64,000 nucleotides of DNA, taken from positions 18,539 to 82,538 of the forward strand of contig JBAQLU010000249.1 of the NCBI GenBank assembly GCA_049302065.1, written 5' to 3'. This DNA is from Thermodesulfovibrionales bacterium. Lineage in GTDB: Bacteria > Nitrospirota > Thermodesulfovibrionia > Thermodesulfovibrionales > SM23-35. The notes under the pieces are model-generated. The model was not told the DNA's origin. It saw only the letters and a list, made by a program, of their open reading frames with translations, and made no database searches. The position numbers and the translations under genes were made by a program. Below are positions 1-64,000 of the stretch, piece after piece; positions within the stretch are counted from its first letter, which is position 1, and each line of letters opens with the position of its first letter.

Positions 1-428
1 GTAAAGAAAGAGAATTCCAGGAGATTCATTCTGCAGAGCCCTGCGGGAAACGATATATAATGCCTGACCCCAAGTATGAGTCTCCCGATAAAGGTACTTA
101 TATGCCCATGCTTCAGAAAAAAAGTCTCCCCTTTCTCAAAATGGTTCTGAGAAACACCGAAATATTTCCCATATTTCAGAATGAACGGTCTGCCGAAAAA
201 GACTGCAATTGCATAGTTGAATAGCGCCCCCAAAACACTGCCCATGGTACCGGACAGGATCACCCCTGCCCAGCTCATCTGGTTCTGTGAGATAAGATAT
301 CCGGCAGGTGGTATCACAAGTTCTGAGGGCAATGGAATGAAAGTGCTTTCTATAAACATCAGAAGCACTATACCGGGATAACCTACAGTGCCAATTGTAT
401 CAATCAACCAGTTTAGAAATGCGTGCAT
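1..428 (-). CDS. DedA/SNARE-associated family inner-membrane protein (3' end runs off the window)
   Basis: Hand translation of the minus strand from the ATG at 428-426 gives MHAFLNWLIDTIGTVGYPGIVLLMFIESTFIPLPSELVIPPAGYL...FFGRPFILKYGKYFG. The (F)xES..PxPxE...PxG motif and hydrophobic pattern are typical of DedA. It is absent from the ORF track because there is no stop inside the window. Confidence 0.75.
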   Translation of the reverse strand, partial: MHAFLNWLIDTIGTVGYPGIVLLMFIESTFIPLPSELVIPPAGYLISQNQMSWAGVILSGTMGSVLGALFNYAIAVFFGRPFILKYGKYFGVSQNHFEKGETFFLKHGHISTFIGRLILGVRHYISFPAGLCRMNLLEFSFF

Positions 429-680
429 TTACCTTCCATAACAAATCTTTTCAGAAATTGTGCCTACAGACATAAATCAAAATAACTTTGTAGTGTACCT
501 TTAAGCAAAGTATTTTGAAAAGTTATTTCGGGTAATTTGATTCCTGTTATTTGCATTTGACACATTATTTTAGCAAATGCTGATATTAATTATATGGCAG
601 TACAAAAAGGAATCTCGACAAAACCAGGCCATTCGAGAAGGAGGTAAAAATTAGCGGTTTTTTTAATTAATTTCTTATGG

Positions 681-3600
681 TTACCACGCCTGATACTGAA
701 ATTCTCTCAACACATCTGCTTGTGGTCCACCTGTCTCCAAATTGAATCTCATGTATCTTCCGGTCATTGGAGTGGCTGGTATTTCTGTCCACTGACCGAC
801 AGCAGGGTGCCAACCAGTCTTGATAGCAGGCCAATCAGTGCCACAAGATGTCAGACCATCACCGATTCTCAATCCCCATTGGCGGTCAATATTTTCCCAC
901 ACACGTATGAACCGAACTTTCTTGCTTGATCCCATATCGAATACTATAATGCCGCCCCCCCATAAATTACCTGTAGCCGTATTCCTATCAATGACATTTG
1001 CAGCTCCGTTCAAATCCGTACATGCAGCGTAAATTATCGGACTCTGCCAGTGAATTACCCAGATATACTTACTATCTGTAGCCGCAACAGTCGAGCCACC
1101 GTCAATCGAAAGCTGTAAGTGGTTCTTGAACGATTGATTAGAAAAATTCTTAAAACTCAACCCTGATATGGAGAGGGTGTCGCCTGCTGAAAAATTCTCG
1201 GTCACATTGATCAACAAAGTCTTATTGTCAGGATAACTTACTATGCTGCTTACCTTTGATGCTGCGCTGCCTCCGAAAGTGGCAGTTGTGTCCGTCGTAT
1301 CCCATGTCATGTTGAAAGAAGCTGGAATCTTGATCCGTATGTCGTTTACTGTTGTAATTGTTCCATTTGTAGGATAATATTTAATGTTTATCGGCTGAAT
1401 TGGCGTTGCAGACTGATCCTTTTCAAAGGTCTGATCAGCAAACGAAGAAATTGTCAGGTTTCTGTTCTCTGAGTTTTTATACCCCTGAAAATCAAATTCT
1501 CTGATAGTCATATTAGCTAAGCCTCCGCCAACCCCGAGAGCGTTAATCCTAATGTATCTGCCGGATACAGTGGGGTTGATTGCAGTCGCATGCCATGCAG
1601 AGTCACCAGGCGATGTCCATGAAAATTTGACTTGTGTCCCCATAGTACCAGTGCAGCCATCCAAATTATCACTCACATAGATATCCCAACCGTACTGAAC
1701 AGTGGTAAACATACGGATGCCAGTTACTGTATATGTGTCTCCAAGGTCAAAAACAACATAGCTACCAGCCACCCCTGTATTCCCAGTAGCTGTATTATTG
1801 TCAACTAAGTATCTTGAATTATTAAGGTTACAACAGTCAGGAGCGCTTACTGCGATTGTCTCATCGCCGCCTCCATTGAGAGGGGCAAAGTCTGCTGTAA
1901 CAATAGAGTCAATAGTTTCAAATATCTTATTCCCGACATGATACCCGGCGCCGGCAGAGCAGTCTATCACCTCTATCTGTCCCGGGCCGTCTGCAGTAGT
2001 GCCGGTAATTGTTACCGTTCCAGAATTGATTTTCGGCGCTATTGTATCAACAATTTTTACAGCTATAAATGTCGGATAATCCGGCTGATTTGCAAGTGTA
2101 AGCGTTGTGTTGGTCAGGTTTACAGTGTCAATTATGCTTTTTGGACTTTCTTCAGCAACATCTACCGGTGAGATCCAGTCCCAGATTTGTATGGACTTTG
2201 CATCAGTAGCTGCCAGGCTCATTCCTCCGTCCACAGAAAGACCAAGGTTGGCTGTATATGATTGCCCTAAAAAGTTCTTGAAACTCAAACCTTCCACAGT
2301 CAGAGTATCACCAGCGGCAAAATTTGATGTAACGTCAATCAGTAGTGTCTTATCGTCAGGATAGCTAACCGTTGAGCTTACCTTTCCTGAGGCTGTCCCG
2401 CCAATTGTAGCCACAGTATCACTCGTATCCCAGGACATATATAATGAGTATGGGATGACGATGCGGATATCGTTAGATGCGGTAATAGTCGGGCTGGTCG
2501 AGCTTTCAGTTATGGTAATCGGTGAAATGGAAGCAGCAGCCTGGCCAACCTCAAAGTCCTGGCCGGCCGCTGAAGACATTTTAACGTAATTATCTAAGGG
2601 TATCCCTAAGAACTCAACCTCCATAATTCCGTTATCAGGTGCATTCCCGGCATCAGCATATTGAATACGCATATATCTGCCGCTTGCCTGAGTTACTGCC
2701 TTTTCATACCACCCAGGGCCGACATATCCTACTTTCCATTTTCCGGTAACATCAATCCCGTCAGATAAACAATCGGAAAGTGTGTTGCCTACTTTGAAAT
2801 ACCAATTGTTATTTGTATTTGCATAAACTCTAATGTGGGTTACAAGATATTCCCTTCCAAGGTCAAGTATTCCATTGATTCCTCGAGCCAAGTTGCCGGT
2901 GGTCAGATCGTTGTCAATCAAGTAATCATAGCACCCCAACTCATTGCTGCAATATCCTCGGACAATAGCTATCGGTGTCATCCAGTGTTTGTCTTCAATA
3001 ATAATTGTTTTATCATCCAATGCGTCAGCCGTTGCGTCGAGGGCGCCATCTACGTACAGCTCTAAATTATCTGCAGCCGCTGACACATAAAAGTTCCTGA
3101 ATTTGAGACCTGATACGGTTATCTCATCCCCTTCGGAAAAGTCAGTGATTACAGTGAGAAGGAGCGTCTTGGTATCAGGATAACTTACCGTAGTACTCAC
3201 CTTAGCTGCAGCACTTCCACTAATTATGGCTGATATATCACTCGTATCCCATTCCATAGGGAATGCAGATGGTATTTTGATACGGATATCGTTGCCACTT
3301 TTAATATCAGCATCATCTGTTATTGCTTTGATCGTTATAGGGCTTATTGCAGTTGACCAGTCACCTATAGCAAAGGTCTGATCAGCAGTTGAAGAAATTA
3401 TCGCCTTTGTACCTATAAGTATTGTTTTGGCATTCTCAGTACAAAGGGTATGGCCGCCGTCTATATACAGCTCAAGGTTATCCTGTCCTGAGACGGCAGA
3501 AAAGTTAGTAAAGCTTAAACCTTCAACAGTAAGTGTATCTCCCGCTGCAAAATCACTGGTTACATCAATAAGCAAGGTCTTATTGTCTGGAAAACTTACT

Positions 3601-6128
3601 GTACTGTTTACCTTTGTTGCTGCGCTGCCTCCGAATGTGGCAGTCATATCCGTTGTATCCCAGGTCATGTTGAAGTTTCCCGGAATTCTTATGCGGATGT
3701 TGTTAGCAGCAGTGATGCTCGCGGTCTGAGGGTTGTCAGTAATTGTTATAGTGCTGATTGTCGTTGGAGGGTCGGCAACAGAAAAGTATTGATCTGCATC
3801 AGAAGAGAATGTCACAGTTCCCTTTGCCACACGGCTGTAAGTGCCGGAACTTGAATGACACGGACCGCAAACAGACTGACTCCAACGGCCGCCATCGCTG
3901 TCAGGAAGCTTTGTGGAGTTCGGGTAGCTGTATGGCGGCACATAGTAAAAACCGAGACTCCGCCCGCTAACCAGATTGCCGTCCCTTGCCATTCTGGGAA
4001 GTGTAGAGCCGTGGACATTGTGACAGGTCGGGCAACTGACAGTGCTGTCAAAGATTGAACCTGTCCAAGGAGGGGGACAGACGAGTGCATTATCATAGTC
4101 AGAATCCCATTTGCCGCAGTTGCCAAAGGGGTTCCATGACCCTCCATCAGTAGACTGGAGATGAGTCCAATGAGAGTTCACCTCCACCCGGTAATTGTTA
4201 CCTGGCTGAGCCCCATCTGAGAGCATCGATCCGTTCACTGTAATCGTAGTTGCGGTGTTGGAAATGATCAGGTAGACATTCCACGGCTTTTCTATATCGG
4301 GAATCAATGCTGAACCAGCAAGACCACCCCATGCTTTGGTAGTATCAGTCAGTATGGTTTCCGACAAGCCTGTTGAGGTACCACTGGTCTTTACAGATCG
4401 CAGATTCGTAGTCAGATTCGTTTGATCGAGGAACAGATCGAGATCATGGCACTGTCCGCACAAGGCAAAATCGGATTTTGGCATGCCAACATCGTTTCGA
4501 GGGATATCCATCGGAGGAGCTCCATTAACACTGTTAAGCCTATATCCTGCCTGATAATTATTTCTGGCCGCTACATAGGTTCTTGAATCATGATCAATGT
4601 GTGCATATGTAGTATTATGACAATCTGTGCATTTTGCATTAGCAGCAGGGCCGCCTGAAGCAGGATATGACCCGGTGGCAAGTCCGTGCCCGGTCTTATA
4701 AAAGCCGTATCCGGTACCATATTGAGTTGCGGCATCTTCGTCTCCGATTACATTTGGAGCAGCAACTCCTGAGCCGTCGGCTTTGCTGTTGGCGGGATTC
4801 TCGTCATGGCATCCGGCGCACCATTTTTCCTTGCCTGAACGAAGAAAGTTTCCACTATAAACTCCAAGGTTCCAGTTATTCTTGGCTCCTATTACTGGAT
4901 CACTTACTCCGTTATATGTCCCATTCGGGCTGTGGCATGTATTACAGACATCGGTTTCTGAGAGATCATATTTCCCATCTCCATTGCTATCAGTTCCTGT
5001 TTTGAAATATGGATAATTATTTGTATCATGACAGCCGCTACAGCCTATATTTGGCCCCTTCAGATCATCGCTGTCGTTCTCGGTATGTGTAGAATGACTC
5101 TTAAATGTACCTTCCCCCTGGTTGAAATTGCCGGTTTCATATTCATATCCGGCATCATGACCGTGACAAGCTTTACAGTTTGGCTTGAAGCCTTCCGTAT
5201 GAGGATGACAGGTTATGCAATTTGTGCCGGCTACTGCAACTCCGTTATGATTTACATGATTCGGGTCTGAACCTCCGCCATCATTCCTGAAGTGTTTTGT
5301 CTGTGTGTGGCACACCTCACATATGCCGTTGTATGTTGTATCCCCGTCTGCAAACGAGTTTGTTCCTGTCTGATCGAAAAACTTTACTGCCTTATATATA
5401 CTCTCAGGAGGTGGAGAAACAGAAGGATCTGCTTTAATGTCTATTGAATTTTTGATGTACTGACCATACATCACTGCAAAGGTGTTTGGAAGACTGAGAT
5501 TTGTACATGCATTACCTTTGACTGTTATTGCACCCGAATCCACTGCTGTGATTGGATAGTCATAGTTAAGATTATCTACATTGGGGAACAATACTGTACG
5601 TCGATAATCTGATGTCTTTTTTGTTAATTTCGTAGCATCCCACCCCGTCTTATACGTTATTGACGAATAGTTTAAAGTACTTGTACCATCGACGCCGTTG
5701 TACACACACGATGTGATTGTGCCCTGGGCAAGATATAGATTGCCTGCATCTGTACTTTTGTAATTCTTCTGTAGTTGGAAATGGGGGTTATGACAAGTAC
5801 GGCATTCTCTTGTCCATTCCCCATATTTATTGCTTATGCTCACACTTGAATGCGTCTTTACCCGAGGTGCAGTCCCGAAGTACGGACCAGATGAAGCAAC
5901 GTGACAGCTTAGACAGAGCATGTTGAAAGGAGTGTCATCTATGGTGTGTGGTGTAAAGATGGGAAACCAATAGAGTACCATAGGCCAGTCCGGTCCAATA
6001 TGACACTCTTGACAGGATACGTTATTGCTTTCATTGTGTGGAGTATCAATGGCAACACCGAACTGCGAACTGATTGCAACAATAAATCCTACGATGAATA
6101 CAATGATTACATGTGCCTTTATCCTCAT
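681..6128 (-). CDS. Giant multiheme c-type cytochrome (13 CXXCH) with a C-terminal tail of four ~140-aa repeats, one extra Ig-like module and three discoidin/F5-8-type-C-like jelly-roll modules
   Basis: Track ORF 681..6146 (1821 aa). I prefer the ATG at 6128 (MRIKAHVIIVFIVGF...), which has AGGAG about 9 nt upstream and lies 20 nt after the upstream stop. I counted 13 CXXCH in the first ~780 aa. The repeats share NDIRIKIPxxFxMxWDTxD...SYPDxKTLLIxVTxxFxAGDTLxVxGLSFxNF. The jelly-roll modules share YLxDNxxxTGN...GRYMRI/GRYIRI. Confidence 0.9.
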   Translation of the reverse strand: MRIKAHVIIVFIVGFIVAISSQFGVAIDTPHNESNNVSCQECHIGPDWPMVLYWFPIFTPHTIDDTPFNMLCLSCHVASSGPYFGTAPRVKTHSSVSISNKYGEWTRECRTCHNPHFQLQKNYKSTDAGNLYLAQGTITSCVYNGVDGTSTLNYSSITYKTGWDATKLTKKTSDYRRTVLFPNVDNLNYDYPITAVDSGAITVKGNACTNLSLPNTFAVMYGQYIKNSIDIKADPSVSPPPESIYKAVKFFDQTGTNSFADGDTTYNGICEVCHTQTKHFRNDGGGSDPNHVNHNGVAVAGTNCITCHPHTEGFKPNCKACHGHDAGYEYETGNFNQGEGTFKSHSTHTENDSDDLKGPNIGCSGCHDTNNYPYFKTGTDSNGDGKYDLSETDVCNTCHSPNGTYNGVSDPVIGAKNNWNLGVYSGNFLRSGKEKWCAGCHDENPANSKADGSGVAAPNVIGDEDAATQYGTGYGFYKTGHGLATGSYPASGGPAANAKCTDCHNTTYAHIDHDSRTYVAARNNYQAGYRLNSVNGAPPMDIPRNDVGMPKSDFALCGQCHDLDLFLDQTNLTTNLRSVKTSGTSTGLSETILTDTTKAWGGLAGSALIPDIEKPWNVYLIISNTATTITVNGSMLSDGAQPGNNYRVEVNSHWTHLQSTDGGSWNPFGNCGKWDSDYDNALVCPPPWTGSIFDSTVSCPTCHNVHGSTLPRMARDGNLVSGRSLGFYYVPPYSYPNSTKLPDSDGGRWSQSVCGPCHSSSGTYSRVAKGTVTFSSDADQYFSVADPPTTISTITITDNPQTASITAANNIRIRIPGNFNMTWDTTDMTATFGGSAATKVNSTVSFPDNKTLLIDVTSDFAAGDTLTVEGLSFTNFSAVSGQDNLELYIDGGHTLCTENAKTILIGTKAIISSTADQTFAIGDWSTAISPITIKAITDDADIKSGNDIRIKIPSAFPMEWDTSDISAIISGSAAAKVSTTVSYPDTKTLLLTVITDFSEGDEITVSGLKFRNFYVSAAADNLELYVDGALDATADALDDKTIIIEDKHWMTPIAIVRGYCSNELGCYDYLIDNDLTTGNLARGINGILDLGREYLVTHIRVYANTNNNWYFKVGNTLSDCLSDGIDVTGKWKVGYVGPGWYEKAVTQASGRYMRIQYADAGNAPDNGIMEVEFLGIPLDNYVKMSSAAGQDFEVGQAAASISPITITESSTSPTITASNDIRIVIPYSLYMSWDTSDTVATIGGTASGKVSSTVSYPDDKTLLIDVTSNFAAGDTLTVEGLSFKNFLGQSYTANLGLSVDGGMSLAATDAKSIQIWDWISPVDVAEESPKSIIDTVNLTNTTLTLANQPDYPTFIAVKIVDTIAPKINSGTVTITGTTADGPGQIEVIDCSAGAGYHVGNKIFETIDSIVTADFAPLNGGGDETIAVSAPDCCNLNNSRYLVDNNTATGNTGVAGSYVVFDLGDTYTVTGIRMFTTVQYGWDIYVSDNLDGCTGTMGTQVKFSWTSPGDSAWHATAINPTVSGRYIRINALGVGGGLANMTIREFDFQGYKNSENRNLTISSFADQTFEKDQSATPIQPINIKYYPTNGTITTVNDIRIKIPASFNMTWDTTDTTATFGGSAASKVSSIVSYPDNKTLLINVTENFSAGDTLSISGLSFKNFSNQSFKNHLQLSIDGGSTVAATDSKYIWVIHWQSPIIYAACTDLNGAANVIDRNTATGNLWGGGIIVFDMGSSKKVRFIRVWENIDRQWGLRIGDGLTSCGTDWPAIKTGWHPAVGQWTEIPATPMTGRYMRFNLETGGPQADVLREFQYQAW

Positions 6129-6148
6129 ATACCTGACTCCTGACATCG

Positions 6149-8893
6149 TTAATACCCTAATTCACCTGCCGATACAGCTATACCATACTGTACATTGTTA
6201 AAGGCAGTAAAGGTATTCATAAGGGTACCGTCTGCCTTATAAATTCTTACTATGGCCTGGTTCTTTGCATATGAGACAATTCCTGCTACGATCTCTGCTA
6301 TACCATCGCTGTTAAGGTCTGCTGATGCAATATTAAGACTATAACCTGCTGGAAGATCTTTTATCAGAAGACCAAACTCGGTCCCGTTTCCATAGAATGC
6401 CTTAATGATGTTTGTACCATTTCTTGTGTATGCACTGCTTACGATTATTTCGCTTATACCATCACCATTGAGGTCACCCGTTGTTACGTTAGCACTATAT
6501 AAACCGGGAAACAGAAAACGAATACCTGTATCGATGATTGACCATGAAGGCCCTGTTGTATTTATCTTCCATACCCTTATCTCCGGACTTGCAAAAGAGC
6601 CTGCACCAGATATAGTAATAAGCTCCGGTATACCGTCTCCATCTATATCGGCAGTTGCTACATTGACACCACCTTTTGACTTAGAGGCAATAAAGTCAAT
6701 GCCTGTATCTTTAATAACACCGCTGTCGTACTTGAATATCCTGACCTGTGCCGGGTTTTTAGGACCTGGACCAGCGCTTACCACTATCTCTGCTTTTCCA
6801 TCTCCGTCAAAATCAGCTGCAGCCACCTTTGCTCCGTACATTGTGTTCATGGCTATAAAATTACTCCCGGGTATTACTGTGCCGTCTGCCCTGTATACTA
6901 CAACTGCTGCAGGATTCTTCGATGATGCTCCAAGAGCAGCAACAATATCTGCTTTACCATCACCATCAATGTCTCCTACTGCAGTGTTTACAGCGTAATC
7001 AAAGTTGTATCTGCTCCCTGCTAAGGGTATAAGTGAGCCCAATAAAGCGCCACTCTTATTGAATATCCCTATCGTTTGGGGAGTCATTCGATTAGCGCCC
7101 CTGCTTACTACTATCTCTGCAGACATTGCAAGGCTGGTGTAATTTCCGGTAAAACTGATTGTTTTCTCCTGACTGCTGAGAACCTTTGTCTCAGCCTGAG
7201 GAGTTTTATACTTCCCTACAGGATTGTAAGTTATGGTGTATTCCCCATCAGGAACCTCGGTTGCTGTCCAGGTTTCACCACTCCCTTCATATCTACGAGG
7301 ACCTGTTATCGCAAAGGATGCCTCTGGAATACTACAGCTTACCTGAATAGTCCCACTGTATTTAACAGTTAGATTAACTTCTATATTTACTGGTGAACCG
7401 TCTGCCTTCGGCGCATCTATTGTGATATTGCCTTTATAGACTCCGGCCTCAAGGCCTGCCGGATTAATCCTCACCACTGCATATGTGGTTGTGTTGCCTG
7501 ACCCGGTTGTGGGTATAATGCTTAACCATGGAGAATCACTCGTAGCTGTCCATGTTGCCGTGCCATTTGATATTTCGACTGTTACTGTCTGTGAAGAAGG
7601 TTCAGGATCACCTATACTGTATGTGTAATTCAGTATTTGTGGTGTGACGGAAAGAAGAGGTGGCTCAGGCGGCGCTGTTATCTCAAGGGTTACTGTTACA
7701 ACTTCACTTATTCCCGAATTGTCAGTTATTGTTATCTCTCCGCTGTATGTCCCGGCGCTGAGCCCCGATATATTGACCCCGACAGGAAGAATCCCTGAGC
7801 CTCCAGCCCCGACTGTCCCGGATGGCCCATTGATCACTATCCAGCTTTCAGTACTTGTTACTTTATATGTCAATGTGCCTGTGCCTGAATTGCTTATGGT
7901 TATATCCTGAGGAGAAGGATTGGACTCGCCCTGCTGTGCTTCATATGATAGAGAAGAAGGTAATACATCCATGCTTATATATCCTTCAAGCCCAAATACA
8001 TATACGCTCGCTGTATTCATTGAGGCTGCAAATAGCCTCCTGTCTTGCCCTAATGCTATACCCATCGTTGTGAGCATCGGATTTGTTGGCGTCTGGATCG
8101 TCCCAAGAGAACTGCCGTCTTTATCAAAACATATCACTGCATTAAGAAATGAGTCGGTGATGTAAAGAATGCCTCCGCTATCTGATGTTATCCCCCGTGG
8201 CCGTATCATTTGCCCTGGGCCCGTGCCATAAAAACTAAATGTCCTCTGGAGAAGGCCATTCATGTCAAAAACACTGACCTGTACACCCCGTATTTTCTGC
8301 CCCCATTGGTTCGTGATCAATGGTTGGTCTAATACATATATTTCATTATTTATGAGCGTTACATCCTGAATGAGGTTCGGATAATCGTTTATCTTTAAAG
8401 GTATATTTTGATTTGTTAGTATAGGTTCGCCGTTTGACGTGTAAACCTTTATGGAATAATCAATCTGGTCAACAACATATACATTTCCCGTTGCCTTATC
8501 AACAGTTACGTTCCTTGGCAACTGGAATTCTCCGGCCCCTTTGCCCAGTGAGCCAATAATAGTATGAGATGAATTTAATATCTTTACAGAGAGGTCGTCA
8601 TTAGTGCTTATATAAATAGTGCCGTTATTATTTACAGCTACTGATGTGGGTTTCTGTATCGGGATACTGCCTGCTGACTGGCCTTTTCTGTCGTATATAA
8701 AAACTTTATTTTGATAACCATCTACGACATAAATCTTCCCATCTGAAGATACAGCCACATCCTCAGGGGCCTTCAGTCCATTCTTGATCGGATCTAATAC
8801 GTCATAGGTTATCTCAGAGTATCCGATACCAGGAATCAATAGGAAGATTACTATAGTAATAAGGTACAACAGCTTTATCCTGTTAACCATCAT
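6149..8893 (-). CDS. Secreted NHL-repeat beta-propeller / Ig-like (BACON-like) / PEGA-like / FG-GAP (VCBS) repeat protein
   Basis: 914-aa ORF with an N-terminal signal/anchor (LLYLITIVIFLLIPGIG). NHL-like blades are YVVDGYQNKVFIYDRKG, YVVDQIDYSIKVYTSNG and LYITDSFLNAVICFDKDG. C-terminal repeats are GDIDGDGKADIV, ADFDGDGKAEIVV, ADIDGDGIPELIT, GDLNGDGISEIIV and ADLNSDGIAEIVA. Confidence 0.85.
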   Translation of the reverse strand: MMVNRIKLLYLITIVIFLLIPGIGYSEITYDVLDPIKNGLKAPEDVAVSSDGKIYVVDGYQNKVFIYDRKGQSAGSIPIQKPTSVAVNNNGTIYISTNDDLSVKILNSSHTIIGSLGKGAGEFQLPRNVTVDKATGNVYVVDQIDYSIKVYTSNGEPILTNQNIPLKINDYPNLIQDVTLINNEIYVLDQPLITNQWGQKIRGVQVSVFDMNGLLQRTFSFYGTGPGQMIRPRGITSDSGGILYITDSFLNAVICFDKDGSSLGTIQTPTNPMLTTMGIALGQDRRLFAASMNTASVYVFGLEGYISMDVLPSSLSYEAQQGESNPSPQDITISNSGTGTLTYKVTSTESWIVINGPSGTVGAGGSGILPVGVNISGLSAGTYSGEITITDNSGISEVVTVTLEITAPPEPPLLSVTPQILNYTYSIGDPEPSSQTVTVEISNGTATWTATSDSPWLSIIPTTGSGNTTTYAVVRINPAGLEAGVYKGNITIDAPKADGSPVNIEVNLTVKYSGTIQVSCSIPEASFAITGPRRYEGSGETWTATEVPDGEYTITYNPVGKYKTPQAETKVLSSQEKTISFTGNYTSLAMSAEIVVSRGANRMTPQTIGIFNKSGALLGSLIPLAGSRYNFDYAVNTAVGDIDGDGKADIVAALGASSKNPAAVVVYRADGTVIPGSNFIAMNTMYGAKVAAADFDGDGKAEIVVSAGPGPKNPAQVRIFKYDSGVIKDTGIDFIASKSKGGVNVATADIDGDGIPELITISGAGSFASPEIRVWKINTTGPSWSIIDTGIRFLFPGLYSANVTTGDLNGDGISEIIVSSAYTRNGTNIIKAFYGNGTEFGLLIKDLPAGYSLNIASADLNSDGIAEIVAGIVSYAKNQAIVRIYKADGTLMNTFTAFNNVQYGIAVSAGELGY

Positions 8894-9106
8894 CGTTAAT
8901 GCTTTCCTTGTCCGATAATTAATACTGCAATAGCTGATTATTTCTATTATAAATTACGCAATTATCATGCCATAAATCGCTTGAGAAAATAGTAATAAAA
9001 TCAATTTTTTAAACACAATTTTCCGCAAAGCTCTTGCATTTAAAAATTAATGACTGACATTTTTTGGCATTTTTTATGGCAATTTGAGAATTTCAACAAC
9101 CATCCC

Positions 9107-9385
9107 CTATTTTTTTAATGGACTAATACTTTCTATACCTTTTTGGCCCGGAAGGTTTCCTTTGAGTAACTCTTGATGGCAGTCGGTACACTGAGTGACA
9201 TTCCCACCTGCTCTTTCTATCATAAATTGATGTTTTTGAGGGTTCTTAAGTTTCATTTTTTCGATATGGGCATTCATTTTCTGTTTAAATTCTTCCTGGC
9301 TTTTCATTGGTCCGGCGTGCACATTAGCCACCGCACTCAAAACCATGATTAAACAAGCAATTATAATATATAAACCTTTTGTCAT
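9107..9385 (-). CDS. Small secreted monoheme c-type cytochrome
   Basis: 92-aa ORF with a signal peptide (IIIACLIMVLSAVANVHA) and a single CTDCH motif. Confidence 0.65.
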   Translation of the reverse strand: MTKGLYIIIACLIMVLSAVANVHAGPMKSQEEFKQKMNAHIEKMKLKNPQKHQFMIERAGGNVTQCTDCHQELLKGNLPGQKGIESISPLKK

Positions 9386-9497
9386 ATTTACTGTACTCCT
9401 TTTAATTTTGTTATTTTGTCACAAAAATTTTTTAAATACTATTATTAATCATTTACCTGTTCAGCCAAAACACCTTCTTTTTTAAGCGAAAATAAAT

Positions 9498-10829
9498 TTA
9501 GAATGTTCGTTTGCTGAGAGTACCGTCAGTAACAACTGCGCCGTGATAGTGACATCTGCTACAGGTACGACATGCCCAATCATCAGCTAATATTCCATGA
9601 CACATCATGGCTGTGCCTCCGCAACCTTGGGCTAAAGTAACATCAGCATGATGAGTGTTCCACCAATTATTTGACCCAGGAGTATTCTCCTGATGACAGC
9701 GCCGGCAGAGGTATCCTAATTCTTTATTAAGTAGTGTGGTAAGTGTAGTTATTTGTCCGCTAAGTGCCCCTCCGTTTACCTCTTGCCTGATTAAAACAAC
9801 ATTCGGAGCGCCATGAGGCTCATGGCAATCTGTACACGCAAGCACTTTATTTGTCGTAGAATAAGGACTTAATATTCTTGCCGCACCATCATCCCCATCA
9901 GATACACCTATTCCATGTTTTTCAACATTCCAGTCAACGGGCCTCAACCATCTACTAAGTGTAGTGCTCCACACACTATTGGCAGTGCTGGTATGGCAAT
10001 CTGTACAAAATGTAACATAGTCTGGTAGTATTGATGGATCTGAGGAAGGAGAGTTATTTGGCTCATAGTTTGTCGAAGCATACCAATATGGAGCCTGATA
10101 GCCGCCTGTATAATCACTCATCTTCTCACCATCGCCCCACAGATTACCGTGATCGCTCGGTCTTGATATTGCAGACTTAGTTGTGTCGAAAGAACCAGAA
10201 GGTTTGCCACAGCTTCTTCGTGCAATATGGATATTATGGCAGCCAGAACATGGATTGCTGTCAGATGGGAAGTTGGTGAATGTTTTGGTACCAGAAAGGC
10301 CAGTGATGAGCCTCCATATATCATACAAATTATGGTAAGACAAACCATTAAATGCATCGAAGATATTATTTGGGGTAGCATCTGGATTTCCTCCAAACGT
10401 AATACTATAGCTGTAATTGCTAAAAGAAGGACTCTGGAGGGTACCTATACTGATATGGCAGTAAAAGCAGACACTGTCATTTTGGATATAAGGGTTCATA
10501 GTTTTTGACGTATTAAAATTATTTGCTAAAAGGCAGTATTTATCAGGGCCTCCAGTTGGGTTAGGCTCAGATCCTCCTATGCTCGCATGCTGCTCATGGC
10601 AGTGGACACAGTTCCCTTTTGAATAACCAAAAGAAGTAAGGCTTGTACGGTTGACCCCATAGGTGCTATTCCCGTGGGAGGAATTGAGATAAGGACCTGA
10701 TATGGCCTTGTCAGGATACAATAACCAGATAAAAGAGCAGATAGCTAAGAGCAGAGAGCTAAAAGCCAAGAGCTTAGAGCTCAGAGTGAATTTCTGAGAT
10801 TTTTTATTAAACCACTTATTCTTCAACAT
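9498..10829 (-). CDS. Multiheme c-type cytochrome (7 canonical CXXCH plus a possible atypical C-X6-CH)
   Basis: 443-aa ORF. Motifs are CVHCH, CFYCH, CSGCH, CTDCH x2, CRRCH and CSRCH, plus CGGTAMMCH. The h-region of the signal peptide (LSSKLLAFSSLLLAICS) is encoded by the heptamer array at 10743-10786. Confidence 0.85.
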   Translation of the reverse strand: MLKNKWFNKKSQKFTLSSKLLAFSSLLLAICSFIWLLYPDKAISGPYLNSSHGNSTYGVNRTSLTSFGYSKGNCVHCHEQHASIGGSEPNPTGGPDKYCLLANNFNTSKTMNPYIQNDSVCFYCHISIGTLQSPSFSNYSYSITFGGNPDATPNNIFDAFNGLSYHNLYDIWRLITGLSGTKTFTNFPSDSNPCSGCHNIHIARRSCGKPSGSFDTTKSAISRPSDHGNLWGDGEKMSDYTGGYQAPYWYASTNYEPNNSPSSDPSILPDYVTFCTDCHTSTANSVWSTTLSRWLRPVDWNVEKHGIGVSDGDDGAARILSPYSTTNKVLACTDCHEPHGAPNVVLIRQEVNGGALSGQITTLTTLLNKELGYLCRRCHQENTPGSNNWWNTHHADVTLAQGCGGTAMMCHGILADDWACRTCSRCHYHGAVVTDGTLSKRTF

Positions 10830-10909
10830 AAATCCTCTTTTTTATCAAAATTTGTTTATTTAAAATGATTTTGTCCTTATTCTCTCTTTCGTTTGCTCTA
10901 TGCTCTTTT
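10743..10909 (-). repeat. Heptamer-array inverted pair (AGAGCNN at 10743-10786; NNGCTCT at 10881-10909) flanking the start of cytochrome gene 9498..10829
   Basis: Read directly. The first arm is agctaag agcagag agctaaa agccaag agcttag agctcag. The opposite arm, tctctctttcgtttgctctatgctctttt, begins right after the stop of the upstream gene. Confidence 0.8.
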
Positions 10910-12088
10910 CTAATTCTTTGATGTATGACATACATTGCATCCATTTGTCTGACCGTTTCCCGGCCAGCCTTTATAATCCCATCTCATCATTTTGCAATAT
11001 GGCGATGCATGTGCCCGATGGCATGAAAGGCACGTAACCAGGTCTGTACCCAGCGTCACGGTACCGCTTGGTCCTGTCCAGCCACTCAAGCTAGGTCTTG
11101 CCACTGGAACTAATGGGTCATATGTACCTGTTCCACCGGAAGCACCGAAAGCGCTGGCGTATTCACCGGAATTTGGTATCAGCGCATCTGAAGGATGGCG
11201 AAACCATGGGCTCTGACCGCTTACTGTGTTGTCCTGTATATGAAAGTTCCTGTGGCATCCACAGCAAAAAGCTGTCATCGTATGATTCGTAAGACTTACT
11301 TGAGTAATCTTGCTAACAGAACCATCCCCTAAATACTCATTATGATCGCTTGCATTATAGGTGTATTGCCAGTCTTTATCTTCAATCCCTTCAACTCCGT
11401 GGCCATAAGTCGGCAGAGGTTCATGTCCCGCCAGAAAACGATACCATCCACCTGCTTCTCCTACCACCGTTGCCGAATCGTCTGCGTGATGATGTGGATA
11501 TACATGACAACCCTGACAACCGTACGTTCCAGCCAATACTCCAGCATCACTTTTTTCAGCTAAAGATTTATGGCAATTTTTTGTACTGCAGTTTTCCTCG
11601 CCAGATTTTCCCGGAGCAGCGGTAAGAGCTGGGTCTTTTTCATTCAAAAAAACATTATGACCTTTTGTGTCATCGGTCTTCACCCAGTAGAAATTGCCTG
11701 CGGCAAGCCCTTTTGTCGCATTATAGGATGGCTCAGTACTGTTGTAGACAATAGGAGCCATTGTGATAGGATCTTGCCAGGTAGTTCCGTCTGTCTTCGA
11801 ATGGCAACCTAAACATGATCCGCGCAGGAGGGATCGCTTAGTGTCTGTATCAGTCTCACTAGGAGCCAGATATTGCATATGGGCACCATTCTGACTGTTA
11901 TGCATGGTGTGGCATTTGAAACATTCACCGGTAACTTTTGCTTCTAATGGCAAGGTGTAACCCAACAAAACCATAATTATCGAGCACAAAGCAAGGCATA
12001 AAGAAGAAAAATGAAAAGTGCGTAACCTTTTTGCGTTTTTTTGCTCATGTTCTGCTTTCAGACACATTTTTTTTATGTTATGCTCCAC
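10910..12088 (-). CDS. OmcS-like multiheme cytochrome, paralog 1 (6 CXXCH + 1 CX4CH)
   Basis: 392-aa ORF. Motifs CFKCHTMHNSQNG, AAGNFYWVKTDDTKGHNV, FCCGCHRNFH..WFRHP, CLSCHRAHASPY and GCNVCHTSKN resemble my memory of G. sulfurreducens OmcS (CEGCHTMHNS, GGDFGWVK, KGHNIV, CLSCHRAHASGF, CNKCHAKD). The protein is paralogous to 25409-28939. Confidence 0.8.
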   Translation of the reverse strand: MEHNIKKMCLKAEHEQKNAKRLRTFHFSSLCLALCSIIMVLLGYTLPLEAKVTGECFKCHTMHNSQNGAHMQYLAPSETDTDTKRSLLRGSCLGCHSKTDGTTWQDPITMAPIVYNSTEPSYNATKGLAAGNFYWVKTDDTKGHNVFLNEKDPALTAAPGKSGEENCSTKNCHKSLAEKSDAGVLAGTYGCQGCHVYPHHHADDSATVVGEAGGWYRFLAGHEPLPTYGHGVEGIEDKDWQYTYNASDHNEYLGDGSVSKITQVSLTNHTMTAFCCGCHRNFHIQDNTVSGQSPWFRHPSDALIPNSGEYASAFGASGGTGTYDPLVPVARPSLSGWTGPSGTVTLGTDLVTCLSCHRAHASPYCKMMRWDYKGWPGNGQTNGCNVCHTSKN

Positions 12089-12367
12089 TCCCTATTCTCA
12101 TTCAATTTCAATAATCTTCTTTTCATATTATGCAAAAGATATACCATATATTTGTTTATATAAATATTAAGCATCAGATATAGATATGTTAATATTATCA
12201 AAAATTGCTCACCAGATACAATCGAAAACTTTACATTTATTATGAGTAAATGTTTATAAAATTAGGGGGTTAGATGTTGGAAGAAAAGATAATCAGTTTA
12301 AGTCAAGTAATTTGAAATGTAACAAATGCTAACATTTTGAATAATAGAATAGTCTCATTCTTATCTT

Positions 12368-13687
12368 TTACTTCTTATGACATTGGATACAAAGCTGTCT
12401 CTTTCTGTCAAAATAGAGCATAAATTCAGCCTTTGATGAATGCATGCTGTGACAGGTAATGCAGGTAATTGGCTGACCATTTCGTGGATCTTTCACATCC
12501 TGTCCGAGCGGATGCGTTACTTTATGCTGCTGAGTATGGCATCTTGAACATGTCTGAATCTTATCTGCTTTAAAATAAAGGGGATTAAGAGAATGAGGAG
12601 GAATATGACATTCAAAGCATCTTCTGTCTTTCACAGGAACGCACTTGATCGATTTCAATGCCTTCTCCATGAGGATCGTCCTCTTCTCCGTATCTTTGTG
12701 ACAGGTATAGCACAGTTGAGATTCCTTCACTGTCAGGTTCTTCCTTTTTGACGCATGGTAGCTATGACACAGCGAGCATCCACCTTTTTCATCATTGATA
12801 TGAACATCACCCTCTTTGAGTTTGGTAGTGTCCTTCTTATGACAACTAAAGCATAAATCCTTGCCTGATATCTTAGTAGTTATCTTCTTATCAGCTACAA
12901 TCGGGTTATGGCATTGTTCACATTTTTTATCCAAAAAAGCTGTGTGGCCATATGGGCCGAGAAGTCCGCTGGTGTTGGAGGAATGTCCACTGTGGCATTC
13001 ATCGCATTTCAGCTTTTCAATAGCTAAGGTTATGGAGACGTTACCCGCCTTACACTTCGCTGCATGACAGCTTTTACATAATTTGTTGGGGTTATCACGG
13101 ATCTGGTTCTCTTCTGAAGATGCATGTGGATCATGACAAGATGAACATTCACCATTCTTGAAAGGAACATGCACATAAGATTTCTTTAATTGCTCTTTTA
13201 AAGCATCGTGACAATCCCAGCAGAGATCCTTTTGCACCTTTACCAAAAGACGTTTATTATCTCCACTGTGTGCAAAATGGCAATCTGTGCACACCCCTTT
13301 TTTGATTGCAAGATGTACAAAATCCTTCTTGAGTGCTTTTTTGATCCCCTCGTGGCAACCGAGGCACAAGGAATTGATATCTTCCTTTACCAGTCCCTTC
13401 ATATTACCTGCATGTATGTTATGACAGGCGATACATTTACCGTCCTTGAAGGGGAAATGGACATAACTGCGGGACAGGCTTTCCTTTAATTTTACATGGC
13501 ATCGGTAGCAAAGATCCGGAGCTTTTTCCTTAAGATCGCCCTGAGCGGATGCGAAAACAGCGAATAGCGTAGAGCTAAGAGCAAAGAGTACGAAGCATAT
13601 AGCATATAGCATATAGCGTAGAGCGTAGATTTTTTGCTCCGTGCTCTTTGCTCTCTGCTCTCTGCTCTCTGCTTTTTGCTTATTCAT
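12368..13687 (-). CDS. Hexadecaheme c-type cytochrome (c7/c3-type repeated CXXCH-pair architecture)
   Basis: I counted 16 CXXCH, with repeated (Y/F)VHxPFKxGxCxxCH units. I prefer the ATG at 13687 (MNKQKAESREQRAKS...), which overlaps the upstream stop as cATGAATAA, over the track start at 13714. Confidence 0.9.
   Translation of the reverse strand: MNKQKAESREQRAKSTEQKIYALRYMLYAICFVLFALSSTLFAVFASAQGDLKEKAPDLCYRCHVKLKESLSRSYVHFPFKDGKCIACHNIHAGNMKGLVKEDINSLCLGCHEGIKKALKKDFVHLAIKKGVCTDCHFAHSGDNKRLLVKVQKDLCWDCHDALKEQLKKSYVHVPFKNGECSSCHDPHASSEENQIRDNPNKLCKSCHAAKCKAGNVSITLAIEKLKCDECHSGHSSNTSGLLGPYGHTAFLDKKCEQCHNPIVADKKITTKISGKDLCFSCHKKDTTKLKEGDVHINDEKGGCSLCHSYHASKRKNLTVKESQLCYTCHKDTEKRTILMEKALKSIKCVPVKDRRCFECHIPPHSLNPLYFKADKIQTCSRCHTQQHKVTHPLGQDVKDPRNGQPITCITCHSMHSSKAEFMLYFDRKRQLCIQCHKK
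13558..13680 (-). repeat. Heptamer-array hairpin element (arm 13558-13629, T6 loop, arm 13636-13680), fully inside the N-terminal coding region of the 16-heme gene
   Basis: The sequence reads ...agcgtagagctaagagcaaagagtacgaagcatatagcatatagcatatagcgtagagcgtaga tttttt gctccgtgctctttgctctctgctctctgctctctgctttttgct. It includes two perfect 3-unit runs (gcatata x3 and gctctct x3). Confidence 0.85.
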
Positions 13688-15650
13688 GACAAGCCCTGCA
13701 ATCACCTTTTGCAAAAGGACTATGTTTAATCTTTCTTAAAAGACCCTGCTTTTCTGTAACATGGGGTTCATGACAGTTGAGACAATGGTTGATTTTAGCT
13801 ATGGGTTTTATGTGCGCCTTCAAAAGAGCATCTGTATCAGTTGAATGACATTTGATACATAATGCCGGGTCTTTAGCGGTTATCAAATATTTAGATTCAG
13901 AAAAGTGGGCGACATGACAACCCAGGCAGTCTCCTTTTTCCATCTCAATATGCCCTTTTCTTACAGTTGTAGTTACTATTCTTTCATGGCATGAAAGACA
14001 GAGCTCCTTTGGCCTGCTTAGAAGGAGATTCTTCATTTTCGTTCCATGAGGACTATGACAGACTGAACATTTTCCTTCTTCAACAGGCAGATGTCTATTG
14101 TTGCTGGTCTTAACGTCGTTATCCATTTTCTTATGGCAGCTGTAACATAGCCCTGGCATTGAAATAACCGTGTGAGCAGTATATTCACTGGCATGAGCAT
14201 CATGACATATTCCACACGTCTTTTCTTTAAACGGCTTATGGATATCAGCGTCTTTCAGCTCAAGAAACATATTGCCATGGCAGCTCATACAGAGCTGATC
14301 AGGCGCATTATTCAATAAATTCTTGTAAGCGGAAGCATGCGGACTGTGACACGAGATACATTTTTTATTATTTACAGGGGTATGTATGTATGTTTTAAAG
14401 AATTCTTTTTGTTCTTTCTTATGACAGGTATAACAGAGATCTGTAATGGCAACTTTCATCATGCGTGGGTTATTGCTGCCATGCGAATCATGACACTTTT
14501 TGCATTCAAATTTCGAAAATGGTATATGTGAATACTTTTCCTTCGATTCCTTTTCAGTCTTGACATGGCAGGTAAAACAGATCTGCTTCTCGGATGCTTT
14601 CAAGTAAAATGGATTTGGAGAAGCATGAGGATTATGGCAGGCAGTGCAGCCTTTATCCTTAATTGGCGCATGTAAACTGCTCACCTTTAATAAATCTGCC
14701 TTTTTCTTATGGCAGTTTATGCACAGGTCGTTTTTGTCCATGAGGGTGACCTTTGCATAATCAGTTGCATGGGGGCTGTGGCAGCTCAGACATTTATCTT
14801 CATCAACGGGGCGATGTCTGTGTGCCTCTTTAAATCCTTTCTCCTCCTTTTTATGACAGGTATAGCAGAGCTTTCCATCCGGCGCAATAACAGCAAGCGG
14901 ATTGGGGTCGGTCACAGATTTATGGCATGAAGAGCATTGCCCGAGTTTAAGCGGCGGATGTACCGATTCCCTGAGTAACTTATCATTTGTTGAACTATGG
15001 GCTGTATGGCAACCTGTACACTTTCCTTTCTGAACAGGATAGTCTTTATGTGCCGTCCTGAATTTGTCTGCCGTGAAATTGTGACACGACTGGCAGAGTT
15101 CTAATTCCTGCTTTATAAGATTATTTTTATATTGCGAACCGTGTGCTGAATGGCACGTAAGGCATCCGTCTGACATCGGTTTATGCCGTTTGGCACGCAT
15201 GAAAGGCGTTTGATTGTGACAGGTAAAGCACTGTTCACTCCCCGTCTTTTTCTGGAGGAACTTATTATCTGAAGCATGAGGATTATGGCATGGAAGACAT
15301 TTACCTTGCTTAAGTGCAGTATGGACATTTGCAGTCTTATCCATATTTAAAGCCATCTGCTTATGGCAGATGTAACAGAGTTTTCTTTCTTCTCTTTCCT
15401 TTAAAGATAAAACCGCAATCTTTCCATGACGCAAATGACATGCCTCGCAGTCCTTTTTAGCCATCGGTGAATGGATATACTTCTTCTGGAACTCGTTCAA
15501 TTTTACTTTGTGGCAATCCAGGCAGGGTTTTGCCTCAAAACCTCTTCGCACTGTTTGTTCAGGTGCACAGGTAAAAAAAAGAATACCGAAGATGAAGAGC
15601 ATCAAAAAAAGGTTAATCAATCTTTTCATAATCTTTTCCATGAGTTCCAA
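13680..15650 (-). CDS. 26-heme c-type cytochrome (polymer of c7/c3-like units)
   Basis: 656-aa ORF with an N-terminal signal/anchor (LINLFLMLFIFGILFFTCA). I counted 26 CXXCH at regular spacing. Confidence 0.9.
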   Translation of the reverse strand: MELMEKIMKRLINLFLMLFIFGILFFTCAPEQTVRRGFEAKPCLDCHKVKLNEFQKKYIHSPMAKKDCEACHLRHGKIAVLSLKEREERKLCYICHKQMALNMDKTANVHTALKQGKCLPCHNPHASDNKFLQKKTGSEQCFTCHNQTPFMRAKRHKPMSDGCLTCHSAHGSQYKNNLIKQELELCQSCHNFTADKFRTAHKDYPVQKGKCTGCHTAHSSTNDKLLRESVHPPLKLGQCSSCHKSVTDPNPLAVIAPDGKLCYTCHKKEEKGFKEAHRHRPVDEDKCLSCHSPHATDYAKVTLMDKNDLCINCHKKKADLLKVSSLHAPIKDKGCTACHNPHASPNPFYLKASEKQICFTCHVKTEKESKEKYSHIPFSKFECKKCHDSHGSNNPRMMKVAITDLCYTCHKKEQKEFFKTYIHTPVNNKKCISCHSPHASAYKNLLNNAPDQLCMSCHGNMFLELKDADIHKPFKEKTCGICHDAHASEYTAHTVISMPGLCYSCHKKMDNDVKTSNNRHLPVEEGKCSVCHSPHGTKMKNLLLSRPKELCLSCHERIVTTTVRKGHIEMEKGDCLGCHVAHFSESKYLITAKDPALCIKCHSTDTDALLKAHIKPIAKINHCLNCHEPHVTEKQGLLRKIKHSPFAKGDCRACHE

Positions 15651-15702
15651 AATTATTAGATAATTATCAATAAGCGTATGCTATATGTCAAGCAAAAATA
15701 TT

Positions 15703-17379
15703 TTACTGCTTAAATTTTTTTTCAATAGCCCGAATCTCTTCTTCATTTATCTTTATCTCAGCATCTTTCTTCAGTTTATCTATATACCTGTTTAATGTGG
15801 TGTTCACCTGTTCATTTACGTATGCTTTATGCACGTTATTCTTAACCTTGGCATATTCTTCGATCACTTCGCCTGTTATATCCTGTATTCTGAATATTTT
15901 ATAAAGTGATTCAATCTCGATTATCGGGCTTGTATCTCCTGCTTTCATGGAATCTATAATCTCCCCAAGAGGTTTAGGAAGTTCAGCCTTTGTAAACAAT
16001 CCCGCATCTCCGCCCTTTTCAGTTGCTGAATCTGCAGACTTTCTTTTTGCCAGCCATAAAAAATCAGCGCCTTTCTGCAAGCTGTCTAATATTTCCTGAG
16101 CCTCTTCTCGAGATTTTACTGTAATCTGTTGGATCTTATAACGGACAGGTTTGATAAAGCTTTTCTGATGTGTTGCATAGTACTCTTCTAAATTCTTACC
16201 TGTTACAACGATCTGAGGGATTATTACTCTCTTAATAAACGTATTCTTGAGAAGTTGATTCTCATAACGATATGCCATTTTCTTTAAGCCGGGCTTCATT
16301 TCGTAATGTCTGCTGAGTGCCTCATTGTCTATCACCTTGCGGTCAATCCAGCTCTCAAGGATATTCTCTTTCGATATTTTGGGAGAAGGTTTAATCATAG
16401 CCATAAAATCTTCAACAGTTAAAACAGCGCCATTTACCTCGACTAAATGTCTTTTATCCTTAGACCATTTTTCCCTCTCGCTATCACCATCCAGTTTAAT
16501 AGCAGAGAGAAGCTTCTCATCAATCTTTATGTTTGCCTTCTCACGAAGGTATTTCAGATATTCATCACTACGCTCTTTTTCCCTTTGTTTCCTGATGGCT
16601 TTCTGCAGGCTGCCTTTTACCTTTTCGAATTCCTCGTCCGGCGCCTCTTTTCTGCTCATTAACTTTACTATGTAAAATTTTTCTGACAATTTGATAATAT
16701 CACTGACTTCATCAGGTTTTAAAGGGGAAACAGCTTTTTGTATTTCAGTCGATAGAGAACCTCTTGTAAAAACAACTTCACTCTCATCTTTCTTGGATGG
16801 ATAGGTTGAGTATTTCTGAGCAAGCTCCTTGAAATTTTTTCCATTCTTAATTTGTTCTAAGATTTCTATAGCTTTCTCCTCCAATGATATTTCTATGATG
16901 CCCAGGGTAAACCGCTCATAATTTCTCTTGTAATAGTCTTTAATTTCTTCTTCTGTTATGAAAACCTTTTGCACAATCTCCTCATCATGAAGTATGACAA
17001 CAGATTCCCTCAGGATATATGCCTCAATGGCCTGTTTCACCTCAGGATACTGATCCATACCTGCATTGCGGGCCTCATGAATAATTAATCTATCATCTAT
17101 TAGCTTTTGAACATATTGTGATAAATTTAAGGCGCCTGCTGATGAAAGGTCTTCTCTGCGGTGAGCTATATTTAAAGCATATTTAAGATCTTCTTCTGTT
17201 ACAGGTTCACCATCAACAACCGCCAGTACTGCCTCCTTTTGTGAAAGCGATGCACAGCCACCCCAAAAAATCAGCAAACAGCATAGAGCGCAGAGCATAG
17301 AGCTTAAAACATAGAATTTTTTACTCTTAGCTCTTAGCTCTTTGCTCTTAGCTCTTTGCTCTTTGCTCTTTATCTCCAT
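15703..17379 (-). CDS. Peptidyl-prolyl cis-trans isomerase, SurA/PrsA/PpiD-like lipoprotein with two parvulin-type domains
   Basis: 558-aa ORF with a lipobox-like LIFWGGC. Two parvulin-like segments are present (...NGKNFKELAQKYSTYPSKKDE... and ...KGADFLWLAKRKSADSATEKGGDAGLF...). The ATG overlaps the upstream stop (aaATGGAGATAA). Confidence 0.85.
   Translation of the reverse strand: MEIKSKEQRAKSKELRAKSKKFYVLSSMLCALCCLLIFWGGCASLSQKEAVLAVVDGEPVTEEDLKYALNIAHRREDLSSAGALNLSQYVQKLIDDRLIIHEARNAGMDQYPEVKQAIEAYILRESVVILHDEEIVQKVFITEEEIKDYYKRNYERFTLGIIEISLEEKAIEILEQIKNGKNFKELAQKYSTYPSKKDESEVVFTRGSLSTEIQKAVSPLKPDEVSDIIKLSEKFYIVKLMSRKEAPDEEFEKVKGSLQKAIRKQREKERSDEYLKYLREKANIKIDEKLLSAIKLDGDSEREKWSKDKRHLVEVNGAVLTVEDFMAMIKPSPKISKENILESWIDRKVIDNEALSRHYEMKPGLKKMAYRYENQLLKNTFIKRVIIPQIVVTGKNLEEYYATHQKSFIKPVRYKIQQITVKSREEAQEILDSLQKGADFLWLAKRKSADSATEKGGDAGLFTKAELPKPLGEIIDSMKAGDTSPIIEIESLYKIFRIQDITGEVIEEYAKVKNNVHKAYVNEQVNTTLNRYIDKLKKDAEIKINEEEIRAIEKKFKQ
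17276..17371 (-). repeat. Heptamer-array hairpin element (arm 17276-17316, T6 loop, arm 17323-17371) encoding the N-terminus of the PPIase
   Basis: The sequence reads gcatagagcgcagagcatagagcttaaaacatagaa tttttt actcttagctcttagctctttgctcttagctctttgctctttgctcttta. In sense orientation it translates to KSKEQRAKSKELRAKSKK-FYVLSSMLCALCCLL. Confidence 0.85.
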
Positions 17380-18398
17380 TTTGCCTTTCTCATTCCTTTT
17401 ACTAAGTTTGCTATTGCTTTATATGATACACTTTCTGCTGAATACATTCTTCCCCAATCAAGCATAAATATATTGTCGTCGCCTTTTAACTGGAAGCTAT
17501 CACTCCATAAGATTTTATTTTTATGGGCGTCTATGAGTCTCGCACTGATAGAAGCTTCAGGTGGTGCAGTGCCCTCACCCTCTTTGTAAACTTCAACAGT
17601 GCCTACTATAATTCCATCTACTCCTGTAGTCCCTGATATAGCTTCTGTTTTTTCGAAGTCCAGTTCTCCTTTATCTCTGATCCTTAAATTCACTATTAAA
17701 AACCTGACGTCACCATATTCAAGGGGAACAAATTTTTTATTCTTGAATAATTCGTCTATAAACATATATGTTGCTATCATACCCACATCTTTCATCTTGC
17801 TTTTGTTCTGAAATGGCATTACAGCAATCCTGTAAGTCGACTCCGTCTCTTTTCCTGATGGAGCGGTATTAAAGGAGTCAAATAACTTATCTATGACCTT
17901 GGAGATAAGTCTGTCAATAGTTGTTATCCTGCCAAGTCCTAAGATTGTCGTAAAATCTTCTACCGTAGCAGCGGCATGATTTGCCCATAAAATAGTGTTA
18001 TCTGAAGAATCAACAAGACGGGCTGAAAAACCTACACGTGGATTCTCTCCTGAGGTAAATGAATTAACAGATCCTACTAAGATTGCCTTTACATTCAGCT
18101 CTTCACCTATTTTTTTTGCAATATCTTTTGAAATATATCCTGTTGATCTGATTCTTTCCTTAAGCAAAAATTTATTCAAACTATCATCATCCAGCACCTC
18201 AAACCCTTTTTCTTCTAATTTACTTCTTATCAAAGGCATAACCGTTGGTAGGGCATTCCTGTCTTCGCTGAAGTTTTCAAAAGGGAACAGGGCAATTTTT
18301 ACCTTCTGGTGTGTCTGAGAGGCACAACATACACTGGTGGCATAGAGTAAAAAACAAAAAGCTAAAATTAAAAAGTTTCTTGGGTTTCTTGGGTTCAT
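17370..18398 (-). CDS. Secreted protein with two tandem domains related to the two small lipoproteins downstream (motif-level resemblance to FlgO/CsgG/LpoB-type envelope lipoproteins)
   Basis: 342-aa ORF with a signal peptide. The two halves start with KIALFPFENFSED and RIAVMPFQNKSKM, the same (V/I)A(V/I)(L/M)PFxN motif as ORFs 18568 and 19205. The family assignment rests on this motif only. Confidence 0.6.
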   Translation of the reverse strand: MNPRNPRNFLILAFCFLLYATSVCCASQTHQKVKIALFPFENFSEDRNALPTVMPLIRSKLEEKGFEVLDDDSLNKFLLKERIRSTGYISKDIAKKIGEELNVKAILVGSVNSFTSGENPRVGFSARLVDSSDNTILWANHAAATVEDFTTILGLGRITTIDRLISKVIDKLFDSFNTAPSGKETESTYRIAVMPFQNKSKMKDVGMIATYMFIDELFKNKKFVPLEYGDVRFLIVNLRIRDKGELDFEKTEAISGTTGVDGIIVGTVEVYKEGEGTAPPEASISARLIDAHKNKILWSDSFQLKGDDNIFMLDWGRMYSAESVSYKAIANLVKGMRKAKWR

Positions 18399-18566
18399 TG
18401 GGTTTCTTGAGTTTGCTGTGTCAATTTTCTTTTTTTATAACGTTTTTCGTTTTTAACATTGCCCATATTTACCAGAATTCTTGCTTCCTTCCAACACTCT
18501 AAATCTTCAAACCTTTCAATTTTCATAACCCGATACACTGTGTAAACTCAAGAAACTCAAGAAACT
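18376..18566 (-). repeat. Inverted arrays of a 9-mer (TTTCTTGGG x5 degenerate at 18376-18420; CTCAAGAAA x2 at 18545-18566) around the start of gene 17370..18398
   Basis: One array reads tttcttggg tttcttggg ttcattggg tttcttgag tttgctgtg. The other reads aaactcaag aaactcaag aaac. About 120 nt of spacer separates them. The proximal array is translated as NPRNPRN. Confidence 0.75.
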
Positions 18567-18567
18567 T

Positions 18568-19149
18568 TTAATATTTATAAAGCGTCTTGATCGCTTCTCT
18601 TACAACCTTTAACATAGCCTCACTCATCGTATCTGCCCGTGCACCAAAATGTCTTGCCCAGAAACCAGCACCTCCGCGTGTCTTTGTAACTGACCAAATA
18701 ATACTGCCAGAGCCTGTATCTGCCATCATCAGTGTAATAGAAACTTCGGGCGCAGATACGTTTCCTTCCCTAATCTCTCCGTATTTACTAACCGCGCCGA
18801 TAATAACAGCCTGTACCTTAAGGGCTTTCCCTATAGCCTTTATCTGGTCTGCATTTGGAGATTGACCTGTTTTAAGCTTAAGGGTTTCGAGTGCAGCTAC
18901 CGCATCTCCGGGGCATACTACATCAACAAGACCCGAGGCTAAAAGCTCACTGATTACCACCTGTCTTACAGCATCACCTGCAAATTTATCGTTCGTCAGA
19001 TTATCCAGAGGCAATACCGCTACCCTTTTTATAAAACTTAAGTCTATATCCTGACTTACATAATGGGAAGGAGAGGCTTTTCCACCACAGCCCGTCAAAA
19101 AATATAATAAAAGCATCCAAATTATGAAAAATATCTTCAGCATTCTCAT
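18568..19149 (-). CDS. Small lipoprotein (VAVLPLDNLT motif; FlgO/CsgG/LpoB-like class)
   Basis: 193-aa ORF with lipobox LTGC. It is paralogous to 19205..19846, sharing the C-terminal G(G/P)xFWxRHFGxxxxxxSEA motif. Confidence 0.65.
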   Translation of the reverse strand: MRMLKIFFIIWMLLLYFLTGCGGKASPSHYVSQDIDLSFIKRVAVLPLDNLTNDKFAGDAVRQVVISELLASGLVDVVCPGDAVAALETLKLKTGQSPNADQIKAIGKALKVQAVIIGAVSKYGEIREGNVSAPEVSITLMMADTGSGSIIWSVTKTRGGAGFWARHFGARADTMSEAMLKVVREAIKTLYKY

Positions 19150-19204
19150 CTTTTCTTACCTCTCAAAAACTTTCTGTTAGTAATGTTCACAACAATAAAC
19201 AACA

Positions 19205-19846
19205 TTAAAATAATGAACCGATAGACTCCCTTACTACCTTCCCGGCAGCTTCACTCAGTGAAGGTCCTTCTGAACCAAAATGTCTGGTCCAGAAGTCAGG
19301 GCCGCCGGTTGTATGACGCACCGACCAGACAATATTTCCTGAATTTACCTCAATCATTCTTAAATTTATGGTAACCTCCGGATAACTGACCGAAATACCC
19401 CTGCCTGTCCCGAATGCCTCTACAGATCCTAATATTACTGCTTCTACATTTAAAGCTTTTCCGATCTCCTGGATTTCTGAAACTTTTACAGATCCGAGGG
19501 ACTTGATCTTCATTTCCCTAAAAAGTCTTGTTACCTCACCCGGCTCAATCACATCAACATCCCTTGAAAGAAGTTCTGTAATTGCTATTCTCCTTATCTT
19601 TTCACCAGCATAATCATCCTGAGTAAAGTTTTCAAAAGGTAAAATAGCTACTTTTTTGACGCTTTCAACATCAGTTTTTGGACGGACAAAATGTGTGGGT
19701 CCACATCCTTGTATAAAAAACAGCAAAAAACATATGGCATAGAGCATAGAGCATAGAGCTAATCCCCCCACCCCCCCTTTTGTAAAGGGGGGTAAGGGGG
19801 GATTAACGTATAGAGTTTTTTTCATTTTGTTCTTTGCTATTTTCAT
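19205..19846 (-). CDS. Small lipoprotein, paralog of 18568..19149
   Basis: 213-aa ORF with lipobox IQGC and motifs VAILPFENFTQDDYAG and GGPDFWTRHFGSEGPSLSEA. The N-terminal ~33 codons run through a heptamer array and a GC palindrome. The true start is uncertain (ATG at 19846, 19825 or 19747). Confidence 0.6.
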   Translation of the reverse strand: MKIAKNKMKKTLYVNPPLPPFTKGGVGGLALCSMLYAICFLLFFIQGCGPTHFVRPKTDVESVKKVAILPFENFTQDDYAGEKIRRIAITELLSRDVDVIEPGEVTRLFREMKIKSLGSVKVSEIQEIGKALNVEAVILGSVEAFGTGRGISVSYPEVTINLRMIEVNSGNIVWSVRHTTGGPDFWTRHFGSEGPSLSEAAGKVVRESIGSLF

Positions 19847-19887
19847 TTTACTCTCTACTCTTAGCCCTTTGCTCTTCGCTCTTTGCT
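19731..19887 (-). repeat. Heptamer-array inverted pair (19731-19761 and ~19850-19887) with a nested GC-rich palindrome (19761-19803)
   Basis: The first arm is catatggcatagagcatagagcatagagcta. The palindrome is aatcccccccaccccccctttt g taaaggggggtaaggggggatt. The second arm is actctctactcttagccctttgctcttcgctctttgct, beginning just after the OMP stop codon. Confidence 0.8.
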
Positions 19888-19891
19888 ATTG

Positions 19892-22216
19892 TTACCAGAA
19901 TCTGCACGTCAGATTACCTCCGATATTATATGTCTTCAACTTTTTTTCTTTCTCATCACGTGTATAGATATAGTTTAACTGAAGATCTGAAAATTTCGTT
20001 ATGTACCACATTACATAGCTGCTCAGTGAATGAACAGTATTTGGTCCTGGTTCTGTTTTACTATGCTGGTAGCTTAAATTCATCCTGATTGCCGGCAAAA
20101 AAAGCCAGTCAATAATCATTCCTTCCGAGATATTTGTATCTCCATCCGTATCTGATACCTTAATATTACCCGAAAGATTGATAAACCTTCCAGGTCGATA
20201 GGTTAAAATAAAATAACCGTCCTTTGAAGTTGTGGAAGTGGTGCCTGATGTTCGTGTAAGACCAAACGAAAGATTTCCTGATAGTTTTTGGGTAAGGCGG
20301 GCGTCAAGCGTATTTCTTATATATTTTGTAGAAGTTCCGGTCTTTTCAGTAATTGTTGTTTCAGAAATTTGACGTTCTGTCGGAAAACTCTCTGATCGTG
20401 TATAACCAATATCAGTAATCATGTTGACATCCCTGTATAAGCGGGAACCGATTGTCAGGAAATACAGGGTATTCATGGATTGTTTCTCATCGAAACTGTA
20501 ACTGTAGGTTCTGATGAAAGATAAGTTTGTATTAAGTGTCGGCAGAGGAGATGAATTAAAGGTTAAGGAATATGTATCAGACACGATATCGGTTTTACTG
20601 ATATCCGTTTCGTCTTTATTGTCAAATGCTTCATTCCTTTGAAAACGCACTGTTGTTGTCAGCAGCCTGTGGGTAAGCCATGTTGAGCTTATCCCGTAGG
20701 TCCTTGTTATATTGCTTCTTAATTTATTGTCTTCTTCATTTGTAGGTTTTTTGAATATGCTTTGAAATGCACTCCCGATGGAACCCAAAACTGAATCGGG
20801 GTTTTCGTCTGCCTTGTTTAAAAAGTAATTAAGCGAAAAGGTGAGTCTGTTGAAGGGTCTTAAGTTAGCTAACAGGTTAATACCATGCGTAAAGAATGTG
20901 GTGACGTCCGTAATCTTTCCTGACTGTGGTATTACATCCGTACCGAATGCCTCGATTTCCGTCACTAAGACATCATTTATCGAAGCATTTTCCCTATTGA
21001 TCACTCTGAAATATGAACCACTTTGTGGATTAAAAAATCGTATCTCATACCGATAAACCGTATTCAGGATATCAAATGCAGATACTGTTACAGTCTGGAC
21101 AGGTATTTCCGTCCATGTAGCAGGCAGATTAAAGTCACTCAGGTATACCCTCCAGTTGTTTACATTGATGAGATTTGTATCTGATCTAACATCTTTATTT
21201 ACATAAATAAATAGTGTATCTACAGGTTTTGTTGTTGAAAATAATTGAATACCTATGTTATGGAATTTATTTCCGTTCTGGCCGATATTAATCGTACCTG
21301 CAGCAGTAGTTACCGGGACATTGTAAATATTATCAATCAGTGCATTGGCGGGGATCAATGTATCAACGTCTGGTTGGAGTTGTGTCCCCAGTCCATACCT
21401 GCCGGATGAGGGTGTACGCTCAAAAGGCACATTGCCGGTCTGAGTAGCATACTGGTCATTTTTGTTCCGGACATAATTTCCCTGATAGCCGGCTGATACA
21501 TTGGCTCTGCCGCTCCAGAAAGACTTATTGTAACCAAGGCTGTATAATGCATTAAGGCTGTTGTTGATTGTTTTTGAAATTGTACCTATCGGTGTTTTAC
21601 TCTCATTTCGTGTGTATGTGAGGTTATATGATATTTTTATATCTTTGTACAATACATCATACCAGGAACTACCTGAAAATCTATTATTAGTGGTATCAAT
21701 TTTCCTTTCTGAAAGATGGTCGTAATCCTTCTGCCTGTCAAACTGAAGTGACAGGGAAGGTAAATCATAAGGTCTCACATTCAAGCGTGCATAATAAAAT
21801 TCAGTGGTTTTTCTGCTGTCATCACTCAGATTTGCCGTTGACCACTGCTCCAGGCGCCGCGTTCCGACATCCAGACCATAAATAGGGTTTCGAAAAGAAA
21901 GATCTAATGCAGGCTCTATCGCCCTCTGGTAAGTCTTTGTTGTTTTATCCTGAGAATCGGTAGTATGCGAGTTTGTAAGATTAGTCCTGAGATATAGCTG
22001 ATAAGAGATCAGCGGGGTGATTGATTTGTCCAAACGAAGATAATAATTCTGATTAAGATTATCTGAGGTCTGACTCCTTTTGTCATCTTCGAACTGTTTC
22101 ATATAAGTATAATTTATATTAAACCATGCACTTGGGCCTTCAGCATAAGCTGATGAACAAAAAAAAAGCATAAAGCATAGAGCGAAGAGCATAGAGCGAA
22201 GAGCATAGAGTTTCAT
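19892..22216 (-). CDS. Large outer-membrane beta-barrel protein with an inserted discoidin-like jelly-roll domain
   Basis: 774-aa ORF with a signal peptide ending AYA/EG. Alternating amphipathic strands run throughout and the C-terminus is ...NLTCRFW (aromatic terminal residue typical of OMPs). Residues ~262-427 (ALIDNIYNVP...NWRVYLSD...GSYFRVIN...VLVTEIEAFG) look like the jelly-roll modules of the giant cytochrome. Confidence 0.75.
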   Translation of the reverse strand: MKLYALRSMLFALCFMLFFCSSAYAEGPSAWFNINYTYMKQFEDDKRSQTSDNLNQNYYLRLDKSITPLISYQLYLRTNLTNSHTTDSQDKTTKTYQRAIEPALDLSFRNPIYGLDVGTRRLEQWSTANLSDDSRKTTEFYYARLNVRPYDLPSLSLQFDRQKDYDHLSERKIDTTNNRFSGSSWYDVLYKDIKISYNLTYTRNESKTPIGTISKTINNSLNALYSLGYNKSFWSGRANVSAGYQGNYVRNKNDQYATQTGNVPFERTPSSGRYGLGTQLQPDVDTLIPANALIDNIYNVPVTTAAGTINIGQNGNKFHNIGIQLFSTTKPVDTLFIYVNKDVRSDTNLINVNNWRVYLSDFNLPATWTEIPVQTVTVSAFDILNTVYRYEIRFFNPQSGSYFRVINRENASINDVLVTEIEAFGTDVIPQSGKITDVTTFFTHGINLLANLRPFNRLTFSLNYFLNKADENPDSVLGSIGSAFQSIFKKPTNEEDNKLRSNITRTYGISSTWLTHRLLTTTVRFQRNEAFDNKDETDISKTDIVSDTYSLTFNSSPLPTLNTNLSFIRTYSYSFDEKQSMNTLYFLTIGSRLYRDVNMITDIGYTRSESFPTERQISETTITEKTGTSTKYIRNTLDARLTQKLSGNLSFGLTRTSGTTSTTSKDGYFILTYRPGRFINLSGNIKVSDTDGDTNISEGMIIDWLFLPAIRMNLSYQHSKTEPGPNTVHSLSSYVMWYITKFSDLQLNYIYTRDEKEKKLKTYNIGGNLTCRFW

Positions 22217-22282
22217 GCTCTTTTTCCTTTGCTCTTAGCTCTTAGCTCATTGCTCATTGCTCTTTGCTCATTGCTCTTCGCT
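22167..22282 (-). repeat. Heptamer-array hairpin with the OMP start codon in the loop (arm 22167-22210, loop tttcat = ATGAAA, arm 22217-22282)
   Basis: The sequence reads agcataaagcatagagcgaagagcatagagcgaagagcatagag tttcat gctctttttcctttgctcttagctcttagctcattgctcattgctctttgctcattgctcttcgct. Confidence 0.85.
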
Positions 22283-23936
22283 AATAAGGAAACATCGCTA
22301 TCCCATACGGTTTTTTCCCTACAGGGATAACCTTTTCTTCCCTGCTCGTAGTTTTATCTATTACCGAGACATTATCCGAACCCCTATTGACTACGTAAAT
22401 CTTTCTACCTTCGGGATCTAAGATTAAGGATCTTGGAGAATTCCCTACCGTGATTGTTCCCATTACCGGTGCTATGGTTGTTTTAACCGTGCTTAATGCT
22501 TCGGAAAATGGCCTAATGATCATTATCTCGCCGGAGATCTCCTTTAATAAATAGATTCTGTCAAGATCAGGGTCAGAGATAATCCCTACAACAGAAGTCC
22601 CGACATTTGTAATAGAACTGACAGCTCCGGGTCTATTAATAATCTGAATAATATCAATAACCGAGAGATTGTCATAATTATAATTACCTACATAAACCTT
22701 TGCCCTTTGATAATCGGCTGCAATCGCTATTGGTCTCCAGTCAACACTTAATTGCATAATTCCATCAACCCTGCTGTTATGAATATCCATTCTTATAATC
22801 GAGACATCCCTGGAATTCTTATTCGCAACATATACATTGAAAAACTTCTCACGATAATTTCTTAATAAAAGGAGATCATCAAAGCTGAGAAATCTTGAAC
22901 CTGACAGACTCTCAATCGGTGGGTCTGCGGCGATTGCGATAGGTCCACTCCCTACATTTATTTTTTCAATCTCCTGATAGGTTGAGGTATCAATAACAGA
23001 GACGTTGTCAGAACCATAATTTGTTACAAATATAAGTTCTTTTTTAGGAGATATCTTTGTAACAGCTACCCCTTCTGGTTCCCTGCCAAACCTTATCGGT
23101 ATTTCCATCTCAACCTTATGGACAGTAGGGTCTATAACGGAAATACTGTTTGAGCCTGAATTAGCCACATAAACCCGTGGATATTCTTTAACCTGGCTCA
23201 CTGCAACGCCCCTCGGTTTCTTTCCCACCATTATAGTTGCAACGATTTCACCTGATTGTCTGTTAATGACAGAGACATTATTTGAACCTTCATTCGTCAC
23301 ATAGATAAGCAAAGTACTTAATTCCGGGACCTGACCTTTGACAGCGAATACAGGATTGAAAAGGTATCCGTCTGCAACGGAAGCATCGGCGTTCCAGTTT
23401 AAAAATAATGACGTGTTCTGGTTTCTTGTTATCGTAATATCTATACTTATCTCTATCCCTTCGGGTGGAAGCGCCAGATTTGCTGTTTTGTCTTTTTTCC
23501 GGATCAAAGCTTGTTTCACTATGAGCTGAAGTTTCTTGTATCTGCCCTCGGGCAGATATCTCTCACCCAGACGCACCTGACGACCCGTAAGAGATATTGA
23601 ATTTATATTCACCGGGGTATTCATAATCTCTCTGTATGTACCGTCTTCTGACAGAATATTGACTGCTGCAAGTTCAAATGTTAAATCCGTTGAGGTTATA
23701 TCAGGCCCTTTCAGAAGAACAGTAATCTGCCCATTGGTTGTACCCGGAGACTCAATGTACTCCTGAACAGATGCACACCCCACCCCGAAAACAAGCAAAG
23801 AGCAAAGAGCTAATAGCAAAGAGTTCTTAGCAAAGAGCTTAGAGCGAAGAGCAAAAAGTTTAGAGCCGCCGACTAAAAGCCTAAAGCGAATAACTAAATT
23901 TTGAGATTTTTTATAAAGCCGCTCATCATTCGACAT
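22281..23936 (-). CDS. Lipoprotein with an N-terminal DUF4382-like domain and a YVTN-family beta-propeller
   Basis: 551-aa ORF with lipobox VFGVGC. Six YVTN-type blades are visible: YVTNEGSNNVSVI, YVANSGSNSISVID, FVTNYGSDNVSVID, YVANKNSRDVSII, YVGNYNYDNLSVID and YVVNRGSDNVSVID. Confidence 0.85.
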   Translation of the reverse strand: MSNDERLYKKSQNLVIRFRLLVGGSKLFALRSKLFAKNSLLLALCSLLVFGVGCASVQEYIESPGTTNGQITVLLKGPDITSTDLTFELAAVNILSEDGTYREIMNTPVNINSISLTGRQVRLGERYLPEGRYKKLQLIVKQALIRKKDKTANLALPPEGIEISIDITITRNQNTSLFLNWNADASVADGYLFNPVFAVKGQVPELSTLLIYVTNEGSNNVSVINRQSGEIVATIMVGKKPRGVAVSQVKEYPRVYVANSGSNSISVIDPTVHKVEMEIPIRFGREPEGVAVTKISPKKELIFVTNYGSDNVSVIDTSTYQEIEKINVGSGPIAIAADPPIESLSGSRFLSFDDLLLLRNYREKFFNVYVANKNSRDVSIIRMDIHNSRVDGIMQLSVDWRPIAIAADYQRAKVYVGNYNYDNLSVIDIIQIINRPGAVSSITNVGTSVVGIISDPDLDRIYLLKEISGEIMIIRPFSEALSTVKTTIAPVMGTITVGNSPRSLILDPEGRKIYVVNRGSDNVSVIDKTTSREEKVIPVGKKPYGIAMFPY

Positions 23937-24289
23937 AATTCCTCGAGTTTTAACAAGATTGTTTGTTTAACGTGATTTTGTATATATTCTCTTTTTTCGA
24001 AAAGAATCATCATGTTTGCATTTTCGAAACAAGATCTTTTAGCAATATTTAAAAATTGAACAAATTCCTTTTTGGAATTACTTCCCGAACCTTCTGCTAT
24101 ATTATTTGATATTGATAGAGCAGCTCCTCTTAACTGCTCAGCAAATTTATATAACTTTTTCCTTTCAAGATCATCAGAAATATCAAACAAATTTCCCGCA
24201 ATCTCTATTGATTTTTTCCATATCTCTAAATTCTCAAATCTAAACATCTGTATTTCCTACTCTTTGCTCTATGCTCTTTGCTCTTCGCT
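23793..24289 (-). repeat. Split heptamer-array pair (long arm 23793-23892, short opposite arm 24259-24289) bracketing the four-helix-bundle gene
   Basis: The long arm is aagcaaagagcaaagagctaatagcaaagagttcttagcaaagagcttagagcgaagagcaaaaag.... The opposite arm is actctttgctctatgctctttgctcttcgct. The 354-nt ORF 23894..24247 lies between them. Confidence 0.75.
23894..24247 (-). CDS. Four-helix-bundle protein (23S rRNA intervening-sequence protein family)
   Basis: 117-aa ORF: FENLEIWKKSIEIAGNLFDIS...FAEQLRGAALSISNNIAEGSGSNSKKEFVQFLNIAKRSCFE. The FxxLxVWQKA...QLxRAAxSIxxNIAEG...FL..A.GS..E pattern is diagnostic of this family. Confidence 0.85.
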   Translation of the reverse strand: MFRFENLEIWKKSIEIAGNLFDISDDLERKKLYKFAEQLRGAALSISNNIAEGSGSNSKKEFVQFLNIAKRSCFENANMMILFEKREYIQNHVKQTILLKLEELCRMMSGFIKNLKI

Positions 24290-25271
24290 ATTCATTTGCT
24301 TTAAACACCTGTATCCTGTCATTAAAGGTATCGGCAACAAGTACCCTGCCCTGAGAGTCAACAGCTATATCCCTCGGATACTGAAACCATCCTTCACCCC
24401 AGCCCAGGCCGCCAAATTCAAATAAATATTTCCCATCCTTATCATAGGCAGATACAGTATGACGCATATAATCTACCACATACATCCTGCCATTGCGATT
24501 ATCCACACCAACTGCCCGAGCCCGGCTTAGCTTACCCTTGCTTCCTCCCTTTTGCCCGAATTTAAAAAGAAATTTTCTATTTTCATCATATACATAGATG
24601 TGTCCTTCCTCCTCGCTTACAAGATATATCCTGCCTTCTTTATCCACAGTCACGTAGTCTAATTTCACCTTCTTCCCTTCTTCCTCGGGTGATAAGATCT
24701 CCAATAGCTCCCCCTGATTATTCAGAATCAGAATGCCTGAAAAGTATGACCCGGCTACGTAAATATTTCCATTTTTATCCGTAGACAGGCGATAGGGCAT
24801 AAATGAATCGGCTCCCTCAAAACCCTTTAAATAGATATCACGCTCCCATTTAAAACATGCATTAAAAACCGAAATCTTATGTCTGGGATTCTCCTTTGTT
24901 GCGCTATGAGCAACATAAAGGTTACCTTCAGCATCTACAGTCAAGCCCTGTGGTGTTTCAATACCGTACTTTTTGCTAAGGGTAAAGACGGGGAAAAAAT
25001 CTGATGTATATATTATTATCTTAGTTTGACTAATAACATAAATCTCATTACTGATCGGGTCTGAGAACACAAAAGAAGGGAAGTGTATCTTACCCCCTTC
25101 CTCATCCTCAGTTATAACATCAAGATAGGTTACCGAGGTAACGGCCTGCTGTGCAACGAGTTTGTGAGGAATACATAGCACATAGCAAAGAGCAAGGAGC
25201 AAACAGCTAAAAGCTAACAAAGTAGCACGTTTTTTTCTCTCAAGATCATTTAAATTCTCAAACCTAAACAT
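24288..25271 (-). CDS. Secreted NHL-repeat six-bladed beta-propeller protein
   Basis: 327-aa ORF. NHL blades include LYVAHSATKENP, IYVAGSYFSGILILNNQG, IYLVSEEEGHIYVYDENRKFLFKFG, MYVVDYMRHTVSAYDKDGKYLFEFG and VLVADTFNDRIQVF. The first 14 codons are a remnant of a four-helix-bundle gene. Confidence 0.85.
   Translation of the reverse strand: MFRFENLNDLERKKRATLLAFSCLLLALCYVLCIPHKLVAQQAVTSVTYLDVITEDEEGGKIHFPSFVFSDPISNEIYVISQTKIIIYTSDFFPVFTLSKKYGIETPQGLTVDAEGNLYVAHSATKENPRHKISVFNACFKWERDIYLKGFEGADSFMPYRLSTDKNGNIYVAGSYFSGILILNNQGELLEILSPEEEGKKVKLDYVTVDKEGRIYLVSEEEGHIYVYDENRKFLFKFGQKGGSKGKLSRARAVGVDNRNGRMYVVDYMRHTVSAYDKDGKYLFEFGGLGWGEGWFQYPRDIAVDSQGRVLVADTFNDRIQVFKANE
25173..25226 (-). repeat. Single heptamer array encoding the h-region of the NHL protein signal peptide
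   Basis: The array reads acatagcacatagcaaagagcaaggagcaaacagctaaaagctaacaaagtagc. In sense orientation it translates to ATLLAFSCLLLALCYVLC. Confidence 0.75.
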
Positions 25272-25408
25272 CTTAATCTCCTATATGCCATTTACTATCC
25301 TTAGCTTGGACAGGTATGATCAATTATGTCAATTATTTGCTCTTAAAAAAATAAGATAAGGAGAGCAGAAATTTCTGCTCTCCTTATCTTCAGTGTCTCA
25401 AGTTCTAA

Positions 25409-26422
25409 CTACCGCTGAGCAACATGGCAGGTTTCACAGCCATTGTTGTTTGTTGAATTCCCTGCATTCATAGTACTGTAGGTAAACCTCAGGATGTCTT
25501 TCTGGGTAGTACCGTGGGCCCTGTGGCAGCTCATGCACGAGGCCTTCCCATTAGCTGTTGTGTATGCCGTACCGGTAGTCATGTCCGTAGTCAACATGCC
25601 GGCAATCTGTGCAGTTGTAAATGCGAACGGGGTCTCATTAAGCTCTGCGTTTGTTGGTGTAAATAATGTAGCCACAATATTGGTTATCAAAGCTTCTTCG
25701 TCAGTCGGATGGCGTTTGAAGGGACTTGTTCCAGTGTCAGTTGTATTGGCCGACCCGTGGAAGTTCCCGTGGCAGTTGCCGCAGAAGGCGCTTATACTAT
25801 CAGTGCCGTCGCCGTCGTATACGTTGTGGTTGCCAGATGTAGCGCCGCCCGCTTCATAAATAGAAGACTCCTTACCACCTACTAAAGTTCCGGCTGCACC
25901 GGTATTGCCTGCTTGTACATACAGCCATCTGAAGGCAGTGGAAGTACCGTGATGCATACCATGTACACCCAGGTCCGGGGAGGTACCATGTTTGCCGTGG
26001 CATCCGTATGTGCCCTCACATGTCACCTTGTTTGAAGCCCAGGTTAATCCGGCAGTGTAGCCGGGCGGAGTCTTAACCCAGACATCACCAGCGACAATAT
26101 CGTGTCTCGTGTCTTGATCAGCAGCACCAACATCGTAATCCCCACCTGCTGTAGAAAGGGCACCGGCACCAACACCACTAGCATTGGCAGTTCCATCGAT
26201 CTTGGGAGCAAGCGCTGCGCCGCCACTGACATGACAGGCCAAACAAGAGTACAATGTGAGATAGGGTTGCTGGCCAGTGGTACCCAAGTCGCTCACCCCA
26301 TTTTGGCTATCGTGCATAGTGTGGCAGGTGACGCATGTTCCGGTAACCGCAGCATTAGCAAAGCCATACGTTAGGACAAGAGAAAGAAGAGCAATAACAC
26401 CTACGATTAATATCTTTTTCAT
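25409..26422 (-). CDS. OmcS-like multiheme cytochrome, paralog 2 (5 CXXCH + 1 CX5CH)
   Basis: 337-aa ORF with a normal signal peptide (ANA/AV). Motifs are CVTCHTMHDSQNG, CLACH, CEGTYGCHG, FCGNCHGNFH..FKRHP, CMSCHRAHG and GCETCH. Confidence 0.8.
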   Translation of the reverse strand: MKKILIVGVIALLSLVLTYGFANAAVTGTCVTCHTMHDSQNGVSDLGTTGQQPYLTLYSCLACHVSGGAALAPKIDGTANASGVGAGALSTAGGDYDVGAADQDTRHDIVAGDVWVKTPPGYTAGLTWASNKVTCEGTYGCHGKHGTSPDLGVHGMHHGTSTAFRWLYVQAGNTGAAGTLVGGKESSIYEAGGATSGNHNVYDGDGTDSISAFCGNCHGNFHGSANTTDTGTSPFKRHPTDEEALITNIVATLFTPTNAELNETPFAFTTAQIAGMLTTDMTTGTAYTTANGKASCMSCHRAHGTTQKDILRFTYSTMNAGNSTNNNGCETCHVAQR

Positions 26423-26759
26423 CTCTTTTCACCTCCTTTCTTTTTGTATTAGCAAAAAAGCTTGCCAGTTTTAGAAAACTTCTAATTTATCATTTGATAA
26501 TTTTTAATTGCTTAATATTAGGATTATATGACCTGTCTTTTACCTATTATTAACATATAAATGCAATATCCGTTCCACTATACTAAGTATTTGATTCTAC
26601 TAAAATTTAAGTGCCATTACTAAGCAATTGCTTAATATAATATATTTACTATACTACTTGTCAAGATAAAATTATTATTTGCTTAATATTGTAAAGTATC
26701 CTGCATTCTCAAAAATGAGAATGAGAATGAGACGGAAATGAGAATGGCAGGAAAGCTGG

Positions 26760-27896
26760 CTATTGGTTTTTTTTGGTATGACAGGCAAGGCAGCCCTTTT
26801 TTGTCACATTCCGAGTATCCATTTTTGAATAATCCCATCTCAGGATATCAGAATATTGGCTTGCATGTGACCTGTGACAGGAAAGGCACATAAGTATACT
26901 GTTTGAATCAACAACTTCTTCTCCACCTGTGGGCTGTCCAAAAGCAACAGGGGCTTCGAGACTGTACGTAACATAACCCTGATACTCAGAACTTGCAAAA
27001 CCACCATGTACAGTTGCAAAGGCAATATCAGCAGGATGCCTGCGCCATATGGAGTTATAAGCTTGCCCAACCTCCCTGCTGCCGCCAAGATTGGGATTGG
27101 GATGGAACTTGGCATGACATTCGCCGCAGAGATAACTTATGGTATCCATGGTATCATGAGCGATATCACCCTTGTAGCCGTTATGATTATTGATAGTGGC
27201 CAGATATTCCCAGTCTCTATGTTCCGTGCCTTTTATTCCGTAAAGAAAGCGATAACTTTTGCCAACTGTTGAGCCATCGATAATACGGTCATCTGAATGG
27301 TGCGCCCCATATAGAGATTGATAAAGGTTTTCAATTGTCCTGTTCCCATGACATCCCCATGTTCCTGCACAGGTAAGCTGCTGCTGGCCAGGCCAATATG
27401 CAGGCCCGGTTCCTCCCGGTATCAGTACATTCTTCATAAATCCAGGAGGGACATCCATTGGAGGGTTTTCCTGGCGGGAGATGCCTTTGATATTGTGCCC
27501 CTTTGAATAATCAGGATTATATTCATCTGCAACGTAATAAAAATTCCCGCCTGCCAGATCATCGTTTTGCAGATGATGCAGTATCTGAGGAATCCTGGTC
27601 TTTCCAGTGGTGATGATGCTTTTTGTGCCGTTCGGATTCCGGCCATGACAGCCGATACAGCCGCCTTGCGTGAGGGCAGGAAATGGTCCCTGACGATCTC
27701 CATAGGTAACCTCCTTGCCTTCATAACTGTAATGCATGCTATGGCAATCTTTGCATTTCCCTTTTACCCTTGCATCAACAACAGAAGCAAAGAGCATATA
27801 GCATAGAGCAAAGAGTAAAATATAGAAAACCCTTGCTCCTTGTTCTTTGCTCTTTGCTCTTAGCTCTTTGCTCTTGGCTATTTTCCTGTATGGCAT
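26760..27896 (-). CDS. OmcS-like multiheme cytochrome, paralog 3 (5 CXXCH + 1 CX5CH)
   Basis: Track ORF 26760..27905. I prefer the ATG at 27896 (MPYRKIAKSKELRAKSKEQ...). Motifs are CKDCHSMH, CIGCH, AGGNFYYV..KGHNI, CAGTWGCHG, YRFL, CGECHAKFH..WRRHP, CLSCHRSHAS, ILRWDY and GCLACHT. Confidence 0.8.
   Translation of the reverse strand: MPYRKIAKSKELRAKSKEQGARVFYILLFALCYMLFASVVDARVKGKCKDCHSMHYSYEGKEVTYGDRQGPFPALTQGGCIGCHGRNPNGTKSIITTGKTRIPQILHHLQNDDLAGGNFYYVADEYNPDYSKGHNIKGISRQENPPMDVPPGFMKNVLIPGGTGPAYWPGQQQLTCAGTWGCHGNRTIENLYQSLYGAHHSDDRIIDGSTVGKSYRFLYGIKGTEHRDWEYLATINNHNGYKGDIAHDTMDTISYLCGECHAKFHPNPNLGGSREVGQAYNSIWRRHPADIAFATVHGGFASSEYQGYVTYSLEAPVAFGQPTGGEEVVDSNSILMCLSCHRSHASQYSDILRWDYSKMDTRNVTKKGCLACHTKKNQ
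27783..27879 (-). repeat. Heptamer-array hairpin element (arm 27783-27826, loop aaaccct, arm 27834-27879) encoding the N-terminus of OmcS-like paralog 3
   Basis: The sequence reads agaagcaaagagcatatagcatagagcaaagagtaaaatataga aaaccct tgctccttgttctttgctctttgctcttagctctttgctcttggct. It translates to AKSKELRAKSKEQGARVFYILLFALCYMLFA. Confidence 0.85.
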
Positions 27897-28939
27897 ATCA
27901 AACAACCACCTTTTCCATCTTCCCCCGTATAAATATTGTCATAATCCCATCTTAAGACAGAATCATACGGACTTGAATGTGCTACATGACATGAGAGACA
28001 GATAACAATATCTTCGCCGGGTCTGACCTCTTCACCCGGCGATGCAGGAACCTTTACTCGCCCAACCGGGGCATCGATGCTATAAATCCTGATATCATCC
28101 CTATCAGATGGAGGAGGAATATCAGGATTATAATTCGCATACTCGCCTCTCTTTGGGAGAATGATGCCTGCCGGATGCCTAAACCATGGGCTCGGTTCTT
28201 TATCCATTTTCATATCCTTCTTGTGAAAGTCTGCATGACAGCTTGCACAGAGAAAATCCATTGTTGGAGAATATTCATTATGCTTTGTTGAAGAACTATC
28301 TTGATTCCAGTCTCTATCCTCAAGCCCCAGAACACCTTTTATTTTATCCGTATTTTTTAAAAACCTGTAACTCTTTGCTGTTGTGCTTCCATCCAGTGGT
28401 TTATCAACCGCATGATGAGTGCCGTAAACTGCTTCAAAGGGGTCTTCAATATTTCTATTTCCATGGCAGCCGTTAGAACCTGCGCATGTCAGAGGATTCT
28501 CAGGATTATAGCCGATACTTGAAATATCTGATGCCCTTACATATCCTGGAGGGGATCCTTTGAATTTTGCATCCATAGAAGATATACCATTTACATTATG
28601 TCCCTTTCTATCACCAAAATCCTTAGCTACATAATAAAAATTGCCACCCGCTAAGGGACGGACCGGCTTAACATTGCTGAAAACCACCGGAACCCTATTC
28701 CCACCAAGCATCTTTATAGTATCACTTGTATTATTTGAGTGACAATTTACGCAGAAAGTGTCTTTTAAGACATACTCAAATGGTTTGGCACGATAGGTTT
28801 TCTCCATCATGCCCGGGTAAACGGTATGGCATGCATCACAGTCTCCACCCACTTCAGCGATACTAATACCTGAGTATAAGATTATGACTAATAGACATAG
28901 AAACAGAATATTGATTATAAGTCTTGTCTTTTTTTGCAT
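27878..28939 (-). CDS. OmcS-like multiheme cytochrome, paralog 4 (5 CXXCH + 1 CX5CH)
   Basis: 353-aa ORF with a signal peptide. Motifs are CDACHT, CVNCH, AGGNFYYV..KGHNV, CAGSNGCHG, YRFL, CASCHADFH..WFRHP, CLSCHVAHSSPY, VLRWDY and GCLICHT. Confidence 0.8.
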   Translation of the reverse strand: MQKKTRLIINILFLCLLVIILYSGISIAEVGGDCDACHTVYPGMMEKTYRAKPFEYVLKDTFCVNCHSNNTSDTIKMLGGNRVPVVFSNVKPVRPLAGGNFYYVAKDFGDRKGHNVNGISSMDAKFKGSPPGYVRASDISSIGYNPENPLTCAGSNGCHGNRNIEDPFEAVYGTHHAVDKPLDGSTTAKSYRFLKNTDKIKGVLGLEDRDWNQDSSSTKHNEYSPTMDFLCASCHADFHKKDMKMDKEPSPWFRHPAGIILPKRGEYANYNPDIPPPSDRDDIRIYSIDAPVGRVKVPASPGEEVRPGEDIVICLSCHVAHSSPYDSVLRWDYDNIYTGEDGKGGCLICHTGK

Positions 28940-29168
28940 ACTCTACTACATAGCATTTGCACAAATTATGCCATCATTCGAATATTTTATGAAAACAGAA
29001 TGTTCATTTTTAATAAAGTTTTACTTTTATTATTATGCTTTAAATACATATTATAATTATATTTATTTAATATGTTTATTATTCCCACCCAGTTACTATT
29101 ATTAGCTTTAGCTTAATTTATCAATAATAAATCACTTAACCAATAAAATGCAATTCTTAATATAATAT

Positions 29169-29455
29169 GGCAGGTATGTATGCAGAAAAACCTTTACTTT
29201 CCACCTCGGCGGATCCGCTGTGGCGGACGCCACCTTTGCAAGACAACTGCAAACAATGATAAAAATGTCTGGATTCCCGCCTCCGCGGGAATGACTATAA
29301 AAATGCACTTAAGAATGTCATTCCCCGACTTGCCTGCCCTCGACTCCGATCGGGGGATCGGGGAATCCAGGGTTCCTCCAACTTAAATACGAAAGACATA
29401 TACTTTTTAAAGCCAGATTGCGATTTGTAAAGGTTTTTCTGTATGCATACCTGCC
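29169..29455. mobile_element. MITE-like non-autonomous element with 28-bp terminal inverted repeats and internal REP-type hairpins
   Basis: The left end is ggcaggtatgtatgcagaaaaaccttta (29169-29196). The reverse complement of the right end (29428-29455) is ggcaggtatgcatacagaaaaaccttta, a 26/28 match. The interior has ggattcccgc-ctcc-gcgggaatgac and gtcattccccga...tcggggaatcc hairpins. It has no protein-coding capacity and I saw no clear target-site duplication. Confidence 0.5.
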
Positions 29456-29514
29456 AACAACTGCATTGGGGGACAAGTAAATCTATGTCTAATATTTTAC
29501 TTTAATATTCGGCG

Positions 29515-30288
29515 CTAACTGGTCGGAGATAAAGGAGTAATTTCTGAGGTCTGCTCTGCTGCAGCTGACTGTTTTGCAGGGTTAATTACCCATATTTTTC
29601 CGAATGTTTTTTCCTGATAAACCCTGACAAGACCGAGTCTGATGAGCTCAAGAAGCGCCACAAAGGTCACGATAAGCTGAACCCTTGTTATTTCGTCCTT
29701 AAAAAGCTCTTCAAATCTGACCGAATCATGTCCTTCGATGATCTCCATTATTACCGATATCTTATCCTTTACAGTCAGGGTCTCTTTAGTAATCGAAACC
29801 ATTTCTGGTGGAACCTTATCGAGTATTTTTTTAAAGGCATTGATAAGATCGAAAAGGCTGAGATCAAAGAGGTACAGTTCTCCGCCTTCTTCTTCATCTG
29901 CCTCAGATAACGGGTCACGGTGAAATACCCTTAACCACTCATCTTCTCTTTTTCTGAAGTCGCCTGCTGCTTCCTTGTATTTCTGGTATTCAATAAGCCT
30001 CTGAACAAGTTCACGCCTTGGGTCCTCAGGCTCTTCTGAAGGAGTTTCTTCGTCAGGCGGAAGCAGCATCCTCGATTTGATTTGGATAAGGGTTGCTGCC
30101 ATGACGATAAAATCCCCTGCTATTTCGAGGTTAAGCTCTTTCATCATGTCGATATACTGGAGGTACTGGCCTGTGATTACAGCAATGGGTATATCATAGA
30201 TATCAAGCTTGTTTTCCCTTATGAGGTGGAGAAGAAGATCAAACGGCCCTTCAAAGACAGGGATTTTTATGTTAATGCTTTCTTCCAT
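29515..30288 (-). CDS. scpA: Segregation and condensation protein A (kleisin of the SMC complex)
   Basis: The sequence MEESINIKIPVFEGPFDLLLHLIRENKLDIYDIPIAVITGQYLQYI is a classic ScpA N-terminus. I prefer the ATG at 30288. The track start at 30408 reads through a REP element (AAAFRLRQTTQAKACGYK). Confidence 0.85.
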   Translation of the reverse strand: MEESINIKIPVFEGPFDLLLHLIRENKLDIYDIPIAVITGQYLQYIDMMKELNLEIAGDFIVMAATLIQIKSRMLLPPDEETPSEEPEDPRRELVQRLIEYQKYKEAAGDFRKREDEWLRVFHRDPLSEADEEEGGELYLFDLSLFDLINAFKKILDKVPPEMVSITKETLTVKDKISVIMEIIEGHDSVRFEELFKDEITRVQLIVTFVALLELIRLGLVRVYQEKTFGKIWVINPAKQSAAAEQTSEITPLSPTS

Positions 30289-30342
30289 TTTTCCATGAAT
30301 ATTATACACCAAAAGTAACCTTTCATTAGCAGGTGTAATTTT

Positions 30343-30396
30343 GTAGCCGCAGGCTTTAGCCTGCGTTGTTTGGCGCAGCCTAAAGGCTGCGGCTAC
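30343..30396. repeat. Structured REP-like palindrome (outer stem GTAGCCGC/GCGGCTAC enclosing two small hairpins), copy 1
   Basis: The sequence reads gtagccgc aggctttagcct gcgttgtttggcgc agcctaaaggct gcggctac. A second copy is at 39675-39728. Confidence 0.8.
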
Positions 30397-30482
30397 CTCG
30401 TGACTCAAAGGTTATCACCAAAAAAGGAGAATGATAATGTTGCCCAAATGCTTTTTTTCCTGTATAGTCTTAATGAAAAAGC

Positions 30483-31328
30483 ATGAAGAATGCAGAACGA
30501 TTCAAAACATTATTGCTTTCATTACTGAGGATTATGGTTGGAATTTTAATTGGTTTATTGGCTTTACTGGCTCTCCTGTATTTTCTTCAGGATAAGTTAA
30601 TCTTTTTCCCGCAGAAACTTCCAAAAGAAGAAGCAGACAGACTCTCGATAAGATATTCTCACATTGAGAATGTAAATCTCAAAACCGGGAATAACATCAG
30701 CATTAAAGGATGGCTTGTAAAAAATTCAACCCTGCTGAAATCTCCACTTATCATTTATTTTGGCGGCAATGCAGAGGAATTGTCATATCTGATTTATTAT
30801 GCAGATAAGGTCAAAGGCTGGTCACTGGCTTTGATAAATTACAGGGGCTATGGCTTGAGTGAAGGAAAACCCTCTGAAAAGGATTTATATACTGATGCAG
30901 TTTCTATCTATGATTATTTTTCAAAAAGAGATGATATTGATAATACAAGAATAGTTCTTATTGGAAGGAGCCTCGGCACCGGCGTTGCCACATACCTTGC
31001 ACAGATGAGACCTGTAAAGGCACTGATACTCGTCTCTCCTTATGACAGCATTATAAGTATAGGGAAACATCATTATCCTCTTCTGCCTGTTAATCTTCTC
31101 CTCCGGCACCGGTTTGATTCACTCTCAAGGGCGCCCCTGATATCAGCGCCATTGCTTGTGATAACTGCAGCAGACGATACGATAATCCCTCTTAAGCACT
31201 CAAAAAAACTTTTGGAGAAATGGGGAGGACCGCATTCTTTCAAAATCATAGAAGGCGAAGACCATAACACAATCCATGATAATGCAGAGTACTGGAAAAC
31301 GATAAATGAATTCTTAGAGAAGTTTTAA
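30483..31328 (+). CDS. Alpha/beta-fold hydrolase with an N-terminal membrane anchor
   Basis: 281-aa ORF with an N-terminal TM helix, a nucleophile elbow GRSLGTG, and later D and H residues (AADDTIIP, EDHNTI) spaced as expected for a Ser-Asp-His triad. Confidence 0.8.
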   Translation: MKNAERFKTLLLSLLRIMVGILIGLLALLALLYFLQDKLIFFPQKLPKEEADRLSIRYSHIENVNLKTGNNISIKGWLVKNSTLLKSPLIIYFGGNAEELSYLIYYADKVKGWSLALINYRGYGLSEGKPSEKDLYTDAVSIYDYFSKRDDIDNTRIVLIGRSLGTGVATYLAQMRPVKALILVSPYDSIISIGKHHYPLLPVNLLLRHRFDSLSRAPLISAPLLVITAADDTIIPLKHSKKLLEKWGGPHSFKIIEGEDHNTIHDNAEYWKTINEFLEKF

Positions 31329-31448
31329 TCTTGCTAAATGTCATGCTGAATTTATTTCAGCATCTCTTCAGTTTCTTATAATACCGAATTATTATGAGAC
31401 CCTGAAACAACTTCAGGATGACAAAACATACTTTTGCAGCAGTATTTT

Positions 31449-33503
31449 CTAAACCGCCACAGCCTTTTCAGTCTCCTTAAGCCATAAGAGTCTTGATCCA
31501 TTGATCAATGATGCATTGATGGATTCGATGAATTCATTGGGTGCAACATCAAGGCCTTCTTTTTTAGCAAAAGGACTGAATGAGAGTTTGGTTTTTATCC
31601 TGACCGCCTTATTAACCTCAGCCTCTGTGGGCAGTTTTATTGTCGTGCCCATAACCTTCGCAAGAGCGATGAAAATCTCTCTGTGGCTTTTTGATTCACC
31701 CTGAGGCTCGATTACTTTGGGTAAATATTTCAGCCTTCCCATGTAATCAACTATAGTGCCGGCAGCTTCGAGGAATGTTGCTGAAGGCAGAACAATATCA
31801 GCCTGCCTTGCGAGTCCGGATAGATGTGAGTTCTGCACAATAAGAAATTCAAGTCCCTCAGGCCTTGTCTGCAATGGCACTTCTCCAAGTGTATAAAGGA
31901 CTTTAACAGCGCTCTTTGCGCCCTGCCCTTTTCCCGATTCTATGCCGGCCATCTCTTTATACGTTTTATCTTCGGTTGTCAGACCCATCAATACGACACC
32001 ACGCACATTGCTTTCAAGCCCGACAGATATCACTTTTCCTTTGATCAGTGCAATATTGGCGGATGCTTCAAACAGGGAAGGAGAAGAAAAGATAAGTGGT
32101 TTATTTGCTTTGGAAATAAGATCAGCTGCCTTTTCAATATCTTCCGTAATCTCTTCATCTTTTACAGCAGCCAGGATCTTCTTATCTGCCTTATGTCCTT
32201 TTCCTGTTAAAGCCTTTGCAATACGTTTCAGATTGGATGTGATATTTCCTTTGAGAGTTACTGCTGCGACCTCTTCTATTTTTGTATCAGATGAATTAAT
32301 GATAATGAGTTTCGCTCCCCTGTTAACCCTCCTTCTCACAGATGCATCGAGAGCAGGCAAAGCCCTCTCCCACTGTGAAGGGTTCAGATCAACAAGTAAA
32401 ATAAGGTCAGCCTTATCAATATCTGTTTTTTGGGAGTTCCTGAAAGACTCACTATCTCCATACAGACTTAATGTTGTATCAAGGTTCTTTGTTTTCACAA
32501 CGTTTTTAGCAATCTTTTTTAATATCAGCGCATCTTCGTTTTCTATGCCTGCAACGCTTATAAAACCCGCTTCTTTACCGGCCTTCGTGAGTTTATCAGC
32601 AGCTATGGTGAGTGCGTCTTCCCAGGTAGTCTCTTTGAGTTCACCGTCTATCCTTTTCATGGGAACTCTAAGCCTCGACTCTGCCTCAATAGAGTCAAAG
32701 CCGAATCTCCCGTAGGCGCAGATATACTTTTCAGCTGAACCTGCCTCTGCTCCTGAATTTATCTTCTGTATTCTGCCGTCTTTGGTACTTACACTAATCT
32801 CACAGCCGTTTCCGCATAAAAGGCAGACAGAGTTTACCTTCTCATATTCCCATTCCCTTCCCTTGCGCCTCCTGTCCGACTCAAGGAGAGCATTCACAGG
32901 ACAGGCGTCGACACAGCTTCCGCAGAATGTGCATCCCGATTCCTGAAGCGGACTGTCAATTGCGGTAATAACCTTTGATTCAATGCCCCTGCCCATGAAT
33001 TCAAGGATATTCGTCCCCTGTTCCTTGCAGACCCTGACACACCTGCCGCACAGTATGCAGTAGTCTGGGTCTCTCTTGATAAAGGGGTTTGCTTCATCAA
33101 CAGGATAGCCAAACTTTTTCCTTGTAAAGCTCGATTCTTTAAGATCAAATTCATATGCATATTTCTGAAGATTGCATATCCCTGCCTTTGTACAGGTCAT
33201 ACAGTCAAGCGGATGCATGGAAAGGATAAGGTCTATAATGAATTTCCTTATCTCCAGGACTTTTTCTGTCTTCGTATTTATGACCATCCCCTCCCTGGCC
33301 TTTGTATTGCATGCTATCATCGGCGCTTTCAACCCCTCTATTTCTACAAGGCAAAGCCTGCATGCCCCGATGCCCTTCATGCCTTTGAGGTAACAGAGAT
33401 TCGGTATATAAACGCCAGCAAGCTCCGCTGCATCTATGAGATTCATGCCTTCGGGAGCCTGAACCATTGTGCCATCTATTGTAAGCTTAACCGTCTTTTC
33501 CAT
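31449..33503 (-). CDS. NuoG/FdhA-like iron-sulfur subunit (2Fe-2S ferredoxin domain, His/Cys 4Fe-4S, 2x[4Fe-4S], molybdopterin-oxidoreductase-like domain)
   Basis: 684-aa ORF. The N-terminus KLTIDGTMVQAPEGMNLIDAAELAGVYIPNLCY...GACRLCLVEIEG is the NuoG/HydA-type 2Fe-2S fold. It also has CILCGRCVRVC and CTFCGSCVDACP clusters and a MopB-type CLLCGNGC motif. I cannot tell from sequence whether the pterin site is catalytic. Confidence 0.85.
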   Translation of the reverse strand: MEKTVKLTIDGTMVQAPEGMNLIDAAELAGVYIPNLCYLKGMKGIGACRLCLVEIEGLKAPMIACNTKAREGMVINTKTEKVLEIRKFIIDLILSMHPLDCMTCTKAGICNLQKYAYEFDLKESSFTRKKFGYPVDEANPFIKRDPDYCILCGRCVRVCKEQGTNILEFMGRGIESKVITAIDSPLQESGCTFCGSCVDACPVNALLESDRRRKGREWEYEKVNSVCLLCGNGCEISVSTKDGRIQKINSGAEAGSAEKYICAYGRFGFDSIEAESRLRVPMKRIDGELKETTWEDALTIAADKLTKAGKEAGFISVAGIENEDALILKKIAKNVVKTKNLDTTLSLYGDSESFRNSQKTDIDKADLILLVDLNPSQWERALPALDASVRRRVNRGAKLIIINSSDTKIEEVAAVTLKGNITSNLKRIAKALTGKGHKADKKILAAVKDEEITEDIEKAADLISKANKPLIFSSPSLFEASANIALIKGKVISVGLESNVRGVVLMGLTTEDKTYKEMAGIESGKGQGAKSAVKVLYTLGEVPLQTRPEGLEFLIVQNSHLSGLARQADIVLPSATFLEAAGTIVDYMGRLKYLPKVIEPQGESKSHREIFIALAKVMGTTIKLPTEAEVNKAVRIKTKLSFSPFAKKEGLDVAPNEFIESINASLINGSRLLWLKETEKAVAV

Positions 33504-33560
33504 TTATCCCTCCATGTATAAATCATCAAATATCTTAAAGGTTGTTACGTTTTTTAATTC

Positions 33561-33678
33561 TGTCATTCTCCGGCTTGACCCCCGTATCAAGTACGGGGCA
33601 GGCTCCAAATCCAGTTCCTTTCTCTGGATTGCCCGATCAAGCATGCCCTCGACTGCGATCGGGGGTCAGGCAATGACG
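33561..33678. repeat. REP/MITE-like palindromic intergenic element (GTCATT...AATGAC family)
   Basis: The outer inverted repeat pairs tgtcattctccggcttgacccccg with cgggggtcaggcaatgacg. Inner hairpins are ccccgta-tcaag-tacgggg and aatccag-N9-ctggatt. Confidence 0.7.
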
Positions 33679-33708
33679 ATTGTTGGATAATTTCATGCAA
33701 CATTTAGT

Positions 33709-36048
33709 TTAATATACTTCCTTTGCAATATAGCAGATCTCCGGCAAGAGGTATGAGACTAAATCTCTGAAAGTAACCATCCCAATAATCTTTTCCCCTT
33801 CAACAATAGGCAGATGTCTGATATTCTTTCTTAATACGATAGCTATTGCCGAACTTATCTCTGTTGATGGGTCAAAGGTTGTGAGATCGGTTCTCATGAT
33901 ATTCCGTATGACTTCGTCCTCTAAAGATATGCCTTTCACAACACAACGCACGATGTCCCTCTCGGTAAATATCCCCACCAATTTATCATTCTCATCAACA
34001 ATGAATACCCCGCTAACATTCTTTTCACCCATAACTTTTACCGCATCAGAGATCTTCTGATCCTTATGTACGGTTACTACTATTAATGGTTTCGATTTTA
34101 TAATATTTCCCAATATCATCTTGAATCTCCTTTCAAATATGTCTATACTTTTAAAAGATAACTTCAGTTCTTCTTTAAGCCTTACCTGTCTTGGGCTCAT
34201 AAGCATAACTGCATTGACAGGACAGGCACGATAGCATGCCTTGCATTTCGTGCAGTAATCGCGGGCGATAAAGTATTTATCCTTTGTTTCAATAACAGCG
34301 CCAATGGCACATGCGTCTTTGCAGAGTCCACATTTGATGCATTCAGCCTGATTAATCACAAAAATGCCCATGCCGCTGCAGACCTTCGCCCTGCAGTATT
34401 TATCCTTCACATGCTCCTCGTATTCGTCACGGAAATATCGTATCGTTGTAAGAACAGGATTCGGTGCGCTCTGGCCAAGACCGCAGAGAGAGCCTGCTTC
34501 TATAAGCCTTCCAAGCCTATCGAGTCTTTCTATATCCCCTTCCTCACCCTTTCCCGTTGTTATCCTTTCGAGTATCTGCAGCATCTGGTATGTGCCTATT
34601 CTGCAGGGTGGACACTTCCCGCAGGATTCGGACTTGGTGAATGAAAGGAAGAATTTGGCAATATCAACCATGCAGTTGTCTTCATCCATGACAACCATGC
34701 CGCCCGAGCCCATCATCGAACCGACCTTCCGGAGTGAATCGAAATCTACCGGGAGATCAAGGTACTGCGATGGAATGCAGCCTCCGGAAGGACCACCCGT
34801 TTGTACTGCCTTGAATTTCTTATTGTCAATGATACCTCCGCCGATATCAAAAATAATCTCTTTGAGGGTTATCCCCATGGGAACCTCAACAAGCCCTGTA
34901 TTTTTAACCTTGCCTGTAAGGGCGAATACTTTTGTTCCAGGCGAGCCTTCAGTTCCTATACTCCTGAACCAGTCAGCGCCTTTCTCAATAATCGGTGGCA
35001 CACATACATAGGTCTCCACATTATTCAGATTTGCCGGATAGCCCCATGGACCGCCGCCGGGTTCAGAAACCCTTGGAGGACGTGCATGAGGGAAACCCCT
35101 GTTGCCCTCGATAGATGCAATAAGTGCGGTAGCCTCACCACAGACAAACGCACCAGCCCCTTCCTTGATATGAATGATAAAATCAAATCCTGTACCAAGG
35201 ATATTTTTTCCTAAAAGGCCGATCTCCTCTGCTTGCTTGATAGCCGTATTTAAATTCTTGACCGCAAGCGGATACTCATGACGCACATAAATAAAACCGT
35301 AATGTGCGTCAATTGTATAGGCACAGATTATCATGCCTTCAAGCAGGCTGTGCGGGTCGCCTTCCATGATCGACCTGTCCATAAAAGCACCAGGGTCGCC
35401 CTCATCACCATTGGCAATGACCATCTTAATGTTACCTGGAGCCTTTTTCGTATGCGCCCACTTGATGCCGGCAGGGAATCCTGCGCCGCCCCGTCCCCTG
35501 AGATTTGCCTCTTTTACCTCTTCAAGCACCTGTTCAGGACTCATAGAGGAAAATATCTTCTCAACAGCATTATATCCGCCGACAGCAATGTAATGATAGA
35601 TATTACATGGATCTATGTTTCCATTGTTCCTGAGAGCAATCCTCATCTGTTTTTTGTAAAACGGTATACCGTCCATTACTTCAACAGGCTTTTCAAGAAA
35701 AGTGCCTCTGTAGAGTAAATTCCTTACCGGGTAACCTGCCTTATAGGTAATCGGAATAACTCCCTTTATGTTTTCCCGATTTACCTTCTGATAGAAATAA
35801 CCATGGGGCTCAATCTTCATAACCGGACCTTTCTGGCAAATCCCCTGGCAACCTGTTTTTACAACTTCAAGATCAAGGCCATGTTTTACAATCTCTTCCT
35901 CAAGCACATGAACAACATCTCCAGAGCCTGAAGCCGTACAGGCGGTCCCGCAACATATCCTGACCCTGTTTTTTTCCGGATCGAATGTTTCACTGCTTAC
36001 CCGTGACCTCAGCTTCCGGAGATCATCTAAATTGTTAAGCCTCTCCAT
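33709..36048 (-). CDS. NuoF/HydB-like NAD(P)H-FMN iron-sulfur flavoprotein with an N-terminal thioredoxin-like 2Fe-2S domain, a C-terminal 2x[4Fe-4S] ferredoxin domain and a terminal CBS-domain pair (copy 2)
   Basis: 779-aa ORF with RGRGGAGFPAGIKW (NADH/FMN site), ANGDEGDPGAFMDR, ESCGKCPPCRIGT (N3 cluster) and CIKCGLCKDAC/CTKCKACYRACP. The C-terminus is VSGVFIVDENDKLVGIFTERDIVR...IRHLPIVEGEKIIGMVTFRDLV (CBS pair). Confidence 0.88.
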   Translation of the reverse strand: MERLNNLDDLRKLRSRVSSETFDPEKNRVRICCGTACTASGSGDVVHVLEEEIVKHGLDLEVVKTGCQGICQKGPVMKIEPHGYFYQKVNRENIKGVIPITYKAGYPVRNLLYRGTFLEKPVEVMDGIPFYKKQMRIALRNNGNIDPCNIYHYIAVGGYNAVEKIFSSMSPEQVLEEVKEANLRGRGGAGFPAGIKWAHTKKAPGNIKMVIANGDEGDPGAFMDRSIMEGDPHSLLEGMIICAYTIDAHYGFIYVRHEYPLAVKNLNTAIKQAEEIGLLGKNILGTGFDFIIHIKEGAGAFVCGEATALIASIEGNRGFPHARPPRVSEPGGGPWGYPANLNNVETYVCVPPIIEKGADWFRSIGTEGSPGTKVFALTGKVKNTGLVEVPMGITLKEIIFDIGGGIIDNKKFKAVQTGGPSGGCIPSQYLDLPVDFDSLRKVGSMMGSGGMVVMDEDNCMVDIAKFFLSFTKSESCGKCPPCRIGTYQMLQILERITTGKGEEGDIERLDRLGRLIEAGSLCGLGQSAPNPVLTTIRYFRDEYEEHVKDKYCRAKVCSGMGIFVINQAECIKCGLCKDACAIGAVIETKDKYFIARDYCTKCKACYRACPVNAVMLMSPRQVRLKEELKLSFKSIDIFERRFKMILGNIIKSKPLIVVTVHKDQKISDAVKVMGEKNVSGVFIVDENDKLVGIFTERDIVRCVVKGISLEDEVIRNIMRTDLTTFDPSTEISSAIAIVLRKNIRHLPIVEGEKIIGMVTFRDLVSYLLPEICYIAKEVY

Positions 36049-36114
36049 TCTTATTCCTCTTCTACAATTTTATTACTAAGACGGCTATAAGTAAAACAAC
36101 ATGCTTAGTAAATT

Positions 36115-36178
36115 TCTGTCATTCTGGCTTGTCCAGAATCCTTCTGAAGAAAGATTCCCGACAAGCGGGAATGACAGA
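36115..36178. repeat. REP-like long hairpin (GTCATTC...GAATGAC family)
   Basis: The sequence reads tctgtcattctggcttgtccagaatc cttctgaagaaa gattcccgacaagcgggaatgaca ga. It lies between the ferredoxin gene and NuoF-like copy 2. Confidence 0.75.
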
Positions 36179-36229
36179 CGAGTGTCCTTATTAATGACCG
36201 CATTATTAACTCGTCAAATCTATATTTCC

Positions 36230-36823
36230 CTAAACCTTAACCTCAGCCTCAGCCTTAGCCTTTACATCTACTATCTCGATCGCCCCGGTTGGGCATACAT
36301 TAATACATTCACCGCATTTGGTACATCTCTTCAGTCTTATTTCAAAAGGCAGATAACCGCTGAGATACGGTTTTCTCTTTTCCCCGATAATCGCATCATA
36401 TTTACAGACAACCTTACATTCACCGCATATGATACATTTTTCAGGATCAATTCTGTACTCTATAAAGGCAAAGCATTCCTTTTCACGGCATACACCTTCT
36501 ACGTGATTATAAAAGTCATCCGTATCCATCCACCCAAGGATAAACTTTGCCGTGTCTTTACCTTTCTTGCACCGGGAGGCTTCGATCATCCCATGCGCAA
36601 TCCGCTTAAGAGCAAAAAAATCATCTTTCGTACCTCTACCGGACAAAATCTCCTTGAGCCTTATTTTTGCCTCGTAGGCGCCAAATGAGCATGGAAAGCA
36701 CTTTCCACACATGGGATCTGCAAGAAACTGCTCTATATAATACATTGCCTTTTGAACGGGACAACGCTTCTCTTCCGCCTCATTTTTTATGTCTTCCACC
36801 TTTACCTCTTTGTGATCTGACAT
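36230..36823 (-). CDS. Iron-sulfur protein: NuoF-C-terminal-like 4Fe-4S module plus 2x[4Fe-4S] ferredoxin domain
   Basis: 197-aa ORF. MCGKCFPCSFGAYEA resembles the NuoF ESCGxCxPCR cluster motif. CIICGECKVVC and CTKCGECINVCP are classic ferredoxin motifs. Confidence 0.75.
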   Translation of the reverse strand: MSDHKEVKVEDIKNEAEEKRCPVQKAMYYIEQFLADPMCGKCFPCSFGAYEAKIRLKEILSGRGTKDDFFALKRIAHGMIEASRCKKGKDTAKFILGWMDTDDFYNHVEGVCREKECFAFIEYRIDPEKCIICGECKVVCKYDAIIGEKRKPYLSGYLPFEIRLKRCTKCGECINVCPTGAIEIVDVKAKAEAEVKV

Positions 36824-36839
36824 GCTCTCTCCATTAAAT

Positions 36840-39170
36840 TTATTTCGACATGTAGAGAATCTCTGGCAAGAGATAGGAGATCAAATCTCTAAAAGTGATC
36901 ATCCCCACGATCTCACCATGCTCAACAATGAGCAGATGTCTGATATTCTTTCTTAATGCGATAGCTATTGCCGAACTCAACACCATCGAGGGATCAAATG
37001 TTATAAGATCGGTTCTCATAATATTCTGTATTACTTCGTTCTCTAAAGATATGCCTTTCACAACACAACGCACGATGTCCCTCTCGGTAAATATCCCTAC
37101 TAATTTATCCTTCTCATCAACAACGAATACCCCGCTGACATTCTTCTTGCCCATAACCTTTACCGTATCAGAGACCGTCTGATCCTTATGGACGGTTACT
37201 ACTATTAACGGTTTCGATTTTATGATATTCTGTAACGTCATCTTACACCTTCGATCGATCATATCCAGACTTTCGAGCGGCAATTTTAATTCCTCCTCAA
37301 GCCTTATAAGTTTCGGGCTCAGAAGCTTGACTGCATTGACAGGGCAGACATAGTAGCATGCCTTACATCTGGTGCAGTAATCGCGGGCGATGGAGTATTT
37401 ATCCTTTGTTTCAATAATGGCATCAAAGGCACATGCCTCTTTGCAGAGTCCACATTCGATGCATTCAGCCTGGTTGATTTCAAAAATGCCCATGCCGCTG
37501 CAGATCTTCGCTCTGCAGTATTTATCCTTCACATGCTCCTCGTATTCTTCACGGAAATATCGTATCGTTGTAAGAACAGGGTTCGGTGCACTCTGGCCAA
37601 GACCGCAGAGAGAGCCTGCTGCTACGATCTTCCCAAGCCTCTCGAGTCTTTCTATATCCCCTTCCTCACCCTTTCCCGTTGTTATCCTTTCAAGTATCTG
37701 CAGCATCTGGTATGTGCCTATTCTGCAAGGCGGACACTTCCCGCAGGATTCGGACTGGGTGAATGAAAGGAAGAATTTGGCAATATCAACCATGCAGTTG
37801 TCTTCATCCATGACAACCATGCCGCCAGAGCCCATAATGGAACCGACCTTCCGGAGTGAATCGAAATCAACCGGCAGATCGAGATATTGTGTTGGTATGC
37901 ATCCTCCCGAAGGACCACCCGTTTGCACTGCCTTGAATTCCTTATTGTCAATGATACCCCCGCCGATATCAAAAATAATCTCTCTTAGGGTTATCCCCAT
38001 GGGAACCTCGACAAGCCCTGTATTTTTAACCTTGCCGGCGAGGGAAAAAACCTTCGTGCCCGGTGAGCCTTCAGTCCCGATACTCAGAAACCACTCAGCG
38101 CCCTTCTCTATAATGGACGGGACACAGGCATACGTTTCGATATTGTTTAGATTCGAAGGGTATCCCCAGGCCCCACCACCTTTTTCAGAAAGTCGTGGAG
38201 GCCTTGGGTTTGGGAATCCTCGGCCGCCCTCTACAGATGCAACCAGTGCGGTAGATTCACCACATACAAACGCACCTGCACCTTCTCTGATACCAACAGT
38301 AAAATCAAATCCTGTACCAAGGATATTTTTTCCTAAAAGGCCGCTCTCCTCTGCTTGCTCGATAGCCGTTTTCAGAGTTTTAATGGCAAGTGGATATTCA
38401 TGACGGACATAGATAAAACCATAATGTGCGTCAATTACATATGCGCAGATTAGCATGCCTTCAAGCAGGCTATGCGGGTCGCCTTCCATGATCGATCTGT
38501 CCATAAAAGCGCCTGGATCGCCCTCGTCACCATTGGCAATGACCATCTTGATCGCACTTTGAGCCTTTTTCGTATGTGCCCACTTGATGCCGGCAGGGAA
38601 TCCTGCGCCGCCCCGTCCCCTGAGATTTGCCTTTTTTATCTCCTCCAGCACCTGTTCAGGACTCATAGAGGAAAACATCTTCTCAACAGCATTATATCCG
38701 CCTACAGCAATGTAATGATAGATATTAAAGGGATCTATGTTGCCTGTATTTCTGAGTGCAATCTTCAACTGCTTTTTATAAAAGGGCAGTTCTTCCATCA
38801 CCTCAACAGGTTCTTCAAGAAAAGTGCCTCTATAGAGAAGCTCTCTTACCGGATAGCCTGCCTTATATGTGGTCAGAACAATGTCCTTTACATATTTTTG
38901 TTTGACTCTCTGGTAAAAATAACCATGCGGTTCAACCTTCATAACAGGACCGCTTTGACAAAGACCCTGACAACCCGTCTTTACCACTTCAATATCCATA
39001 CCGCTTTTGGAGATGTCTTCTTCTAAGACCTTAATAATTTTATGAGAACCTAAGACACTACAGGGAAGGCCACAGCAGACCCTCAATCTGTCTTTTTTCG
39101 GGTTGAATACTTCTTCGCTCAACCGTGATCTCAGGTTCTTAAGATCGTCTATGCTTTGAAGCCTCCCCAT
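36840..39170 (-). CDS. NuoF/HydB-like NAD(P)H-FMN iron-sulfur flavoprotein with a C-terminal CBS-domain pair (copy 1, tandem paralog of 33709..36048)
   Basis: 776-aa ORF, collinear with copy 2 over its full length and with long stretches of identical residues. It has the same motifs and the same CBS pair. Confidence 0.88.
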   Translation of the reverse strand: MGRLQSIDDLKNLRSRLSEEVFNPKKDRLRVCCGLPCSVLGSHKIIKVLEEDISKSGMDIEVVKTGCQGLCQSGPVMKVEPHGYFYQRVKQKYVKDIVLTTYKAGYPVRELLYRGTFLEEPVEVMEELPFYKKQLKIALRNTGNIDPFNIYHYIAVGGYNAVEKMFSSMSPEQVLEEIKKANLRGRGGAGFPAGIKWAHTKKAQSAIKMVIANGDEGDPGAFMDRSIMEGDPHSLLEGMLICAYVIDAHYGFIYVRHEYPLAIKTLKTAIEQAEESGLLGKNILGTGFDFTVGIREGAGAFVCGESTALVASVEGGRGFPNPRPPRLSEKGGGAWGYPSNLNNIETYACVPSIIEKGAEWFLSIGTEGSPGTKVFSLAGKVKNTGLVEVPMGITLREIIFDIGGGIIDNKEFKAVQTGGPSGGCIPTQYLDLPVDFDSLRKVGSIMGSGGMVVMDEDNCMVDIAKFFLSFTQSESCGKCPPCRIGTYQMLQILERITTGKGEEGDIERLERLGKIVAAGSLCGLGQSAPNPVLTTIRYFREEYEEHVKDKYCRAKICSGMGIFEINQAECIECGLCKEACAFDAIIETKDKYSIARDYCTRCKACYYVCPVNAVKLLSPKLIRLEEELKLPLESLDMIDRRCKMTLQNIIKSKPLIVVTVHKDQTVSDTVKVMGKKNVSGVFVVDEKDKLVGIFTERDIVRCVVKGISLENEVIQNIMRTDLITFDPSMVLSSAIAIALRKNIRHLLIVEHGEIVGMITFRDLISYLLPEILYMSK

Positions 39171-39173
39171 TTT

Positions 39174-39659
39174 TTATTCCTCTTTTATAAGTTTTATTAA
39201 CCTGTCCAGTTTCTTTGTACTTATTTCCCCTTTCACTTCATCGTTTACAGTTGCAACAGGTGCGAGGCCGCAGCATCCGATGCAGCCGACTGTTTCCAGG
39301 GTCATAGCAAAATCTTCAGTTGTTTCACCGGCTTTCACATTGAACCTTTCCTCAACCGTGTTCAGGATCTCCTTAGCACCCCTTACATAACATGCCGTCC
39401 CCATACAAATCTTAACAATCTTTCTTCCCCGCGGTTTGAAATGAAATAGTTTGTAAAAACTCGCGACGCTATAAATTTCTGCGAGCGGGAGATTGAGTTT
39501 CTTCGAAAGATTCCTCAGGACATCCTCGGGTAAATACCCATTGTCCTCCTGAATTTTCTGAAGGACATGTATCAGGATTCCCCTTTTCTTTTCGTCGTTA
39601 CGAAGGATTCGGCCTACCTCACCTATCTGTTCGTTGACGTTAATCTCTTCTACTATCAT
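39174..39659 (-). CDS. NuoE/HydC-like thioredoxin-fold 2Fe-2S subunit
   Basis: The sequence is MIVEEINV...ILIHVLQKIQEDNGYLPEDVLRNLSKKLNLPLAEIYSVASFYKLFHFKPRGRKIVKICMGTACYVRG...CIGCCGLAP. I prefer the ATG at 39659, which has GGAGG 8 nt upstream. The track start at 39827 overlaps cooS and reads through a REP element. Confidence 0.85.
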   Translation of the reverse strand: MIVEEINVNEQIGEVGRILRNDEKKRGILIHVLQKIQEDNGYLPEDVLRNLSKKLNLPLAEIYSVASFYKLFHFKPRGRKIVKICMGTACYVRGAKEILNTVEERFNVKAGETTEDFAMTLETVGCIGCCGLAPVATVNDEVKGEISTKKLDRLIKLIKEE

Positions 39660-39674
39660 TGTGCCTCCAAAATT

Positions 39675-39728
39675 GTAGCCGCAGGCTTCAGCCTGCGATA
39701 ATACACGCACCCTAAAGGGTGCGGCTAC
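39675..39728. repeat. Structured REP-like palindrome, copy 2 (same family as 30343-30396)
   Basis: The sequence reads gtagccgc aggcttcagcct gcgataatacacgc accctaaagggt gcggctac. It fills the cooS-nuoE-like intergenic gap. Confidence 0.8.
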
Positions 39729-39729
39729 A

Positions 39730-41715
39730 CTAATAAATTCCGATATGCGGTTTTGCTGCCCTTTCAATTTCGCGGCGTGCAGCCATATCCATGAGGACCC
39801 TTTCGGCACCGAATTTTCCGGGTTCATACTTTTTCAGTTTCAGTGCCTCCCTCGCCTCATCGATATATTTGAGAGTAAGATCGAGGATTTTTTCAGGATC
39901 CGGCTCAAAGTGAAGTGCTCCCTTGAACCGTTCAAGCCACACCTCCGTTATGATCTTCGTTACTTCTTCACTTGCTCCAACCGGGGACTCACCACCAAAT
40001 ATGACGGGAACACCTGAGGCTGCAAAATAGCAACCGATAGCAATAGCCTTTTCACTCATCCATTCAGGAGCGATACCAACAGCCGGCATCCCACCTATCT
40101 CGTCAGAAAGCCCCCCTTCTTCAGCCATAGCGGTTACTATGGTCAAAATCCTCGAATTATCCACACATGAACCAACGTGAAGGATTGGAGGAATACCTAT
40201 TGCCTCACAAACTTCCTTTAATCCAGGCCCTGCATTCTCCAATGCCATCTCAGGTGTCAGATACCCGGCAGTACTACACGCAGCAGAGCCACAGCCGGTA
40301 GAAACGACCAGTACATCATGCTTGATCAATTCGAGTGCAAGAAAACGGTGAAGTCCCTGCGAAGGGACCCTTGGATTATCACAACCTGCAAGGCCAACAA
40401 CCCCTCGAATTCTCCCTGCTATAATCGCATCATTGAGCGGTCTGAACGATGCCCTCCAAGAACCACCCTGCATGTATTCGATATATTCGTGCGAAAACCC
40501 TGCTATTAACGGAAACTTATCTGAAATATGGCTACCTTCTGCTTTTCTGTTGGCATAGTTGTCAATAGCGAGCTTGACAATCTCCCGAGCGATTTCTTTT
40601 GCTCTATGCTCATCATATTGAATATGAATAGCGCCTGGGATTTTTGCTTTATAAGAAGTAGTTATTACCTTTGTATGGAACTTTTTTGAAAGTTCTGCTA
40701 TAGCAGGCATTATGCACTGCACATCAACTGTTATTGCATCAACAAGTCCTGTCAAAATTGCCAGTTCCTGATTTGTAAAACCTCCTGCCGTTGGAATGCC
40801 GTGCCTCATCAACAATTCATTTGCAGTACAACACATTCCCCCAAGATTGATGCCTTTTGCACCTTTTGATTTCGCATATTCGATCATCTCCGGTTCATTG
40901 ACTACATTTACGATTACCTCTGCCAGTGAAGGCTCATGTCCATGAACCACGAGGTTGACTTCATCTTCTTTGAATATTCCAAAACCTGCCTCTGCCTTTA
41001 CAGGTTTAGGAGTTCCAAAGAGGATATCGGTAATATCTGACGAGATCATGGACCCGCCCCACCCATCAGCGAGGGAAACCTTGAGCGCACTCAGAAGAAG
41101 ATTGTCAGGGTCATGGTCAACACCCATGTTCGTACGGTGCATTGACTCTGCTATTTCTCGATCTATGCCTCTTGGAGTTATCCCCCACTTCTTCCACCTT
41201 TCCTGCGTCTTCTTGGGCGCCCGTTTTATATAATTCAGCTCACCTTTCTGACGTCTGAAATCCTCAAGGAGTTTCATTGCTACATCCCTGGCAACATCAT
41301 TGACAGAACGACCTTCGAACTCTATTTCAAGGATTCCTGCGATCTTATATAGCTTTTTTACATCGGTTATCCTAAAATCACTTGCTTCTCCATTTGCAAC
41401 TGCAAGTAATGTAAAAGCCATATCCCGAGCGTGGTCTGAATGTGCTGCTGCACCTGCTACAGCCATTCGCACAAGATTTCTTGAAGCAACTGTCGGGAGC
41501 GTTGCTCCACATACCCCCCTTGCTTCCTCCTCTGCGTTCTGGCCAACAAACCTGCATGGTCCTATATGGCATGTCCTGCAACATGCACCACTAGATCCGA
41601 TAGGGCACGGTTTCATTTTTTGTGCCCTGTCAAAGCACGTCTCTATCTCTTGGGATTCGCTCCACTCGATAATCTTCTCTGCAGCCTCGTTTGCACTTTT
41701 TATAATCTTATCCAT
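39730..41715 (-). CDS. cooS: Anaerobic Ni-Fe carbon monoxide dehydrogenase catalytic subunit
   Basis: 661-aa ORF. It has the N-terminal cluster motifs CPIGSSGACCRTCHIGPCR and GVCGA and is collinear with the CooS/AcsA family. It sits directly downstream of acsB. Confidence 0.9.
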   Translation of the reverse strand: MDKIIKSANEAAEKIIEWSESQEIETCFDRAQKMKPCPIGSSGACCRTCHIGPCRFVGQNAEEEARGVCGATLPTVASRNLVRMAVAGAAAHSDHARDMAFTLLAVANGEASDFRITDVKKLYKIAGILEIEFEGRSVNDVARDVAMKLLEDFRRQKGELNYIKRAPKKTQERWKKWGITPRGIDREIAESMHRTNMGVDHDPDNLLLSALKVSLADGWGGSMISSDITDILFGTPKPVKAEAGFGIFKEDEVNLVVHGHEPSLAEVIVNVVNEPEMIEYAKSKGAKGINLGGMCCTANELLMRHGIPTAGGFTNQELAILTGLVDAITVDVQCIMPAIAELSKKFHTKVITTSYKAKIPGAIHIQYDEHRAKEIAREIVKLAIDNYANRKAEGSHISDKFPLIAGFSHEYIEYMQGGSWRASFRPLNDAIIAGRIRGVVGLAGCDNPRVPSQGLHRFLALELIKHDVLVVSTGCGSAACSTAGYLTPEMALENAGPGLKEVCEAIGIPPILHVGSCVDNSRILTIVTAMAEEGGLSDEIGGMPAVGIAPEWMSEKAIAIGCYFAASGVPVIFGGESPVGASEEVTKIITEVWLERFKGALHFEPDPEKILDLTLKYIDEAREALKLKKYEPGKFGAERVLMDMAARREIERAAKPHIGIY

Positions 41716-41731
41716 AAAACCTCCAAAATCT

Positions 41732-41812
41732 AATCAGGATTTGAGGAGTCAAGGGGCCCAGGGTTCAAGTGTTCATTTCTCTTTTAACTCGAAACCTTGA
41801 ATCCTTGACCAC
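41732..41812. repeat. Inverted short-repeat array (CAAGG-type units) in the acsB-cooS intergenic gap
   Basis: The sequence reads aatcaggatttgaggagtcaaggggcccagggttcaagtg ...loop... ctcgaaaccttgaatccttgaccac. Confidence 0.75.
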
Positions 41813-41818
41813 TATTCT

Positions 41819-44017
41819 TTATAAAATCGGTTCCATTTCCAATGCCGGATGTCCGGCGCTGGCGAGGAACTCGAGTAATTTCTCGGAATCTTCACATACG
41901 GTCTCATCAGCAATCTTGGCTAAAAGGTCCGGCACCCCTTCCTCGGCTGCTCTCTTATCAAAAGCTTCTTTAAGGCTTTCTTTCAGATTTTTGGTCATCC
42001 AGACAATTCTCTTAATCCCTCCATCACCGGCAAGAAATTTCTTGCTGACAATAAAAATCCTGCCAACGCCCATAAATCCGGGGTTTTGGGTGCCTCCACC
42101 TACAGTTCCCGCTAATGTAGAAAACTTCATCCCTGCAGGTGTCATTCCGGTATGACCGCGGTTAACGATCATTACACCATTAGCTTCCGGAATGATCGCT
42201 ACGATACACTCGAAGCAGCCGCATGAGGTCATGGGATTCTCCATAATCGTATAAAGGTTCAACGTCTCTAACGCACCGCCTGATGCCTTTTTGAGATATT
42301 CATCGATACCGGTATACCTCCCGTATTTTGTATCGATAAGGTCTCCCTTGAGTATGGGCTGGTTCCCTCCTGTTGGGTCTATCTCAAAGGCCGCCTTACA
42401 GTCGAGCCAGTTATATGCTCCACAGAGACCGAGACGTTCGGGGCTGATGACGCAAACATGACTCGGAGCAAAGGACTGGCAGAGAAGACAGGAATAAAAT
42501 GTGTCCACCGCATCGTCGACAAGTCCGCCCAGTCTCCGGTCGCGTTCTTTGTATGCCGCCCTCGCCTCCTCCTGCAATCTCAGCACATCTTTCTCATCGG
42601 TATAGATCGTCACCTGAACCTTATCCACAATCGACTTGAACCTGTGGTGTGTCATCGTAGCATTGAGTATTCCGAGATGCTCAAGGGTGAATCCGTCCTT
42701 TTTTGCGTTTTGGTTGATCCTTATCCAGTTGATATCGCGCTGGCCCATGTGCCAGATGCCCTGGGCCTCATTGATATTATGATGCACTTTCCTTTCTATG
42801 ACAGACTCAAAATCCTTCTGCATCTTTCTGCCTGCCACATCAATGACAATGGCCAAAGGCATCTTCCCGCCTTTCTCATACTGTTCCTGCCAGTTATTGC
42901 CAATCAGGGTGACCTTGCCATCCTCGATATCTTCCATTTCACGCATCCTTACCCACTCAAACGAAGGGGTACGCGCACCACCGAATTCTATGAACATATC
43001 TTCTTTCCGTATCCGCTCACCTTCGAATGCCGGGCCGTAGGAAACGGGTATAGGAGGTTTATCAACAACGATTTTCAAACCCCTCACCTCTATCGCCTTC
43101 TGAACAATCTTATTATGGTCAAATTCTTTATCGACCGCTTCATAAATACACACACCTGTCGGATGTATAACCGGAACATCAGTATCACAAATAGCAGGAA
43201 AGCCCATATTTATAGCGCCGGCTCCTGTTGACCATTTAATGTCATCAAAATCTCCGAGGGCAATTGCAAATGCAAAGACCCTATCTTTTTGGTACTTTAG
43301 ATGCTCCTTAAAATCTCCTGGTTTTTTGCCTCCAAATATAAGTGACGCCCTTATCGCCCAATCAAGGGCGTAAAGGGTATGTTCCGTATCAGGACCGAGG
43401 GGGACGATTCTTGTATCCCAGCCCAGTTCAACACCTTTTCTCTGAAGCTGTTTCGTTACACTATTACCATTGGTGTGGCCTGAAAGAAAGGTAAGGATAT
43501 TCTTCTCCTGAAGTTCTCGTATTATCTTTACTGCAGTATCATCATCAGGCGCTGCTCCGATAACTGCAGCAAAACCCGGCATTGTCCCATCGACAAGCTG
43601 GATGCCCAGATTCCTCTGAATAGTATCTGTTACAAAACCATTATAGACATATCCTGTTTCAGGATCTGTTACAGGTTCAAGGCCATTTATATAACGTAAT
43701 GCCATGATAATCTCTTCAGCAAAGAGCGTAGCCATCCCTGAATCAAGTGCTTCACCCAAATATGGTTTCCAGAGGTGTTCCTCAGGTTCCGGATGGAGTA
43801 ATTCTCTTGCCATACCGAGAGCCACCTTCATATCCGACAGCGTTTTAACAGGAAAACCTGTCATGGCATATATCATGGGAAGATAATATGCTGTATCAGG
43901 GAATTCAAATGGAAAACTTAATCCCTTTTCAGTAATAGTTTTTTCGAGCATTTCCTCAGCCTGCCTGACAAGCCTGTGTGCGCCTCTTATAGCTGCTGAG
44001 GCTATTAACTTAGACAT
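41819..44017 (-). CDS. acsB: CO-methylating acetyl-CoA synthase (ACS, A-cluster subunit)
   Basis: 732-aa ORF. It has the A-cluster motif region ...MTSCGCFECIVAI... and is AcsB/CdhC-like over its full length. Confidence 0.9.
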   Translation of the reverse strand: MSKLIASAAIRGAHRLVRQAEEMLEKTITEKGLSFPFEFPDTAYYLPMIYAMTGFPVKTLSDMKVALGMARELLHPEPEEHLWKPYLGEALDSGMATLFAEEIIMALRYINGLEPVTDPETGYVYNGFVTDTIQRNLGIQLVDGTMPGFAAVIGAAPDDDTAVKIIRELQEKNILTFLSGHTNGNSVTKQLQRKGVELGWDTRIVPLGPDTEHTLYALDWAIRASLIFGGKKPGDFKEHLKYQKDRVFAFAIALGDFDDIKWSTGAGAINMGFPAICDTDVPVIHPTGVCIYEAVDKEFDHNKIVQKAIEVRGLKIVVDKPPIPVSYGPAFEGERIRKEDMFIEFGGARTPSFEWVRMREMEDIEDGKVTLIGNNWQEQYEKGGKMPLAIVIDVAGRKMQKDFESVIERKVHHNINEAQGIWHMGQRDINWIRINQNAKKDGFTLEHLGILNATMTHHRFKSIVDKVQVTIYTDEKDVLRLQEEARAAYKERDRRLGGLVDDAVDTFYSCLLCQSFAPSHVCVISPERLGLCGAYNWLDCKAAFEIDPTGGNQPILKGDLIDTKYGRYTGIDEYLKKASGGALETLNLYTIMENPMTSCGCFECIVAIIPEANGVMIVNRGHTGMTPAGMKFSTLAGTVGGGTQNPGFMGVGRIFIVSKKFLAGDGGIKRIVWMTKNLKESLKEAFDKRAAEEGVPDLLAKIADETVCEDSEKLLEFLASAGHPALEMEPIL

Positions 44018-44030
44018 CCCGACCTCCTAT

Positions 44031-44140
44031 ATAATCAGAATACAGAACTCAGAATACAGAGCACAGATTACAGAACACAGATTTTAATTTCTTATTAGAC
44101 TTCTTTGGTCTATGCTCTGTGTTCTGTCTTCTGTGATCTC
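44031..44140. repeat. Inverted heptamer arrays (CAGANNN x7 / NNNTCTG x4) in the acsC-acsB intergenic gap
   Basis: The sequence reads cagaata cagaact cagaata cagagca cagatta cagaaca cagattt ...loop... tctatgc tctgtgt tctgtct tctgtga tct. Confidence 0.85.
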
Positions 44141-44146
44141 TTTAAT

Positions 44147-45490
44147 TTATGCTGCTCTCGATTTCAGGAATGCAGGCAACCCGTTTGCTTCCCGGGGACC
44201 GACTGTTATCTTCCATCCCTCAAGTTTATCTTCTATTGCTCCGCTCAGTATCGAAACATAACCAGGGATAATAAGCTCCCGGTGTTTTATATTGTTCTCA
44301 ACTCCGCTTTCTTTAATAAATTGTGCGATCTTTGATGCTGTAAATTTCCCTGCTGCCCATGCTGTAAGCACAGACAGGCCTTCGCAGTCCATGACAGCGA
44401 GATAACCCGGCACCCTGCTGTTTTCAATCTCACCGGAGACGATAAAATATGTAAGTGAGAAGTTTGTTGTAATCATGAGCGGCGATTCCGGATTCGGCTC
44501 TCCTATCTTATATATCTTTTGCTCGACCTGCATCGGCACCTGGGGGTCTGTGTAGATATTCTGTCTTAAGGTGAACAGAGAAAGATTCTTCCATTTTTCT
44601 ATACTGCTCAGGACGACTATTGAAGAATATTTTGCGACACCTATGGATGCAATAAGTGATTCAACAAGACTGTCTTCACGCTGTGCAAAAGTTATCACCG
44701 GATATCCGAGAGGCTTAAAATTCTTCTTGACAGCAGCCCTCCTGATTAATGTATTGTGCTCTAAAATTTCCTTCGCCTTTCTTGCGCCGGAATCCATTAC
44801 CATATCTTCAACACCGAGTGATTTGATCTTTTCAGTAAGGTTAGCAAGTTCATCCAGCCCATTCGCCATAATCCCGAGTGCTGTTTTATATGTCTTTGCA
44901 ATGCCTGTCATTGCTTCTGCATTTTCTGAATTCACTCCGTAAATGACTGGTTTCTTGTTTGAGAATATTATTGCTGCGGTCTCGGCAGACCGGGGGTCTG
45001 TCGCGCAGATAATAACAGGGACTTCAGGCGCCTTTGCCGCAACAGTTTTTGCAAGAGACTCAAATCTGCCTGTATCATTTGAAGTATTCTTCAGTGCAAT
45101 TGCATCAATCCTCAGCTTCTGACCTACCCTGTCGATCTCAGAATCAAGAACCTCCTTAATCTTAAGATCGATTTCAGAATCCGAAAGCGTATCCTGTATC
45201 TCAAGCGCAAAAACACACGGATTGACAAAACGCTTGTCATGCCTGAAAAGCACTGTCTCTTCTCCGAGTTTGACTGCCTTCTCACCTGTCCCCATGATAA
45301 TTGGTCTTACAGGCGGAGCTGAGGCCTCACCGAGTTTCTGTTTTGCCTCTTCAGAGACATCAGGACATGCGTCAAGAGTTACCTGTCTCTGAGCAAGTTT
45401 CATAGCAAAGGCAAGACAGGTAGGGAAGCCGCATTTCTTACAATTTGTCTTTGGCAGGAGTTTGAATATTTCTACACCGGTTAAAGCCAT
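44147..45490 (-). CDS. acsC: Corrinoid iron-sulfur protein, large subunit
   Basis: 447-aa ORF. The N-terminus MALTGVEIFKLLPKTNCKKCGFPTCLAFAMKLA carries the characteristic 4Fe-4S motif of AcsC/CdhE. Confidence 0.9.
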   Translation of the reverse strand: MALTGVEIFKLLPKTNCKKCGFPTCLAFAMKLAQRQVTLDACPDVSEEAKQKLGEASAPPVRPIIMGTGEKAVKLGEETVLFRHDKRFVNPCVFALEIQDTLSDSEIDLKIKEVLDSEIDRVGQKLRIDAIALKNTSNDTGRFESLAKTVAAKAPEVPVIICATDPRSAETAAIIFSNKKPVIYGVNSENAEAMTGIAKTYKTALGIMANGLDELANLTEKIKSLGVEDMVMDSGARKAKEILEHNTLIRRAAVKKNFKPLGYPVITFAQREDSLVESLIASIGVAKYSSIVVLSSIEKWKNLSLFTLRQNIYTDPQVPMQVEQKIYKIGEPNPESPLMITTNFSLTYFIVSGEIENSRVPGYLAVMDCEGLSVLTAWAAGKFTASKIAQFIKESGVENNIKHRELIIPGYVSILSGAIEDKLEGWKITVGPREANGLPAFLKSRAA

Positions 45491-45509
45491 TTCTAAACCT
45501 CCAAGATCT

Positions 45510-45600
45510 AAAGGATTCCAGGATTTAAGTGGTCAAGGGTTCAAGCGATTAAACTTTCATTTATATGAACCCTCGAATCCTTGAATCCTCGACCCCTTAT
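45510..45600. repeat. Inverted short-repeat array (CAAGG-type) in the acsD-acsC intergenic gap
   Basis: The sequence reads aaaggattccaggatttaagtggtcaagggttcaagcg ...loop... gaaccctcgaatccttgaatcctcgaccccttat. Confidence 0.8.
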
Positions 45601-45610
45601 GTTTTTCAGC

Positions 45611-46552
45611 TTAAGTCAGTTCTTCTATTACTTTTTCCACTGCATCGATTGCCTTTGGGTGTCTCATGATGAGAAGCTCAGTTCCAGCCATAAGCAGGGC
45701 CATGGCAGTAGTTGCCTCCCATGCTATACCTCTTTCTTCCAGACTTCCCCATTGCGGGACATCTGATTCAGCAGCCTGGGTCTCCTTAACCTTCCAGACG
45801 TACATGCCTACATCACCCAGCAGCGGCTGCTGCATGGTAGAATCATTCTGTGTAAGCGCAGCAAGCCGTATCCGCTCCATAACCGAATACGTATATTCAA
45901 GACCATACCCGAGAGCAGAACACATAGGGTCTGTAATGATTCTTTCTTTATCAAACCCCATCTGTGAAATAAGAATATTCAGCTGCTTCGAGAGGTTGAT
46001 ATCAAGCTCTGACATTGCGATCAGTTTATGGTTGTTAGCCATTGCAGCAGCAGCGATCGTCTTATAATTCGCTTCCTGTGCTTTGCCGATAATACAATTC
46101 CTGTCTTTGGCAGCCTCTGCTGCAGAGATTAAAACAGAAGCATCTTTCTCTGCGTGATTGCTTCCAAGAATAATCAGGGGGAGATCAGTCGCTGAAATTA
46201 CATCCCTGACGGTTTTTGCTGCGTCTTCCGGTGAGCGATTCTCTCTGTCGGGGTGCGTACCTGTGAGCCTGAGTGCGATAGCCTTTGCCTTTAATGTTTC
46301 CTGACAGAATTTGGCCCATGAGACAGGATTATGCGATACATCCTTATAAGGCTTCTGTACTTCCTCAGGCCAGTCATCCGGTGGAACATCCTGTATTTCG
46401 CAGGCTATAACCGGACTGTTTGGCGATGAACCTTCAAAGGTATGGAATGGAAGAACATTTTCACCCCCGAAGGTAAGCGCCCGGGGACCGGTACCGATTG
46501 TTACAGAATAGACCTTACCTGAATAAGTTTCTTTCGGCAGTGCCAAAGCCAT
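45611..46552 (-). CDS. acsD: Corrinoid iron-sulfur protein, small subunit
   Basis: 313-aa ORF of the size and position expected for AcsD/CdhD, between acsE and acsC. A good SD (GGAGGAG) precedes the ATG. Confidence 0.8.
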   Translation of the reverse strand: MALALPKETYSGKVYSVTIGTGPRALTFGGENVLPFHTFEGSSPNSPVIACEIQDVPPDDWPEEVQKPYKDVSHNPVSWAKFCQETLKAKAIALRLTGTHPDRENRSPEDAAKTVRDVISATDLPLIILGSNHAEKDASVLISAAEAAKDRNCIIGKAQEANYKTIAAAAMANNHKLIAMSELDINLSKQLNILISQMGFDKERIITDPMCSALGYGLEYTYSVMERIRLAALTQNDSTMQQPLLGDVGMYVWKVKETQAAESDVPQWGSLEERGIAWEATTAMALLMAGTELLIMRHPKAIDAVEKVIEELT

Positions 46553-46570
46553 GTCTCCTCCTTTACATTT

Positions 46571-46641
46571 AAGGATTCAAGGGGCCAAGGGGTCAAGGGG
46601 TCGGGAGTTTTTTTACTTGAACCCTCGAATCCTTGAACCCT
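46571..46641. repeat. Inverted short-repeat array (CAAGGGGN units) in the acsE-acsD intergenic gap
   Basis: The sequence reads aaggattcaaggggccaaggggtcaaggggtcggg agttttttta cttgaaccctcgaatccttgaaccc. Confidence 0.85.
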
Positions 46642-46646
46642 ATCTG

Positions 46647-47429
46647 TTACATTTCTAAGTACGAATGGGCATACAGTGTTTTACCCAGCAGCACATCTAT
46701 CGTTTTAACTGTTGGTGATATCTCATGCGCATCTGCTATCGCAGCAGTAAGACCTTCATAGATTAAGAGAGAAAGATAATAATTGTTCAGGACAGGTCTC
46801 AGGTGTTTCGGGCAGCCATTTGAGACATTACTGAGACCAACAACCGTTTTCATAGGCGGATCATTCAGTTCCTGAAACATCTTTACTGCCTTTATGACCT
46901 TTAATGCATGGTCCTGGGAAGTCGCTATCTGAAGGACAAGAGGGTCGAGGAATAAATCTTCGAGCGGCACTCCATATTCTGCAGCCCTTGCCATGATATC
47001 CGCAGCAATGGCAGCCCTTTCTTCTGCATCTGCAGGCAATCCACCCTTGCCTACTGTAAGGCCGATTATCTGAGAATTATATCTGGCTGCAAGTTCAAGC
47101 ATTGCAAATCTCTCAGGATCATTTGATGTAGAATTTATCAAAGGCCTCCCCCATTGATTGTTATGAATTTGGAGACCGGCCTCTACCGCTTTATAGTTTG
47201 TTGTATCAAGACAAACCGGCAGCGGGACAACCTCCTGTATGGCAGTAACCATCCATTGCATCAAATCCTCACCGCCATCTTCAGCCGGTCCTATGTTAGC
47301 GTCTATCATCCCTGCGCCTGATTTCCATTGAGAAATTGCGATATCCTGTATAGGGCCTTTATCTTTTCTCATCATGGCTTCCCTTACTTTTTTTGCTATT
47401 ATGCTTAACTTTTCACCGATGATTAACAT
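46647..47429 (-). CDS. acsE: Methyltetrahydrofolate:corrinoid/iron-sulfur protein methyltransferase
   Basis: 260-aa ORF. The N-terminus MLIIGEKLSIIAKKVREAMMRKD...DANIGPA resembles the Moorella AcsE N-terminus as I remember it (MLIIGERING...LDLNVGPA). It has a pterin-binding-domain pattern. Confidence 0.88.
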   Translation of the reverse strand: MLIIGEKLSIIAKKVREAMMRKDKGPIQDIAISQWKSGAGMIDANIGPAEDGGEDLMQWMVTAIQEVVPLPVCLDTTNYKAVEAGLQIHNNQWGRPLINSTSNDPERFAMLELAARYNSQIIGLTVGKGGLPADAEERAAIAADIMARAAEYGVPLEDLFLDPLVLQIATSQDHALKVIKAVKMFQELNDPPMKTVVGLSNVSNGCPKHLRPVLNNYYLSLLIYEGLTAAIADAHEISPTVKTIDVLLGKTLYAHSYLEM

Positions 47430-47455
47430 TTTTCTGATGCTCCTTTCCGACTATA

Positions 47456-47489
47456 AGGGGCGATTCGAGGATCTTCGATAATCGCCCCT
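47456..47489 (-). promoter_or_regulatory. Stable hairpin in the acsE 5' leader
   Basis: aggggcgatt (47456-65) pairs perfectly with aatcgcccct (47480-89), and the interior is partly self-complementary. It lies ~26 nt upstream of the acsE ATG and just upstream of the SD (GGAAAGGAG). Confidence 0.55.
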
Positions 47490-47705
47490 GTAATTTATTT
47501 CATCTAAAAAACTTTTCATCTCTCACCCTTCCTCAAATTAAAGAGATGAGTTTGCATAATAGCATAATTATATTTTTCAGGTAAAGAGCTTTTTTTAGCA
47601 TTCGTTATTTTTTGCAATAATTTGCAATAAAATACACTTAATGATATCATTATACGAAAAATTATCTTGATTTTTAAAAAAGATACGTTATAAAATTTCT
47701 TGTAT

Positions 47706-47736
47706 TTGACATTTGATAAAGATTCGCTGTTATAAT
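47706..47736 (+). promoter_or_regulatory. Sigma-70-type promoter candidate for the small lipoprotein gene
   Basis: TTGACA (47706-11), a 19-nt spacer, then TATAAT (47731-36), ~50 nt upstream of the ATG at 47786. Confidence 0.5.
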
Positions 47737-47785
47737 ATCTTTTTAAGATATTAAGTAAGTATTCTTGGAAGGAGGTGATATTTTT

Positions 47786-47971
47786 ATGAAGAAGATTATA
47801 GCATTAGTTTTATCATTAATGTTATTGGTGGCATTTACCGTTGGTTGCAAGCCGGCAGAAACACCAAAACCTGAGGCACCAGCACCGGCACCGGCAACAG
47901 CACCAGCACCGGAGAAGCCAGCTGAGGCACCAGCACCGGCACCAGCACCGGAGAAACCAGCACATAAATAA
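47786..47971 (+). CDS. Small Pro/Ala-rich lipoprotein
   Basis: The sequence is MKKIIALVLSLMLLVAFTVGC (lipobox VGC) followed by PEAPAPAPATAPAPEKPAEAPAPAPAPEKP. A strong SD (GGAAGGAGGTG) precedes the ATG at 47786, and a terminator follows. Confidence 0.6.
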   Translation: MKKIIALVLSLMLLVAFTVGCKPAETPKPEAPAPAPATAPAPEKPAEAPAPAPAPEKPAHK

Positions 47972-47984
47972 TTTATGTGTAGAT

Positions 47985-48032
47985 ATTCAGGGGATAGGTA
48001 ATACTTACTTATCCCCTGAATTTGCTTTTTTT
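47985..48032 (+). terminator. Rho-independent terminator
   Basis: The stem pairs attcaggggatagg with cttatcccctgaat (13/14 bp) and is followed by ttgcttttttt. Confidence 0.8.
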
Positions 48033-48050
48033 ATAAAAATCTGGTATATT
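48022..48050 (+). promoter_or_regulatory. Sigma-70-type promoter candidate for rimP-nusA
   Basis: TTGCTT (48022-27), a 17-nt spacer, then TATATT (48045-50). Confidence 0.45.
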
Positions 48051-48079
48051 TTTTAAAATCCTATTATTAGTTTAATCGA

Positions 48080-48108
48080 AGAGTGGGTCGTCCCACTCTT
48101 TTGTTTTA
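48080..48108 (+). terminator. Leader hairpin with a weak U-tract immediately upstream of rimP (possible attenuator)
   Basis: The sequence reads agagtggg tcgt cccactct followed by tttgtttta, between the candidate promoter and the rimP ATG at 48131. Confidence 0.5.
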
Positions 48109-48130
48109 TAGGGCTTTTTCAGGTTTCTAT

Positions 48131-48586
48131 ATGAACGACAGTATTAAGAAAAAGGTTTTTATGTTTGCTGAACAAGTTGCTGATGAGCAGGGTGTAGAAA
48201 TTTTCGATATTGAGCTGTTAGGAAAGGGGAAGCTGTTGCTCAGAGTCAGAATAGATAGAGAGGGAGGCGTTACTCTCGATGACTGTGAAAATTTCAGCAG
48301 AGCTTTTGGGGCTCTGCTCGATGTCGGAGACATTTTCCCCGGGCGATATAACCTTGAGGTTTCTTCTCCTGGAATCGACAGACCTTTGAGAAGCTTACAG
48401 GAGTTTGAAAAACATAAGGGAAAACTGGCACGAATTGTTACCGTGGAAAAAATTAATAATCAGAATTTCTTCACCGGCAGGATATCAGCAGTCAGCAGCA
48501 ATTTTGTAAAAATCCTGGTGAACAACCAGGAAATAGATATACCATTTGACAGGATATCAAAGGCAAAACTGGAGATAGAGATCTAA
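48131..48586 (+). CDS. rimP: Ribosome maturation factor RimP
   Basis: The sequence is ...GVEIFDIELLGKGKLLLRVRIDREGGVTLDDCENFSRAFGALLD...YNLEVSSPGIDRPL. This is the conserved RimP pattern, immediately upstream of nusA. I prefer the ATG at 48131 to the track's non-ATG start at 48083. Confidence 0.85.
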   Translation: MNDSIKKKVFMFAEQVADEQGVEIFDIELLGKGKLLLRVRIDREGGVTLDDCENFSRAFGALLDVGDIFPGRYNLEVSSPGIDRPLRSLQEFEKHKGKLARIVTVEKINNQNFFTGRISAVSSNFVKILVNNQEIDIPFDRISKAKLEIEI

Positions 48587-49674
48587 TGTCCAAAGAACTC
48601 TGTTATGTAGTAGACCAGATCAGCAGAGAGAAAGGTATAACAAGAGATGTGCTTCTTGAAACCTTACGCTCCGCCTTGCTCTCCGCTGCAAGGAAAAAGT
48701 TCGGTGGCAGAACGAATATCGACCTCACAATTGATCCCAGGACATGTGATATATCAGCATTTGAGATAAAAAAGATTGTGTCAGTGGTATCAAATAAAGA
48801 TGAAGAAATTTCCCTTGATAAGGCAAGAAAGATTTCTCCTGAGGCAGCAGAGGGTGATACAGTCAATATTCCCTTAGATCTGCATGACTTCAGCAGAATC
48901 GCCGCCCAAACAGCAAAACAGGTTATTTTTCAGAGGGTACGCGAGGCGGAAAGGGATGTAATTTACAATGAATTCAAGGGCAAGGTCGGTCAGGTTGTCG
49001 GTGGTACAATCATGAGAAAAGAAAAAGGAATATACTTCCTGAATATCGGCAAAACAGAGGCATTACTTCCGGTAAAAGATATCCTTCCGAATGAAAACCT
49101 GAAGAGAGGCGACACGATCAGGGCATATATAGAAGCCGTCAGGATTACCCCAAGGGGACCGGCTATTATGGTGACAAGGTCAAGCCCGCAATTTGTTGCT
49201 GCCTTATTCAAAATGGAGGTTCCGGAAATCAATGACGGACTTGTTATTATTAAAGATACTGTCAGAGAACCCGGTGAGAGGACAAAACTCGCTGTATTTT
49301 CAAAAAATCCGTCTATTGATCCAGTAGGCGCATGTGTCGGTATGAAAGGTACAAGGGTTCAGTCAATAGTTCGTGAACTCAGGGGAGAAAGGATCGATAT
49401 CATCCCATGGACTGATGACCCAAGACAGCTTGTTTCGAGGGCGCTGAGCCCGGCAACAGTGGACAAAGTAGGAATTAATGAAGAATCCAAGACAGCGATG
49501 GTTGTTGTGAATGACCAGCAACTTTCCCTCGCTATAGGCAAAAGAGGTCAGAATGTCAGACTTGCGATGAAACTTACAGGCTGGGATATCGATATACTTA
49601 GTGAATCCGAATATTCCAAGATGCGCATAGAAGAAGCAGACAAGACATTCTCTCCTCCTTCTGCTGATGGCTAA
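48586..49674 (+). CDS. nusA: Transcription termination/antitermination factor NusA (short form, no acidic C-terminal repeats)
   Basis: 362-aa ORF with the N-terminal domain, S1 domain and two KH domains (GACVGMKGTRVQSIVRELRGERIDII; AIGKRGQNVRLAMKLTGWDIDI). Confidence 0.92.
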   Translation: MSKELCYVVDQISREKGITRDVLLETLRSALLSAARKKFGGRTNIDLTIDPRTCDISAFEIKKIVSVVSNKDEEISLDKARKISPEAAEGDTVNIPLDLHDFSRIAAQTAKQVIFQRVREAERDVIYNEFKGKVGQVVGGTIMRKEKGIYFLNIGKTEALLPVKDILPNENLKRGDTIRAYIEAVRITPRGPAIMVTRSSPQFVAALFKMEVPEINDGLVIIKDTVREPGERTKLAVFSKNPSIDPVGACVGMKGTRVQSIVRELRGERIDIIPWTDDPRQLVSRALSPATVDKVGINEESKTAMVVVNDQQLSLAIGKRGQNVRLAMKLTGWDIDILSESEYSKMRIEEADKTFSPPSADG

Positions 49675-51757
49675 AGACCTATCAGATTTTCAAATCCAAT
49701 ATATAAAAGGCGTAGGACCTCACAGGGCAAAACTTCTCAACCGGCTCGGTATTCAATCAGTTAAAGACGCTCTCTATTACCTTCCTTACAGATATGAAGA
49801 CAGAAGTAATATCAAAAAAATCAGCGACCTCACATACGGCAATCTTGAAACCGCATATGGAAAAGTAATTTCTGCTGAAGTCATCAAATTGCCGGGCAGG
49901 AACCTGAAGATATTTGAGCTCACCGTTAACGACGGCAGCGCTCTTTTAAAGGGCAAATGGTTCAATCAGCCTTTTATGAAAAAGAACTTCAAGACAGGGC
50001 AGGAAGTTTTGCTCTGCGGAACTGTCAGGAGAAATCCTTACCAGGGAATCGGACTCGAGATGGACAACCCTGAGTACGAGATCATCAGTAATGCCGGTGA
50101 TTCTTTTATTCATATGAACAGAATTGTTCCTGTATACAGGGTGACCAGTGGTCTTACCTCAAGACAGATGCGGTCAATAATGCACAACATGGTACATACC
50201 TGTATTAAGGATGTCTGCGAGACAATACCCGGAGAGATTCTGAAAAGGCACGCATTGCCGGATATCTCCGCAAGTCTTGCACAGGTCCACTTCCCTGAAA
50301 TAAATGTCGATGTCGAACTTCTCAACAGGGGAGCGACTGAATTTCATAAAAGGCTCTCGTTTGATGAGCTTTTTATGCTCGAGCTCGGCCTTGCCGCACT
50401 GAAAAAGGGAAACGTACTCGAGAAAGGAATCGCTTTTAATCCTGACAGAAGGCTTTTGAAACAACTCCTCAGCATACTTCCATTCAGATTGACCGGCGCC
50501 CAGGAGAGAGTCTTCAATGACATACTGATTGATATGAAAAGGCCCCACCCTATGAACAGGCTCATACAAGGTGATGTTGGTTGCGGGAAGACTGTTGTTG
50601 CATTGATGGCGATGATGATAGCAGCCGAATGCGGTTATCAATCAGCCCTCATGGCGCCCACAGAAATACTCGCAGAACAGCACTTCATTAATATATACAG
50701 GGTCGTAGAGGATATGGGTTTGAAAATCTGTATTTTGACAGGAAGCAAAAAAGAAAGGCCCCTCGACAGTATTGCTTCAGGAGAGATTGATCTGATTGTC
50801 GGAACCCATGCCCTGATACAGGAAGGAGTGGTATTCAAAAACCTCGGCCTTGCCATCATAGATGAACAACACCGGTTTGGTGTCATGCAGAGGGCATTGC
50901 TCAAGAAAAAGGCAATGAACCCTGATGTCCTTGTCATGACAGCAACTCCTATACCGAGGACACTTGCACTTACACTTTATGGTGACCTCGATTACTCTGT
51001 TATCGACGAACTGCCTCCTGACAGAAGACCTGTGACTACTCTTTTGTTTCATGAAAAACAGAAGGAATCTATCTACCGTCTTATCAGAGAAGAAGTACAA
51101 AAGGGAAGACAGGTTTATGTGGTTTATCCGGTCATCGAGGAATCTGAAAAGACTGATCTAAGGTCAGCAACAACAGGCAAGAGCGCCCTGGAAAAACTGT
51201 TTCCTGAATTCAGGATAGGTCTCATTCACGGCAGAATGAAGCCACAGGAAAGAGAAAATATCATGGCATCTTTTAAACAGGGAGAGATGGATATACTTGT
51301 AAGTACGACGGTAATTGAGGTCGGCGTAGACGTGCCAAATGCCACACTTATGATTATAATACATGCAGAGAGGTTTGGCCTCTCACAGCTTCATCAGCTG
51401 AGGGGAAGGATTGGCAGGGGAGCATATCAATCATATTGTATATTGCTGGCATATGAACACTACGGAGATGAAGCGCGCAGAAGACTTGATATAATGGCAA
51501 AGAGCAATGACGGTTTCAGGATAGCCGAAGAAGACCTGAATATCAGGGGGCCCGGAGAATTCTTCGGAACCCGTCAATCCGGCATTCCGGACCTGAGAAT
51601 TGCAAATATTGTCAGAGATGCTATACTCCTGAATGAAGCAAGGAAAGAGGCCTTTACCTTAATTGACAAAGACCCGGACCTTAAGGGATATCCCCTCCTG
51701 AGGGAATCTCTCGAGAATTTCTGGGCAGGAAAGATCGAACTCTTCAAGACCGGTTGA
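49667..51757 (+). CDS. recG: ATP-dependent DNA helicase RecG
   Basis: 696-aa ORF with an N-terminal wedge domain. Helicase motifs are GDVGCGKT, DEQHRFG, MTATPIPRT and LHQLRGRIGRG. Confidence 0.92.
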   Translation: MAKDLSDFQIQYIKGVGPHRAKLLNRLGIQSVKDALYYLPYRYEDRSNIKKISDLTYGNLETAYGKVISAEVIKLPGRNLKIFELTVNDGSALLKGKWFNQPFMKKNFKTGQEVLLCGTVRRNPYQGIGLEMDNPEYEIISNAGDSFIHMNRIVPVYRVTSGLTSRQMRSIMHNMVHTCIKDVCETIPGEILKRHALPDISASLAQVHFPEINVDVELLNRGATEFHKRLSFDELFMLELGLAALKKGNVLEKGIAFNPDRRLLKQLLSILPFRLTGAQERVFNDILIDMKRPHPMNRLIQGDVGCGKTVVALMAMMIAAECGYQSALMAPTEILAEQHFINIYRVVEDMGLKICILTGSKKERPLDSIASGEIDLIVGTHALIQEGVVFKNLGLAIIDEQHRFGVMQRALLKKKAMNPDVLVMTATPIPRTLALTLYGDLDYSVIDELPPDRRPVTTLLFHEKQKESIYRLIREEVQKGRQVYVVYPVIEESEKTDLRSATTGKSALEKLFPEFRIGLIHGRMKPQERENIMASFKQGEMDILVSTTVIEVGVDVPNATLMIIIHAERFGLSQLHQLRGRIGRGAYQSYCILLAYEHYGDEARRRLDIMAKSNDGFRIAEEDLNIRGPGEFFGTRQSGIPDLRIANIVRDAILLNEARKEAFTLIDKDPDLKGYPLLRESLENFWAGKIELFKTG

Positions 51758-52074
51758 AGGAGACCATGATAAAGAGACTAAAAACTAATTTCGACACCGG
51801 AGTAGAAAAGATAAAGTGGTTTTCATCGATACTCTCGGACAGACTGAAGATAGAGTTTTCCTTAATAAAACTGCTCTATCAGTCAGATCAGCTTGAGAAA
51901 AAAAGAGATGAACTGATGAAAAACATAGGCCGTCGGGTTTATGAGCTGAAAGAAACATCTGATAGGTCCATACTTAAAGACAGAGTCATCATGGATGCCC
52001 TGAATGAGATCGCAAAGATCGACAGTGATATAGAATCGACCAAAAAGAAGGCCTCAGAAATAAGCAGCACGTAA
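51754..52074 (+). CDS. Hypothetical coiled-coil protein
   Basis: 106-aa ORF whose start overlaps the recG stop. I recognise no motif. Confidence 0.45.
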   Translation: MKETMIKRLKTNFDTGVEKIKWFSSILSDRLKIEFSLIKLLYQSDQLEKKRDELMKNIGRRVYELKETSDRSILKDRVIMDALNEIAKIDSDIESTKKKASEISST

Positions 52075-52087
52075 GCTATTCTGAATA

Positions 52088-52864
52088 ATGCAGAATATAA
52101 TTCCATATATAATATTTTTTATATTTGGTTCTGCTATTGGTTCATTTCTGAATGTATGCATTTACAGACTGCCCAGAAATCTCTCAATAATCTCACCGTC
52201 TTCACGGTGTCCTTCATGCAATATCCCAATAAAACCCTATGATAATATCCCAATGCTAAGCTATATCTTTCTTGGCGGCAGATGCAGGGTATGCAAGGCC
52301 GGGATATCACTCAGATATCCACTGGTCGAGACTCTGAATGCATTGCTTTATGTATTCGTCTTATGGAGGTTCGGTTTCGGGTTGCAGACTATCGTCTATT
52401 CCATGTTTTGTTCTGGGCTTATTGTAATAACCTTCATTGATCTGGACTTTCAGATAATCCCTGACAGAATTACCCTTCCGGGGATATTGATAGGACTTAT
52501 TACAGGATCATTCCTGATGCCTGACCCGTTTATGAGGTATTCTCTCCTTGGAATAAAGGCATCTATCATCGGGTTATTGGCCGGCGGAGGACTCTTCTAT
52601 GCTATAGCTGTTCTCAGCAGGGGTGGAATGGGCGGCGGGGACATAAAGATGATGGCAATGGTCGGCTCCTTAATGGGATGGAAATCTGTACTTCTGACAA
52701 CATTTCTCGGCAGTCTGTCCGGGGCTGTCCTGGGAATATTCCTCATGATTGCTAAGGGCAAAGGCCGGAAGACCAAGGTTCCATTCGGACCATTTCTTGC
52801 CCTCGGCACACTGATTACGCTCTTTTACGGTCAGGAAATACTTTACTGGTATTTTAACAGATGA
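52088..52864 (+). CDS. pilD: Prepilin peptidase / N-methyltransferase (peptidase A24)
   Basis: 258-aa polytopic ORF with the N-terminal CPSC...C..C zinc motif (SSRCPSCNIPI...GGRCRVC) and the catalytic-Asp regions FIDLDFQIIPD and GGGDIKMMAMVG. Confidence 0.88.
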   Translation: MQNIIPYIIFFIFGSAIGSFLNVCIYRLPRNLSIISPSSRCPSCNIPIKPYDNIPMLSYIFLGGRCRVCKAGISLRYPLVETLNALLYVFVLWRFGFGLQTIVYSMFCSGLIVITFIDLDFQIIPDRITLPGILIGLITGSFLMPDPFMRYSLLGIKASIIGLLAGGGLFYAIAVLSRGGMGGGDIKMMAMVGSLMGWKSVLLTTFLGSLSGAVLGIFLMIAKGKGRKTKVPFGPFLALGTLITLFYGQEILYWYFNR

Positions 52865-54114
52865 ATAATTCGTTGGATACCGGAATAATATTTTTCTATT
52901 CGATCCTGTTCCTTATTGTACTCATCATTCTTTTATATCTCATCAGGCTGTTCATCGGCTTTTACCGGACAAGTAAAAATCTGAAACAAAAGGACGCATC
53001 TCAGGTCGGTTTTGTAGTTGATACATTTCATGAACTGGTATCGCAACTAAAAGAAAAAGAGAAAGAACTTGAGATCCTGGGAAAAAAGGCAGAAGACAGA
53101 GCGATAGCAATCGAAGGGTATAATGAAAATATCCTGCAGAGTGTTCCAAGCGGGGTGATCAGCTTTGACCAGGAGATGAGAATAACAAAAATCAATCTCG
53201 CTGCTGAAAAGATACTGGAGGTAAGAGGAGAGAATATTATCGGTGAATATCATACAGATGTATTGAACAAACCGATAATTGATTTTTTAAACGACAGGAA
53301 GATAATTGAAAGAGGTGAGATAGCGTATACAACCCCGTCAGGGAAGAGGATATGGTTAGGTCTCACACTCTCCCCTTTAAAAGACAGGGAGGGCATGATA
53401 ATCGGCCAGATACTCGTTTTTACAGACCTTACCCATCTCAAGGCTGTCGAGTCACAGATAAAGCTCAGAGACAAACTTTCGAGCCTCGGTGAGATATCAG
53501 CAGGGATCGCACATGAGCTCAGAAACCCTATGGGTGTTATTGCAGGGTACACAAAACTACTCTCAAAAAAGGCTGATAACTCTCTCAAACCTACTGTAGA
53601 AGCCATATCAAAGGAAATCGTTGTCATGGACAGGATTATCTCTGATTTCCTCTCTTTCGCAAAACCTGCTGAACTAAATATAGCCAGAAGCAATCTTAAG
53701 GCAATCATAGAAAACTGTGTTGCATCAGTCGCGGTGAAAAGAACAGATATTAGTCTTAATATCGATATAAATGCCCTGCCTGCCCTCAAAGGGGATGAAG
53801 TGCTTTTAAGGCAGGCTTTTATAAACCTTATACAGAATGCTGTCGATGCAATGCCTCAGGGAGGTAATCTGAAGATTAAGGCTTTGCCTTCAACAGGGGA
53901 TTTTATGGATATACTGATATCTGATACAGGTCATGGTATTTCAGAAAATATAAAAGATAAGATCTTTCTTCCATTTTTTACTACCAAAGAACAGGGAACA
54001 GGCCTCGGCCTTGCAATAGTCCACAAGATAGTTATATCTCACGGAGGGAGTATTTCTGTTGACAGCAGTGAGAAAGGAACAACATTCAGCATACGTCTGC
54101 CGTTGAGTAATTAA
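52861..54114 (+). CDS. PAS-domain sensor histidine kinase
   Basis: 417-aa ORF with an N-terminal TM helix, a PAS region, the H-box [11 protein letters not shown], the N-box LIQNAVDAM and the G-boxes DTGHGI and GTGLGLAIV. Confidence 0.88.
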
Positions 54115-54115
54115 A

Positions 54116-55441
54116 CTATTTCTTATCCACCGCAAATCCAACCTTCTGAGCACCTATTTTATCCAGAGGCTTGCAGCTGTTTTTAATCTGATCTTTTAGT
54201 CTTTCCAGTGCATGGAACAAATCATCTTCAGAAGGGACAGAAGATTTCTCATTCAGAGCAATCATAGCCGAATATATGTAAAGCTCTTTTAAATACGCCA
54301 TGGTAAAATCAGCAGTTACAGAAGCGATATCTTTTAGGGTATTTTCAGCAAACAAATTTCCCATGTATTTCTTCAACATGAGCAGCCTGCAGTTATAATC
54401 CGGATTCGGTATCCTGAAAACCCTGTCGAACCTGCTCGGCCTGTTGCATAACGCTGGATCGATCTTCTCAGGCTTGTTTGTCGTCGCAAGAATCAGAATG
54501 CCTTCCAATGGTTCAAATCCATCCAGTTTATTGAGGAAATTGCTGAGAGTCTGACGGGAATTGCCTATTGAATCCATATCCTCAAAACAGATAATAGCCG
54601 GCGAGAGTTCCTCTGCTTTTTCAAAAGCCCGCTCAATATCATAATCCATTGATTCATCATCAAAGTTGAATAAAATAAAGGGAAGGCAACTCTCTTTTGC
54701 AATAATCTTGCACAGCATGGTTTTACCATTGCCCGGCATCCCAGTGAAAATCAGCCCTCTTTTGTAGGGGATGCCCATTTTTTGATAGATTTGCCTTCCT
54801 TTAAGAAAATTTTCTGCACACAAACGTATGTCATTTTTCAGGGCATCAGGTAATATAATATCGTCCCAGCATATATTTTCCTTGATCATTTCCTTTTTAC
54901 CCTGGAAAATGATTTTATTTCCGTTACGCTTGGCTTTCCTGTAATACCCTTTCATCCCCGTAAGAATATTTTGAAGAGACTCAGCTTTTTTGTATGCAAC
55001 AAAAACGAGCGTTTCCTTATGGAAATCGCCTGATTCACAAAAATAGAAAAAGAGTTCGTTATCCGAGAGAGGGAAAAGACAATAAAAACCATAACTCTGC
55101 TCTTTCTTCAATTCAGCATCCTTGTTGATACTAAGTGAGCAGCGGAGCGGTATCTCTCTCCGGTTAGGGATATCAAACCCTTTGGCAATAAAATGCATAT
55201 CGTTATCCTGAAGAAAATCTTCAAAACAATCGATATGAACATGTTTTGTGTTGAGAGTCGCTAAAGAATAATCTCTTATATCCCTGACGAAAATCTTCTC
55301 GATTCCCTGAATAAAATAGCTGAACATAACTTCGTTTGTTTCACCAAGAAAATTGTCAAAAATAAGTTTGTTAGAAATGCACATGCTGAATCTGCTCCTC
55401 CATCCTGTTAGTCCCCATACCCGCCCTCGCCAAACTGTCAT
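54116..55441 (-). CDS. AAA+ ATPase with an unrecognised N-terminal domain
   Basis: Walker A is GMPGNGKT, Walker B is AIICFEDMD, and sensor/second-region motifs include LATTNKPEKIDPALCNRPSRFDR. An alternative start at 55384 (MCISNK...) is possible. Confidence 0.8.
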   Translation of the reverse strand: MTVWRGRVWGLTGWRSRFSMCISNKLIFDNFLGETNEVMFSYFIQGIEKIFVRDIRDYSLATLNTKHVHIDCFEDFLQDNDMHFIAKGFDIPNRREIPLRCSLSINKDAELKKEQSYGFYCLFPLSDNELFFYFCESGDFHKETLVFVAYKKAESLQNILTGMKGYYRKAKRNGNKIIFQGKKEMIKENICWDDIILPDALKNDIRLCAENFLKGRQIYQKMGIPYKRGLIFTGMPGNGKTMLCKIIAKESCLPFILFNFDDESMDYDIERAFEKAEELSPAIICFEDMDSIGNSRQTLSNFLNKLDGFEPLEGILILATTNKPEKIDPALCNRPSRFDRVFRIPNPDYNCRLLMLKKYMGNLFAENTLKDIASVTADFTMAYLKELYIYSAMIALNEKSSVPSEDDLFHALERLKDQIKNSCKPLDKIGAQKVGFAVDKK

Positions 55442-55619
55442 ATCTGAATGCTGGTGGTAACAGTAACATTAAACCGGTTTTTCACCTGCTCTTGTAACAG
55501 TAAACTGTCACAGTAAAAGGAGTTGAACCTTGCTCCGATTATCAGTCGGGTCCCTAATGTAGTTTCAAGCTACTTGGGATGCATTCCACAATATAACAGC
55601 AAGCTACCTACTATCATTA

Positions 55620-56081
55620 TCACTTAAATTCTACTTCAATACCCCAGTTTCCTGCCTGAATTTTATTATCGATTTCTCTCCCTTTTTTAGAATAAGTATC
55701 AGCCTCTTTCCTCAATTCTTTTATGTTCACTGCGGCAATAAAACGGATTTCATTTCTTGAGAACCTTGCTTCCTTAGGTGTAGCATCTTCTGCCAGCCCA
55801 TGAAGTGCCGCAGCAACAGCGATATTTTTGTCCCGCTCTGCTATCATTTCCATAAGGCTCTTCCCTTCAATCAGGACATCAACATTTGTGCGGTTTATTT
55901 TGACGATTAGTTTTCTAAGCTTTTCAAATAACTGGATCAATGACTGTTTTAGTTCTTCCGGTGATTCTGCGGGGTCTTTATCGCCTTCCTGAACTTTGGC
56001 TGACAGCTCCAACCTTTGTTTCGTCTTTTTAATTTCCTCCTTTACTGCTTTTCTCTCGTTCAACAGTTCAGCAAGTTTCAT
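55620..56081 (-). CDS. DIP1984-family-like small helical protein
   Basis: 153-aa ORF. The sequence MKLAELLNERKAVKEEIKKTKQRL...IAERDKNI... resembles the DIP1984/septicolysin-like family as I remember it. This is an assignment from memory only. Confidence 0.5.
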   Translation of the reverse strand: MKLAELLNERKAVKEEIKKTKQRLELSAKVQEGDKDPAESPEELKQSLIQLFEKLRKLIVKINRTNVDVLIEGKSLMEMIAERDKNIAVAAALHGLAEDATPKEARFSRNEIRFIAAVNIKELRKEADTYSKKGREIDNKIQAGNWGIEVEFK

Positions 56082-56176
56082 AGCTGTTATACCTCCTCGA
56101 ATGAAATTAGGATTTAATTATACATCTATGTATTTTATATGTCAAGTATATTATTCATGTATGATATTGATTAAGT

Positions 56177-56821
56177 ATGCTTTTACATGTGAATCTATTG
56201 GCAATAGTGAATATCGGGAAGCGTCTGAAAGAATTACGAACAAAACATGGCCTCTCACAGCTTGAGCTATGCCAGAGAAGCGGGATCTCTCAGGCAAGTA
56301 TTGCCCGTATAGAGGCAAACAAGCAAAAGAATCTGAAATCAGAAACTATTCAAAAATTGGCGGAAGCCCTTGATATTCCTCTTTTGGGGTTCCTCGAAAA
56401 GCCCCAATATATTAAAGAAGAAACTCCGCCTTACGGTGCAATCAGAATGCTGCCTGTTATCAGCCTTCAAGACCTCCTTTCAAATAAAATCCCTTCTCTT
56501 TTAAAGGAAATCGCAATCACATTTGAACCTGTTTTAACTCATGCTGAGAATGCTTTTTTCCTGAAGGGAACTGTTCCCCTTGTATGTTCCCCCTATATCA
56601 ATGAGGGGGATTTGCTTCTTGTCGAGCCGCATGCTCAAATACAGGACAGCGATCTTGTTCTCGTCCTTTCTTATAATGAAGTTTTTATTGGTAAAATATT
56701 TTTCGACCTCCCGTTATATATCCTTCAGCCTCTTAACCAATTGCAAAAACCTGTTGTGTTCACCAGAAAAAAACGTTATGTAAAAATAATGCGAATCGGA
56801 GAAATGAGGAAAAAGTTTTAA
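56177..56821 (+). CDS. XRE-family HTH regulator with a C-terminal S24/LexA-like peptidase-fold domain (CI-type repressor architecture)
   Basis: The HTH is IGKRLKELRTKHGLSQLELCQRSGISQASIARIE. The C-terminal GDLLLVEPHAQIQDSDLVLV...FIGKI resembles an S24 domain. The start codon is uncertain. Confidence 0.7.
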   Translation: MLLHVNLLAIVNIGKRLKELRTKHGLSQLELCQRSGISQASIARIEANKQKNLKSETIQKLAEALDIPLLGFLEKPQYIKEETPPYGAIRMLPVISLQDLLSNKIPSLLKEIAITFEPVLTHAENAFFLKGTVPLVCSPYINEGDLLLVEPHAQIQDSDLVLVLSYNEVFIGKIFFDLPLYILQPLNQLQKPVVFTRKKRYVKIMRIGEMRKKF

Positions 56822-56905
56822 TACTCTTCTTGCAAACGGTCGGCTATTCAGATGGACATTGGGAATCAGCAAATGCTGAAAGGGGATCAGGCGATTTCGC
56901 TGAGG

Positions 56906-57673
56906 TCAACCAACTATCTTCAGCATCTTTCTAAAAAGCACGTCAAAAGATTCCAGCGCCTCTTTTGCGGTCTTTTTAAATGAGCAGAGAGACAATTCTG
57001 ACAACTGGCTCATCAAATAGTCTTCGAAAATGGCCGATCTGTCTATTTCCGCCAATTCTATACCATCCTTCTTCATCCTTATGATTCTATCAACATATCT
57101 GCGTATTTCGTCTCCTGTGTCAGGCAGAAATACAAGCAATAAGTCATCGATAAGTATCGGAGGCTGACTATCAAACATCCTTATCCATTTACAGCAGAGC
57201 ATTGGTCTCAGGGCATAAAGATATGATTTTATTCCTGGCGTCTCAGTATCCTGGACCTTGGATAGGTTGTTCCTTGACATTGACAAGTAATGGTGGAAAG
57301 AGGATTCAGGAAGAAATGCCTTTTTTAACAGTACAAGTAAAGGGTTGACAGCGGCCTCTATAAAACGGTATTTAATCGGCGACACCAGCCATTCCATTAA
57401 GGGGGAGTTTGATCTCCTGAGAAGCTGCAATGCCTTACGGATGTCCCAGCCGTTAATATCAAGAAGTTTGTCTACAGGCATTTCGATCACATCCCTTTTA
57501 TCAGCTATGGATAGATACCAGTCGCTGGGATGTACATAAATGAATCTAACATCAAAATCACTGTCTTGAGACGCAAACCCCCATGCCCTGCTTCCCGATT
57601 CACAGGCGTAGATTATCCTGACATTGTGCTCATCTTCAATCTGAAGAAGCGCCTCAGATATTCTTTTTTCCAT
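56906..57673 (-). CDS. Pol-beta-superfamily nucleotidyltransferase (PF10127-type)
   Basis: It has the motif IIYACESGSRAWGFASQDSDFDVRFIYV. I prefer the ATG at 57673 (MEKRISE...), a 20-nt overlap with the upstream gene, to the track start at 57775. Confidence 0.75.
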   Translation of the reverse strand: MEKRISEALLQIEDEHNVRIIYACESGSRAWGFASQDSDFDVRFIYVHPSDWYLSIADKRDVIEMPVDKLLDINGWDIRKALQLLRRSNSPLMEWLVSPIKYRFIEAAVNPLLVLLKKAFLPESSFHHYLSMSRNNLSKVQDTETPGIKSYLYALRPMLCCKWIRMFDSQPPILIDDLLLVFLPDTGDEIRRYVDRIIRMKKDGIELAEIDRSAIFEDYLMSQLSELSLCSFKKTAKEALESFDVLFRKMLKIVG

Positions 57674-58706
57674 ATTTTCCAAACAACTCCCGTTCAAGAG
57701 TATCACAGATGAACCTTTCCCAATAGGCTGTATCAACTTTTTCAGGCAAATTGCTGCCAGATGCCAATTCTTCAACCTCGGTCATAAGCCCTTCAAGGAC
57801 AGGCGCTACCTCATTTAAATAATCAAGTTTTCCTTCTTTCACCTTTACCAGAAAAGCTGCTTCTTTTAAAGGAAACGTGATTGTACGTTGGGTAAATATT
57901 TCTTTCACCTGAAAGGCTGCCCTAAGGGCATGAGATATGGCTTTCCAGTCGATATTTTTGTTTTCAGCCGCTTGTTTTGCCCTGGCTCCGTAATCATCAT
58001 AGAACTTCTCTAAAATTGGAATCACATAGCCTATTTCGGCAGACTCTTGAAAATGCTTTCCGCATACCTGATACTGCCGCATGCCGTTTGGATCGGTTTC
58101 GGCCACATAACAATGTTCCATTTGCGGCAGTTTATCCCACACAGAGCGAAGCTTCTGTGTGATAACCGCTGATTTCAGGACATTCAATACATCTGATACG
58201 GCATTCAGACGGGACCCCTTAATGCCGTATTTACTTGCCTGACGCCTCGCATAATTTATAAACGATTTCAGGTTCTTTGTATAAAATCTGTCCCGTTCGC
58301 CGACTATTGTTCTCCATATTTCTGAACTTACTTCAATGACCGAATCAGGTGCGTGGAGCATATCAAGAGCCACTGTCTGCCCCTCGCACGCAAGGTTGAT
58401 GAAATAATGCAATGAATAAATCTCCACATCAATATCATGGGGCGTGTTCTTTGCTTTGCAATTGCTGGAAGAATAATTATGGCATTTCGGGATTCTTCCC
58501 AATAGCACCTCATTCTTTGAAGGCAAAAAAACTCCCTTATAGTCAACATCGGATTTCGATGTGCTCGTTCCATAAAGATAAGAACCGAATTTCATTTTTA
58601 CGATAAGGTCCATGCCTAATCTGTCCTCGCTGAAAAAATGGTATTTCAATAATATAACATTAGCTCTCGTGAATGAAAATTCACCGGTGCAATTTGGCGG
58701 GTGCAT
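57654..58706 (-). CDS. Pol-beta-superfamily nucleotidyltransferase (PF10127-type), second tandem copy
   Basis: It has the motif MKFGSYLYGTSTSKSDVDYKGVFLP. The true start is possibly at 58613 (MDLIVKMKFGS...). Confidence 0.7.
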   Translation of the reverse strand: MHPPNCTGEFSFTRANVILLKYHFFSEDRLGMDLIVKMKFGSYLYGTSTSKSDVDYKGVFLPSKNEVLLGRIPKCHNYSSSNCKAKNTPHDIDVEIYSLHYFINLACEGQTVALDMLHAPDSVIEVSSEIWRTIVGERDRFYTKNLKSFINYARRQASKYGIKGSRLNAVSDVLNVLKSAVITQKLRSVWDKLPQMEHCYVAETDPNGMRQYQVCGKHFQESAEIGYVIPILEKFYDDYGARAKQAAENKNIDWKAISHALRAAFQVKEIFTQRTITFPLKEAAFLVKVKEGKLDYLNEVAPVLEGLMTEVEELASGSNLPEKVDTAYWERFICDTLERELFGKYGKKNI

Positions 58707-59082
58707 AGAACATGCGTAAACTGTCTCCAGTTGCGTGCTGTTACAATATTGTAACTCGCCTTCCTAACTATCTTCTCATCATTAACCCAAGGTAATCCCG
58801 AAAGCTTTCGTGCCTGCAACTACCAATTTTCAACCCTCCTGAATGGTTGCAAACGGAAAATTAGTAGTATTGTATTCCTATTAATTTTCTTTTACGATAG
58901 TAACGTATTACTAACAGGAGGATAATATGCTGGAAGAATTAGTCCGTCCCAGCCATAATCTTATCAAAATAAACATCAGGGATTAAATAAGGTATTTTCT
59001 GAAATCGCATCCCTTGAGAAACCGCTTTTCTATTGTTGTTGGCAGCAGAGCATCGAGGAATTTCTTGATTAAAATGTGCATT

Positions 59083-59369
59083 TCAGATAAGGGTATATTG
59101 CTTTGGCCTATTTGCTATATACCGCCTTTTAGCTTCTTCAATATCATATAGTGATTGCAGATTCATCCAGAACTCGGGTCCAGTATTAGGAAGCACCCGA
59201 TCTTGATGGCAGCTTCAGCTGTGACACCACAGCTCCCCCTGATGATATGACCGATCCGCGTCGGCGATAGGCCCGTTTCCTTGGCAATCCGGTACTCAGA
59301 TATCCCCATCGATACCAGGAACTCTTCCTGCAAAACCTCTCACGGGTGAATGTTCTTTAACTGTCTCAT
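59083..59369 (-). pseudogene. higA: HigA-type antitoxin (XRE HTH) pseudogene
   Basis: Hand translation gives MRQLKNIHP*EVLQEEFLVSMGISEYRIAKETGLSPTRIGHIIRG...AAIKIG. After a frameshift it continues NTGPEFWMNLQSLYDIEEAKRRY. There is an in-frame TGA where Gly is expected (IHPGE) and one frameshift. Confidence 0.7.
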
Positions 59370-59382
59370 TTTTGCGCTTCTC

Positions 59383-59535
59383 TTAATGATAATCGGCTAT
59401 CTCACTGTTATAGGCGCTTCCATGTTGCCATTCAAAGCAAATACGCCGCTGGTCGTTCATGCGAATGCTCCTCTGCTGCTCTTTCCTATCTCCCTTTAAA
59501 GCTTCGAGCCTGTTGGATTGTGCTGATTTTGATCG
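59383..59535 (-). pseudogene. higB: HigB/RelE-type toxin remnant (N-terminally truncated)
   Basis: Hand translation gives ...SAQSNRLEALKGDRKEQQRSIRMNDQRRICFEWQHGSAYNSEIADYH*. This matches the C-terminal consensus of HigB 'killer' proteins. A stop codon lies immediately upstream and no N-terminus is present. Confidence 0.65.
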
Positions 59536-59613
59536 CTACTCTGCTTTATGGTTTTTAGTATCTTATATTGATATTTTTTTGCGGTTCGGAATATCAAAGC
59601 TGAGGGGACATCT

Positions 59614-59991
59614 TTATTTTTTCTTGAGGGAATCGATTATCTTGGCGATATACGATTTCTTCTTGGCCTCATAGTCCTTATTATAATCGATAATCTCTAT
59701 GGGGCCGTCGGGAATCTCTTCGCCTGCTTTAAGACTGGAAATCATTTCCCGGTTGACAATGGCAGGCTCATAACGAGGGTTTATCTCAAGCGCCATGTCG
59801 AGTGCGGCTATTGCCTCTCCTTTTTCCCCTAATTTGGCGTAACAGAGACCCATATTGCCGCAAGACTGGTAGTGCCCTTTTACAATATTCAGGCAATCTT
59901 TAAAGCACGATATCGCCTCTTTCCACTTTTCTGATTCCATATAGTCGCAGGCCTTCCCGAAAATATCCATCCCTTTTAGATATGCATCCAA
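59614..59991 (-). CDS. TPR-repeat protein (possibly the C-terminal half of a frameshifted gene)
   Basis: 125-aa ORF with a non-ATG (TTG) start. TPR-like helices include WKEAISCFKDCLNI, GNMGLCYAKLGEKGEAIAALDMALEINP. Confidence 0.5.
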   Translation of the reverse strand: MDAYLKGMDIFGKACDYMESEKWKEAISCFKDCLNIVKGHYQSCGNMGLCYAKLGEKGEAIAALDMALEINPRYEPAIVNREMISSLKAGEEIPDGPIEIIDYNKDYEAKKKSYIAKIIDSLKKK

Positions 59992-60440
59992 GCCGATTCC
60001 ATGATCCTTCCGAATTTGCTTATATCCATATCAGAAAGGAAGTCCCGTGATTGCCTCACTAAAGCGTCATCGGGAGAGCCGATATCTACAACTCTTTGAT
60101 AGGCCCTTATGCTATTCCCAACGTCCAGTTTCTTCTGGTATGAAACTGCCAGGTTGAATTGAGCATCGAGAAAATAGGGAAATATATCCACCGCCTTCTT
60201 GAAGCATTTTATTGCTTCATCATACTGCTTCCTAAAACCCCATACAACGCCCATGGCGAATTGTACGGTATGATAATCTGAATGGCTCACCATTAGTTCC
60301 TCTATAGTAGATGCTCCTTTATCAATGAAACCCCTTTCGACCATCATCAGCGCCTCGTCGATCTTCTTGTCTATCTCATCGTTGAGAGCTATTATGAACG
60401 GCTTTTTAGCAGCTTTTTTAAATTTCTTTATCTTCTTCAT
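59976..60440 (-). CDS. TPR-repeat protein (possibly the N-terminal half of a frameshifted gene)
   Basis: 154-aa ORF with the TPR-like stretch YDEAIKCFKKAVDIFPYFLDAQFNLAVSYQKKLDVGNSIRAYQRVVDI. It overlaps the next ORF by 16 nt in a different frame. Confidence 0.55.
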   Translation of the reverse strand: MKKIKKFKKAAKKPFIIALNDEIDKKIDEALMMVERGFIDKGASTIEELMVSHSDYHTVQFAMGVVWGFRKQYDEAIKCFKKAVDIFPYFLDAQFNLAVSYQKKLDVGNSIRAYQRVVDIGSPDDALVRQSRDFLSDMDISKFGRIMESAWMHI

Positions 60441-60525
60441 TTATCAACCTTTAATAGAGAGAAGGGGGACATATTCTCCCCTTTGGCGGGCTGAGGTTCC
60501 AAACCTGCTTCCTCCAGATCGAGTA

Positions 60526-60837
60526 TTAGGCGGCTTCACAGGTATGCGGCTCAGCTTCTATGGCAAGTCTCAACCCCATGGCATGAAGAAGAGTGTAAAG
60601 GCTCTTGATCTCTGGGTTGCCTTTTTTTGAAAGCATCCGGTAGAGACTTTCGCGGCTAAGATTTGCCTTTTCCGCAAGAGCTGCCATCCCGCCGCACGCC
60701 TCTGCCACATTACGCAAAGCCAGTAAGAAAACGGAGCGGTCTCCCTCCTCAATGGCTGCGTTGAGATAGGCCGCTGCCTCGCACGGGTCTTTTAGCGACT
60801 CGATCAGATCTTTTTGATAGGAAGATATTCTAGGCAT
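60526..60837 (-). CDS. Addiction-module antidote protein (HTH; partner of a RelE/ParE-type killer protein)
   Basis: The sequence is [91 protein letters not shown], the family pattern for this antidote. The ATG is at 60837. Confidence 0.8.
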
Positions 60838-61170
60838 GTCTTTCCCTCCTTTTGTGGTCATTCCAGTATTCCTTTGCCGTTTCAATATCCTCCTCCTGAC
60901 TTGACTTGTCACCCCCAAGGAGAAGAAGGATGATATTGGTGCCTTCTTGAGCAAAATATATCCGATAGCCGGGGCATAGTCTACCTTCAGTTCACGCACG
61001 CCTTCGCCGACAGCACGGTTTTTACCCAAATTGCCGAGCCTCACACGATCAAGTCTGACGCGGATATTAGCTCTGGGAGAAACATCCCGAAGCCCTTCCA
61101 ACCATTCCTTAAAAGGTATCTTGCCCATATCGTTAACATAATATTCAAGCTCAAAGGGAAAGGCTATCAT
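60830..61170 (-). pseudogene. RelE/ParE-superfamily 'addiction module killer' toxin with a 1-nt frameshift
   Basis: The N-terminal part is in frame: MIAFPFELEYYVNDMGKIPFKEWLEGLRD...[22 protein letters not shown]. After tatgccccggctat the expected continuation [42 protein letters not shown] appears only in another frame. This artificially fuses the track ORF 60526..61206. Confidence 0.75.
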
Positions 61171-61273
61171 TGTATTTATTGTAACTTTTAAGCTACATAA
61201 TGTCAATTGACTAATTGATACAGTAAGACGTTGACAAGGTAAGCATCCGCCAATTTTGTGATCAGTTGATCGC

Positions 61274-61303
61274 GGTTCGACTCGACTCCCACCACCAGCA
61301 CCA
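61274..61303 (+). other. tRNA/tmRNA 3'-end-like fragment (possible integration-site remnant)
   Basis: The sequence is ggttcgactcgactcccaccaccagcacca. It has a T-loop-like GGTTCGACTC, a 5-nt internal duplication, and an acceptor-like end terminating in CCA. I could not find a matching 5' half upstream, so this is not a complete tRNA. Confidence 0.4.
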
Positions 61304-61309
61304 TTTAGG

Positions 61310-62449
61310 CTACTTCTCCAGAAACTGCTTCCAGTTCATAACAAGTATATTCCCAAGCCTGTAAGGCTCATCAGCATTGCACACGACATAACACGGAACA
61401 TCCGGATAGTCTTGCTGAAAAGATTTCAAGCCGGTAAGCTGCGCTGTGGTAATTGTCCTGGACCATTTGATTTCATAAGCACCAGTGAGCTTTCCTGATT
61501 GCTCCATCAGCAGATCTACCTCTGCTCCGGTGTTTGTCCGCCAGTAGTATAGATTGATCAGCTTCTGCGATGTCTTTATCCGTTTTATTGTTTCTACGAT
61601 GATAAACTGCTCAAATAATCTGCCGAGGAGATACGGGTCTGAAATGGCATGATCATAACGGTTAATGATGTTTGTAACGCCGTTATCGAACAGGTAAAAT
61701 TTGGGATGTCCTGAAAGGCGTTTCCTAACGCTCTTTCTCCATGGCTCAAGGCGAAAACCGATGAGGGTGTCAACGAGTATTTCATAGTATGTCTTGACGG
61801 TCATGACTGCCTGCCGGCACTCTCGTGCAACTGTCGAATAGTTAACGATCTCCCCGAACTGACTGGCCGCCATATCGAGAAATCTCGAAAATGCTCCTAT
61901 CTGGCGGACAATGCCCTCGGCCTGGATTTCTTCACGTAAATAAATATCGACGTATGCGTTTAGAAGGTCGATCTTGTCTGCCTCTGTTTTAGCAAGAAAA
62001 ACGGGAGGAAGCGACCCAAAACGCAGGAAATGCATGAGATGAGCATTCCTGGAGACTTCATTCCACAGAAAGGGAAACAGAAAACGCTGCACTGCCCGTC
62101 CGCCGAGAAGATTTGCATAGCCTCGCCTGAGTTTTCTTGCGCTCGAACCGGACATGAGGAAATTTAGTGAGGTGCTGTCAATAAGATATTGGACCTCGTT
62201 GAGAAGTTCAGGGACGCGTTGTATCTCATCTATAAATACGTGCTTTATGCTCTTCTTTTTTTCAATGACTTCTCTTCTCAGAAGTGAAGGGTCTTTTGAA
62301 TATTTAAAGAATTGATCGCTCAGCAGCAGATTGATCCCATAGACCTTATCCTTGAAGACACTGTTGATCAGGGTGGTCTTCCCTGTTTGCCTGGGACCAA
62401 AGAGGAAAAATGATTTGTTCACCGGCAGCTTCAGGGTTCTCTTTACCAT
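61310..62449 (-). CDS. AAA-family ATPase with a C-terminal DUF4143-type domain
   Basis: 379-aa ORF. Walker A is FLFGPRQTGKTTL and Walker B is VFIDEIQ. The overall pattern is that of the common 'ATP-binding protein, DUF4143' family. Confidence 0.8.
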   Translation of the reverse strand: MVKRTLKLPVNKSFFLFGPRQTGKTTLINSVFKDKVYGINLLLSDQFFKYSKDPSLLRREVIEKKKSIKHVFIDEIQRVPELLNEVQYLIDSTSLNFLMSGSSARKLRRGYANLLGGRAVQRFLFPFLWNEVSRNAHLMHFLRFGSLPPVFLAKTEADKIDLLNAYVDIYLREEIQAEGIVRQIGAFSRFLDMAASQFGEIVNYSTVARECRQAVMTVKTYYEILVDTLIGFRLEPWRKSVRKRLSGHPKFYLFDNGVTNIINRYDHAISDPYLLGRLFEQFIIVETIKRIKTSQKLINLYYWRTNTGAEVDLLMEQSGKLTGAYEIKWSRTITTAQLTGLKSFQQDYPDVPCYVVCNADEPYRLGNILVMNWKQFLEK

Positions 62450-62632
62450 AATGTAAAAGTGTAAAGTATAATTACAGCTATGTCAATAGATTGCACGGAG
62501 GAATTTTAATTTTTTATCAAACATATGCGAATTACTTTTTCCATATTTGGACTAATTATGGAAATAATAATACCAAATTAAGTGCAACAAGCTCACAATA
62601 TTCTTTAAGTCTCAACCTTATAGGGGCTCCCA

Positions 62633-62938
62633 TTATATCAGTATTTCTTCAGTTTCAGGATTCTGTGCAATTTTATCGATTCTTTTTTTCTGCCCAGAAT
62701 ATAAAGGTTCGTCCAATGAATATTCAGTTATTGGTCTTAATCCTTTGCCTGCATATTCAAGTGTTTTGAATAAATAACCCATGAACGATCCCGAATAGCG
62801 ATAGCATCGTATGCAGCCTTCAATACGCTTTTTAATCAAATACTCATATCCTTTCCAACGAGAAATTTTGGGACAATGTTCGATCCACTCATCAATAGTG
62901 AACCTTACCAACTTGATAATTTCTTGTTTGGCTGTCAC
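62633..62938 (-). CDS. Hypothetical protein (possibly a 5'-truncated gene)
   Basis: 101-aa ORF with a GTG start. The frame stays open ~170 nt further upstream without any ATG, so the gene may be truncated or use an unusual start. Confidence 0.3.
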   Translation of the reverse strand: MTAKQEIIKLVRFTIDEWIEHCPKISRWKGYEYLIKKRIEGCIRCYRYSGSFMGYLFKTLEYAGKGLRPITEYSLDEPLYSGQKKRIDKIAQNPETEEILI

Positions 62939-63367
62939 ATTTCCTTTTTGAGCAATTCTTACTAACGCAATACTAATAATATCTCGTATAGAATTATTAT
63001 CTTTATCATCCGGAGTCAGAAAGGTATAAAGTTTGCCATCGTATTTATGAAGAATAATTTTAACCTCAGTTTTACACCGATATAGTTTTGTTCCCTTGCG
63101 CAGGTCAGGAACTGATGCTTGATTGCTTCTTTATCAATGAGCTTAGGTCAGAAGCTCATACCGGAATTGGAAGCTACCAAAGAACACCCCGCCAGTCATT
63201 GGGGAAGCATTGTGTTCATTTATTTTATAAGTTCATTTTTAGTGAACAGTACATATTACTGAACATGGCAAAAAGTTTACATGTAAACCTTCAGGGTTGG
63301 TTGACTCTCTTAGAAGGTACAAATATTACCTATTGGATTGAAAAATAATTCTCACATAGAAGATTTT

Positions 63368-63460
63368 CGTTCAAGAAGTGACAATTTTTGTTCAAGAAGT
63401 TGACTTTTGTTCATTATTTTGCTATGTTCATAGTAAATGAACATAATAAATAAGTGAACA
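63368..63460 (+). promoter_or_regulatory. Cluster of GTTCA/TGAAC repeats (two 16-nt direct repeats plus a palindrome) overlapping a promoter candidate
   Basis: The direct repeats are cgttcaagaagtgaca and tgttcaagaagttgac. The palindrome is tgttcat-agtaa-atgaaca, with an extra gtgaaca. The promoter candidate is TTGACT-17 nt-TATGTT at 63399-63427, just upstream of the ATG at 63466. Confidence 0.5.
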
Positions 63461-63465
63461 AAACT

Positions 63466-64000
63466 ATGGACAGAAACAATATAGATACACAAGAAGAAAT
63501 CTTCAACCTTGCCATTGAGGCGTTTCGAAAAAACGTCCCGGTCCAGATCGAGATTGAGATTTTAGCTCAGGAGCCTGCCTGTGCAATAGGATTTCGGACA
63601 GACCGGCGAATAAAGATGATGGTGCAGGGGAAGGCCCTGGATTATTATGCCGAAATAAAAACAATCGTTACGAAACCACACAAGCTCTTATTACTGATGC
63701 ATAGAGAGAAATTAAACTACCCTCTTTTATTGGTTGCAAAATATGTAAATGCGCAGATGGCAGAGCAGCTTAGGCTTGATGGCATAGAATTTATCGACAC
63801 AGCCGGTAATGCCTTTATAAACCAGCCGCCAATATATATTTTCCTCAAGGGTAACAGACCCCCTGAGAATGTCAGAAAAGCTCCACTCAAAAGAGCATTT
63901 AAACCCGCAGGTCTCAAAATCATTTATGCTTTCCTGTGCAACCCCGGCTTTGAGAATAAGGCATACCGTGAGATAGCTGCTGCTACAGATGTAGCCCTCG
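63466..64000 (+). CDS. Hypothetical protein, 3' end runs off the window
   Basis: Hand translation gives MDRNNIDTQEEIFNLAIEAFRKNVPVQIEIEILAQEPACAIGFRTDRRIKMMVQGKALDYYAEIKTIVTKPHKLLLLMHREKLNYPLLLVAKYVNAQMAEQLRLDGIEFIDTAGNAFINQ.... The frame is open to the window end. It is absent from the track because there is no stop. Confidence 0.55.
   Translation, partial: MDRNNIDTQEEIFNLAIEAFRKNVPVQIEIEILAQEPACAIGFRTDRRIKMMVQGKALDYYAEIKTIVTKPHKLLLLMHREKLNYPLLLVAKYVNAQMAEQLRLDGIEFIDTAGNAFINQPPIYIFLKGNRPPENVRKAPLKRAFKPAGLKIIYAFLCNPGFENKAYREIAAATDVAL

Follow-up and report, generated by a model that had tools for sequence, protein, structure and literature searches.

Inverted heptamer arrays flank four-helix-bundle genes of the rRNA intervening-sequence family outside rRNA

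The PF05635/TIGR02436 family is among the commonest bacterial protein families without assigned function; since 1993 its one description has, to our knowledge, been that of 'the ORF inside rRNA intervening sequences'. The intervening sequences (IVSs) of 23S rRNA, regarded as selfish, horizontally spread elements, occur in Leptospira, Coxiella burnetii, Xanthomonas and Brucella and hold this ORF ('S23p') in the loop of a long stem of terminal inverted repeats, a layout that is also predicted for the locus described here. The same Pfam family and the same four-helix-bundle fold include Avd of diversity-generating retroelements (DGRs), a pentamer that binds reverse transcriptase (RT) and structured RNA. 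The 5′ part of the Coxiella IVS contains tandem GACAGAT heptamers, in copy numbers that differ from strain to strain; the 5′ cut by RNase III is made at the start of the first heptamer repeat (PMC4990558). Tandem heptanucleotide repeats were also described in Beggiatoaceae (TAACTGA, PMC4679880), in Geobacter (heptanucleotide elements, PMC2700814) and, likewise, in cyanobacteria (STRR).

Here we describe a four-helix-bundle (4HB) gene of this family situated between two inverted heptamer arrays in a protein-coding operon. The ORF, its leader and the two arrays probably form one discrete promoter-less cassette, an mRNA-borne counterpart of the ORF-containing IVSs of 23S rRNA.

The 4HB gene and its arrays in a cytochrome operon

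The window (the whole stretch of 64,000 nt that was analysed) carries a periplasmic cytochrome/beta-propeller operon of Thermodesulfovibrionales (Nitrospirota), with the minus strand as the coding strand of every gene in the region. The cassette site lies between two cistrons, an upstream gene for an NHL-repeat beta-propeller (24288..25271, minus strand) and a downstream gene for a YVTN/YncE-type beta-propeller protein with a DUF4382 domain (22281..23936, minus strand; profile matches). The YVTN protein has a 100% identical match (P0121) in a Thermodesulfovibrionales metagenome-assembled genome. Nine neighbouring genes scanned with Pfam encode cytochromes, beta-propellers, CsgG-like proteins, a PPIase and one protein without a Pfam match.

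The 4HB gene (23894..24247, minus strand; 117 aa) is the sole PF05635/TIGR02436 gene in the window. Its assignment to this family in a preliminary description was borne out by both profiles, with scores far above cut-off: PF05635 (E 2.6e-29, 102 bits versus 33.8, residues 5-110 on profile positions 1-106) and TIGR02436 (E 2.7e-29, 101.6 bits versus 24). No other family was matched, and no nuclease or recombinase motif was found with Pfam or NCBIfam. The R...S...N..EG motif of PF05635 proteins (PMC3936711) is present as QLRGAALSISNNIAEG; residues R40, S45, N48, N49, I50, E52 and G53 do not vary among 26 homologues. In Foldseek searches the AlphaFold monomer model (pLDDT 96.7) matched Xcc0516 (2gsc, TM 0.88), BT_0352 (2rld, TM 0.83-0.90) and Avd (4dwl and 8ub7, TM 0.75-0.84); phmmer comparison with 2gsc gave an E-value of 4e-9. 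An exact look-up of the protein returned no match, and the comparisons were based on its close relatives, none of which were found in viral contigs. The dN/dS ratio is 0.11-0.13 at dS ~1. These data show that the gene is kept by purifying selection and that the protein is a canonical family member. Because the fold resembles that of Avd, a pentameric scaffold that binds nucleic acid and RT, our leading guess is that the 4HB protein may bind its own repeat RNA or DNA.

The purine-rich 5′ arm (24259..24289, minus strand; repeat search and TRF, inverted repeat I2) reads AGCGAAG AGCAAAG AGCATAG AGCAAAG AGT in mRNA sense, and its start shares bases with the stop codon TAG of the NHL gene (24290-24288). 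It is followed by the cassette leader AGGAAATACAG (24248..24258, minus strand), with a Shine-Dalgarno-like AGGAAA preceding the 4HB ATG; a homologous leader, ACAGAAGATACA, is present in the related loci L005, L011, L171 and L176. The complementary pyrimidine-rich 3′ arm (23794..23893, minus strand), with ~14 CTCTTTG-type heptamers, begins one base past the 4HB stop codon (23896-23894). TRF detected period 7 in both arms, and the repeat search paired 23794-23824 with 24259-24289 (31 nt, 87% complementary), along with alternative registers. With up to two mismatches allowed, the 14-mer AGCAAAGAGCAAAG occurs in the window 55 times versus 0.94 expected. The arms were initially described as a short one just upstream of the ORF, starting on the NHL stop codon, and a long complementary one just downstream, coding for the YVTN signal peptide; both placements hold.

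The 3′ end of the 4HB ORF contains, in another frame, a Shine-Dalgarno-like GAGGAA (23944-23939) and an ATG (23936-23934; together 23934..23944, minus strand), the latter being the likely start of the YVTN lipoprotein. In L171, where the cassette precedes a SurA-like gene, the same cassette ATG opens the downstream gene. The YVTN frame remains open through pyrimidine arrays of differing length (551-584 aa; 467 aa in L171). The 3′ arm encodes YVTN precursor residues ~15-48 (MSNDERLYKKSQNLVIRFRLLVGGSKLFALRSKLFAKNSLLLALCSLLVFGVGC), including the hydrophobic core of the signal peptide; as read from the sequence, the cassette 3′ end and the pyrimidine array together make up the N-terminus of the YVTN protein. 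In the AT-rich lineage only, the Shine-Dalgarno sequence and ATG of the downstream lipoprotein are predicted to come from the cassette 3′ end, while translation of the purine arm (SKEQRAK...) would supply the charged n-region and that of the pyrimidine arm (LFALCSL...) the hydrophobic core of signal peptides. Such an inverted repeat naturally codes for a charged stretch and, after it, a hydrophobic stretch.

In both the MFE and the centroid fold of 23785-24300 (minus strand), the 5′ arm is base-paired to distal 3′ heptamers, so enclosing the ORF (dG -129 kcal/mol, z -3.2); an ORF-closing stem is predicted in three lineages, those of the window, L009 (z -9.8) and L171 (z -5.9). The commonest arm mismatch in the window is a periodic A.A at the middle of each heptamer. 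On the sense strand, G.U pairs between arms were not in excess over A.C mismatches (93 versus 128); selection on sense-RNA pairing is therefore unsupported. The coding sequence of the downstream gene contains the 3′ arm here and both arms in three ORF-less hairpins described below. Since the arms lie in coding sequence, cleavage of the stem would part the start codon from the body of the downstream gene, which argues against simple excision at this locus; in addition, translating ribosomes would melt the stem. IVS-like processing by RNase III is plausible here by homology. No Rfam family was found by an Rfam scan of 9-30 kb, and conserved 23S motifs were detected in 0 of 170 related loci.

Inverted 7-nt periodic flanks across the family

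We surveyed the flanks of 4HB genes at 80 genome loci and at 80 independent metagenome loci (pooled n = 151 4HB genes, many phyla). Because a strict detector of period-7 runs found only 30/81 and missed degenerate arrays, flanks were instead assessed by inverted-repeat scores, lag autocorrelation and a phased RGC pattern, the last of which undercounts, as some lineages use other heptamers. At the genome loci, flank inverted-repeat scores of at least 28 were found for 47% of 4HB genes versus 1.3% of 606 control ORFs (p 2e-26); at the metagenome loci the figures were 63% versus 1.6% (p 5e-32). To the question raised at the outset, whether other 4HB copies are also flanked by inverted arrays, the pooled data give an affirmative answer: significant flanking inverted repeats accompany 87/151 (58%) of the homologues versus ~1.5% of neighbouring ORFs. 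A detectable inverted repeat was absent around ~40% of the 4HB genes surveyed.

The arrays have a fixed polarity, with a purine-type array upstream and its complement downstream, at 29-33% of 4HB genes (controls, 0.2-1.3%); the opposite polarity was seen at 0-2.5%. Flank autocorrelation was 0.41-0.42 at lag 7 and 0.25-0.31 at lags not divisible by 7, with flat controls, and the best lag was 7 or 14 in 73-81% of 4HB flanks; overall, a 7-nt period marks the flanks of ~75-80% of the 4HB genes. The heptamer consensus is R-G-C-D-N-R-G. Cultured strains have the same layout with other heptamers (Nostoc GGGAACA, Geminocystis GGGAARA, Riemerella GGTTYAA; plasmids), and in high-GC phyla arrays flank the 4HB gene though unable to encode signal peptides. 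Arms are locus-specific, with a median score of 39 within a locus versus 19 for GC-matched cross-locus pairs.

Purine arrays start no more than 3 nt from the stop codon of the preceding gene in 41% of cases; with a limit of 10 nt, the share is 60%. The 4HB gene is co-directional with both neighbours in 76/90 cases, with median gaps of ~75 nt. No heptamer arms were found around a GIY-YIG gene (L001) or around TA genes (L009/L183); thus arms are specific to 4HB genes rather than a property of any inserted gene. Taken together, the survey shows that PF05635/TIGR02436 genes outside rRNA are characteristically flanked, across phyla, by inverted arrays of 7-nt period.

Occupied, empty and decayed junctions

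At the NHL>YVTN junction the 4HB cassette is present in the window, L001, L005, L011, L009 and L091, and arrays accompany the gene in all six of these distinct orthologous operons. Two orthologous operons without the 4HB gene, L181 and L184, have no purine array or hairpin at this junction (self inverted-repeat scores of 22 and 14, equal to background). Orthologous operons carrying the gene without flanking arrays, which the preliminary description would have taken as a sign of coincidence, were not seen in this comparison.

Cassettes were also found at other junctions. The p342>SurA junction, corresponding to the window hairpin at 17273..17372, is occupied in L171-L173 by a cassette 91% identical to that of the window, and the hairpin is empty in the window and in L183. 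The p392>p443 junction (10733..10911 in the window) is occupied in L012 by a cassette 82% identical to that of the window. In total, three different junctions of one operon hold 82-91% identical cassettes, and orthologous junctions may be bare, contain an empty hairpin or be occupied.

Most flanking genes have a dS of 0.84-1.9 (two in L001, 0.16-0.32), whereas that of the 4HB gene is 0.03-0.12. Judged by this ~10-fold lower synonymous divergence, the cassette is young. The low dS could partly stem from nucleotide-level constraint rather than recent transfer; however, dS reaches ~1 in L009, L091 and L092. Between the window and L005 there is a 280-nt identical run within flanks that are 71-86% identical. 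Sequence comparisons, namely the differing junctions, presence or absence at orthologous junctions and the low synonymous divergence, show the cassette to be mobile on evolutionary time. The L183 contig carries a different 4HB subfamily with its own heptamer type, GTCAYTA. Array copy number differs even between near-identical contigs (L171/172 versus L173; L009 versus L010).

The window has at least six ORF-less hairpins of the same heptamer type versus one 4HB gene, all given here on the minus strand. The hairpin at the junction of the YVTN gene and a 774-aa gene (22165..22282; dG -50.4, z -4.1) has its 5′ arm starting in the YVTN stop codon, a start codon in the loop and a 3′ arm coding for a signal peptide. 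The hairpin at 17273..17372 (z -7.0) is fully translated as a SurA-like signal peptide (MEIKSKEQRAKSKELRAKSKKFYVLSSMLCALCCLLIFWGGC). Two more, supported by folding and translation, are translated from an ATG at 13687 that overlaps the upstream stop codon (13573..13680) and, as a cytochrome signal peptide, from an ATG at 27896 (27786..27883). The hairpin at 19737..19887 (dG -65, z -7.6) has a loop with a nested G/C-rich palindrome. A weak hairpin at the junction of a 392-aa cytochrome and a 443-aa protein (10733..10911) was recognized by its repeat pattern; the other hairpins, which were folded, have dG of -39 to -65 and z of -3.8 to -7.6. The earlier suggestion that the ORF takes the place of what is elsewhere a 6-7 nt loop is correct as to the existence of ORF-less hairpins of the same type and too narrow as to their loops, which range from ~5 to ~80 nt.

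The first 14 codons of the NHL gene are a fossil of another 4HB cassette (25173..25271, minus strand; 0 matches expected by chance). Its positions 25271-25251 match the 4HB start at 20/21 nt; the fossil continues with NDLERKK (6/7 versus DDLERKK, 4HB residues 24-30) and then a pyrimidine array at 25207-25173, and codes for a start codon and the signal peptide MFRFENLNDLERKKRATLLAFSCLLLALC. A second internally deleted cassette copy is present in L001 (minus strand). The sequences of these two copies suggest that empty hairpins are decayed cassettes, and decayed copies appear to have turned into signal peptides of neighbouring genes.

Alternative explanations and known systems

For the proposed cassette, the host operon transcript would include the insert, and the arms would pair as a long imperfect stem, looping it out of the transcript like the stems of rRNA IVSs. 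The looped-out stem would make the insertion structurally tolerable and form a probable RNase III substrate; similarity among arrays could supply homology for recombinational exchange of the cassette, and loss of the ORF would leave the ORF-less heptamer hairpins of the operon. An unlikely reverse order is that host hairpins came first as an operon feature (for signal-peptide coding, translational coupling or mRNA processing) and that the 4HB gene is a passenger homing into loops, e.g. by array recombination. The preponderance of ORF-less hairpins in the window agrees with this order, as do the empty and occupied states of the p342>SurA hairpin, the cassette position always exactly between purine and pyrimidine arrays, where inter-cassette homology stops, and the ORF-less purine-then-pyrimidine hairpins near 4HB genes in other phyla (26 versus 7 in the reverse order, 160 other loci). 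However, the two operons lacking the gene at NHL>YVTN lack the purine array and hairpin as well, the L183 subfamily with its own heptamer and locus-specific arms fits arms travelling with the gene, the two internally deleted cassettes show how an occupied hairpin can become an empty one, and high-GC arrays flank the gene without any signal-peptide role. On balance, the sequence evidence favours arms moving together with the cassette, and empty hairpins as decayed cassettes, over insertion into pre-existing host loops. Of the two readings initially offered, the first, a gene that targets hairpin loops in general or is carried by them, is supported by the family-wide arrays outside rRNA, and neither the other family members nor the orthologous operons contradicted it; the second, in which the hairpins would be IVS-like processing elements, is a proposal by homology with rRNA IVSs.

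Another reading with little probability, though overlapping with the cassette that we favour, takes the arrays as primarily binding sites (DNA or RNA) of a pentameric Avd-like 4HB protein, for self-regulation or for copying and spreading repeats as in RAYT/REPIN systems, with RNA pairing secondary. The strong conservation of the protein (dN/dS ~0.11), its Avd-like fold, the linkage of gene and 7-nt arrays across phyla despite differing heptamer sequence, the missing wobble signature of sense-RNA pairing and the ratio of one gene to many ORF-less hairpins, similar to an autonomous element with non-autonomous copies, are all in its favour. Yet the protein has no nuclease or recombinase motif, the heptamer varies with lineage and GC content, so that recognition would need periodicity or shape, and in Coxiella the ORF is apparently decaying while the IVS RNA persists (PMC4990558). 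We consider it improbable that the arrays are contingency (phase-variation) tracts, in which slippage by one or two 7-nt units switches secreted proteins and the 4HB gene is incidental. A unit of 7 nt is not a multiple of 3, arrays lie within coding sequence, and copy number differs between near-identical contigs and among Coxiella strains; still, the downstream ORFs examined (those not cut by a contig end) are all in frame despite array lengths, degenerate units slow slippage, and such tracts explain neither the inverted arrangement nor why arrays accompany 4HB genes in non-coding spacers across phyla. Coincidence, i.e. a gene that merely lies between two arrays common in the operon, was rejected: arrays are indeed frequent in the 9-29 kb operon, but the recurrence of the architecture in unrelated taxa and the co-occurrence of arrays and gene at orthologous junctions contradict it, in genome and metagenome data alike. 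Also rejected was an Avd subunit of a DGR. In spite of the shared Pfam family and fold, an RT domain is present in 0/9 neighbouring genes scanned, the surroundings of the gene contain neither a template/variable repeat (TR/VR) pair nor long direct repeats of TR/VR type, the protein is nearer to the Xcc0516/BT_0352 type in both sequence and fold, and viral contigs gave no close relatives. A REP/RAYT system was dismissed since the gene between the repeats matches PF05635/TIGR02436 and not the Y1 HUH transposase.

We found no paper in the literature generalizing the link between 4HB genes and inverted heptamer arrays. More tentatively than for the cassette itself, we envisage that 4HB genes with inverted 7-nt arrays could form a large unrecognized class of mobile intercistronic cassettes across phyla, with 23S IVSs as the rRNA-borne minority; an Avd-like pentamer might act on the arrays to move or maintain the element, decay products might seed STRR-like hairpins, and AT-rich remnants might be exapted as complete signal peptides. 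If nearly all members sit in such a cassette, the family gains a defined element (stop codon, purine array, leader, ORF, complementary array, next gene). Tandem heptanucleotide repeats of cyanobacteria, Beggiatoaceae and Geobacter would have a possible source, rRNA IVSs would become one case of general harmless insertion into transcribed DNA, and host proteins may have acquired N-terminal signal peptides from remnants of a selfish cassette.

Among known systems, the tandem heptanucleotide repeats reported from several phyla share with this locus the 7-nt units, concentrated in intergenic spacers shortly before start codons, and Nostoc plasmid 4HB genes are flanked by tandem heptamers. The repeats in those reports are direct and have no gene associated with them; the searchable literature gave no link to 4HB genes or inverted pairing. 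The window host belongs to Thermodesulfovibrionales and is not a heterocyst-forming cyanobacterium, and its consensus RGCDNRG presumably differs from the STRR1-3 consensus sequences. REP/REPIN elements with RAYT are similar in having a small gene flanked by an inverted short repeat that is also dispersed as ORF-less intergenic hairpins; RAYT, however, belongs to the Y1 HUH nucleases; no catalytic motif is known in the 4HB protein, and its repeats are tandem 7-nt units instead of single palindromes. Avd has ~16% identity to the 4HB protein, whose gene has no RT or template/variable repeats nearby, and we know of no report of Avd genes with heptamer arms. RNase III hairpins of the phage T7 early region are likewise long imperfect stems exactly between cistrons of polycistronic RNA, but enclose no gene, contain no tandem arrays and lie outside coding sequence. 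In the 23S rRNA IVS, cleavage by RNase III belongs to the element, whereas at the window locus it is a possibility; the protein of the window locus is clearly under purifying selection, in contrast to the apparently decaying Coxiella ORF. The window element is located between protein-coding cistrons of an mRNA rather than in an rRNA helix, and its arms are longer arrays, directly adjoining the stop codon of the gene before them and, in this lineage, translated.

The four-helix-bundle gene and its two arms

All genes between 9.5 and 29 kb of the window lie on the minus strand. In the cytochrome operon of this region the stop codon of the NHL-repeat gene (25271..24288) is the TAG at 24290-24288, and a purine arm extends from 24289 to 24259 (AGCGAAG AGCAAAG AGCATAG AGCAAAG AGT in mRNA sense). 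An 11-nt leader, AGGAAATACAG, separates this arm from the four-helix-bundle (4HB) ORF of 117 codons (24247 to 23894, ending with TAG). Immediately 3' of that TAG lies the downstream arm of ~14 heptamers (CTCTTTG, CTCTTCG, CTCTAAG and others; 23893 to 23794), which is translated within the precursor of the YVTN protein (MSNDERLYKKSQNLVIRFRLLVGGSKLFALRSKLFAKNSLLLALCSLLVFGVGC). The repeat search found the inverted repeat with arms 23794-23824 and 24259-24289 (31 nt, 87% complementary), along with other registers, and TRF detected a period of 7 in both arms. With up to two mismatches, the 14-mer AGCAAAGAGCAAAG occurs 55 times in the window vs 0.94 expected.

The ORF has full-length matches to PF05635 (E 2.6e-29) and TIGR02436 (E 2.7e-29) and is the only gene of these families in the 64-kb window. 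Its AlphaFold model (pLDDT 96.7) superposes on Xcc0516 (2gsc, TM 0.88) and BT_0352 (2rld); superposition on Avd, the accessory protein of DGRs (4dwl; DGR RNP 8ub7), is more distant (TM 0.75-0.84). Coordinates, repeats and family match thus agree with the preliminary description, which had placed the gene between a short arm starting at the NHL stop codon and a long arm encoding the YVTN signal peptide. The plus strand holds a 117-codon ORF (24072-24425) antisense to the 4HB gene and to the last part of the NHL gene; it is probably spurious.

The YVTN precursor is predicted to begin with MSNDERLYKK at ATG 23936, which is located inside the 3' end of the 4HB ORF in another frame, with GAGGAA 4 nt upstream. 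The equivalent ATG opens the YVTN gene in all carriers checked where the site is conserved (loci L001-L011 and L174-L176 of relatives); in the most divergent loci, L091 and L092, this ATG could not be anchored. At locus L171 it opens a SurA-like (PPIase) gene. The frame stays open despite the varying length of the pyrimidine array (products of 551-584 aa; 467 aa in L171). The cassette (leader, ORF and both arms) thus seems to bring along a translation start for whichever gene it displaces; we infer this start, since PGAP begins the YVTN gene at a TTG 39 codons downstream of ATG 23936.

Inverted heptamer arrays across the family

We collected 80 homologue loci from species-representative genomes and 80 from metagenomes, spanning, among others, Nitrospirota, Desulfobacterota, Verrucomicrobiota, Kiritimatiellales, Lentisphaerae, Planctomycetota, Bacteroidota, Ignavibacteriae and Cloacimonadota. 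The 150 nt upstream of each gene were compared with the reverse complement of the 150 nt downstream (threshold score >=28), with other ORFs of at least 90 aa from the same loci as controls. The threshold was reached by 47% of 4HB genes vs 1.3% of control ORFs in the genome set (Mann-Whitney p 2e-26) and by 63% vs 1.6% in the metagenome set (p 5e-32). With both sets pooled, 87/151 genes reach it. The preliminary description had asked whether other copies of the family in the genome are flanked by inverted arrays; the homologues answer in favour of a real association, and the placement of the gene between its arms is no coincidence.

The architecture is family-wide. The arms are heptamer arrays with consensus R-G-C-D-N-R-G, positions 6 and 7 of which were not imposed by the search pattern. 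The 4HB flanks have an autocorrelation of 0.41-0.42 at lag 7 vs 0.25-0.31 at lags not divisible by 7, and the control profile is flat; a lag of 7 or 14 scores best in 73% of the flanks upstream of the gene and in 81% of those downstream. Under a strict pattern, a purine-type array upstream with its complement downstream was found at 29-33% of 4HB genes vs 0.2-1.3% of controls, and the reversed order at 0-2.5%. As an inverted repeat is identical on both strands, the polarity of the arrays characterises the type of hairpin and does not reflect how the gene is oriented. Arms of the same locus match each other (median score 39) better than GC-matched pairs from different loci (19).

The cassette is intercistronic and co-directional with the genes around it: the start of the upstream array falls no further than 3 nt from the preceding stop codon in 41% of cases (no further than 10 nt in 60%), and 76 of 90 4HB genes share the direction of both neighbours, with median gaps of ~75 nt. 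None of 170 loci examined had a 23S rRNA context. On complete plasmids of cultured strains the gene is flanked by (GGGAACA)n/(TGTTCCC)n in Nostoc edaphicum, (GGGAARA)n/(TTTTCCC)n in Geminocystis and (GGTTYAA)n/(AAACCTT)n in Riemerella. What the arms conserve is their period of 7 nt and their inverted arrangement; the sequence of the heptamer is not conserved.

Occupied, empty and fossil hairpins

The heptamers of the 4HB arms also build ORF-less hairpins in the window, at 22282-22165, 17372-17273, 13680-13573, 27883-27786 and 19887-19737, with a weak one at 10911-10733 (all on the minus strand). Folding, which covered all but the weak one, gave long imperfect stems (dG -39 to -65 kcal/mol, z -3.8 to -7.6); Rfam had no family matching the heptamer hairpins. 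The purine arm of each begins in or beside the stop codon of the preceding gene. In three cases (13553-13687, 17251-17379 and 27768-27896 (-)) the ATG of the following ORF overlaps or adjoins that stop codon, and therefore the whole hairpin is translated. The purine arm encodes the charged n-region rich in Lys/Arg/Glu and the complementary pyrimidine arm the hydrophobic core (e.g. MEIKSKEQRAKSKELRAKSKKFYVLSSMLCALCCLLIFWGGC), so that the inverted repeat encodes an entire signal peptide.

Several other repeats were seen. A hairpin of a different heptamer (CAGAACA/TGTTCTG; 44134-44036, minus strand; dG -38.7, z -6.1) is part of the 5' UTR of a cytoplasmic gene, whose ATG is at 44017, and has no association with a signal peptide. 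A G/C-rich palindrome (CCCCCCTTACCCCCC...GGGGGGGTGGGGGG, 19765-19810 (-)) sits within the loop of one heptamer hairpin as an in-frame part of a signal-peptide n-region; in L091 (2380-2440) one of the same kind separates the 4HB gene from the purine arm. It looks like a second small repeat family landing in such loops. Tandem GGCACC / GGCACCAGCACC repeats occupy 47875-47964 (TRF score up to 125). Cassette-less orthologues (L184, 6030-6060; L183, 6060-6095) encode the YVTN signal peptide by tandem (TTTACTG)n without a complementary arm.

The source of the window is a Thermodesulfovibrionales MAG, identified by a 100% identical YVTN protein, and comparison with its relatives demonstrates that the cassette is mobile. 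The NHL-YVTN junction carries the gene with both arrays in L001, L005, L011, L009 and L091 (protein identity 98, 95, 93, 82 and 80%, respectively). A 91%-identical copy in L171-173 stands between the p342-like and SurA-like genes, at the place of the window's empty hairpin 17372-17273; an 82%-identical copy in L012, between a p392-like cytochrome and a p443-like gene, corresponds in position to the weak hairpin 10911-10733 of the window. The 4HB gene found between p213- and p193-like genes in L183 belongs to another subfamily and has arms of its own type, (GTCAYTA)n/(TRATGAC)n. Cassettes at different junctions are homologous from the leader (ACAGAAGATACA-ATG) through the stop codon, and the homology ends within the arrays. 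In the orthologous operons of L181 (a 3.58-Mb contig) and L184 the YVTN gene directly follows the NHL gene, with no purine array at this junction and with self-complementarity at background only (scores 22 and 14). All three states occur at the p342-SurA junction, which is bare in L181 and L184, holds an empty hairpin in the window and in L183, and is occupied in L171. Orthologous operons with and without the gene, which the preliminary description had proposed to compare, thus differ in the arrays as well; together with the family-wide flanks they support, and generalise, its suggestion that the gene targets, or is carried by, hairpin loops in general.

L012 (1340-1900) has a duplication of the pyrimidine array, with identical 30-nt copies on either side of the SD and ATG of the downstream gene, and a complete small hairpin lies 5' of the 4HB leader. 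Given its ACG start codon, this 4HB copy may be inactive or started further downstream. Other small selfish genes reside at operon junctions of L001 (7970-8700), L009 (2430-3300) and L183 (1344-1929 and 5716-6000): a GIY-YIG ORF accompanied by REP-like palindromes (GTCATTCCCGCGAAAGCGGGAATCCAG), pairs of HepT/MNT genes, and ORFs of RelE/antitoxin-like type. Heptamer arms are absent from all of these.

The cassette also decays. The NHL gene of the window starts with ATGTTTAGGTTTGAGAATTTA, identical to the 4HB start at 20/21 nt (0 matches expected by chance), and continues with NDLERKK (6/7 vs residues 24-30 of the 4HB protein, DDLERKK) and a pyrimidine array (25207-25173); these three parts make up its signal peptide, MFRFENLNDLERKKRATLLAFSCLLLALC. 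The start codon and first 14 codons, fused to the array (25173-25271, minus strand), are the fossil of a second cassette; L183 has the same arrangement. In L001 the start of a TPR-protein gene (1479..673, minus strand; 10800-10970 of the reverse complement) is a miniature cassette in which purine array and leader are followed by 22 nt from the beginning and ~35 nt from the end of the 4HB ORF and then by a pyrimidine array, i.e. a cassette with an internal deletion of ~290 nt. These fossils show a path from occupied to ORF-less hairpin and the apparent recruitment of cassette remnants as N-termini of host proteins. An intrinsic terminator (25390-25353 (-), 17-bp stem and T run) between the gene of a 337-aa cytochrome and the NHL gene is followed by a TTGACA -35-like box; with the terminator ahead of it, the NHL gene probably opens the transcription unit that holds the 4HB cassette.

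The 4HB gene is under purifying selection (dN/dS 0.11-0.13 where dS is ~1), and the cassette is young. Its dS is far lower than that of its neighbours: 0.116 between the window and L005 (NHL 0.84, YVTN 1.30, p774 1.47), 0.117 for L011 (1.00, 1.29 and 1.92) and 0.031 for L001 (1.30, 0.32 and 0.16). The window and L005 share an identical run of 280 nt within the ORF, with flanks 71-86% identical. Recent recombinational exchange of the cassette between lineages is the simplest reading. Constraint on the nucleotide sequence itself could also lower dS and keeps some residual probability, but dS of the gene rises up to ~1 in L009, L091 and L092. Divergence between the window and L001 is a mosaic along one contig, from NHL to p774, and indicates frequent recombination among these populations.

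Possible processing and relation to known systems

Predicted MFE and centroid folds close the ORF by the arm stem (z -3.2 in the window, -9.8 in L009, -5.9 in L171). Within the operon transcript the arms may thus form a duplex that would loop out the insert, like the stems of intervening sequences (IVSs) in rRNA, and would serve as a substrate for RNase III; the arrays could also supply homology for exchange between hairpins. Against an RNA step stand the absence of a G.U excess on the sense strand and the periodic mismatches in the stems. Moreover, the arms are coding in this lineage, and therefore cleavage would cut the following gene off from its start codon and translating ribosomes would open up the stem. 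RNase III processing, the second reading of the preliminary description, is plausible by homology with IVSs and problematic at the window locus; excision is more plausible for most cassettes of other phyla, where the arrays lie in non-coding spacers in ~60% of cases. As the nearest characterised relative by fold is Avd, the leading guess is that the 4HB protein would bind its own repeat RNA or DNA.

S23p ORFs (the family of the 4HB gene) within rRNA IVSs have already been published. In the 23S IVS of Coxiella burnetii, tandem GACAGAT heptamers of strain-variable copy number are located just 5' of the S23p ORF, and the 5' cut of RNase III falls at the start of the first heptamer (PMC4990558); tandem heptamers upstream of the ORF are a feature shared with the window cassette. 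Genes annotated as 23S_rRNA_IVP were found between cas genes (PMC3936711) and in CPR rRNA insertions (bioRxiv 2024.02.27.582315), and tandem heptanucleotides are frequent in some genomes (PMC4679880, PMC2700814). In the full-text literature, subscription-only titles aside, we found no paper tying the whole 4HB family to inverted heptamer arrays and no account of the cassette outside rRNA or of its decay into signal peptides. We therefore file the finding as a variant of the IVS kind and not as a categorically new system; it makes a defined genetic element with testable behaviour out of a very common family of proteins whose function is unknown.

Follow-up and report, generated by a model that had tools for sequence, protein, structure and literature searches.

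Organization of the NHL locus

The window, by which we mean the whole 64,000-nucleotide stretch of DNA analysed, carries on its minus strand a run of exported-protein genes: multihaem cytochromes, an NHL propeller, a YVTN propeller lipoprotein, an outer-membrane protein, CsgG/LpoB-like lipoproteins, and a SurA-like PPIase. The NHL gene has 707 homologs at E<=1e-10 in Nitrospirota/Thermodesulfovibrionia, and the features at and around its 5' end are the following.

24288-25271, minus strand: NHL/SBBP six-bladed beta-propeller gene, 327 aa, predicted secreted (Pfam NHL, E=9.5e-18)
25251-25271, minus strand: NHL start codon and codons 1-7 (MFRFENL), derived from a four-helix-bundle (4HB) gene (20/21 nt against 24227-24247)
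25230-25250, minus strand: NHL codons 8-14 (NDLERKK), equivalent to 4HB codons 25-31 (17/21 nt, in-frame offset of 24 codons)
25173-25229, minus strand: imperfect tandem-heptamer array (TGCTCTT type) encoding the h-region RATLLAFSCLLLALCYVLC (TRF rows 25173-25207 and reading of the sequence)
25272-25286, minus strand: Shine-Dalgarno (SD) region of NHL (AGGAG, 6-nt spacer), homologous to that of the intact 4HB gene (alignment; SD kept in relatives L002 and L086)
25287-25345, minus strand: spacer with a decayed AAGAGCA-type upstream arm (5' regions compared among the window, L002, L086, L005, L004, and L088)
25353-25390, minus strand: intrinsic terminator of the upstream cytochrome gene, 17-bp stem followed by T7

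The open reading frame begins ATGTTTAGGTTTGAGAATTTA AATGATCTTGAGAGAAAAAAA, translated MFRFENL NDLERKK, and the RKK charge cluster of the n-region comes from the second of these pieces. The original prediction had this remnant running straight into a heptamer array that encodes the h-region, which is what we see: about 6-8 imperfect units (xxxTTGC / TGCTCTT type) directly follow ERKK, and they are probably the 3' arm of a decayed cassette. Phase variation by heptamer slippage is not supported at this array, which is imperfect (82% matches by TRF) and of equal unit count in three lineages: its length does not differ between the window, L002, and L086, whose proteins diverge by up to 16%.

On the other side of the start codon, the spacer also holds about 45 nt resembling the 3' end of a membrane-protein gene that precedes NHL in other species. 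Its AAGAGCA-type arm is better preserved in L002, where it is seven bases longer, and in L086, where about five units can be recognised; in the window the residual arm is still predicted by folding to pair with the h-region array. The terminator, some 80 nt upstream of NHL, has a stem that is itself built from inverted heptamer units (GGAGAGCAG/CTGCTCTCC); the stretch from there to NHL yielded no consensus promoter. The remnant arrangement is present in independent assemblies (L001, L002, L003, L086, and L087), which rules out an assembly artefact.

The NHL 5' end matches an intact four-helix-bundle gene

The intact counterpart of the NHL 5' end lies 1 kb downstream, between NHL and the YVTN gene.

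23894-24247, minus strand: intact type-B 4HB gene, 117 aa (PF05635 E=2.6e-29; TIGR02436 E=2.7e-29; PDB 2GSC E=4e-9)
24250-24289, minus strand: upstream arm of the intact cassette, AAGAGCA-type heptamers (TRF; pairs with 23794-23860 in MFE and centroid folds)
23794-23880, minus strand: downstream arm of the intact cassette, TGCTCTT-type heptamers, translated as the YVTN signal-peptide h-region (…SLLLALCSLLVFGVGC)
22281-23936, minus strand: YVTN beta-propeller lipoprotein gene

Membership of the intact gene in its family is clear from 102 bits against PF05635 (cut-off 33.8; profile positions 1-106 of 106) and 101.6 bits against TIGR02436 (cut-off 24); the nearest solved structure is PDB 2GSC. 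Codons 1-14 of NHL had been said to match two pieces of this gene, with 20 of 21 nucleotides identical in the first and DDLERKK as the second, and both pieces are present. The first is matched by ATGTTTAGATTTGAGAATTTA at the 5' end of the 4HB gene. The second corresponds to codons 25-31 of a gene that begins MFRFENL(EIWKKSIEIAGNLFDIS)DDLERKK, and it lies 51 nt after the first rather than the roughly 60 nt proposed. At the nucleotide level the similarity proved wider than claimed, reaching into the SD region (tAGGAgATtaAGATG against tAGGAaATacAGATG) to give 29 identities in 36 nt over positions -15 to +21.

This homology is statistically secure. The second-best 36-mer match anywhere in the window has 22 of 36 identities, none of 300 shuffles reached 29, and blastn-short on the core of the first piece returned E=1e-4. 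For the second piece, 17/21 identities were reached in 0.16% of 100,000 composition-preserving shuffles when any offset was allowed and in 0.076% when the match had to be in frame. Segment 25230-25271 has just 14 surviving codons (1-7 and 25-31) and no 4HB domain, so we treat it as a derived fragment, not a family member, which shows significant collinear nucleotide identity to a PF05635/TIGR02436 member. The matched pieces belong to the conserved Pfam domain of a family that occurs in many phyla, so NHL is the recipient.

Remnants in front of NHL in related genomes

We collected 80 species-representative loci with NHL orthologs, mostly from Thermodesulfovibrionia/Nitrospirota MAGs, and searched all frames with the 4HB profile. 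The 5' end in L002 and L003 is identical to that of the window, with 92.5% nucleotide identity over 2.2 kb. In L086, whose NHL protein is 84% identical, the same two-piece remnant reads MFRFGNLNDLERKKC, with GGAG-N6-ATG kept and the frame intact. The fused frame and the SD are thus kept in both lineages.

More distant orthologs carry other parts of a type-B 4HB gene at this place. In L005 (P0054) codons 1-17 are kept (MFRFDGLKIWKRSAEIA) and fused to the array at a TTGC microhomology, and in L013 (P0093) the same AGGAGATTAA and roughly codons 1-12 are kept, with ATT in place of the ATG and an ATG further downstream in use. Codons 25-31 are found in the window and missing from L005, while codons 8-17 are found in L005 and missing from the window; since each retains codons that the other lost, the two remnants descend independently from a more complete gene. 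The internal deletion plus truncation proposed for the window fits these partial genes well. The idea of a single exaptation needs refinement: the NHL 5' end is one of several decay states of a cassette and not a one-off.

Probable start site and predicted signal peptide

All orthologs share the motif ...PHKL(N/V)A|Q and, after it, (T)Y(L/I)DSITEDEEG, with a hydrophobic stretch directly before. Because every ortholog has this stretch ahead of the conserved cleavage region, initiation must fall upstream of the array. The ATG at 25271, with AGGAG 6 nt upstream, is the sole ATG ahead of the hydrophobic core; the earlier statement that no other ATG occurs before residue ~100 is correct, the first internal Met being near residue 157. 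By inspection the N-terminus reads RKKR, a 19-residue hydrophobic stretch, and PHKLVA|QQ. Its n-region contains three acidic residues, which is unusual, offset by RKKR. A precursor starting at 25271 would be expected to yield the N-terminal peptide MFRFENLNDLER…, which may serve as a working Sec signal. Judging from comparison with relatives, we consider it likely that NHL takes its SD, its ATG at 25271, and its charged n-region from a decayed 4HB cassette.

One alternative, which we regard as unlikely, is that the remnant is 5' untranslated sequence, that NHL starts further downstream, for example at the in-frame TTG of codon 18 (25218-25220), and that the open frame is fortuitous. With no stops in the arrays or in the A-rich remnant, long frames come about easily and are extended into by gene callers; the open frame of L013 persists despite loss of the homologous ATG, which shows the 4HB-derived ATG to be dispensable where another ATG exists; and the SD and ATG are base-paired in predicted folds. 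Against this, no SD stands at a usable distance from the TTG, and a start there would lack a charged n-region; GTG31 is positioned after the hydrophobic core; and three lineages, with amino acid identity as low as 84%, retain AGGAG or GGAG, the ATG, and the frame. The alternative ATG of L013 also still lies within the remnant frame, upstream of the h-region.

The same folds suggest that the remnant may have been kept as an RNA element, with a residual stem that hides the SD and ATG and regulates NHL translation, start supply being secondary. In the MFE structures of the window and L002, AGGAG of the NHL SD is paired with CUCCU of the array and the two remnant pieces form a local hairpin that contains the ATG; for 25140-25410, terminator included, the fold has z=-3.2. 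These are structure predictions from too few sequences for covariation, and the SD pairing is predicted differently in L086. We hold this explanation to be unlikely, and it is compatible with the supply of the NHL start by the 4HB remnant.

A recent partial copy of the 5' end of 23894-24247, by gene conversion or array-mediated recombination, is very unlikely. The neighbour is 1 kb off, 20 of 21 nucleotides are identical, and repeated arrays are substrates for recombination, but the 20/21 identity is explained by a type-B 5' end that is conserved in every species. The SD variant GGAGAWTAAS is common to the remnant, L013, and L086, whereas the neighbour has GGAAATACAG. Moreover, L002 and L003 carry the identical remnant without a type-B 4HB gene downstream and L086 carries it beside a type-A gene, so the remnant is independent of its present neighbour. 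Chance or low sequence complexity, to which the A-richness of the second piece might point, has a negligible probability given the shuffles (0/300 for the first piece; p ~0.001 for the second with composition kept, collinear, and in frame) and the independent 4HB-derived N-termini of orthologs.

Architecture of the intact cassette

In the predicted RNA fold of the intact cassette, pairing of the arrays gives a stem of about 31 bp around the whole ORF (MFE and centroid), at -129 kcal/mol against -111 ± 6 in shuffles (z=-3.1). Both repeat orientations are free of stops: TGCTCTT read in three frames gives C-S-L-L-F-A-L, and AAGAGCA gives K-S-K-E-Q-R-A. The YVTN gene has its ATG (23936), preceded by GAGGA, and its n-region MSNDERLYKKSQNL within the 4HB 3' end, read in another frame, an arrangement conserved in L006, L018, L023, L054, and L026; the YVTN lipobox sits right after the array. 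Because the neighbouring genes all encode exported proteins and a lipobox or cleavage motif directly follows the array, the arrays must be translated. A heptamer other than that of the window, TTTACTG, encodes the YVTN signal-peptide core in L002, although the mature parts are 89% identical.

Cassettes in other genomes

The spacer between NHL and YVTN holds an intact or near-intact 4HB gene in L006, L018, L023, L054, L010, L015, and L019, and also in L086. Among the 80 loci no intact 4HB gene was found directly upstream of NHL, the intact genes lying instead downstream of it. Complementary flanks surround most of the 21 4HB genes inspected, with shared 7-mers exceeding all 200 shuffles in nine. 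The arms go with the 4HB subtype: AAGAGCA/TGCTCTT for type B (MFRFENLEIWKKS), GTTTACT/AGTAAAC for type A (MKI[TK]RFEDLECWKEARILVN), CGTAACC/GGTAACG for a third type, and TTAGTCA/TGACTAA for a fourth. Subtypes and arms differ between closely related genomes (type B stands in the window where L086 has type A), and in L004 and L088 AAGAGCA units enclose nested type-A arms. Since related genomes carry different subtypes with different arms, some of them nested, the repeats belong to the cassette and not to the host.

All six type-B cassettes are followed by an ORF that begins within the 3' end of the 4HB gene, and both its leader, MS[ND]D[KE]R[FL]YK, and its SD are conserved; in L026 this ORF is a different protein. 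Because all six have this arrangement, cassettes appear to supply starts routinely. Twelve further MFRF-type 4HB genes came from metagenome contigs, mostly with the same flanking arrays, and four of these twelve lie directly upstream of tRNA-Trp, within tRNA clusters.

Searches for further fusions covered three sets of sequences. A metagenome scan with ATGTTYAGRTTTGNNRRTTTR, a query that was too degenerate, found real 4HB starts in 12 of 120 stretches and no new fusions. In a regex/HMM screen of 1136 long ORFs from the fetched loci, which had been chosen around NHL, fused 4HB N-termini occurred only on NHL genes. An artificial 41-aa query joining a type-A fragment to an array returned only short remnant ORFs from a set of 5.8 billion proteins.

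Other N-termini and decayed cassettes

Among the 120 database homologs listed, the mature NHL domain is 66-94% identical, but the N-termini belong to a few modules that are unrelated to each other. A type-A 4HB fragment (MKIERFEDLECWKEA plus array) starts seven of these 120 proteins, in L021 such a fragment stands before NHL with its ATG lost, and in P0010/L008 a LarC fragment forms the N-terminus. Further modules have the look of arms from other cassette types that are now translated, NPMNPRN being similar to CCAAGAAAC repeats and VTSNGNV…NYVTAGRNG to GGTAACG repeats. A neighbour-joining tree of mature NHL domains is star-like with the N-terminal types scattered over it; it does not allow a rigorous count of independent events.

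The window itself holds two further decayed cassettes.

18399-18530, minus strand: second decayed cassette, a 43-codon type-A 4HB N-terminal remnant (MKIERFEDLECWKEARILVN…) (hmmsearch E=2.4e-7)
10793-10910, minus strand: third decayed cassette, AAGAGCA units and type-B 4HB codons ~85-117 (with stops), 5'-deleted (tblastn E=2.6e-5)

The former is flanked by GTTTCTTGA and TCAAGAAAC repeats, and its stop overlaps the ATG of the gene at 17370-18398. The latter has 79% nucleotide identity to 23830-23990, the 3' end of the intact cassette, and its 3' leader supplies the start of a 443-aa cytochrome gene (MLKNKWFNKKSQKF).

A proposed history of the NHL 5' end

We propose that a type-B 4HB cassette once sat between the upstream gene and NHL, and that 25230-25286 would be what is left of it. 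In this lineage such a cassette is made up of an AAGAGCA-type array, a PF05635 4HB gene that has an SD of its own, and a second array, of the complementary TGCTCTT type; pairing between the arrays can form a long stem whose loop holds the 4HB gene. The 3' array, stop-free and encoding Cys/Ser/Leu/Phe/Ala in three frames, is translated as the signal-peptide core of the next exported protein, whose ATG in an intact cassette lies inside the 4HB 3' end. Region 25173-25345 follows this layout except for the lost middle, with a decayed AAGAGCA-type arm, the SD and ATG with codons 1-7 and 25-31, and the TGCTCTT-type arm.

Before NHL, two deletions probably occurred, one of 17 internal codons and one of everything past codon 31. 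Together they would have removed the usual 3' leader ATG and brought the SD and ATG of the 4HB gene itself into frame with the array. From the ATG at 25271, translation would then give the n-region MFRFENLNDLERKKR, the h-region ATLLAFSCLLLALCYVLCI, and the c-region PHKLVA|QQ. The ancestral cassette before NHL and the order of the two deletions are reconstructed rather than directly observed, with the homology of the fragment, the cassette architecture, the conserved fused frame, and the alternative decay states in relatives as the observed starting points.

A broader reading is possible, and we offer it tentatively. The 4HB genes may be the cargo of mobile IVS-like cassettes with subtype-specific inverted heptamer arms, which would colonise and replace each other in the spacers of Thermodesulfovibrionia exported genes and act as portable start and signal-peptide modules. 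The SD, ATG, and n-region would come from the 4HB 3' end or, once the gene has decayed, from its 5' end, and the h-region from the 3' arm. A selfish element would thereby repeatedly overwrite the signal peptides of a whole operon, and the 4HB protein may recognise its cognate heptamer stem.

Comparison with known systems

The 23S rRNA intervening sequence (IVS) is the context in which the PF05635 family was first named. One report describes PF05635 ORFs in 23S rRNA IVSs, the excision of the IVS by RNase III, and reductive evolution of the Coxiella ORF (PMC4990558). The cassettes resemble the IVSs with an S23p/PF05635 ORF in Leptospira and Coxiella burnetii in that the protein family is the same and the ORF lies in the loop of a long stem formed by flanking inverted repeats, here in a predicted fold. 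They also resemble the Coxiella IVS ORF, as described in that report (PMC4990558), in being selfish-like elements with ORF decay, seen three times in the window. Unlike those IVSs, they occupy spacers of an exported-protein operon and, in some metagenome contigs, stand before tRNA-Trp; an Rfam search of the window returned no rRNA and no family at all. Their stem arms also differ from the unique inverted repeats of the IVS in being tandem heptamer arrays, of which the 3' arm is translated in the next gene.

Intergenic TAACTGA heptamer arrays are known beside start codons in Beggiatoaceae, Cyanobacteria, and Bacteroidetes (PMC4679880). Like these and the cyanobacterial STRR, the 7-nt units described here adjoin or overlap start codons and are translatable one way, and an influence on translation has been proposed (PMC4679880). 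The units differ, however, in sequence (AAGAGCA/TGCTCTT and others), in forming inverted pairs, in enclosing 4HB genes, and in encoding signal-peptide cores; 'helix bundle', 'S23', and 'signal peptide' are not mentioned in PMC4679880.

PF05635 genes also sit between cas genes (PMC3936711). The DGR accessory protein Avd and dispersed PF05635 genes share the fold family and the habit of small genes between unrelated operon genes (PMC3936711). A DGR context (reverse transcriptase, template or variable repeats) was not found when Pfam and ORFs were scanned across 9.5-29 kb; the ORFs there matched cytochromes, propellers, an outer-membrane protein, lipoproteins, and a PPIase.

N-terminal replacement, or start capture from a truncated gene, is the closest parallel for the event itself, with a deletion that joins an SD, an ATG, and first codons in frame; LarC is such a donor in P0010/L008. 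The NHL case differs from ordinary start capture in its donor, a recurrent selfish cassette; in its product, a signal-peptide n-region instead of a new domain; and in its acceptor junction, a repeat whose translation is hydrophobic in whichever frame it is read, so that fusions should be unusually permissive. Start-codon capture from a truncated gene is a known kind of event; what sets this case apart is the cassette that serves as donor, an acceptor repeat that works in any frame, and its recurrence. Our literature search found no paper linking PF05635 genes with heptamer arrays or signal peptides, an absence that is not proof of novelty.

Implications

The NHL gene offers a concrete, datable case of how the debris of a selfish gene can furnish a bacterial gene with a ribosome-binding site, a start codon, and an n-region, and its relatives indicate that rebuilding of its 5' end has happened repeatedly. 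A 7-nt repeat that is hydrophobic in all frames tolerates many deletion end-points, with the proviso that an upstream start must still match the gene's frame. Gene callers and signal-peptide predictors will mis-handle such 5' ends in metagenome-assembled genomes. One testable model would join three poorly understood subjects: the PF05635 proteins, whose function is unknown, the heptamer arrays between genes, and the extremely variable N-termini of exported Thermodesulfovibrionia proteins.

Gene starts within type-B cassettes

Type-B cassettes consist of a four-helix-bundle (4HB; PF05635/TIGR02436) gene set between inverted AAGAGCA/TGCTCTT heptamer arrays. In every one of them (window 23894-23936 (-) and the loci L006, L018, L023, L054 and L026 of relatives), the ATG of the downstream ORF lay inside the 3' end of the 4HB gene, in another reading frame. 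Across this same set, the genes 3' of the cassettes shared the conserved leader MS[ND]D[KE]R[FL]YK, preceded by the Shine-Dalgarno sequence GAGGAwTT. Because the gene following the cassette in L026 encodes a different protein, an OM protein, the leader moves along with the type-B cassette.

Two decayed 4HB genes elsewhere in the window also adjoin gene starts:

10793-10910, (-) strand: type-B 4HB pseudogene that has lost its 5' part, retaining codons about 85-117 and containing stops
18375-18566 including flanks, (-) strand: N-terminal remnant (43 codons) of a type-A 4HB gene, with 9-nt repeats GTTTCTTGA / TCAAGAAAC on both sides

The type-B remnant, 79% identical in nucleotide sequence to 23830-23990, was fused directly to AAGAGCA units, and a gene for a 443-aa cytochrome (9498-10829) takes its start and n-region (MLKNKWFNKKSQKF) from the 3' leader of this remnant. 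At the type-A remnant, the stop codon overlaps the start of gene 17370-18398 (ATGA), and the N-terminus of that gene, MNPRNPRN, is encoded by the repeat downstream of the remnant.

A fragment of a different origin was found in P0010 (L008 4465-5532), an ortholog of the secreted NHL beta-propeller protein. At its N-terminus, roughly 38 residues from the start of a LarC-type nickel-insertion protein (PF01969) are joined to an h-region that an array encodes, and it is this N-terminal fragment that accounts for the NCBI name 'nickel insertion protein' given to the whole of P0010.

Inverted repeats without a 4HB gene

Five inverted heptamer-array pairs at gene starts in the window carried no 4HB insert (13594-13680, 17280-17371, 19737-19887, 22165-22282 and 27786-27883). 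Translation of the AAGAGCA arm gives the n-region (KSKEQRAKSKE…) and that of the TGCTCTT arm gives the h-region, so that an entire signal peptide is encoded by the paired arms of a single hairpin; the start codon is at or near the loop, or ahead of the first arm. The intrinsic terminator 3' of a cytochrome gene (25353-25390 (-)) has as its stem a single inverted heptamer-like pair (GGAGAGCAG…CTGCTCTCC), and array pairs may grade into terminators.

Further inverted short-repeat pairs, made of CAGAACA/TGTTCTG heptamers and TGAACCCT-type octamers, were seen at 44036-44134 and 45566-45600 (-), within the 5' leader regions of two genes, 41819-44017 and 44147-45490. Since the products of these two genes do not appear to be exported, inverted arrays are not confined to signal-peptide regions. 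A G/C-rich palindromic element at 19740-19800 (-) is read as PPLPPFTKGGVGG within the N-terminal region of gene 19205-19846, and the same motif (PPSPPFTKGGMGG) occurs at the N-terminus of the NHL ortholog in L009; this palindrome is another dispersed repeat translated as a leader peptide.

Cassettes at tRNA genes and cassette turnover

On four metagenome contigs, a 4HB cassette of the MFRFE type, whose heptamer arms are complementary, was located directly upstream of tRNA-Trp(CCA):

L156 2799-3258
L162 10626-11105
L201 about 2035-2503
L103 about 6413-6904

Thr-Tyr-Thr tRNA genes were nearby on three of these (L156, L162, L201), and tRNA-Trp was the sole tRNA found by ARAGORN on L103. Like the intervening sequences of rRNA, these 4HB cassettes sit in a stable-RNA context.

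Comparison of relatives' loci L002 and L003 with the window showed differing cassette content. Between L002 6870-7620 and window 23781-24290, the spacer from NHL to the YVTN propeller lipoprotein gene differs in content, whereas the flanking genes are 89-93% identical at the nucleotide level. In L002 this spacer contains a scrap of 4HB sequence ('FKDLEVYQLA*'), an ORF of 66 aa and a REP-like element, 'HSRESGNP', and the core of its YVTN signal peptide is encoded by four copies of TTTACTG rather than by TGCTCTT as in the window. Between its CsgG-like and LpoB-like genes, L002 also has a called 98-aa PF05635 gene with TTAGTCA/TGACTAA flanking repeats (12471-12782). The same 312-nt open frame is present in L003 with an equal 4HB-profile match, the ORF called there being only 54 aa, and the matching window spacer (19150-19204) has no 4HB sequence. 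This difference between L002/L003 and the window is a cassette presence/absence polymorphism.

Follow-up and report, generated by a model that had tools for sequence, protein, structure and literature searches.

Two collinear flavoproteins of the NuoF/HydB kind, each ending in a pair of CBS domains, are encoded almost side by side at this locus. The two genes, here called F1 and F2, lie on the minus strand of a 64-kb window, by which we mean the whole stretch of DNA that was analysed. Their surroundings, beginning with the first gene of the operon, are as follows.

46647-47429, minus strand: acsE-like methyltransferase (Pterin_bind), first gene of the operon
45611-46552, minus strand: acsD, corrinoid Fe-S protein small subunit (Pfam CdhD)
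44147-45490, minus strand: acsC, corrinoid Fe-S protein large subunit (NF003195, 600 bits)
41819-44017, minus strand: acsB, acetyl-CoA synthase (NF040764, 1020 bits)
39730-41715, minus strand: cooS/acsA, Ni-CODH catalytic subunit (TIGR01702, 596 bits, cutoff 478)
39174-39659, minus strand: NuoE/HydC (BfuC)-like [2Fe-2S] subunit (Pfam 2Fe-2S_thioredx, E 1.5e-46)
36840-39170, minus strand: F1, assigned as a BfuB/HydB-type flavoprotein with CBS pair, 776 aa
37536-37850, minus strand: best-homogenised tract, F1 side, codons ~441-545 (partner tract in F2, 34414-34728)
36840-37241, minus strand: CBS (Bateman) module within F1, aa 644-776; its first residue, Met644, is nearly invariant
36230-36823, minus strand: Fdx, 197 aa, between F1 and F2
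36115-36178, minus strand: imperfect hairpin with 31-nt arms, in the Fdx/F2 spacer
33709-36048, minus strand: F2, assigned as a BfuB/HydB-type flavoprotein with CBS pair, 779 aa (Pfam, NCBIfam)
33709-34119, minus strand: CBS (Bateman) module of F2, aa 644-779
31449-33503, minus strand: NuoG/BfuA-like Fe-S subunit, 684 aa (TIGR01973 and PDB matches)

The tail of an acs (CODH/ACS) operon

The F1-F2 region is the tail of an acs (CODH/ACS) operon and carries a NuoE/NuoF/NuoG-like (BfuC/B/A) set. The gene order is acsE-acsD-acsC-acsB-cooS-nuoE-F1-Fdx-F2-nuoG, in which cooS is directly upstream of the nuoE-like gene and the NuoE-like and NuoG-like partner genes flank F1-Fdx-F2. This operon setting, the main context of the two genes, was absent from a preliminary description of the DNA.

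The product of the nuoE-like gene is probably a protein of 161 aa that begins at Met57 of a 217-aa ORF. Its orthologues measure 161-166 aa, and the extension of the longer ORF runs into cooS and a hairpin. The NuoG-like subunit has a molybdopterin-like domain and lacks the Molydop_binding domain (Pfam), and its PDB matches are 7t2r_A, 2fug_3 and the 6tg9_A N-terminal half. Formate dehydrogenase was considered for this 684-aa protein and rejected because Molydop_binding is missing and the Fdh-alpha match (NCBIfam) is partial, whereas the NuoG model TIGR01973 spans the full length at 354 bits.

F1 and F2 resemble the BfuB/HydB subunits of bifurcating enzymes

Both proteins match the Pfam families 2Fe-2S_thioredx, Complex1_51K with SLBB and NADH_4Fe-4S, Fer4_21, and CBS, such that each of the four domains assigned to them previously is recovered in both. 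The matches to Complex1_51K (E 1e-42) and NADH_4Fe-4S (E 1e-33) indicate an FMN/NADH core with its N3/B1 [4Fe-4S] cluster. Among 57 family members, the GRGGAGFP and NGDEGDPGAFMDR motifs are invariant, as are the ligands of the N-terminal [2Fe-2S] cluster (C32/33, C37, C67 and C71), of the N3/B1 cluster (C476, C479, C482 and C522) and of the 2x[4Fe-4S] domain (eight cysteines, C570-C580 and C599-C609). A hinge motif, H546-x5-C552-x4-C557, is likewise invariant in this set and aligns with its counterpart in 7t2r_B. In Bfu enzymes a metal site (Zn or 'B2') held by three Cys and one His precedes the mobile C-terminal domain, and the motif could supply the His and two of these Cys.

The best solved relatives of F1 are all BfuB/HydB chains of bifurcating enzymes (7t2r_B, 8a6t_B, 7q4v_B, 8oh5_B, 9n5u_B and 7p5h_B; E 1e-181 to 1e-218 over aa 29-614). 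With the NuoF equivalog model TIGR01959, F1 and F2 score 461-467 bits, which is under its cutoff of 558.65, and with NF008436 they score 378-385 bits against a cutoff of 749. Two clusters that define Bfu enzymes, the N-terminal [2Fe-2S] and the C-terminal 2x[4Fe-4S], are missing from non-bifurcating homologues (PMC9304861). Both are present in F1 and F2 according to Pfam, with all 4+8 cysteines invariant. By these matches, F1 and F2 are assigned as BfuB/HydB-type subunits and not as complex I NuoF, in agreement with the HydB-like character proposed earlier.

The HydB proteins of Acetomicrobium mobile (NiFe-HydB, 7T2R), Thermoanaerobacter kivui (8A6T), Acetobacterium woodii (7Q4V) and Thermotoga maritima (7P5H) are collinear with F1 and F2 over aa 29-614 at ~50-56% identity. 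They have in common the N-terminal [2Fe-2S] domain, the FMN/NADH core, the N3-type cluster, the H/C/C hinge motif, the C-terminal 2x[4Fe-4S] domain, and adjacent NuoE-/NuoG-like partners. Unlike HydB, F1 and F2 add a Bateman module, separated from the 2x[4Fe-4S] domain by a linker of ~30 residues, and they occur as two isoforms. The locus also differs from HydB systems in having Fdx as an extra small subunit, and the partner suggested by gene context is CODH/ACS rather than a hydrogenase. Complex I NuoF (Nqo1) has the FMN/NADH core and N3 in common with F1 and F2 (E ~1e-105), but it is without the N-terminal [2Fe-2S], the C-terminal 2x[4Fe-4S] and the CBS domains.

A C-terminal CBS pair on both proteins

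Two stretches in each protein match the CBS model (Pfam PF00571; 84-89 bits, E 6e-24 and 2e-25, cutoff 24), and the solved CBS-pair proteins 2ef7, 3kh5 and 3kpb match the F1 module with E values from 1e-18 to 1e-14. In an AF2 prediction, this module has the expected secondary structure with pLDDT values of 77-90. The full-length model, with a mean pLDDT of 67, is poor beyond the CBS module and the N-terminal region, and thus it says nothing on where the module docks. The CBS assignment therefore passes profile, sequence and fold-prediction checks, and by these criteria the C-terminal pair is real on both flavoproteins. The CBS motifs quoted in the preliminary description are present, apart from a trivial slip in which FIVDE was given where F1 has FVVDE.

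The sequence G-h-h-T/S-x-x-D is the ribose-phosphate binding motif of CBS domains, and it is found in both CBS domains as GIFTERD and GM(I/V)TFRD. Residues T695, D698, T759 and D762, together with R744/H745, are invariant among the 57 family members, and omega values of 0.13-0.26 for the module indicate purifying selection. The closest solved proteins to the module are the archaeal CBS-pair proteins ST2348 (2EF7), MJ1225 (3KH5) and MJ0100 (3KPB). They share its Bateman layout of two CBS domains and its G-h-h-T-x-x-D motifs, and two of them, MJ1225 and MJ0100, bind adenosyl ligands. The archaeal proteins are free or part of other architectures, whereas the F1/F2 module forms the C-terminal end of a redox flavoprotein, with a free form in one related locus (L088). 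Given the conserved ribose-binding motifs, control by energy charge through the CBS pair, as was suggested previously, is plausible.

An old duplication with a homogenised core

The ORFs of 776 and 779 aa that had been described as collinear and highly similar are located where expected, and they align without gaps at 629/776 identities (81%, BLASTP). At the DNA level the copies are 83% identical; identity in 90-nt windows varies between 56% and 98%, and the longest exact run is 69 nt. A 32-mer previously cited as a segment of near-identical DNA has exactly two occurrences, at 34394 and 37516, one in each copy.

This similarity is unevenly distributed. Identity is 93-97% in the best-homogenised tract versus 62-76% at the gene ends, and dS between F1 and F2 is 0.12 in that tract versus >1.3 in the N-terminal domain. 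In tracts, F1 and F2 of one genome are more alike than orthologues are (99-100% identity in L081, L084 and L086), while the N-terminal domain, the linker and CBS2 are divergent between the copies in every genome. Gene conversion keeps the catalytic core of the two proteins alike and leaves a mosaic along the genes. Tracts of this kind, which the preliminary description proposed looking for, are thus found, with dS varying about ten-fold along the gene. A difference in NADH/NADPH specificity between F1 and F2 was also considered and is unlikely, since the two proteins have the same nucleotide/FMN motifs (aa 183-232), which fall inside a conversion tract.

The duplication is older than several species, with F2 orthologues found in L081, L082 and L084. 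Its timing was judged from positional orthology and pairwise dS and not from neighbour-joining trees. The trees, which were unbootstrapped, yielded placements that conflicted depending on whether the CBS region was included, as expected if gene conversion has disturbed them.

The source of the window is a metagenome-assembled genome, which could favour an assembly artefact as the source of the tandem copies. We consider this explanation to have a negligible probability, given that the copies differ at 17% of bases and that the same E-F1-Fdx-F2-G arrangement (E and G being the NuoE-like and NuoG-like genes) is present in independent JGI, ENA and NCBI assemblies. It is also very improbable that F2 is a redundant recent duplicate heading for loss, and that the tracts of similarity reflect protein constraint alone. 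Single-copy relatives exist (L001, L002 and L087), and the number and order of the copies vary (F-Fdx-F, F-F-Fdx and F-Fdx-F-F-Fdx), which speaks for this reading. Against it, at least four genomes have intact copies of both genes, each under purifying selection (omega ~0.13), and omega between orthologues is 0.07-0.14. Moreover, protein constraint cannot account for tracts in which synonymous divergence changes so strongly along the gene and paralogues of one genome are closer than orthologues.

Fdx is a constant member of the operon

The ferredoxin-like gene reported between the two copies is present, and its product contains an N3-type cluster domain, a hinge-like H/C/C motif and a 2x[4Fe-4S] domain (Pfam NADH_4Fe-4S and Fer4). 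It aligns with aa 455-620 of F1 at 31% identity (E 7e-22), and its PDB matches are to the C-terminal 160 aa of BfuB/HydB chains. Judged from this alignment, Fdx is a paralogue of the C-terminal half of BfuB. A match to Fdx is found in every related operon that extends to that position, whatever the number of F copies. Thus, the earlier statement that only one copy has a ferredoxin partner is misleading, because Fdx is a constant operon member.

Distribution of the gene set and of the fusion

The E-F-Fdx-G set is linked to CODH/ACS genes in 14 of 15 related Nitrospirota loci, with F identities of ~70-93%. In these 14 loci the module lies directly after cooS on the same strand with short spacers, and L001-L006 and L081-L088 share the order acsE-D-C-B-cooS-E-F-Fdx-G. 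In L007, an F-type gene is present with no acs genes next to it. The close relatives in L003-L006, which include Ca. Sulfobium, are without CBS domains, and L088 has a stand-alone gene for a 135-aa CBS pair at the place where L085 and L086 have a second F copy. Given that CBS-less and single-copy relatives exist, the complex requires neither a CBS module nor a second isoform.

In metagenomes, the NuoF-CBS fusion forms at least 120 clusters at 90% identity and a single cluster at 50% identity, and CBS domains are present in one of the 150 best representatives at 50% identity. On this sampling, the fusion is confined to one narrow bacterial clade that is frequent in metagenomes, and more distant fusions are possible. 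The label 'NuoF/CBS domain-containing protein/(2Fe-2S) ferredoxin' is already in use at JGI.

No paper that pairs NuoF or HydB with 'CBS domain' was found in the searched literature, and none of the solved BfuB/HydB/NuoF chains reaches past about residue 620 of the query. The fusion is thus without a structure or study in the searched literature and PDB. The same literature yielded nothing relevant on Nitrospirota or Sulfobium with NuoEFG or acetyl-CoA synthase, and no description of an allosteric regulator of BfuB C-terminal domain movement. The suggestion that the fusion is novel consequently holds in the sense that there is no characterised example, but the architecture is not rare.

A possible CBS-gated electron-transfer module

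In the explanation that we favour, to which we assign about an even chance, F1 and F2 are two isoforms of the NAD(H)- and FMN-binding BfuB subunit of a BfuC-BfuB-BfuA-like complex with Fdx, encoded distally in the CODH/ACS operon of a Thermodesulfovibrionia-like member of the Nitrospirota and acting as a CBS-gated NAD(H)/ferredoxin module. The complex would shuttle electrons among NAD(H), ferredoxin and CODH/ACS, bifurcating or confurcating like other Bfu enzymes. Within the Wood-Ljungdahl pathway, this exchange might support the reduction of CO2 or the oxidation of acetyl-CoA. In HydABC, the C-terminal 2x[4Fe-4S] region is a mobile, ferredoxin-facing 'bridge' domain (PMC9499530), and the mechanism of Bfu/HydABC enzymes has been proposed to rely on the motion of the BfuB C-terminal Fe-S domain (PMC9499530). 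The linker of F1 and F2 would tie the Bateman module to this domain. On binding an adenosyl ligand (AMP, ADP, ATP or similar), the module may gate the movement of the domain and hence electron flow. The two isoforms would supply distinct CBS modules and distinct N-terminal [2Fe-2S] domains on an alike catalytic core.

A related arrangement has been predicted, in Firmicutes only, where the Codh-Bfu class has CODH genes between bfuB and bfuA (Schut et al. 2022, PMC9304861). BfuB clade 49 holds Codh-Bfu together with the closest solved BfuB, NiFe-HydB (PMC9304861). Both the Codh-Bfu loci and the one described here have a BfuABC-type set clustered with a Ni-CODH gene, and both systems are predicted only. 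The present locus differs in its order, cooS-C-B-Fdx-B-A, in its occurrence in Nitrospirota after a complete acsE-D-C-B-cooS, and in having Fdx, CBS domains and a duplicated BfuB. We infer the coupling of E-F-Fdx-G to CODH/ACS from gene adjacency alone. Bifurcation is not obviously needed for the CO/CO2 couple (-520 mV), a point also raised by the Bfu authors.

The main alternative is that the set is not coupled to CODH/ACS and instead forms a soluble NADH:ferredoxin-type oxidoreductase, or the NADH-input (N) module of a complex I encoded elsewhere (Nuo-Bfu type). This is possible though rather unlikely. It would fit the full-length NuoG-like character of the BfuA-like subunit, the placement of Nitrospirae BfuB in the Nuo-Bfu clade (Schut et al. 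2022, PMC9304861), the assignment of NuoEFG to complex I in the Ca. Sulfobium paper, and the F-type gene of L007. Evidence to the contrary comes from the consistent position of the module right after cooS, from scores below the NCBIfam cutoffs for the NuoF and NuoG equivalogs, and from the 64-kb window, in which no nuo membrane genes are found.

Whether the module senses a ligand can be questioned separately. The CBS pair might be chiefly structural, holding together two BfuB protomers (or F1 and F2) with no response to ligands. HydABC-type enzymes are dimers or tetramers of protomers whose C-terminal domains make contacts across protomers (PMC9499530), and L088 retains its free CBS-pair gene within the operon. 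Furthermore, CBS pairs, or Bateman modules, usually dimerise. Nevertheless, we find this unlikely, since the invariant T695/D698, T759/D762 and R744/H745, which are of the ribose/phosphate-binding type, are more than a purely structural role would require, and CBS-less relatives evidently assemble anyway.

The favoured reading, a CBS-gated module coupled to CODH/ACS, can be extended to a bolder proposal that we advance as speculation with a low likelihood of being correct. The Bateman modules of the two isoforms might form a heterodimeric sensor disc that locks or releases the ferredoxin-binding 2x[4Fe-4S] domain when an adenine nucleotide or metabolite binds, switching the CODH/ACS-coupled Bfu on or off, or between CO2 fixation and acetyl-CoA oxidation. 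In some relatives, the disc could be made from an isoform and the free CBS protein, or from two copies of one isoform. If true, it would make the complex the first flavin-based electron-bifurcating enzyme with allosteric regulation, as well as a new ACS-linked type of Bfu.

Bfu/HydABC-type enzymes have a central place in the energy conservation of anaerobes, and a Bateman module on a mobile domain would be a natural handle for metabolic gating of electron bifurcation. The module is conserved in widespread sulfate-reducing or autotrophic Nitrospirota, inside a CODH/ACS operon. In addition, the locus suggests a connection, so far undescribed, of the Wood-Ljungdahl CODH/ACS with an NAD(H)-dependent Fe-S flavoprotein complex outside Firmicutes. 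The gene pair also offers a clean case of mosaic gene conversion, in which the core stays the same and the regulatory or peripheral domains of the isoforms diverge.

Noncoding features of the operon

A promoter-like site near acsE (47678-47649) is only a weak match to the consensus. Promoter and terminator counts in a scan are at chance level, and thus the scan is no evidence for separate transcription of F2. The 181-nt spacer between Fdx and F2 folds with z = -5.8, and the hairpin that had been noted between the copies is real. Its designation as a REP element is unsupported because the arm is single-copy, with no other occurrence at three or fewer mismatches in the 64-kb window. Other intergenic hairpins are present in the window, and their sequences differ. 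A search of Rfam over the operon gave solely sub-threshold matches to miRNA-precursor and sRNA models, and the miRNA matches fall on long hairpins.

Duplicated flavoprotein genes in a CODH/ACS operon

The two minus-strand genes F1 and F2 occupy the distal part of an operon with the gene order acsE-acsD-acsC-acsB-cooS-nuoE-like-F1-Fdx-F2-nuoG-like, also on the minus strand, in which Fdx is a ferredoxin-like gene. The ORF listing places both at exactly the positions given in the preliminary description.

Features of the operon (window coordinates)
46647-47429, minus: acsE
39730-41715, minus: cooS
39174-39659, minus: nuoE-like gene, probably 161 aa from Met57
36840-39170, minus: F1, 776-aa ORF
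36230-36823: Fdx, 197 aa, NADH_4Fe-4S-like domain plus 2x[4Fe-4S] (Pfam)
36115-36178: imperfect hairpin with 31-nt arms in the 181-nt spacer before F2 (z = -5.8)
33709-36048, minus: F2, 779-aa ORF
31449-33503, minus: nuoG-like gene, 684 aa, NuoG/BfuA-like, downstream of F2

rimP/nusA and scpA flank the acs cluster on opposite sides, and no nuo membrane genes were found within the 64-kb window. NCBI MAG entries MFZ3138948-50 match the window proteins exactly. The mechanically called nuoE-like ORF (217 aa) overlaps a hairpin as well as the cooS 3' end (window 39660-39827); because its orthologues have 161-166 aa, the true start is probably Met57 (39659). Formate dehydrogenase was rejected as an identity for the 684-aa protein because it is NuoG/BfuA-like and no Molydop_binding domain was found in it.

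F1 and F2 share 81% amino-acid identity in a gap-free alignment, and Pfam recovers in both the four-part architecture originally described: 2Fe-2S_thioredx at the N-terminus, a core of Complex1_51K, SLBB and NADH_4Fe-4S, a 2x[4Fe-4S] domain (Fer4_21), and two CBS stretches each (E 2e-25 and 6e-24), so that the CBS assignment holds in a profile search. Neither protein reaches the NuoF equivalog cutoffs. Their closest solved relatives are BfuB/HydB subunits of electron-bifurcating enzymes, namely NiFe-HydABCSL (7T2R), HydABC (8A6T, 7Q4V, 7P5H), Stn (8OH5) and NfnABC (9N5U); these matches span only aa about 29-614, and none of the solved chains matched carries the CBS extension. Across 57 aligned family members, the predicted ligands of the N-terminal [2Fe-2S], N3/B1 and 2x[4Fe-4S] clusters are all invariant, as is the hinge motif H546/C552/C557. 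These clusters are the criteria by which Schut et al. tell Bfu enzymes apart from NuoF homologues that do not bifurcate (PMC9304861). F1 and F2 are BfuB/HydB-type flavoproteins with a fused Bateman module. Fdx aligns with F1 aa 455-620 (31% identity, E 7e-22), its PDB matches are the final 160 residues of BfuB chains, and its N3-type, hinge-like and 2x[4Fe-4S] cysteines are all kept; it is a paralogue of the C-terminal half of BfuB.

Conservation of the locus and gene conversion

The order acsE-D-C-B-cooS-E-F...-Fdx-G (E, nuoE-like; F, F1/F2-type; G, nuoG-like) is conserved in 14 of the 15 related loci examined (L001-L006, L081-L088), and the relatives are labelled in databases as Nitrospirae, Nitrospirota, 'Nitrospira sp.' or Ca. 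Sulfobium. The exception, L007, has no acs genes upstream of an 892-aa ORF resembling an F-Fdx fusion (7405-10080).

Arrangements of the E/F/Fdx/G module
E-F-Fdx-G: L001, L002, L087
E-F1-Fdx-F2-G: window, L081, L082/L083
E-F-F-Fdx-G: L003, L085, L086
E-F-Fdx-F-F-Fdx-G: L084
E-F-[free 135-aa CBS pair]-Fdx-G: L088

The L084 operon (10001-20261) has two Fdx genes and encodes three F paralogues of 776, 782 and 692 aa; the 692-aa paralogue has no CBS.

The F1 and F2 genes are 83% identical in nucleotide sequence, in a strongly mosaic pattern (56-98% per 90-nt window, exact runs of at most 69 nt). The 32-mer first quoted as common to both occurs at 34394 and 37516 and nowhere else. Values of dS between the window copies range from 0.12 (N3 domain) to >1.3 (N-terminal domain), and three tracts (codons about 161-220, 441-545 and 681-740) show higher similarity between paralogues than between orthologues. 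In L081, L084 and L086, paralogues are 98-100% identical over stretches of 240 to about 1300 nt, compared with 56-78% elsewhere. Gene conversion between F1 and F2, for which a check had been proposed, is clear. Divergence persists in every genome at the N-terminal [2Fe-2S] domain, in the linker (aa 621-655) and in CBS2 plus the C-terminal tail, and thus the isoforms combine a common homogenised catalytic core with distinct ends.

An assembly artefact is a poorly supported explanation for the tandem duplication, since it recurs in independent assemblies and 17% divergence separates the copies. The observation of duplicated, CBS-fused flavoproteins is confirmed. The view of F2 as a redundant duplicate fares no better, because there is selection on both copies. 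Positional orthologues of both F1 and F2 are present in L081, L082 and L084, with orthologue omega values of 0.07-0.14 (0.13-0.26 for the CBS part). Therefore, both copies are kept by selection and the duplication is older than these species. The system is a duplicated, partly conversion-homogenised BfuB/HydB-type flavoprotein with a Bateman module, within a CODH/ACS operon.

Coupling of E/F/Fdx/G to CODH/ACS is inferred solely from the conserved adjacency of the genes; in the rival reading the module has no connection with CODH/ACS and is soluble or the N-module of a complex I. If coupled, the system would be like Codh-Bfu of Firmicutes, a predicted, uncharacterised class (Schut et al., PMC9304861), but it differs in phylum (Nitrospirota), gene order and subunit set.

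Distribution and possible role of the CBS module

PF00571 occurs in every one of the 120 best 90%-identity clusters, which are 70-100% identical to F1, so that at least 120 clusters have the fusion. Among the 150 best NuoF-like matches in an exhaustive search of 50%-identity representatives, only P0121 (66% identity) is full-length including the CBS module. Hence the fusion, though common in metagenomic data, is restricted to one narrow clade. CBS is absent within or next to this clade in Ca. Sulfobium L004/L005, L006, L003 and the third paralogue of L084. The suggestion that the fusion has no characterised example stands insofar as we found no paper on a NuoF/HydB-CBS fusion, although the architecture is abundant and is already named 'NuoF/CBS domain-containing protein/(2Fe-2S) ferredoxin' in JGI annotation. 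The architecture is thus already visible in databases; regulation through CBS is a proposal.

The C-terminal 2x[4Fe-4S] domain of HydB acts as a mobile 'bridge' in T. maritima HydABC; it hinges on a zinc site of 3Cys/1His and has been proposed as a carrier of ferredoxin-derived electrons (PMC9499530). F1 and F2 differ in adding a Bateman module ~30 residues beyond this domain. The G-h-h-T-x-x-D signature is invariant in both CBS motifs of the 57-member alignment, the RH pair is also kept, and the nearest solved CBS proteins are MJ1225, MJ0100 and ST2348. These features lead us to favour a putative adenosyl-ligand sensor that would modulate motion of the ferredoxin-facing 2x[4Fe-4S] domain. Energy-charge control, as suggested earlier, is plausible on the conserved ribose-binding motifs, and the earlier interpretation as a whole is partly supported. 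The competing view gives the CBS pair a purely structural role in dimerisation. The stand-alone gene of L088 (12384-12791, 135 aa), located between F-CBS and Fdx, starts where F has its nearly invariant Met644 and looks like a second F copy of which only the CBS end was kept. Its product shares 81% identity with the CBS module of the F protein of L002 and only 66% with that of its own neighbour. This suggests that there is value in itself in retaining a second Bateman module unlike the first, which fits hetero-dimerisation. The fused system would offer a direct way into the regulation of a Bfu-type enzyme.

The CBS modules lie at window 36840-37241 in F1 and 33709-34119 in F2. Two CBS cysteines are conserved across the family, C702 (...RDIVRC...) and that of the C-terminal ...LLPEICY tail, and a redox-sensitive disulfide is conceivable. 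In the F1 clade, the tail Cys of ...PEICY is replaced (EILY) and the last three residues are lost. Pro747, >90% conserved, is replaced in window F1 and its closest relatives P0002-P0004 (RHLP to RHLL/RHLI). Several recent PDB CBS entries have names and chain labels that hint at complexes of several subunits: 9ZNF/9ZNG/9ZNI ('CBS domain-containing protein'), 9SR9_H ('Dehydrogenase') and 9E6Q_3 ('signal-transduction protein with CBS domains'). They might be precedents for CBS on redox complexes.

Intergenic hairpins and the cytochrome region

The hairpin between the copies is present, but its description as a REP element is unsupported because the arm sequence occurs only once in the window. Long imperfect hairpins also lie in acs-operon spacers (window 46568-46637, 45511-45598, 44032-44144 and 39674-39729), and TGAACCCTCGAATCCTTGAA is common to those of the acsE/acsD and acsD/acsC spacers. 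Rfam gave only sub-threshold miRNA-precursor matches, at two spacer hairpins (44027-44151 and 45512-45597). The acs-operon hairpins may be mRNA processing or stability elements.

A large multihaem c-type cytochrome cluster occupies window 681-15650 and 25409-28939. Among its members are proteins with 6 and 11 Paired_CXXCH matches, a tandem set of three paralogues (337-381 aa) and an 1821-aa protein that combines cytochrome c7-like and Ig-like parts. ORFs of 774, 392, 193 and 213 aa in this region had no Pfam match (E 1e-5 or 1e-6); ORFs without a match lie at window 19892-22216, 10910-12088 and 18568-19846. NHL/beta-propeller, FG-GAP and PPIase proteins occur alongside the multihaem cytochromes, and the set suggests an extracellular electron-transfer system.
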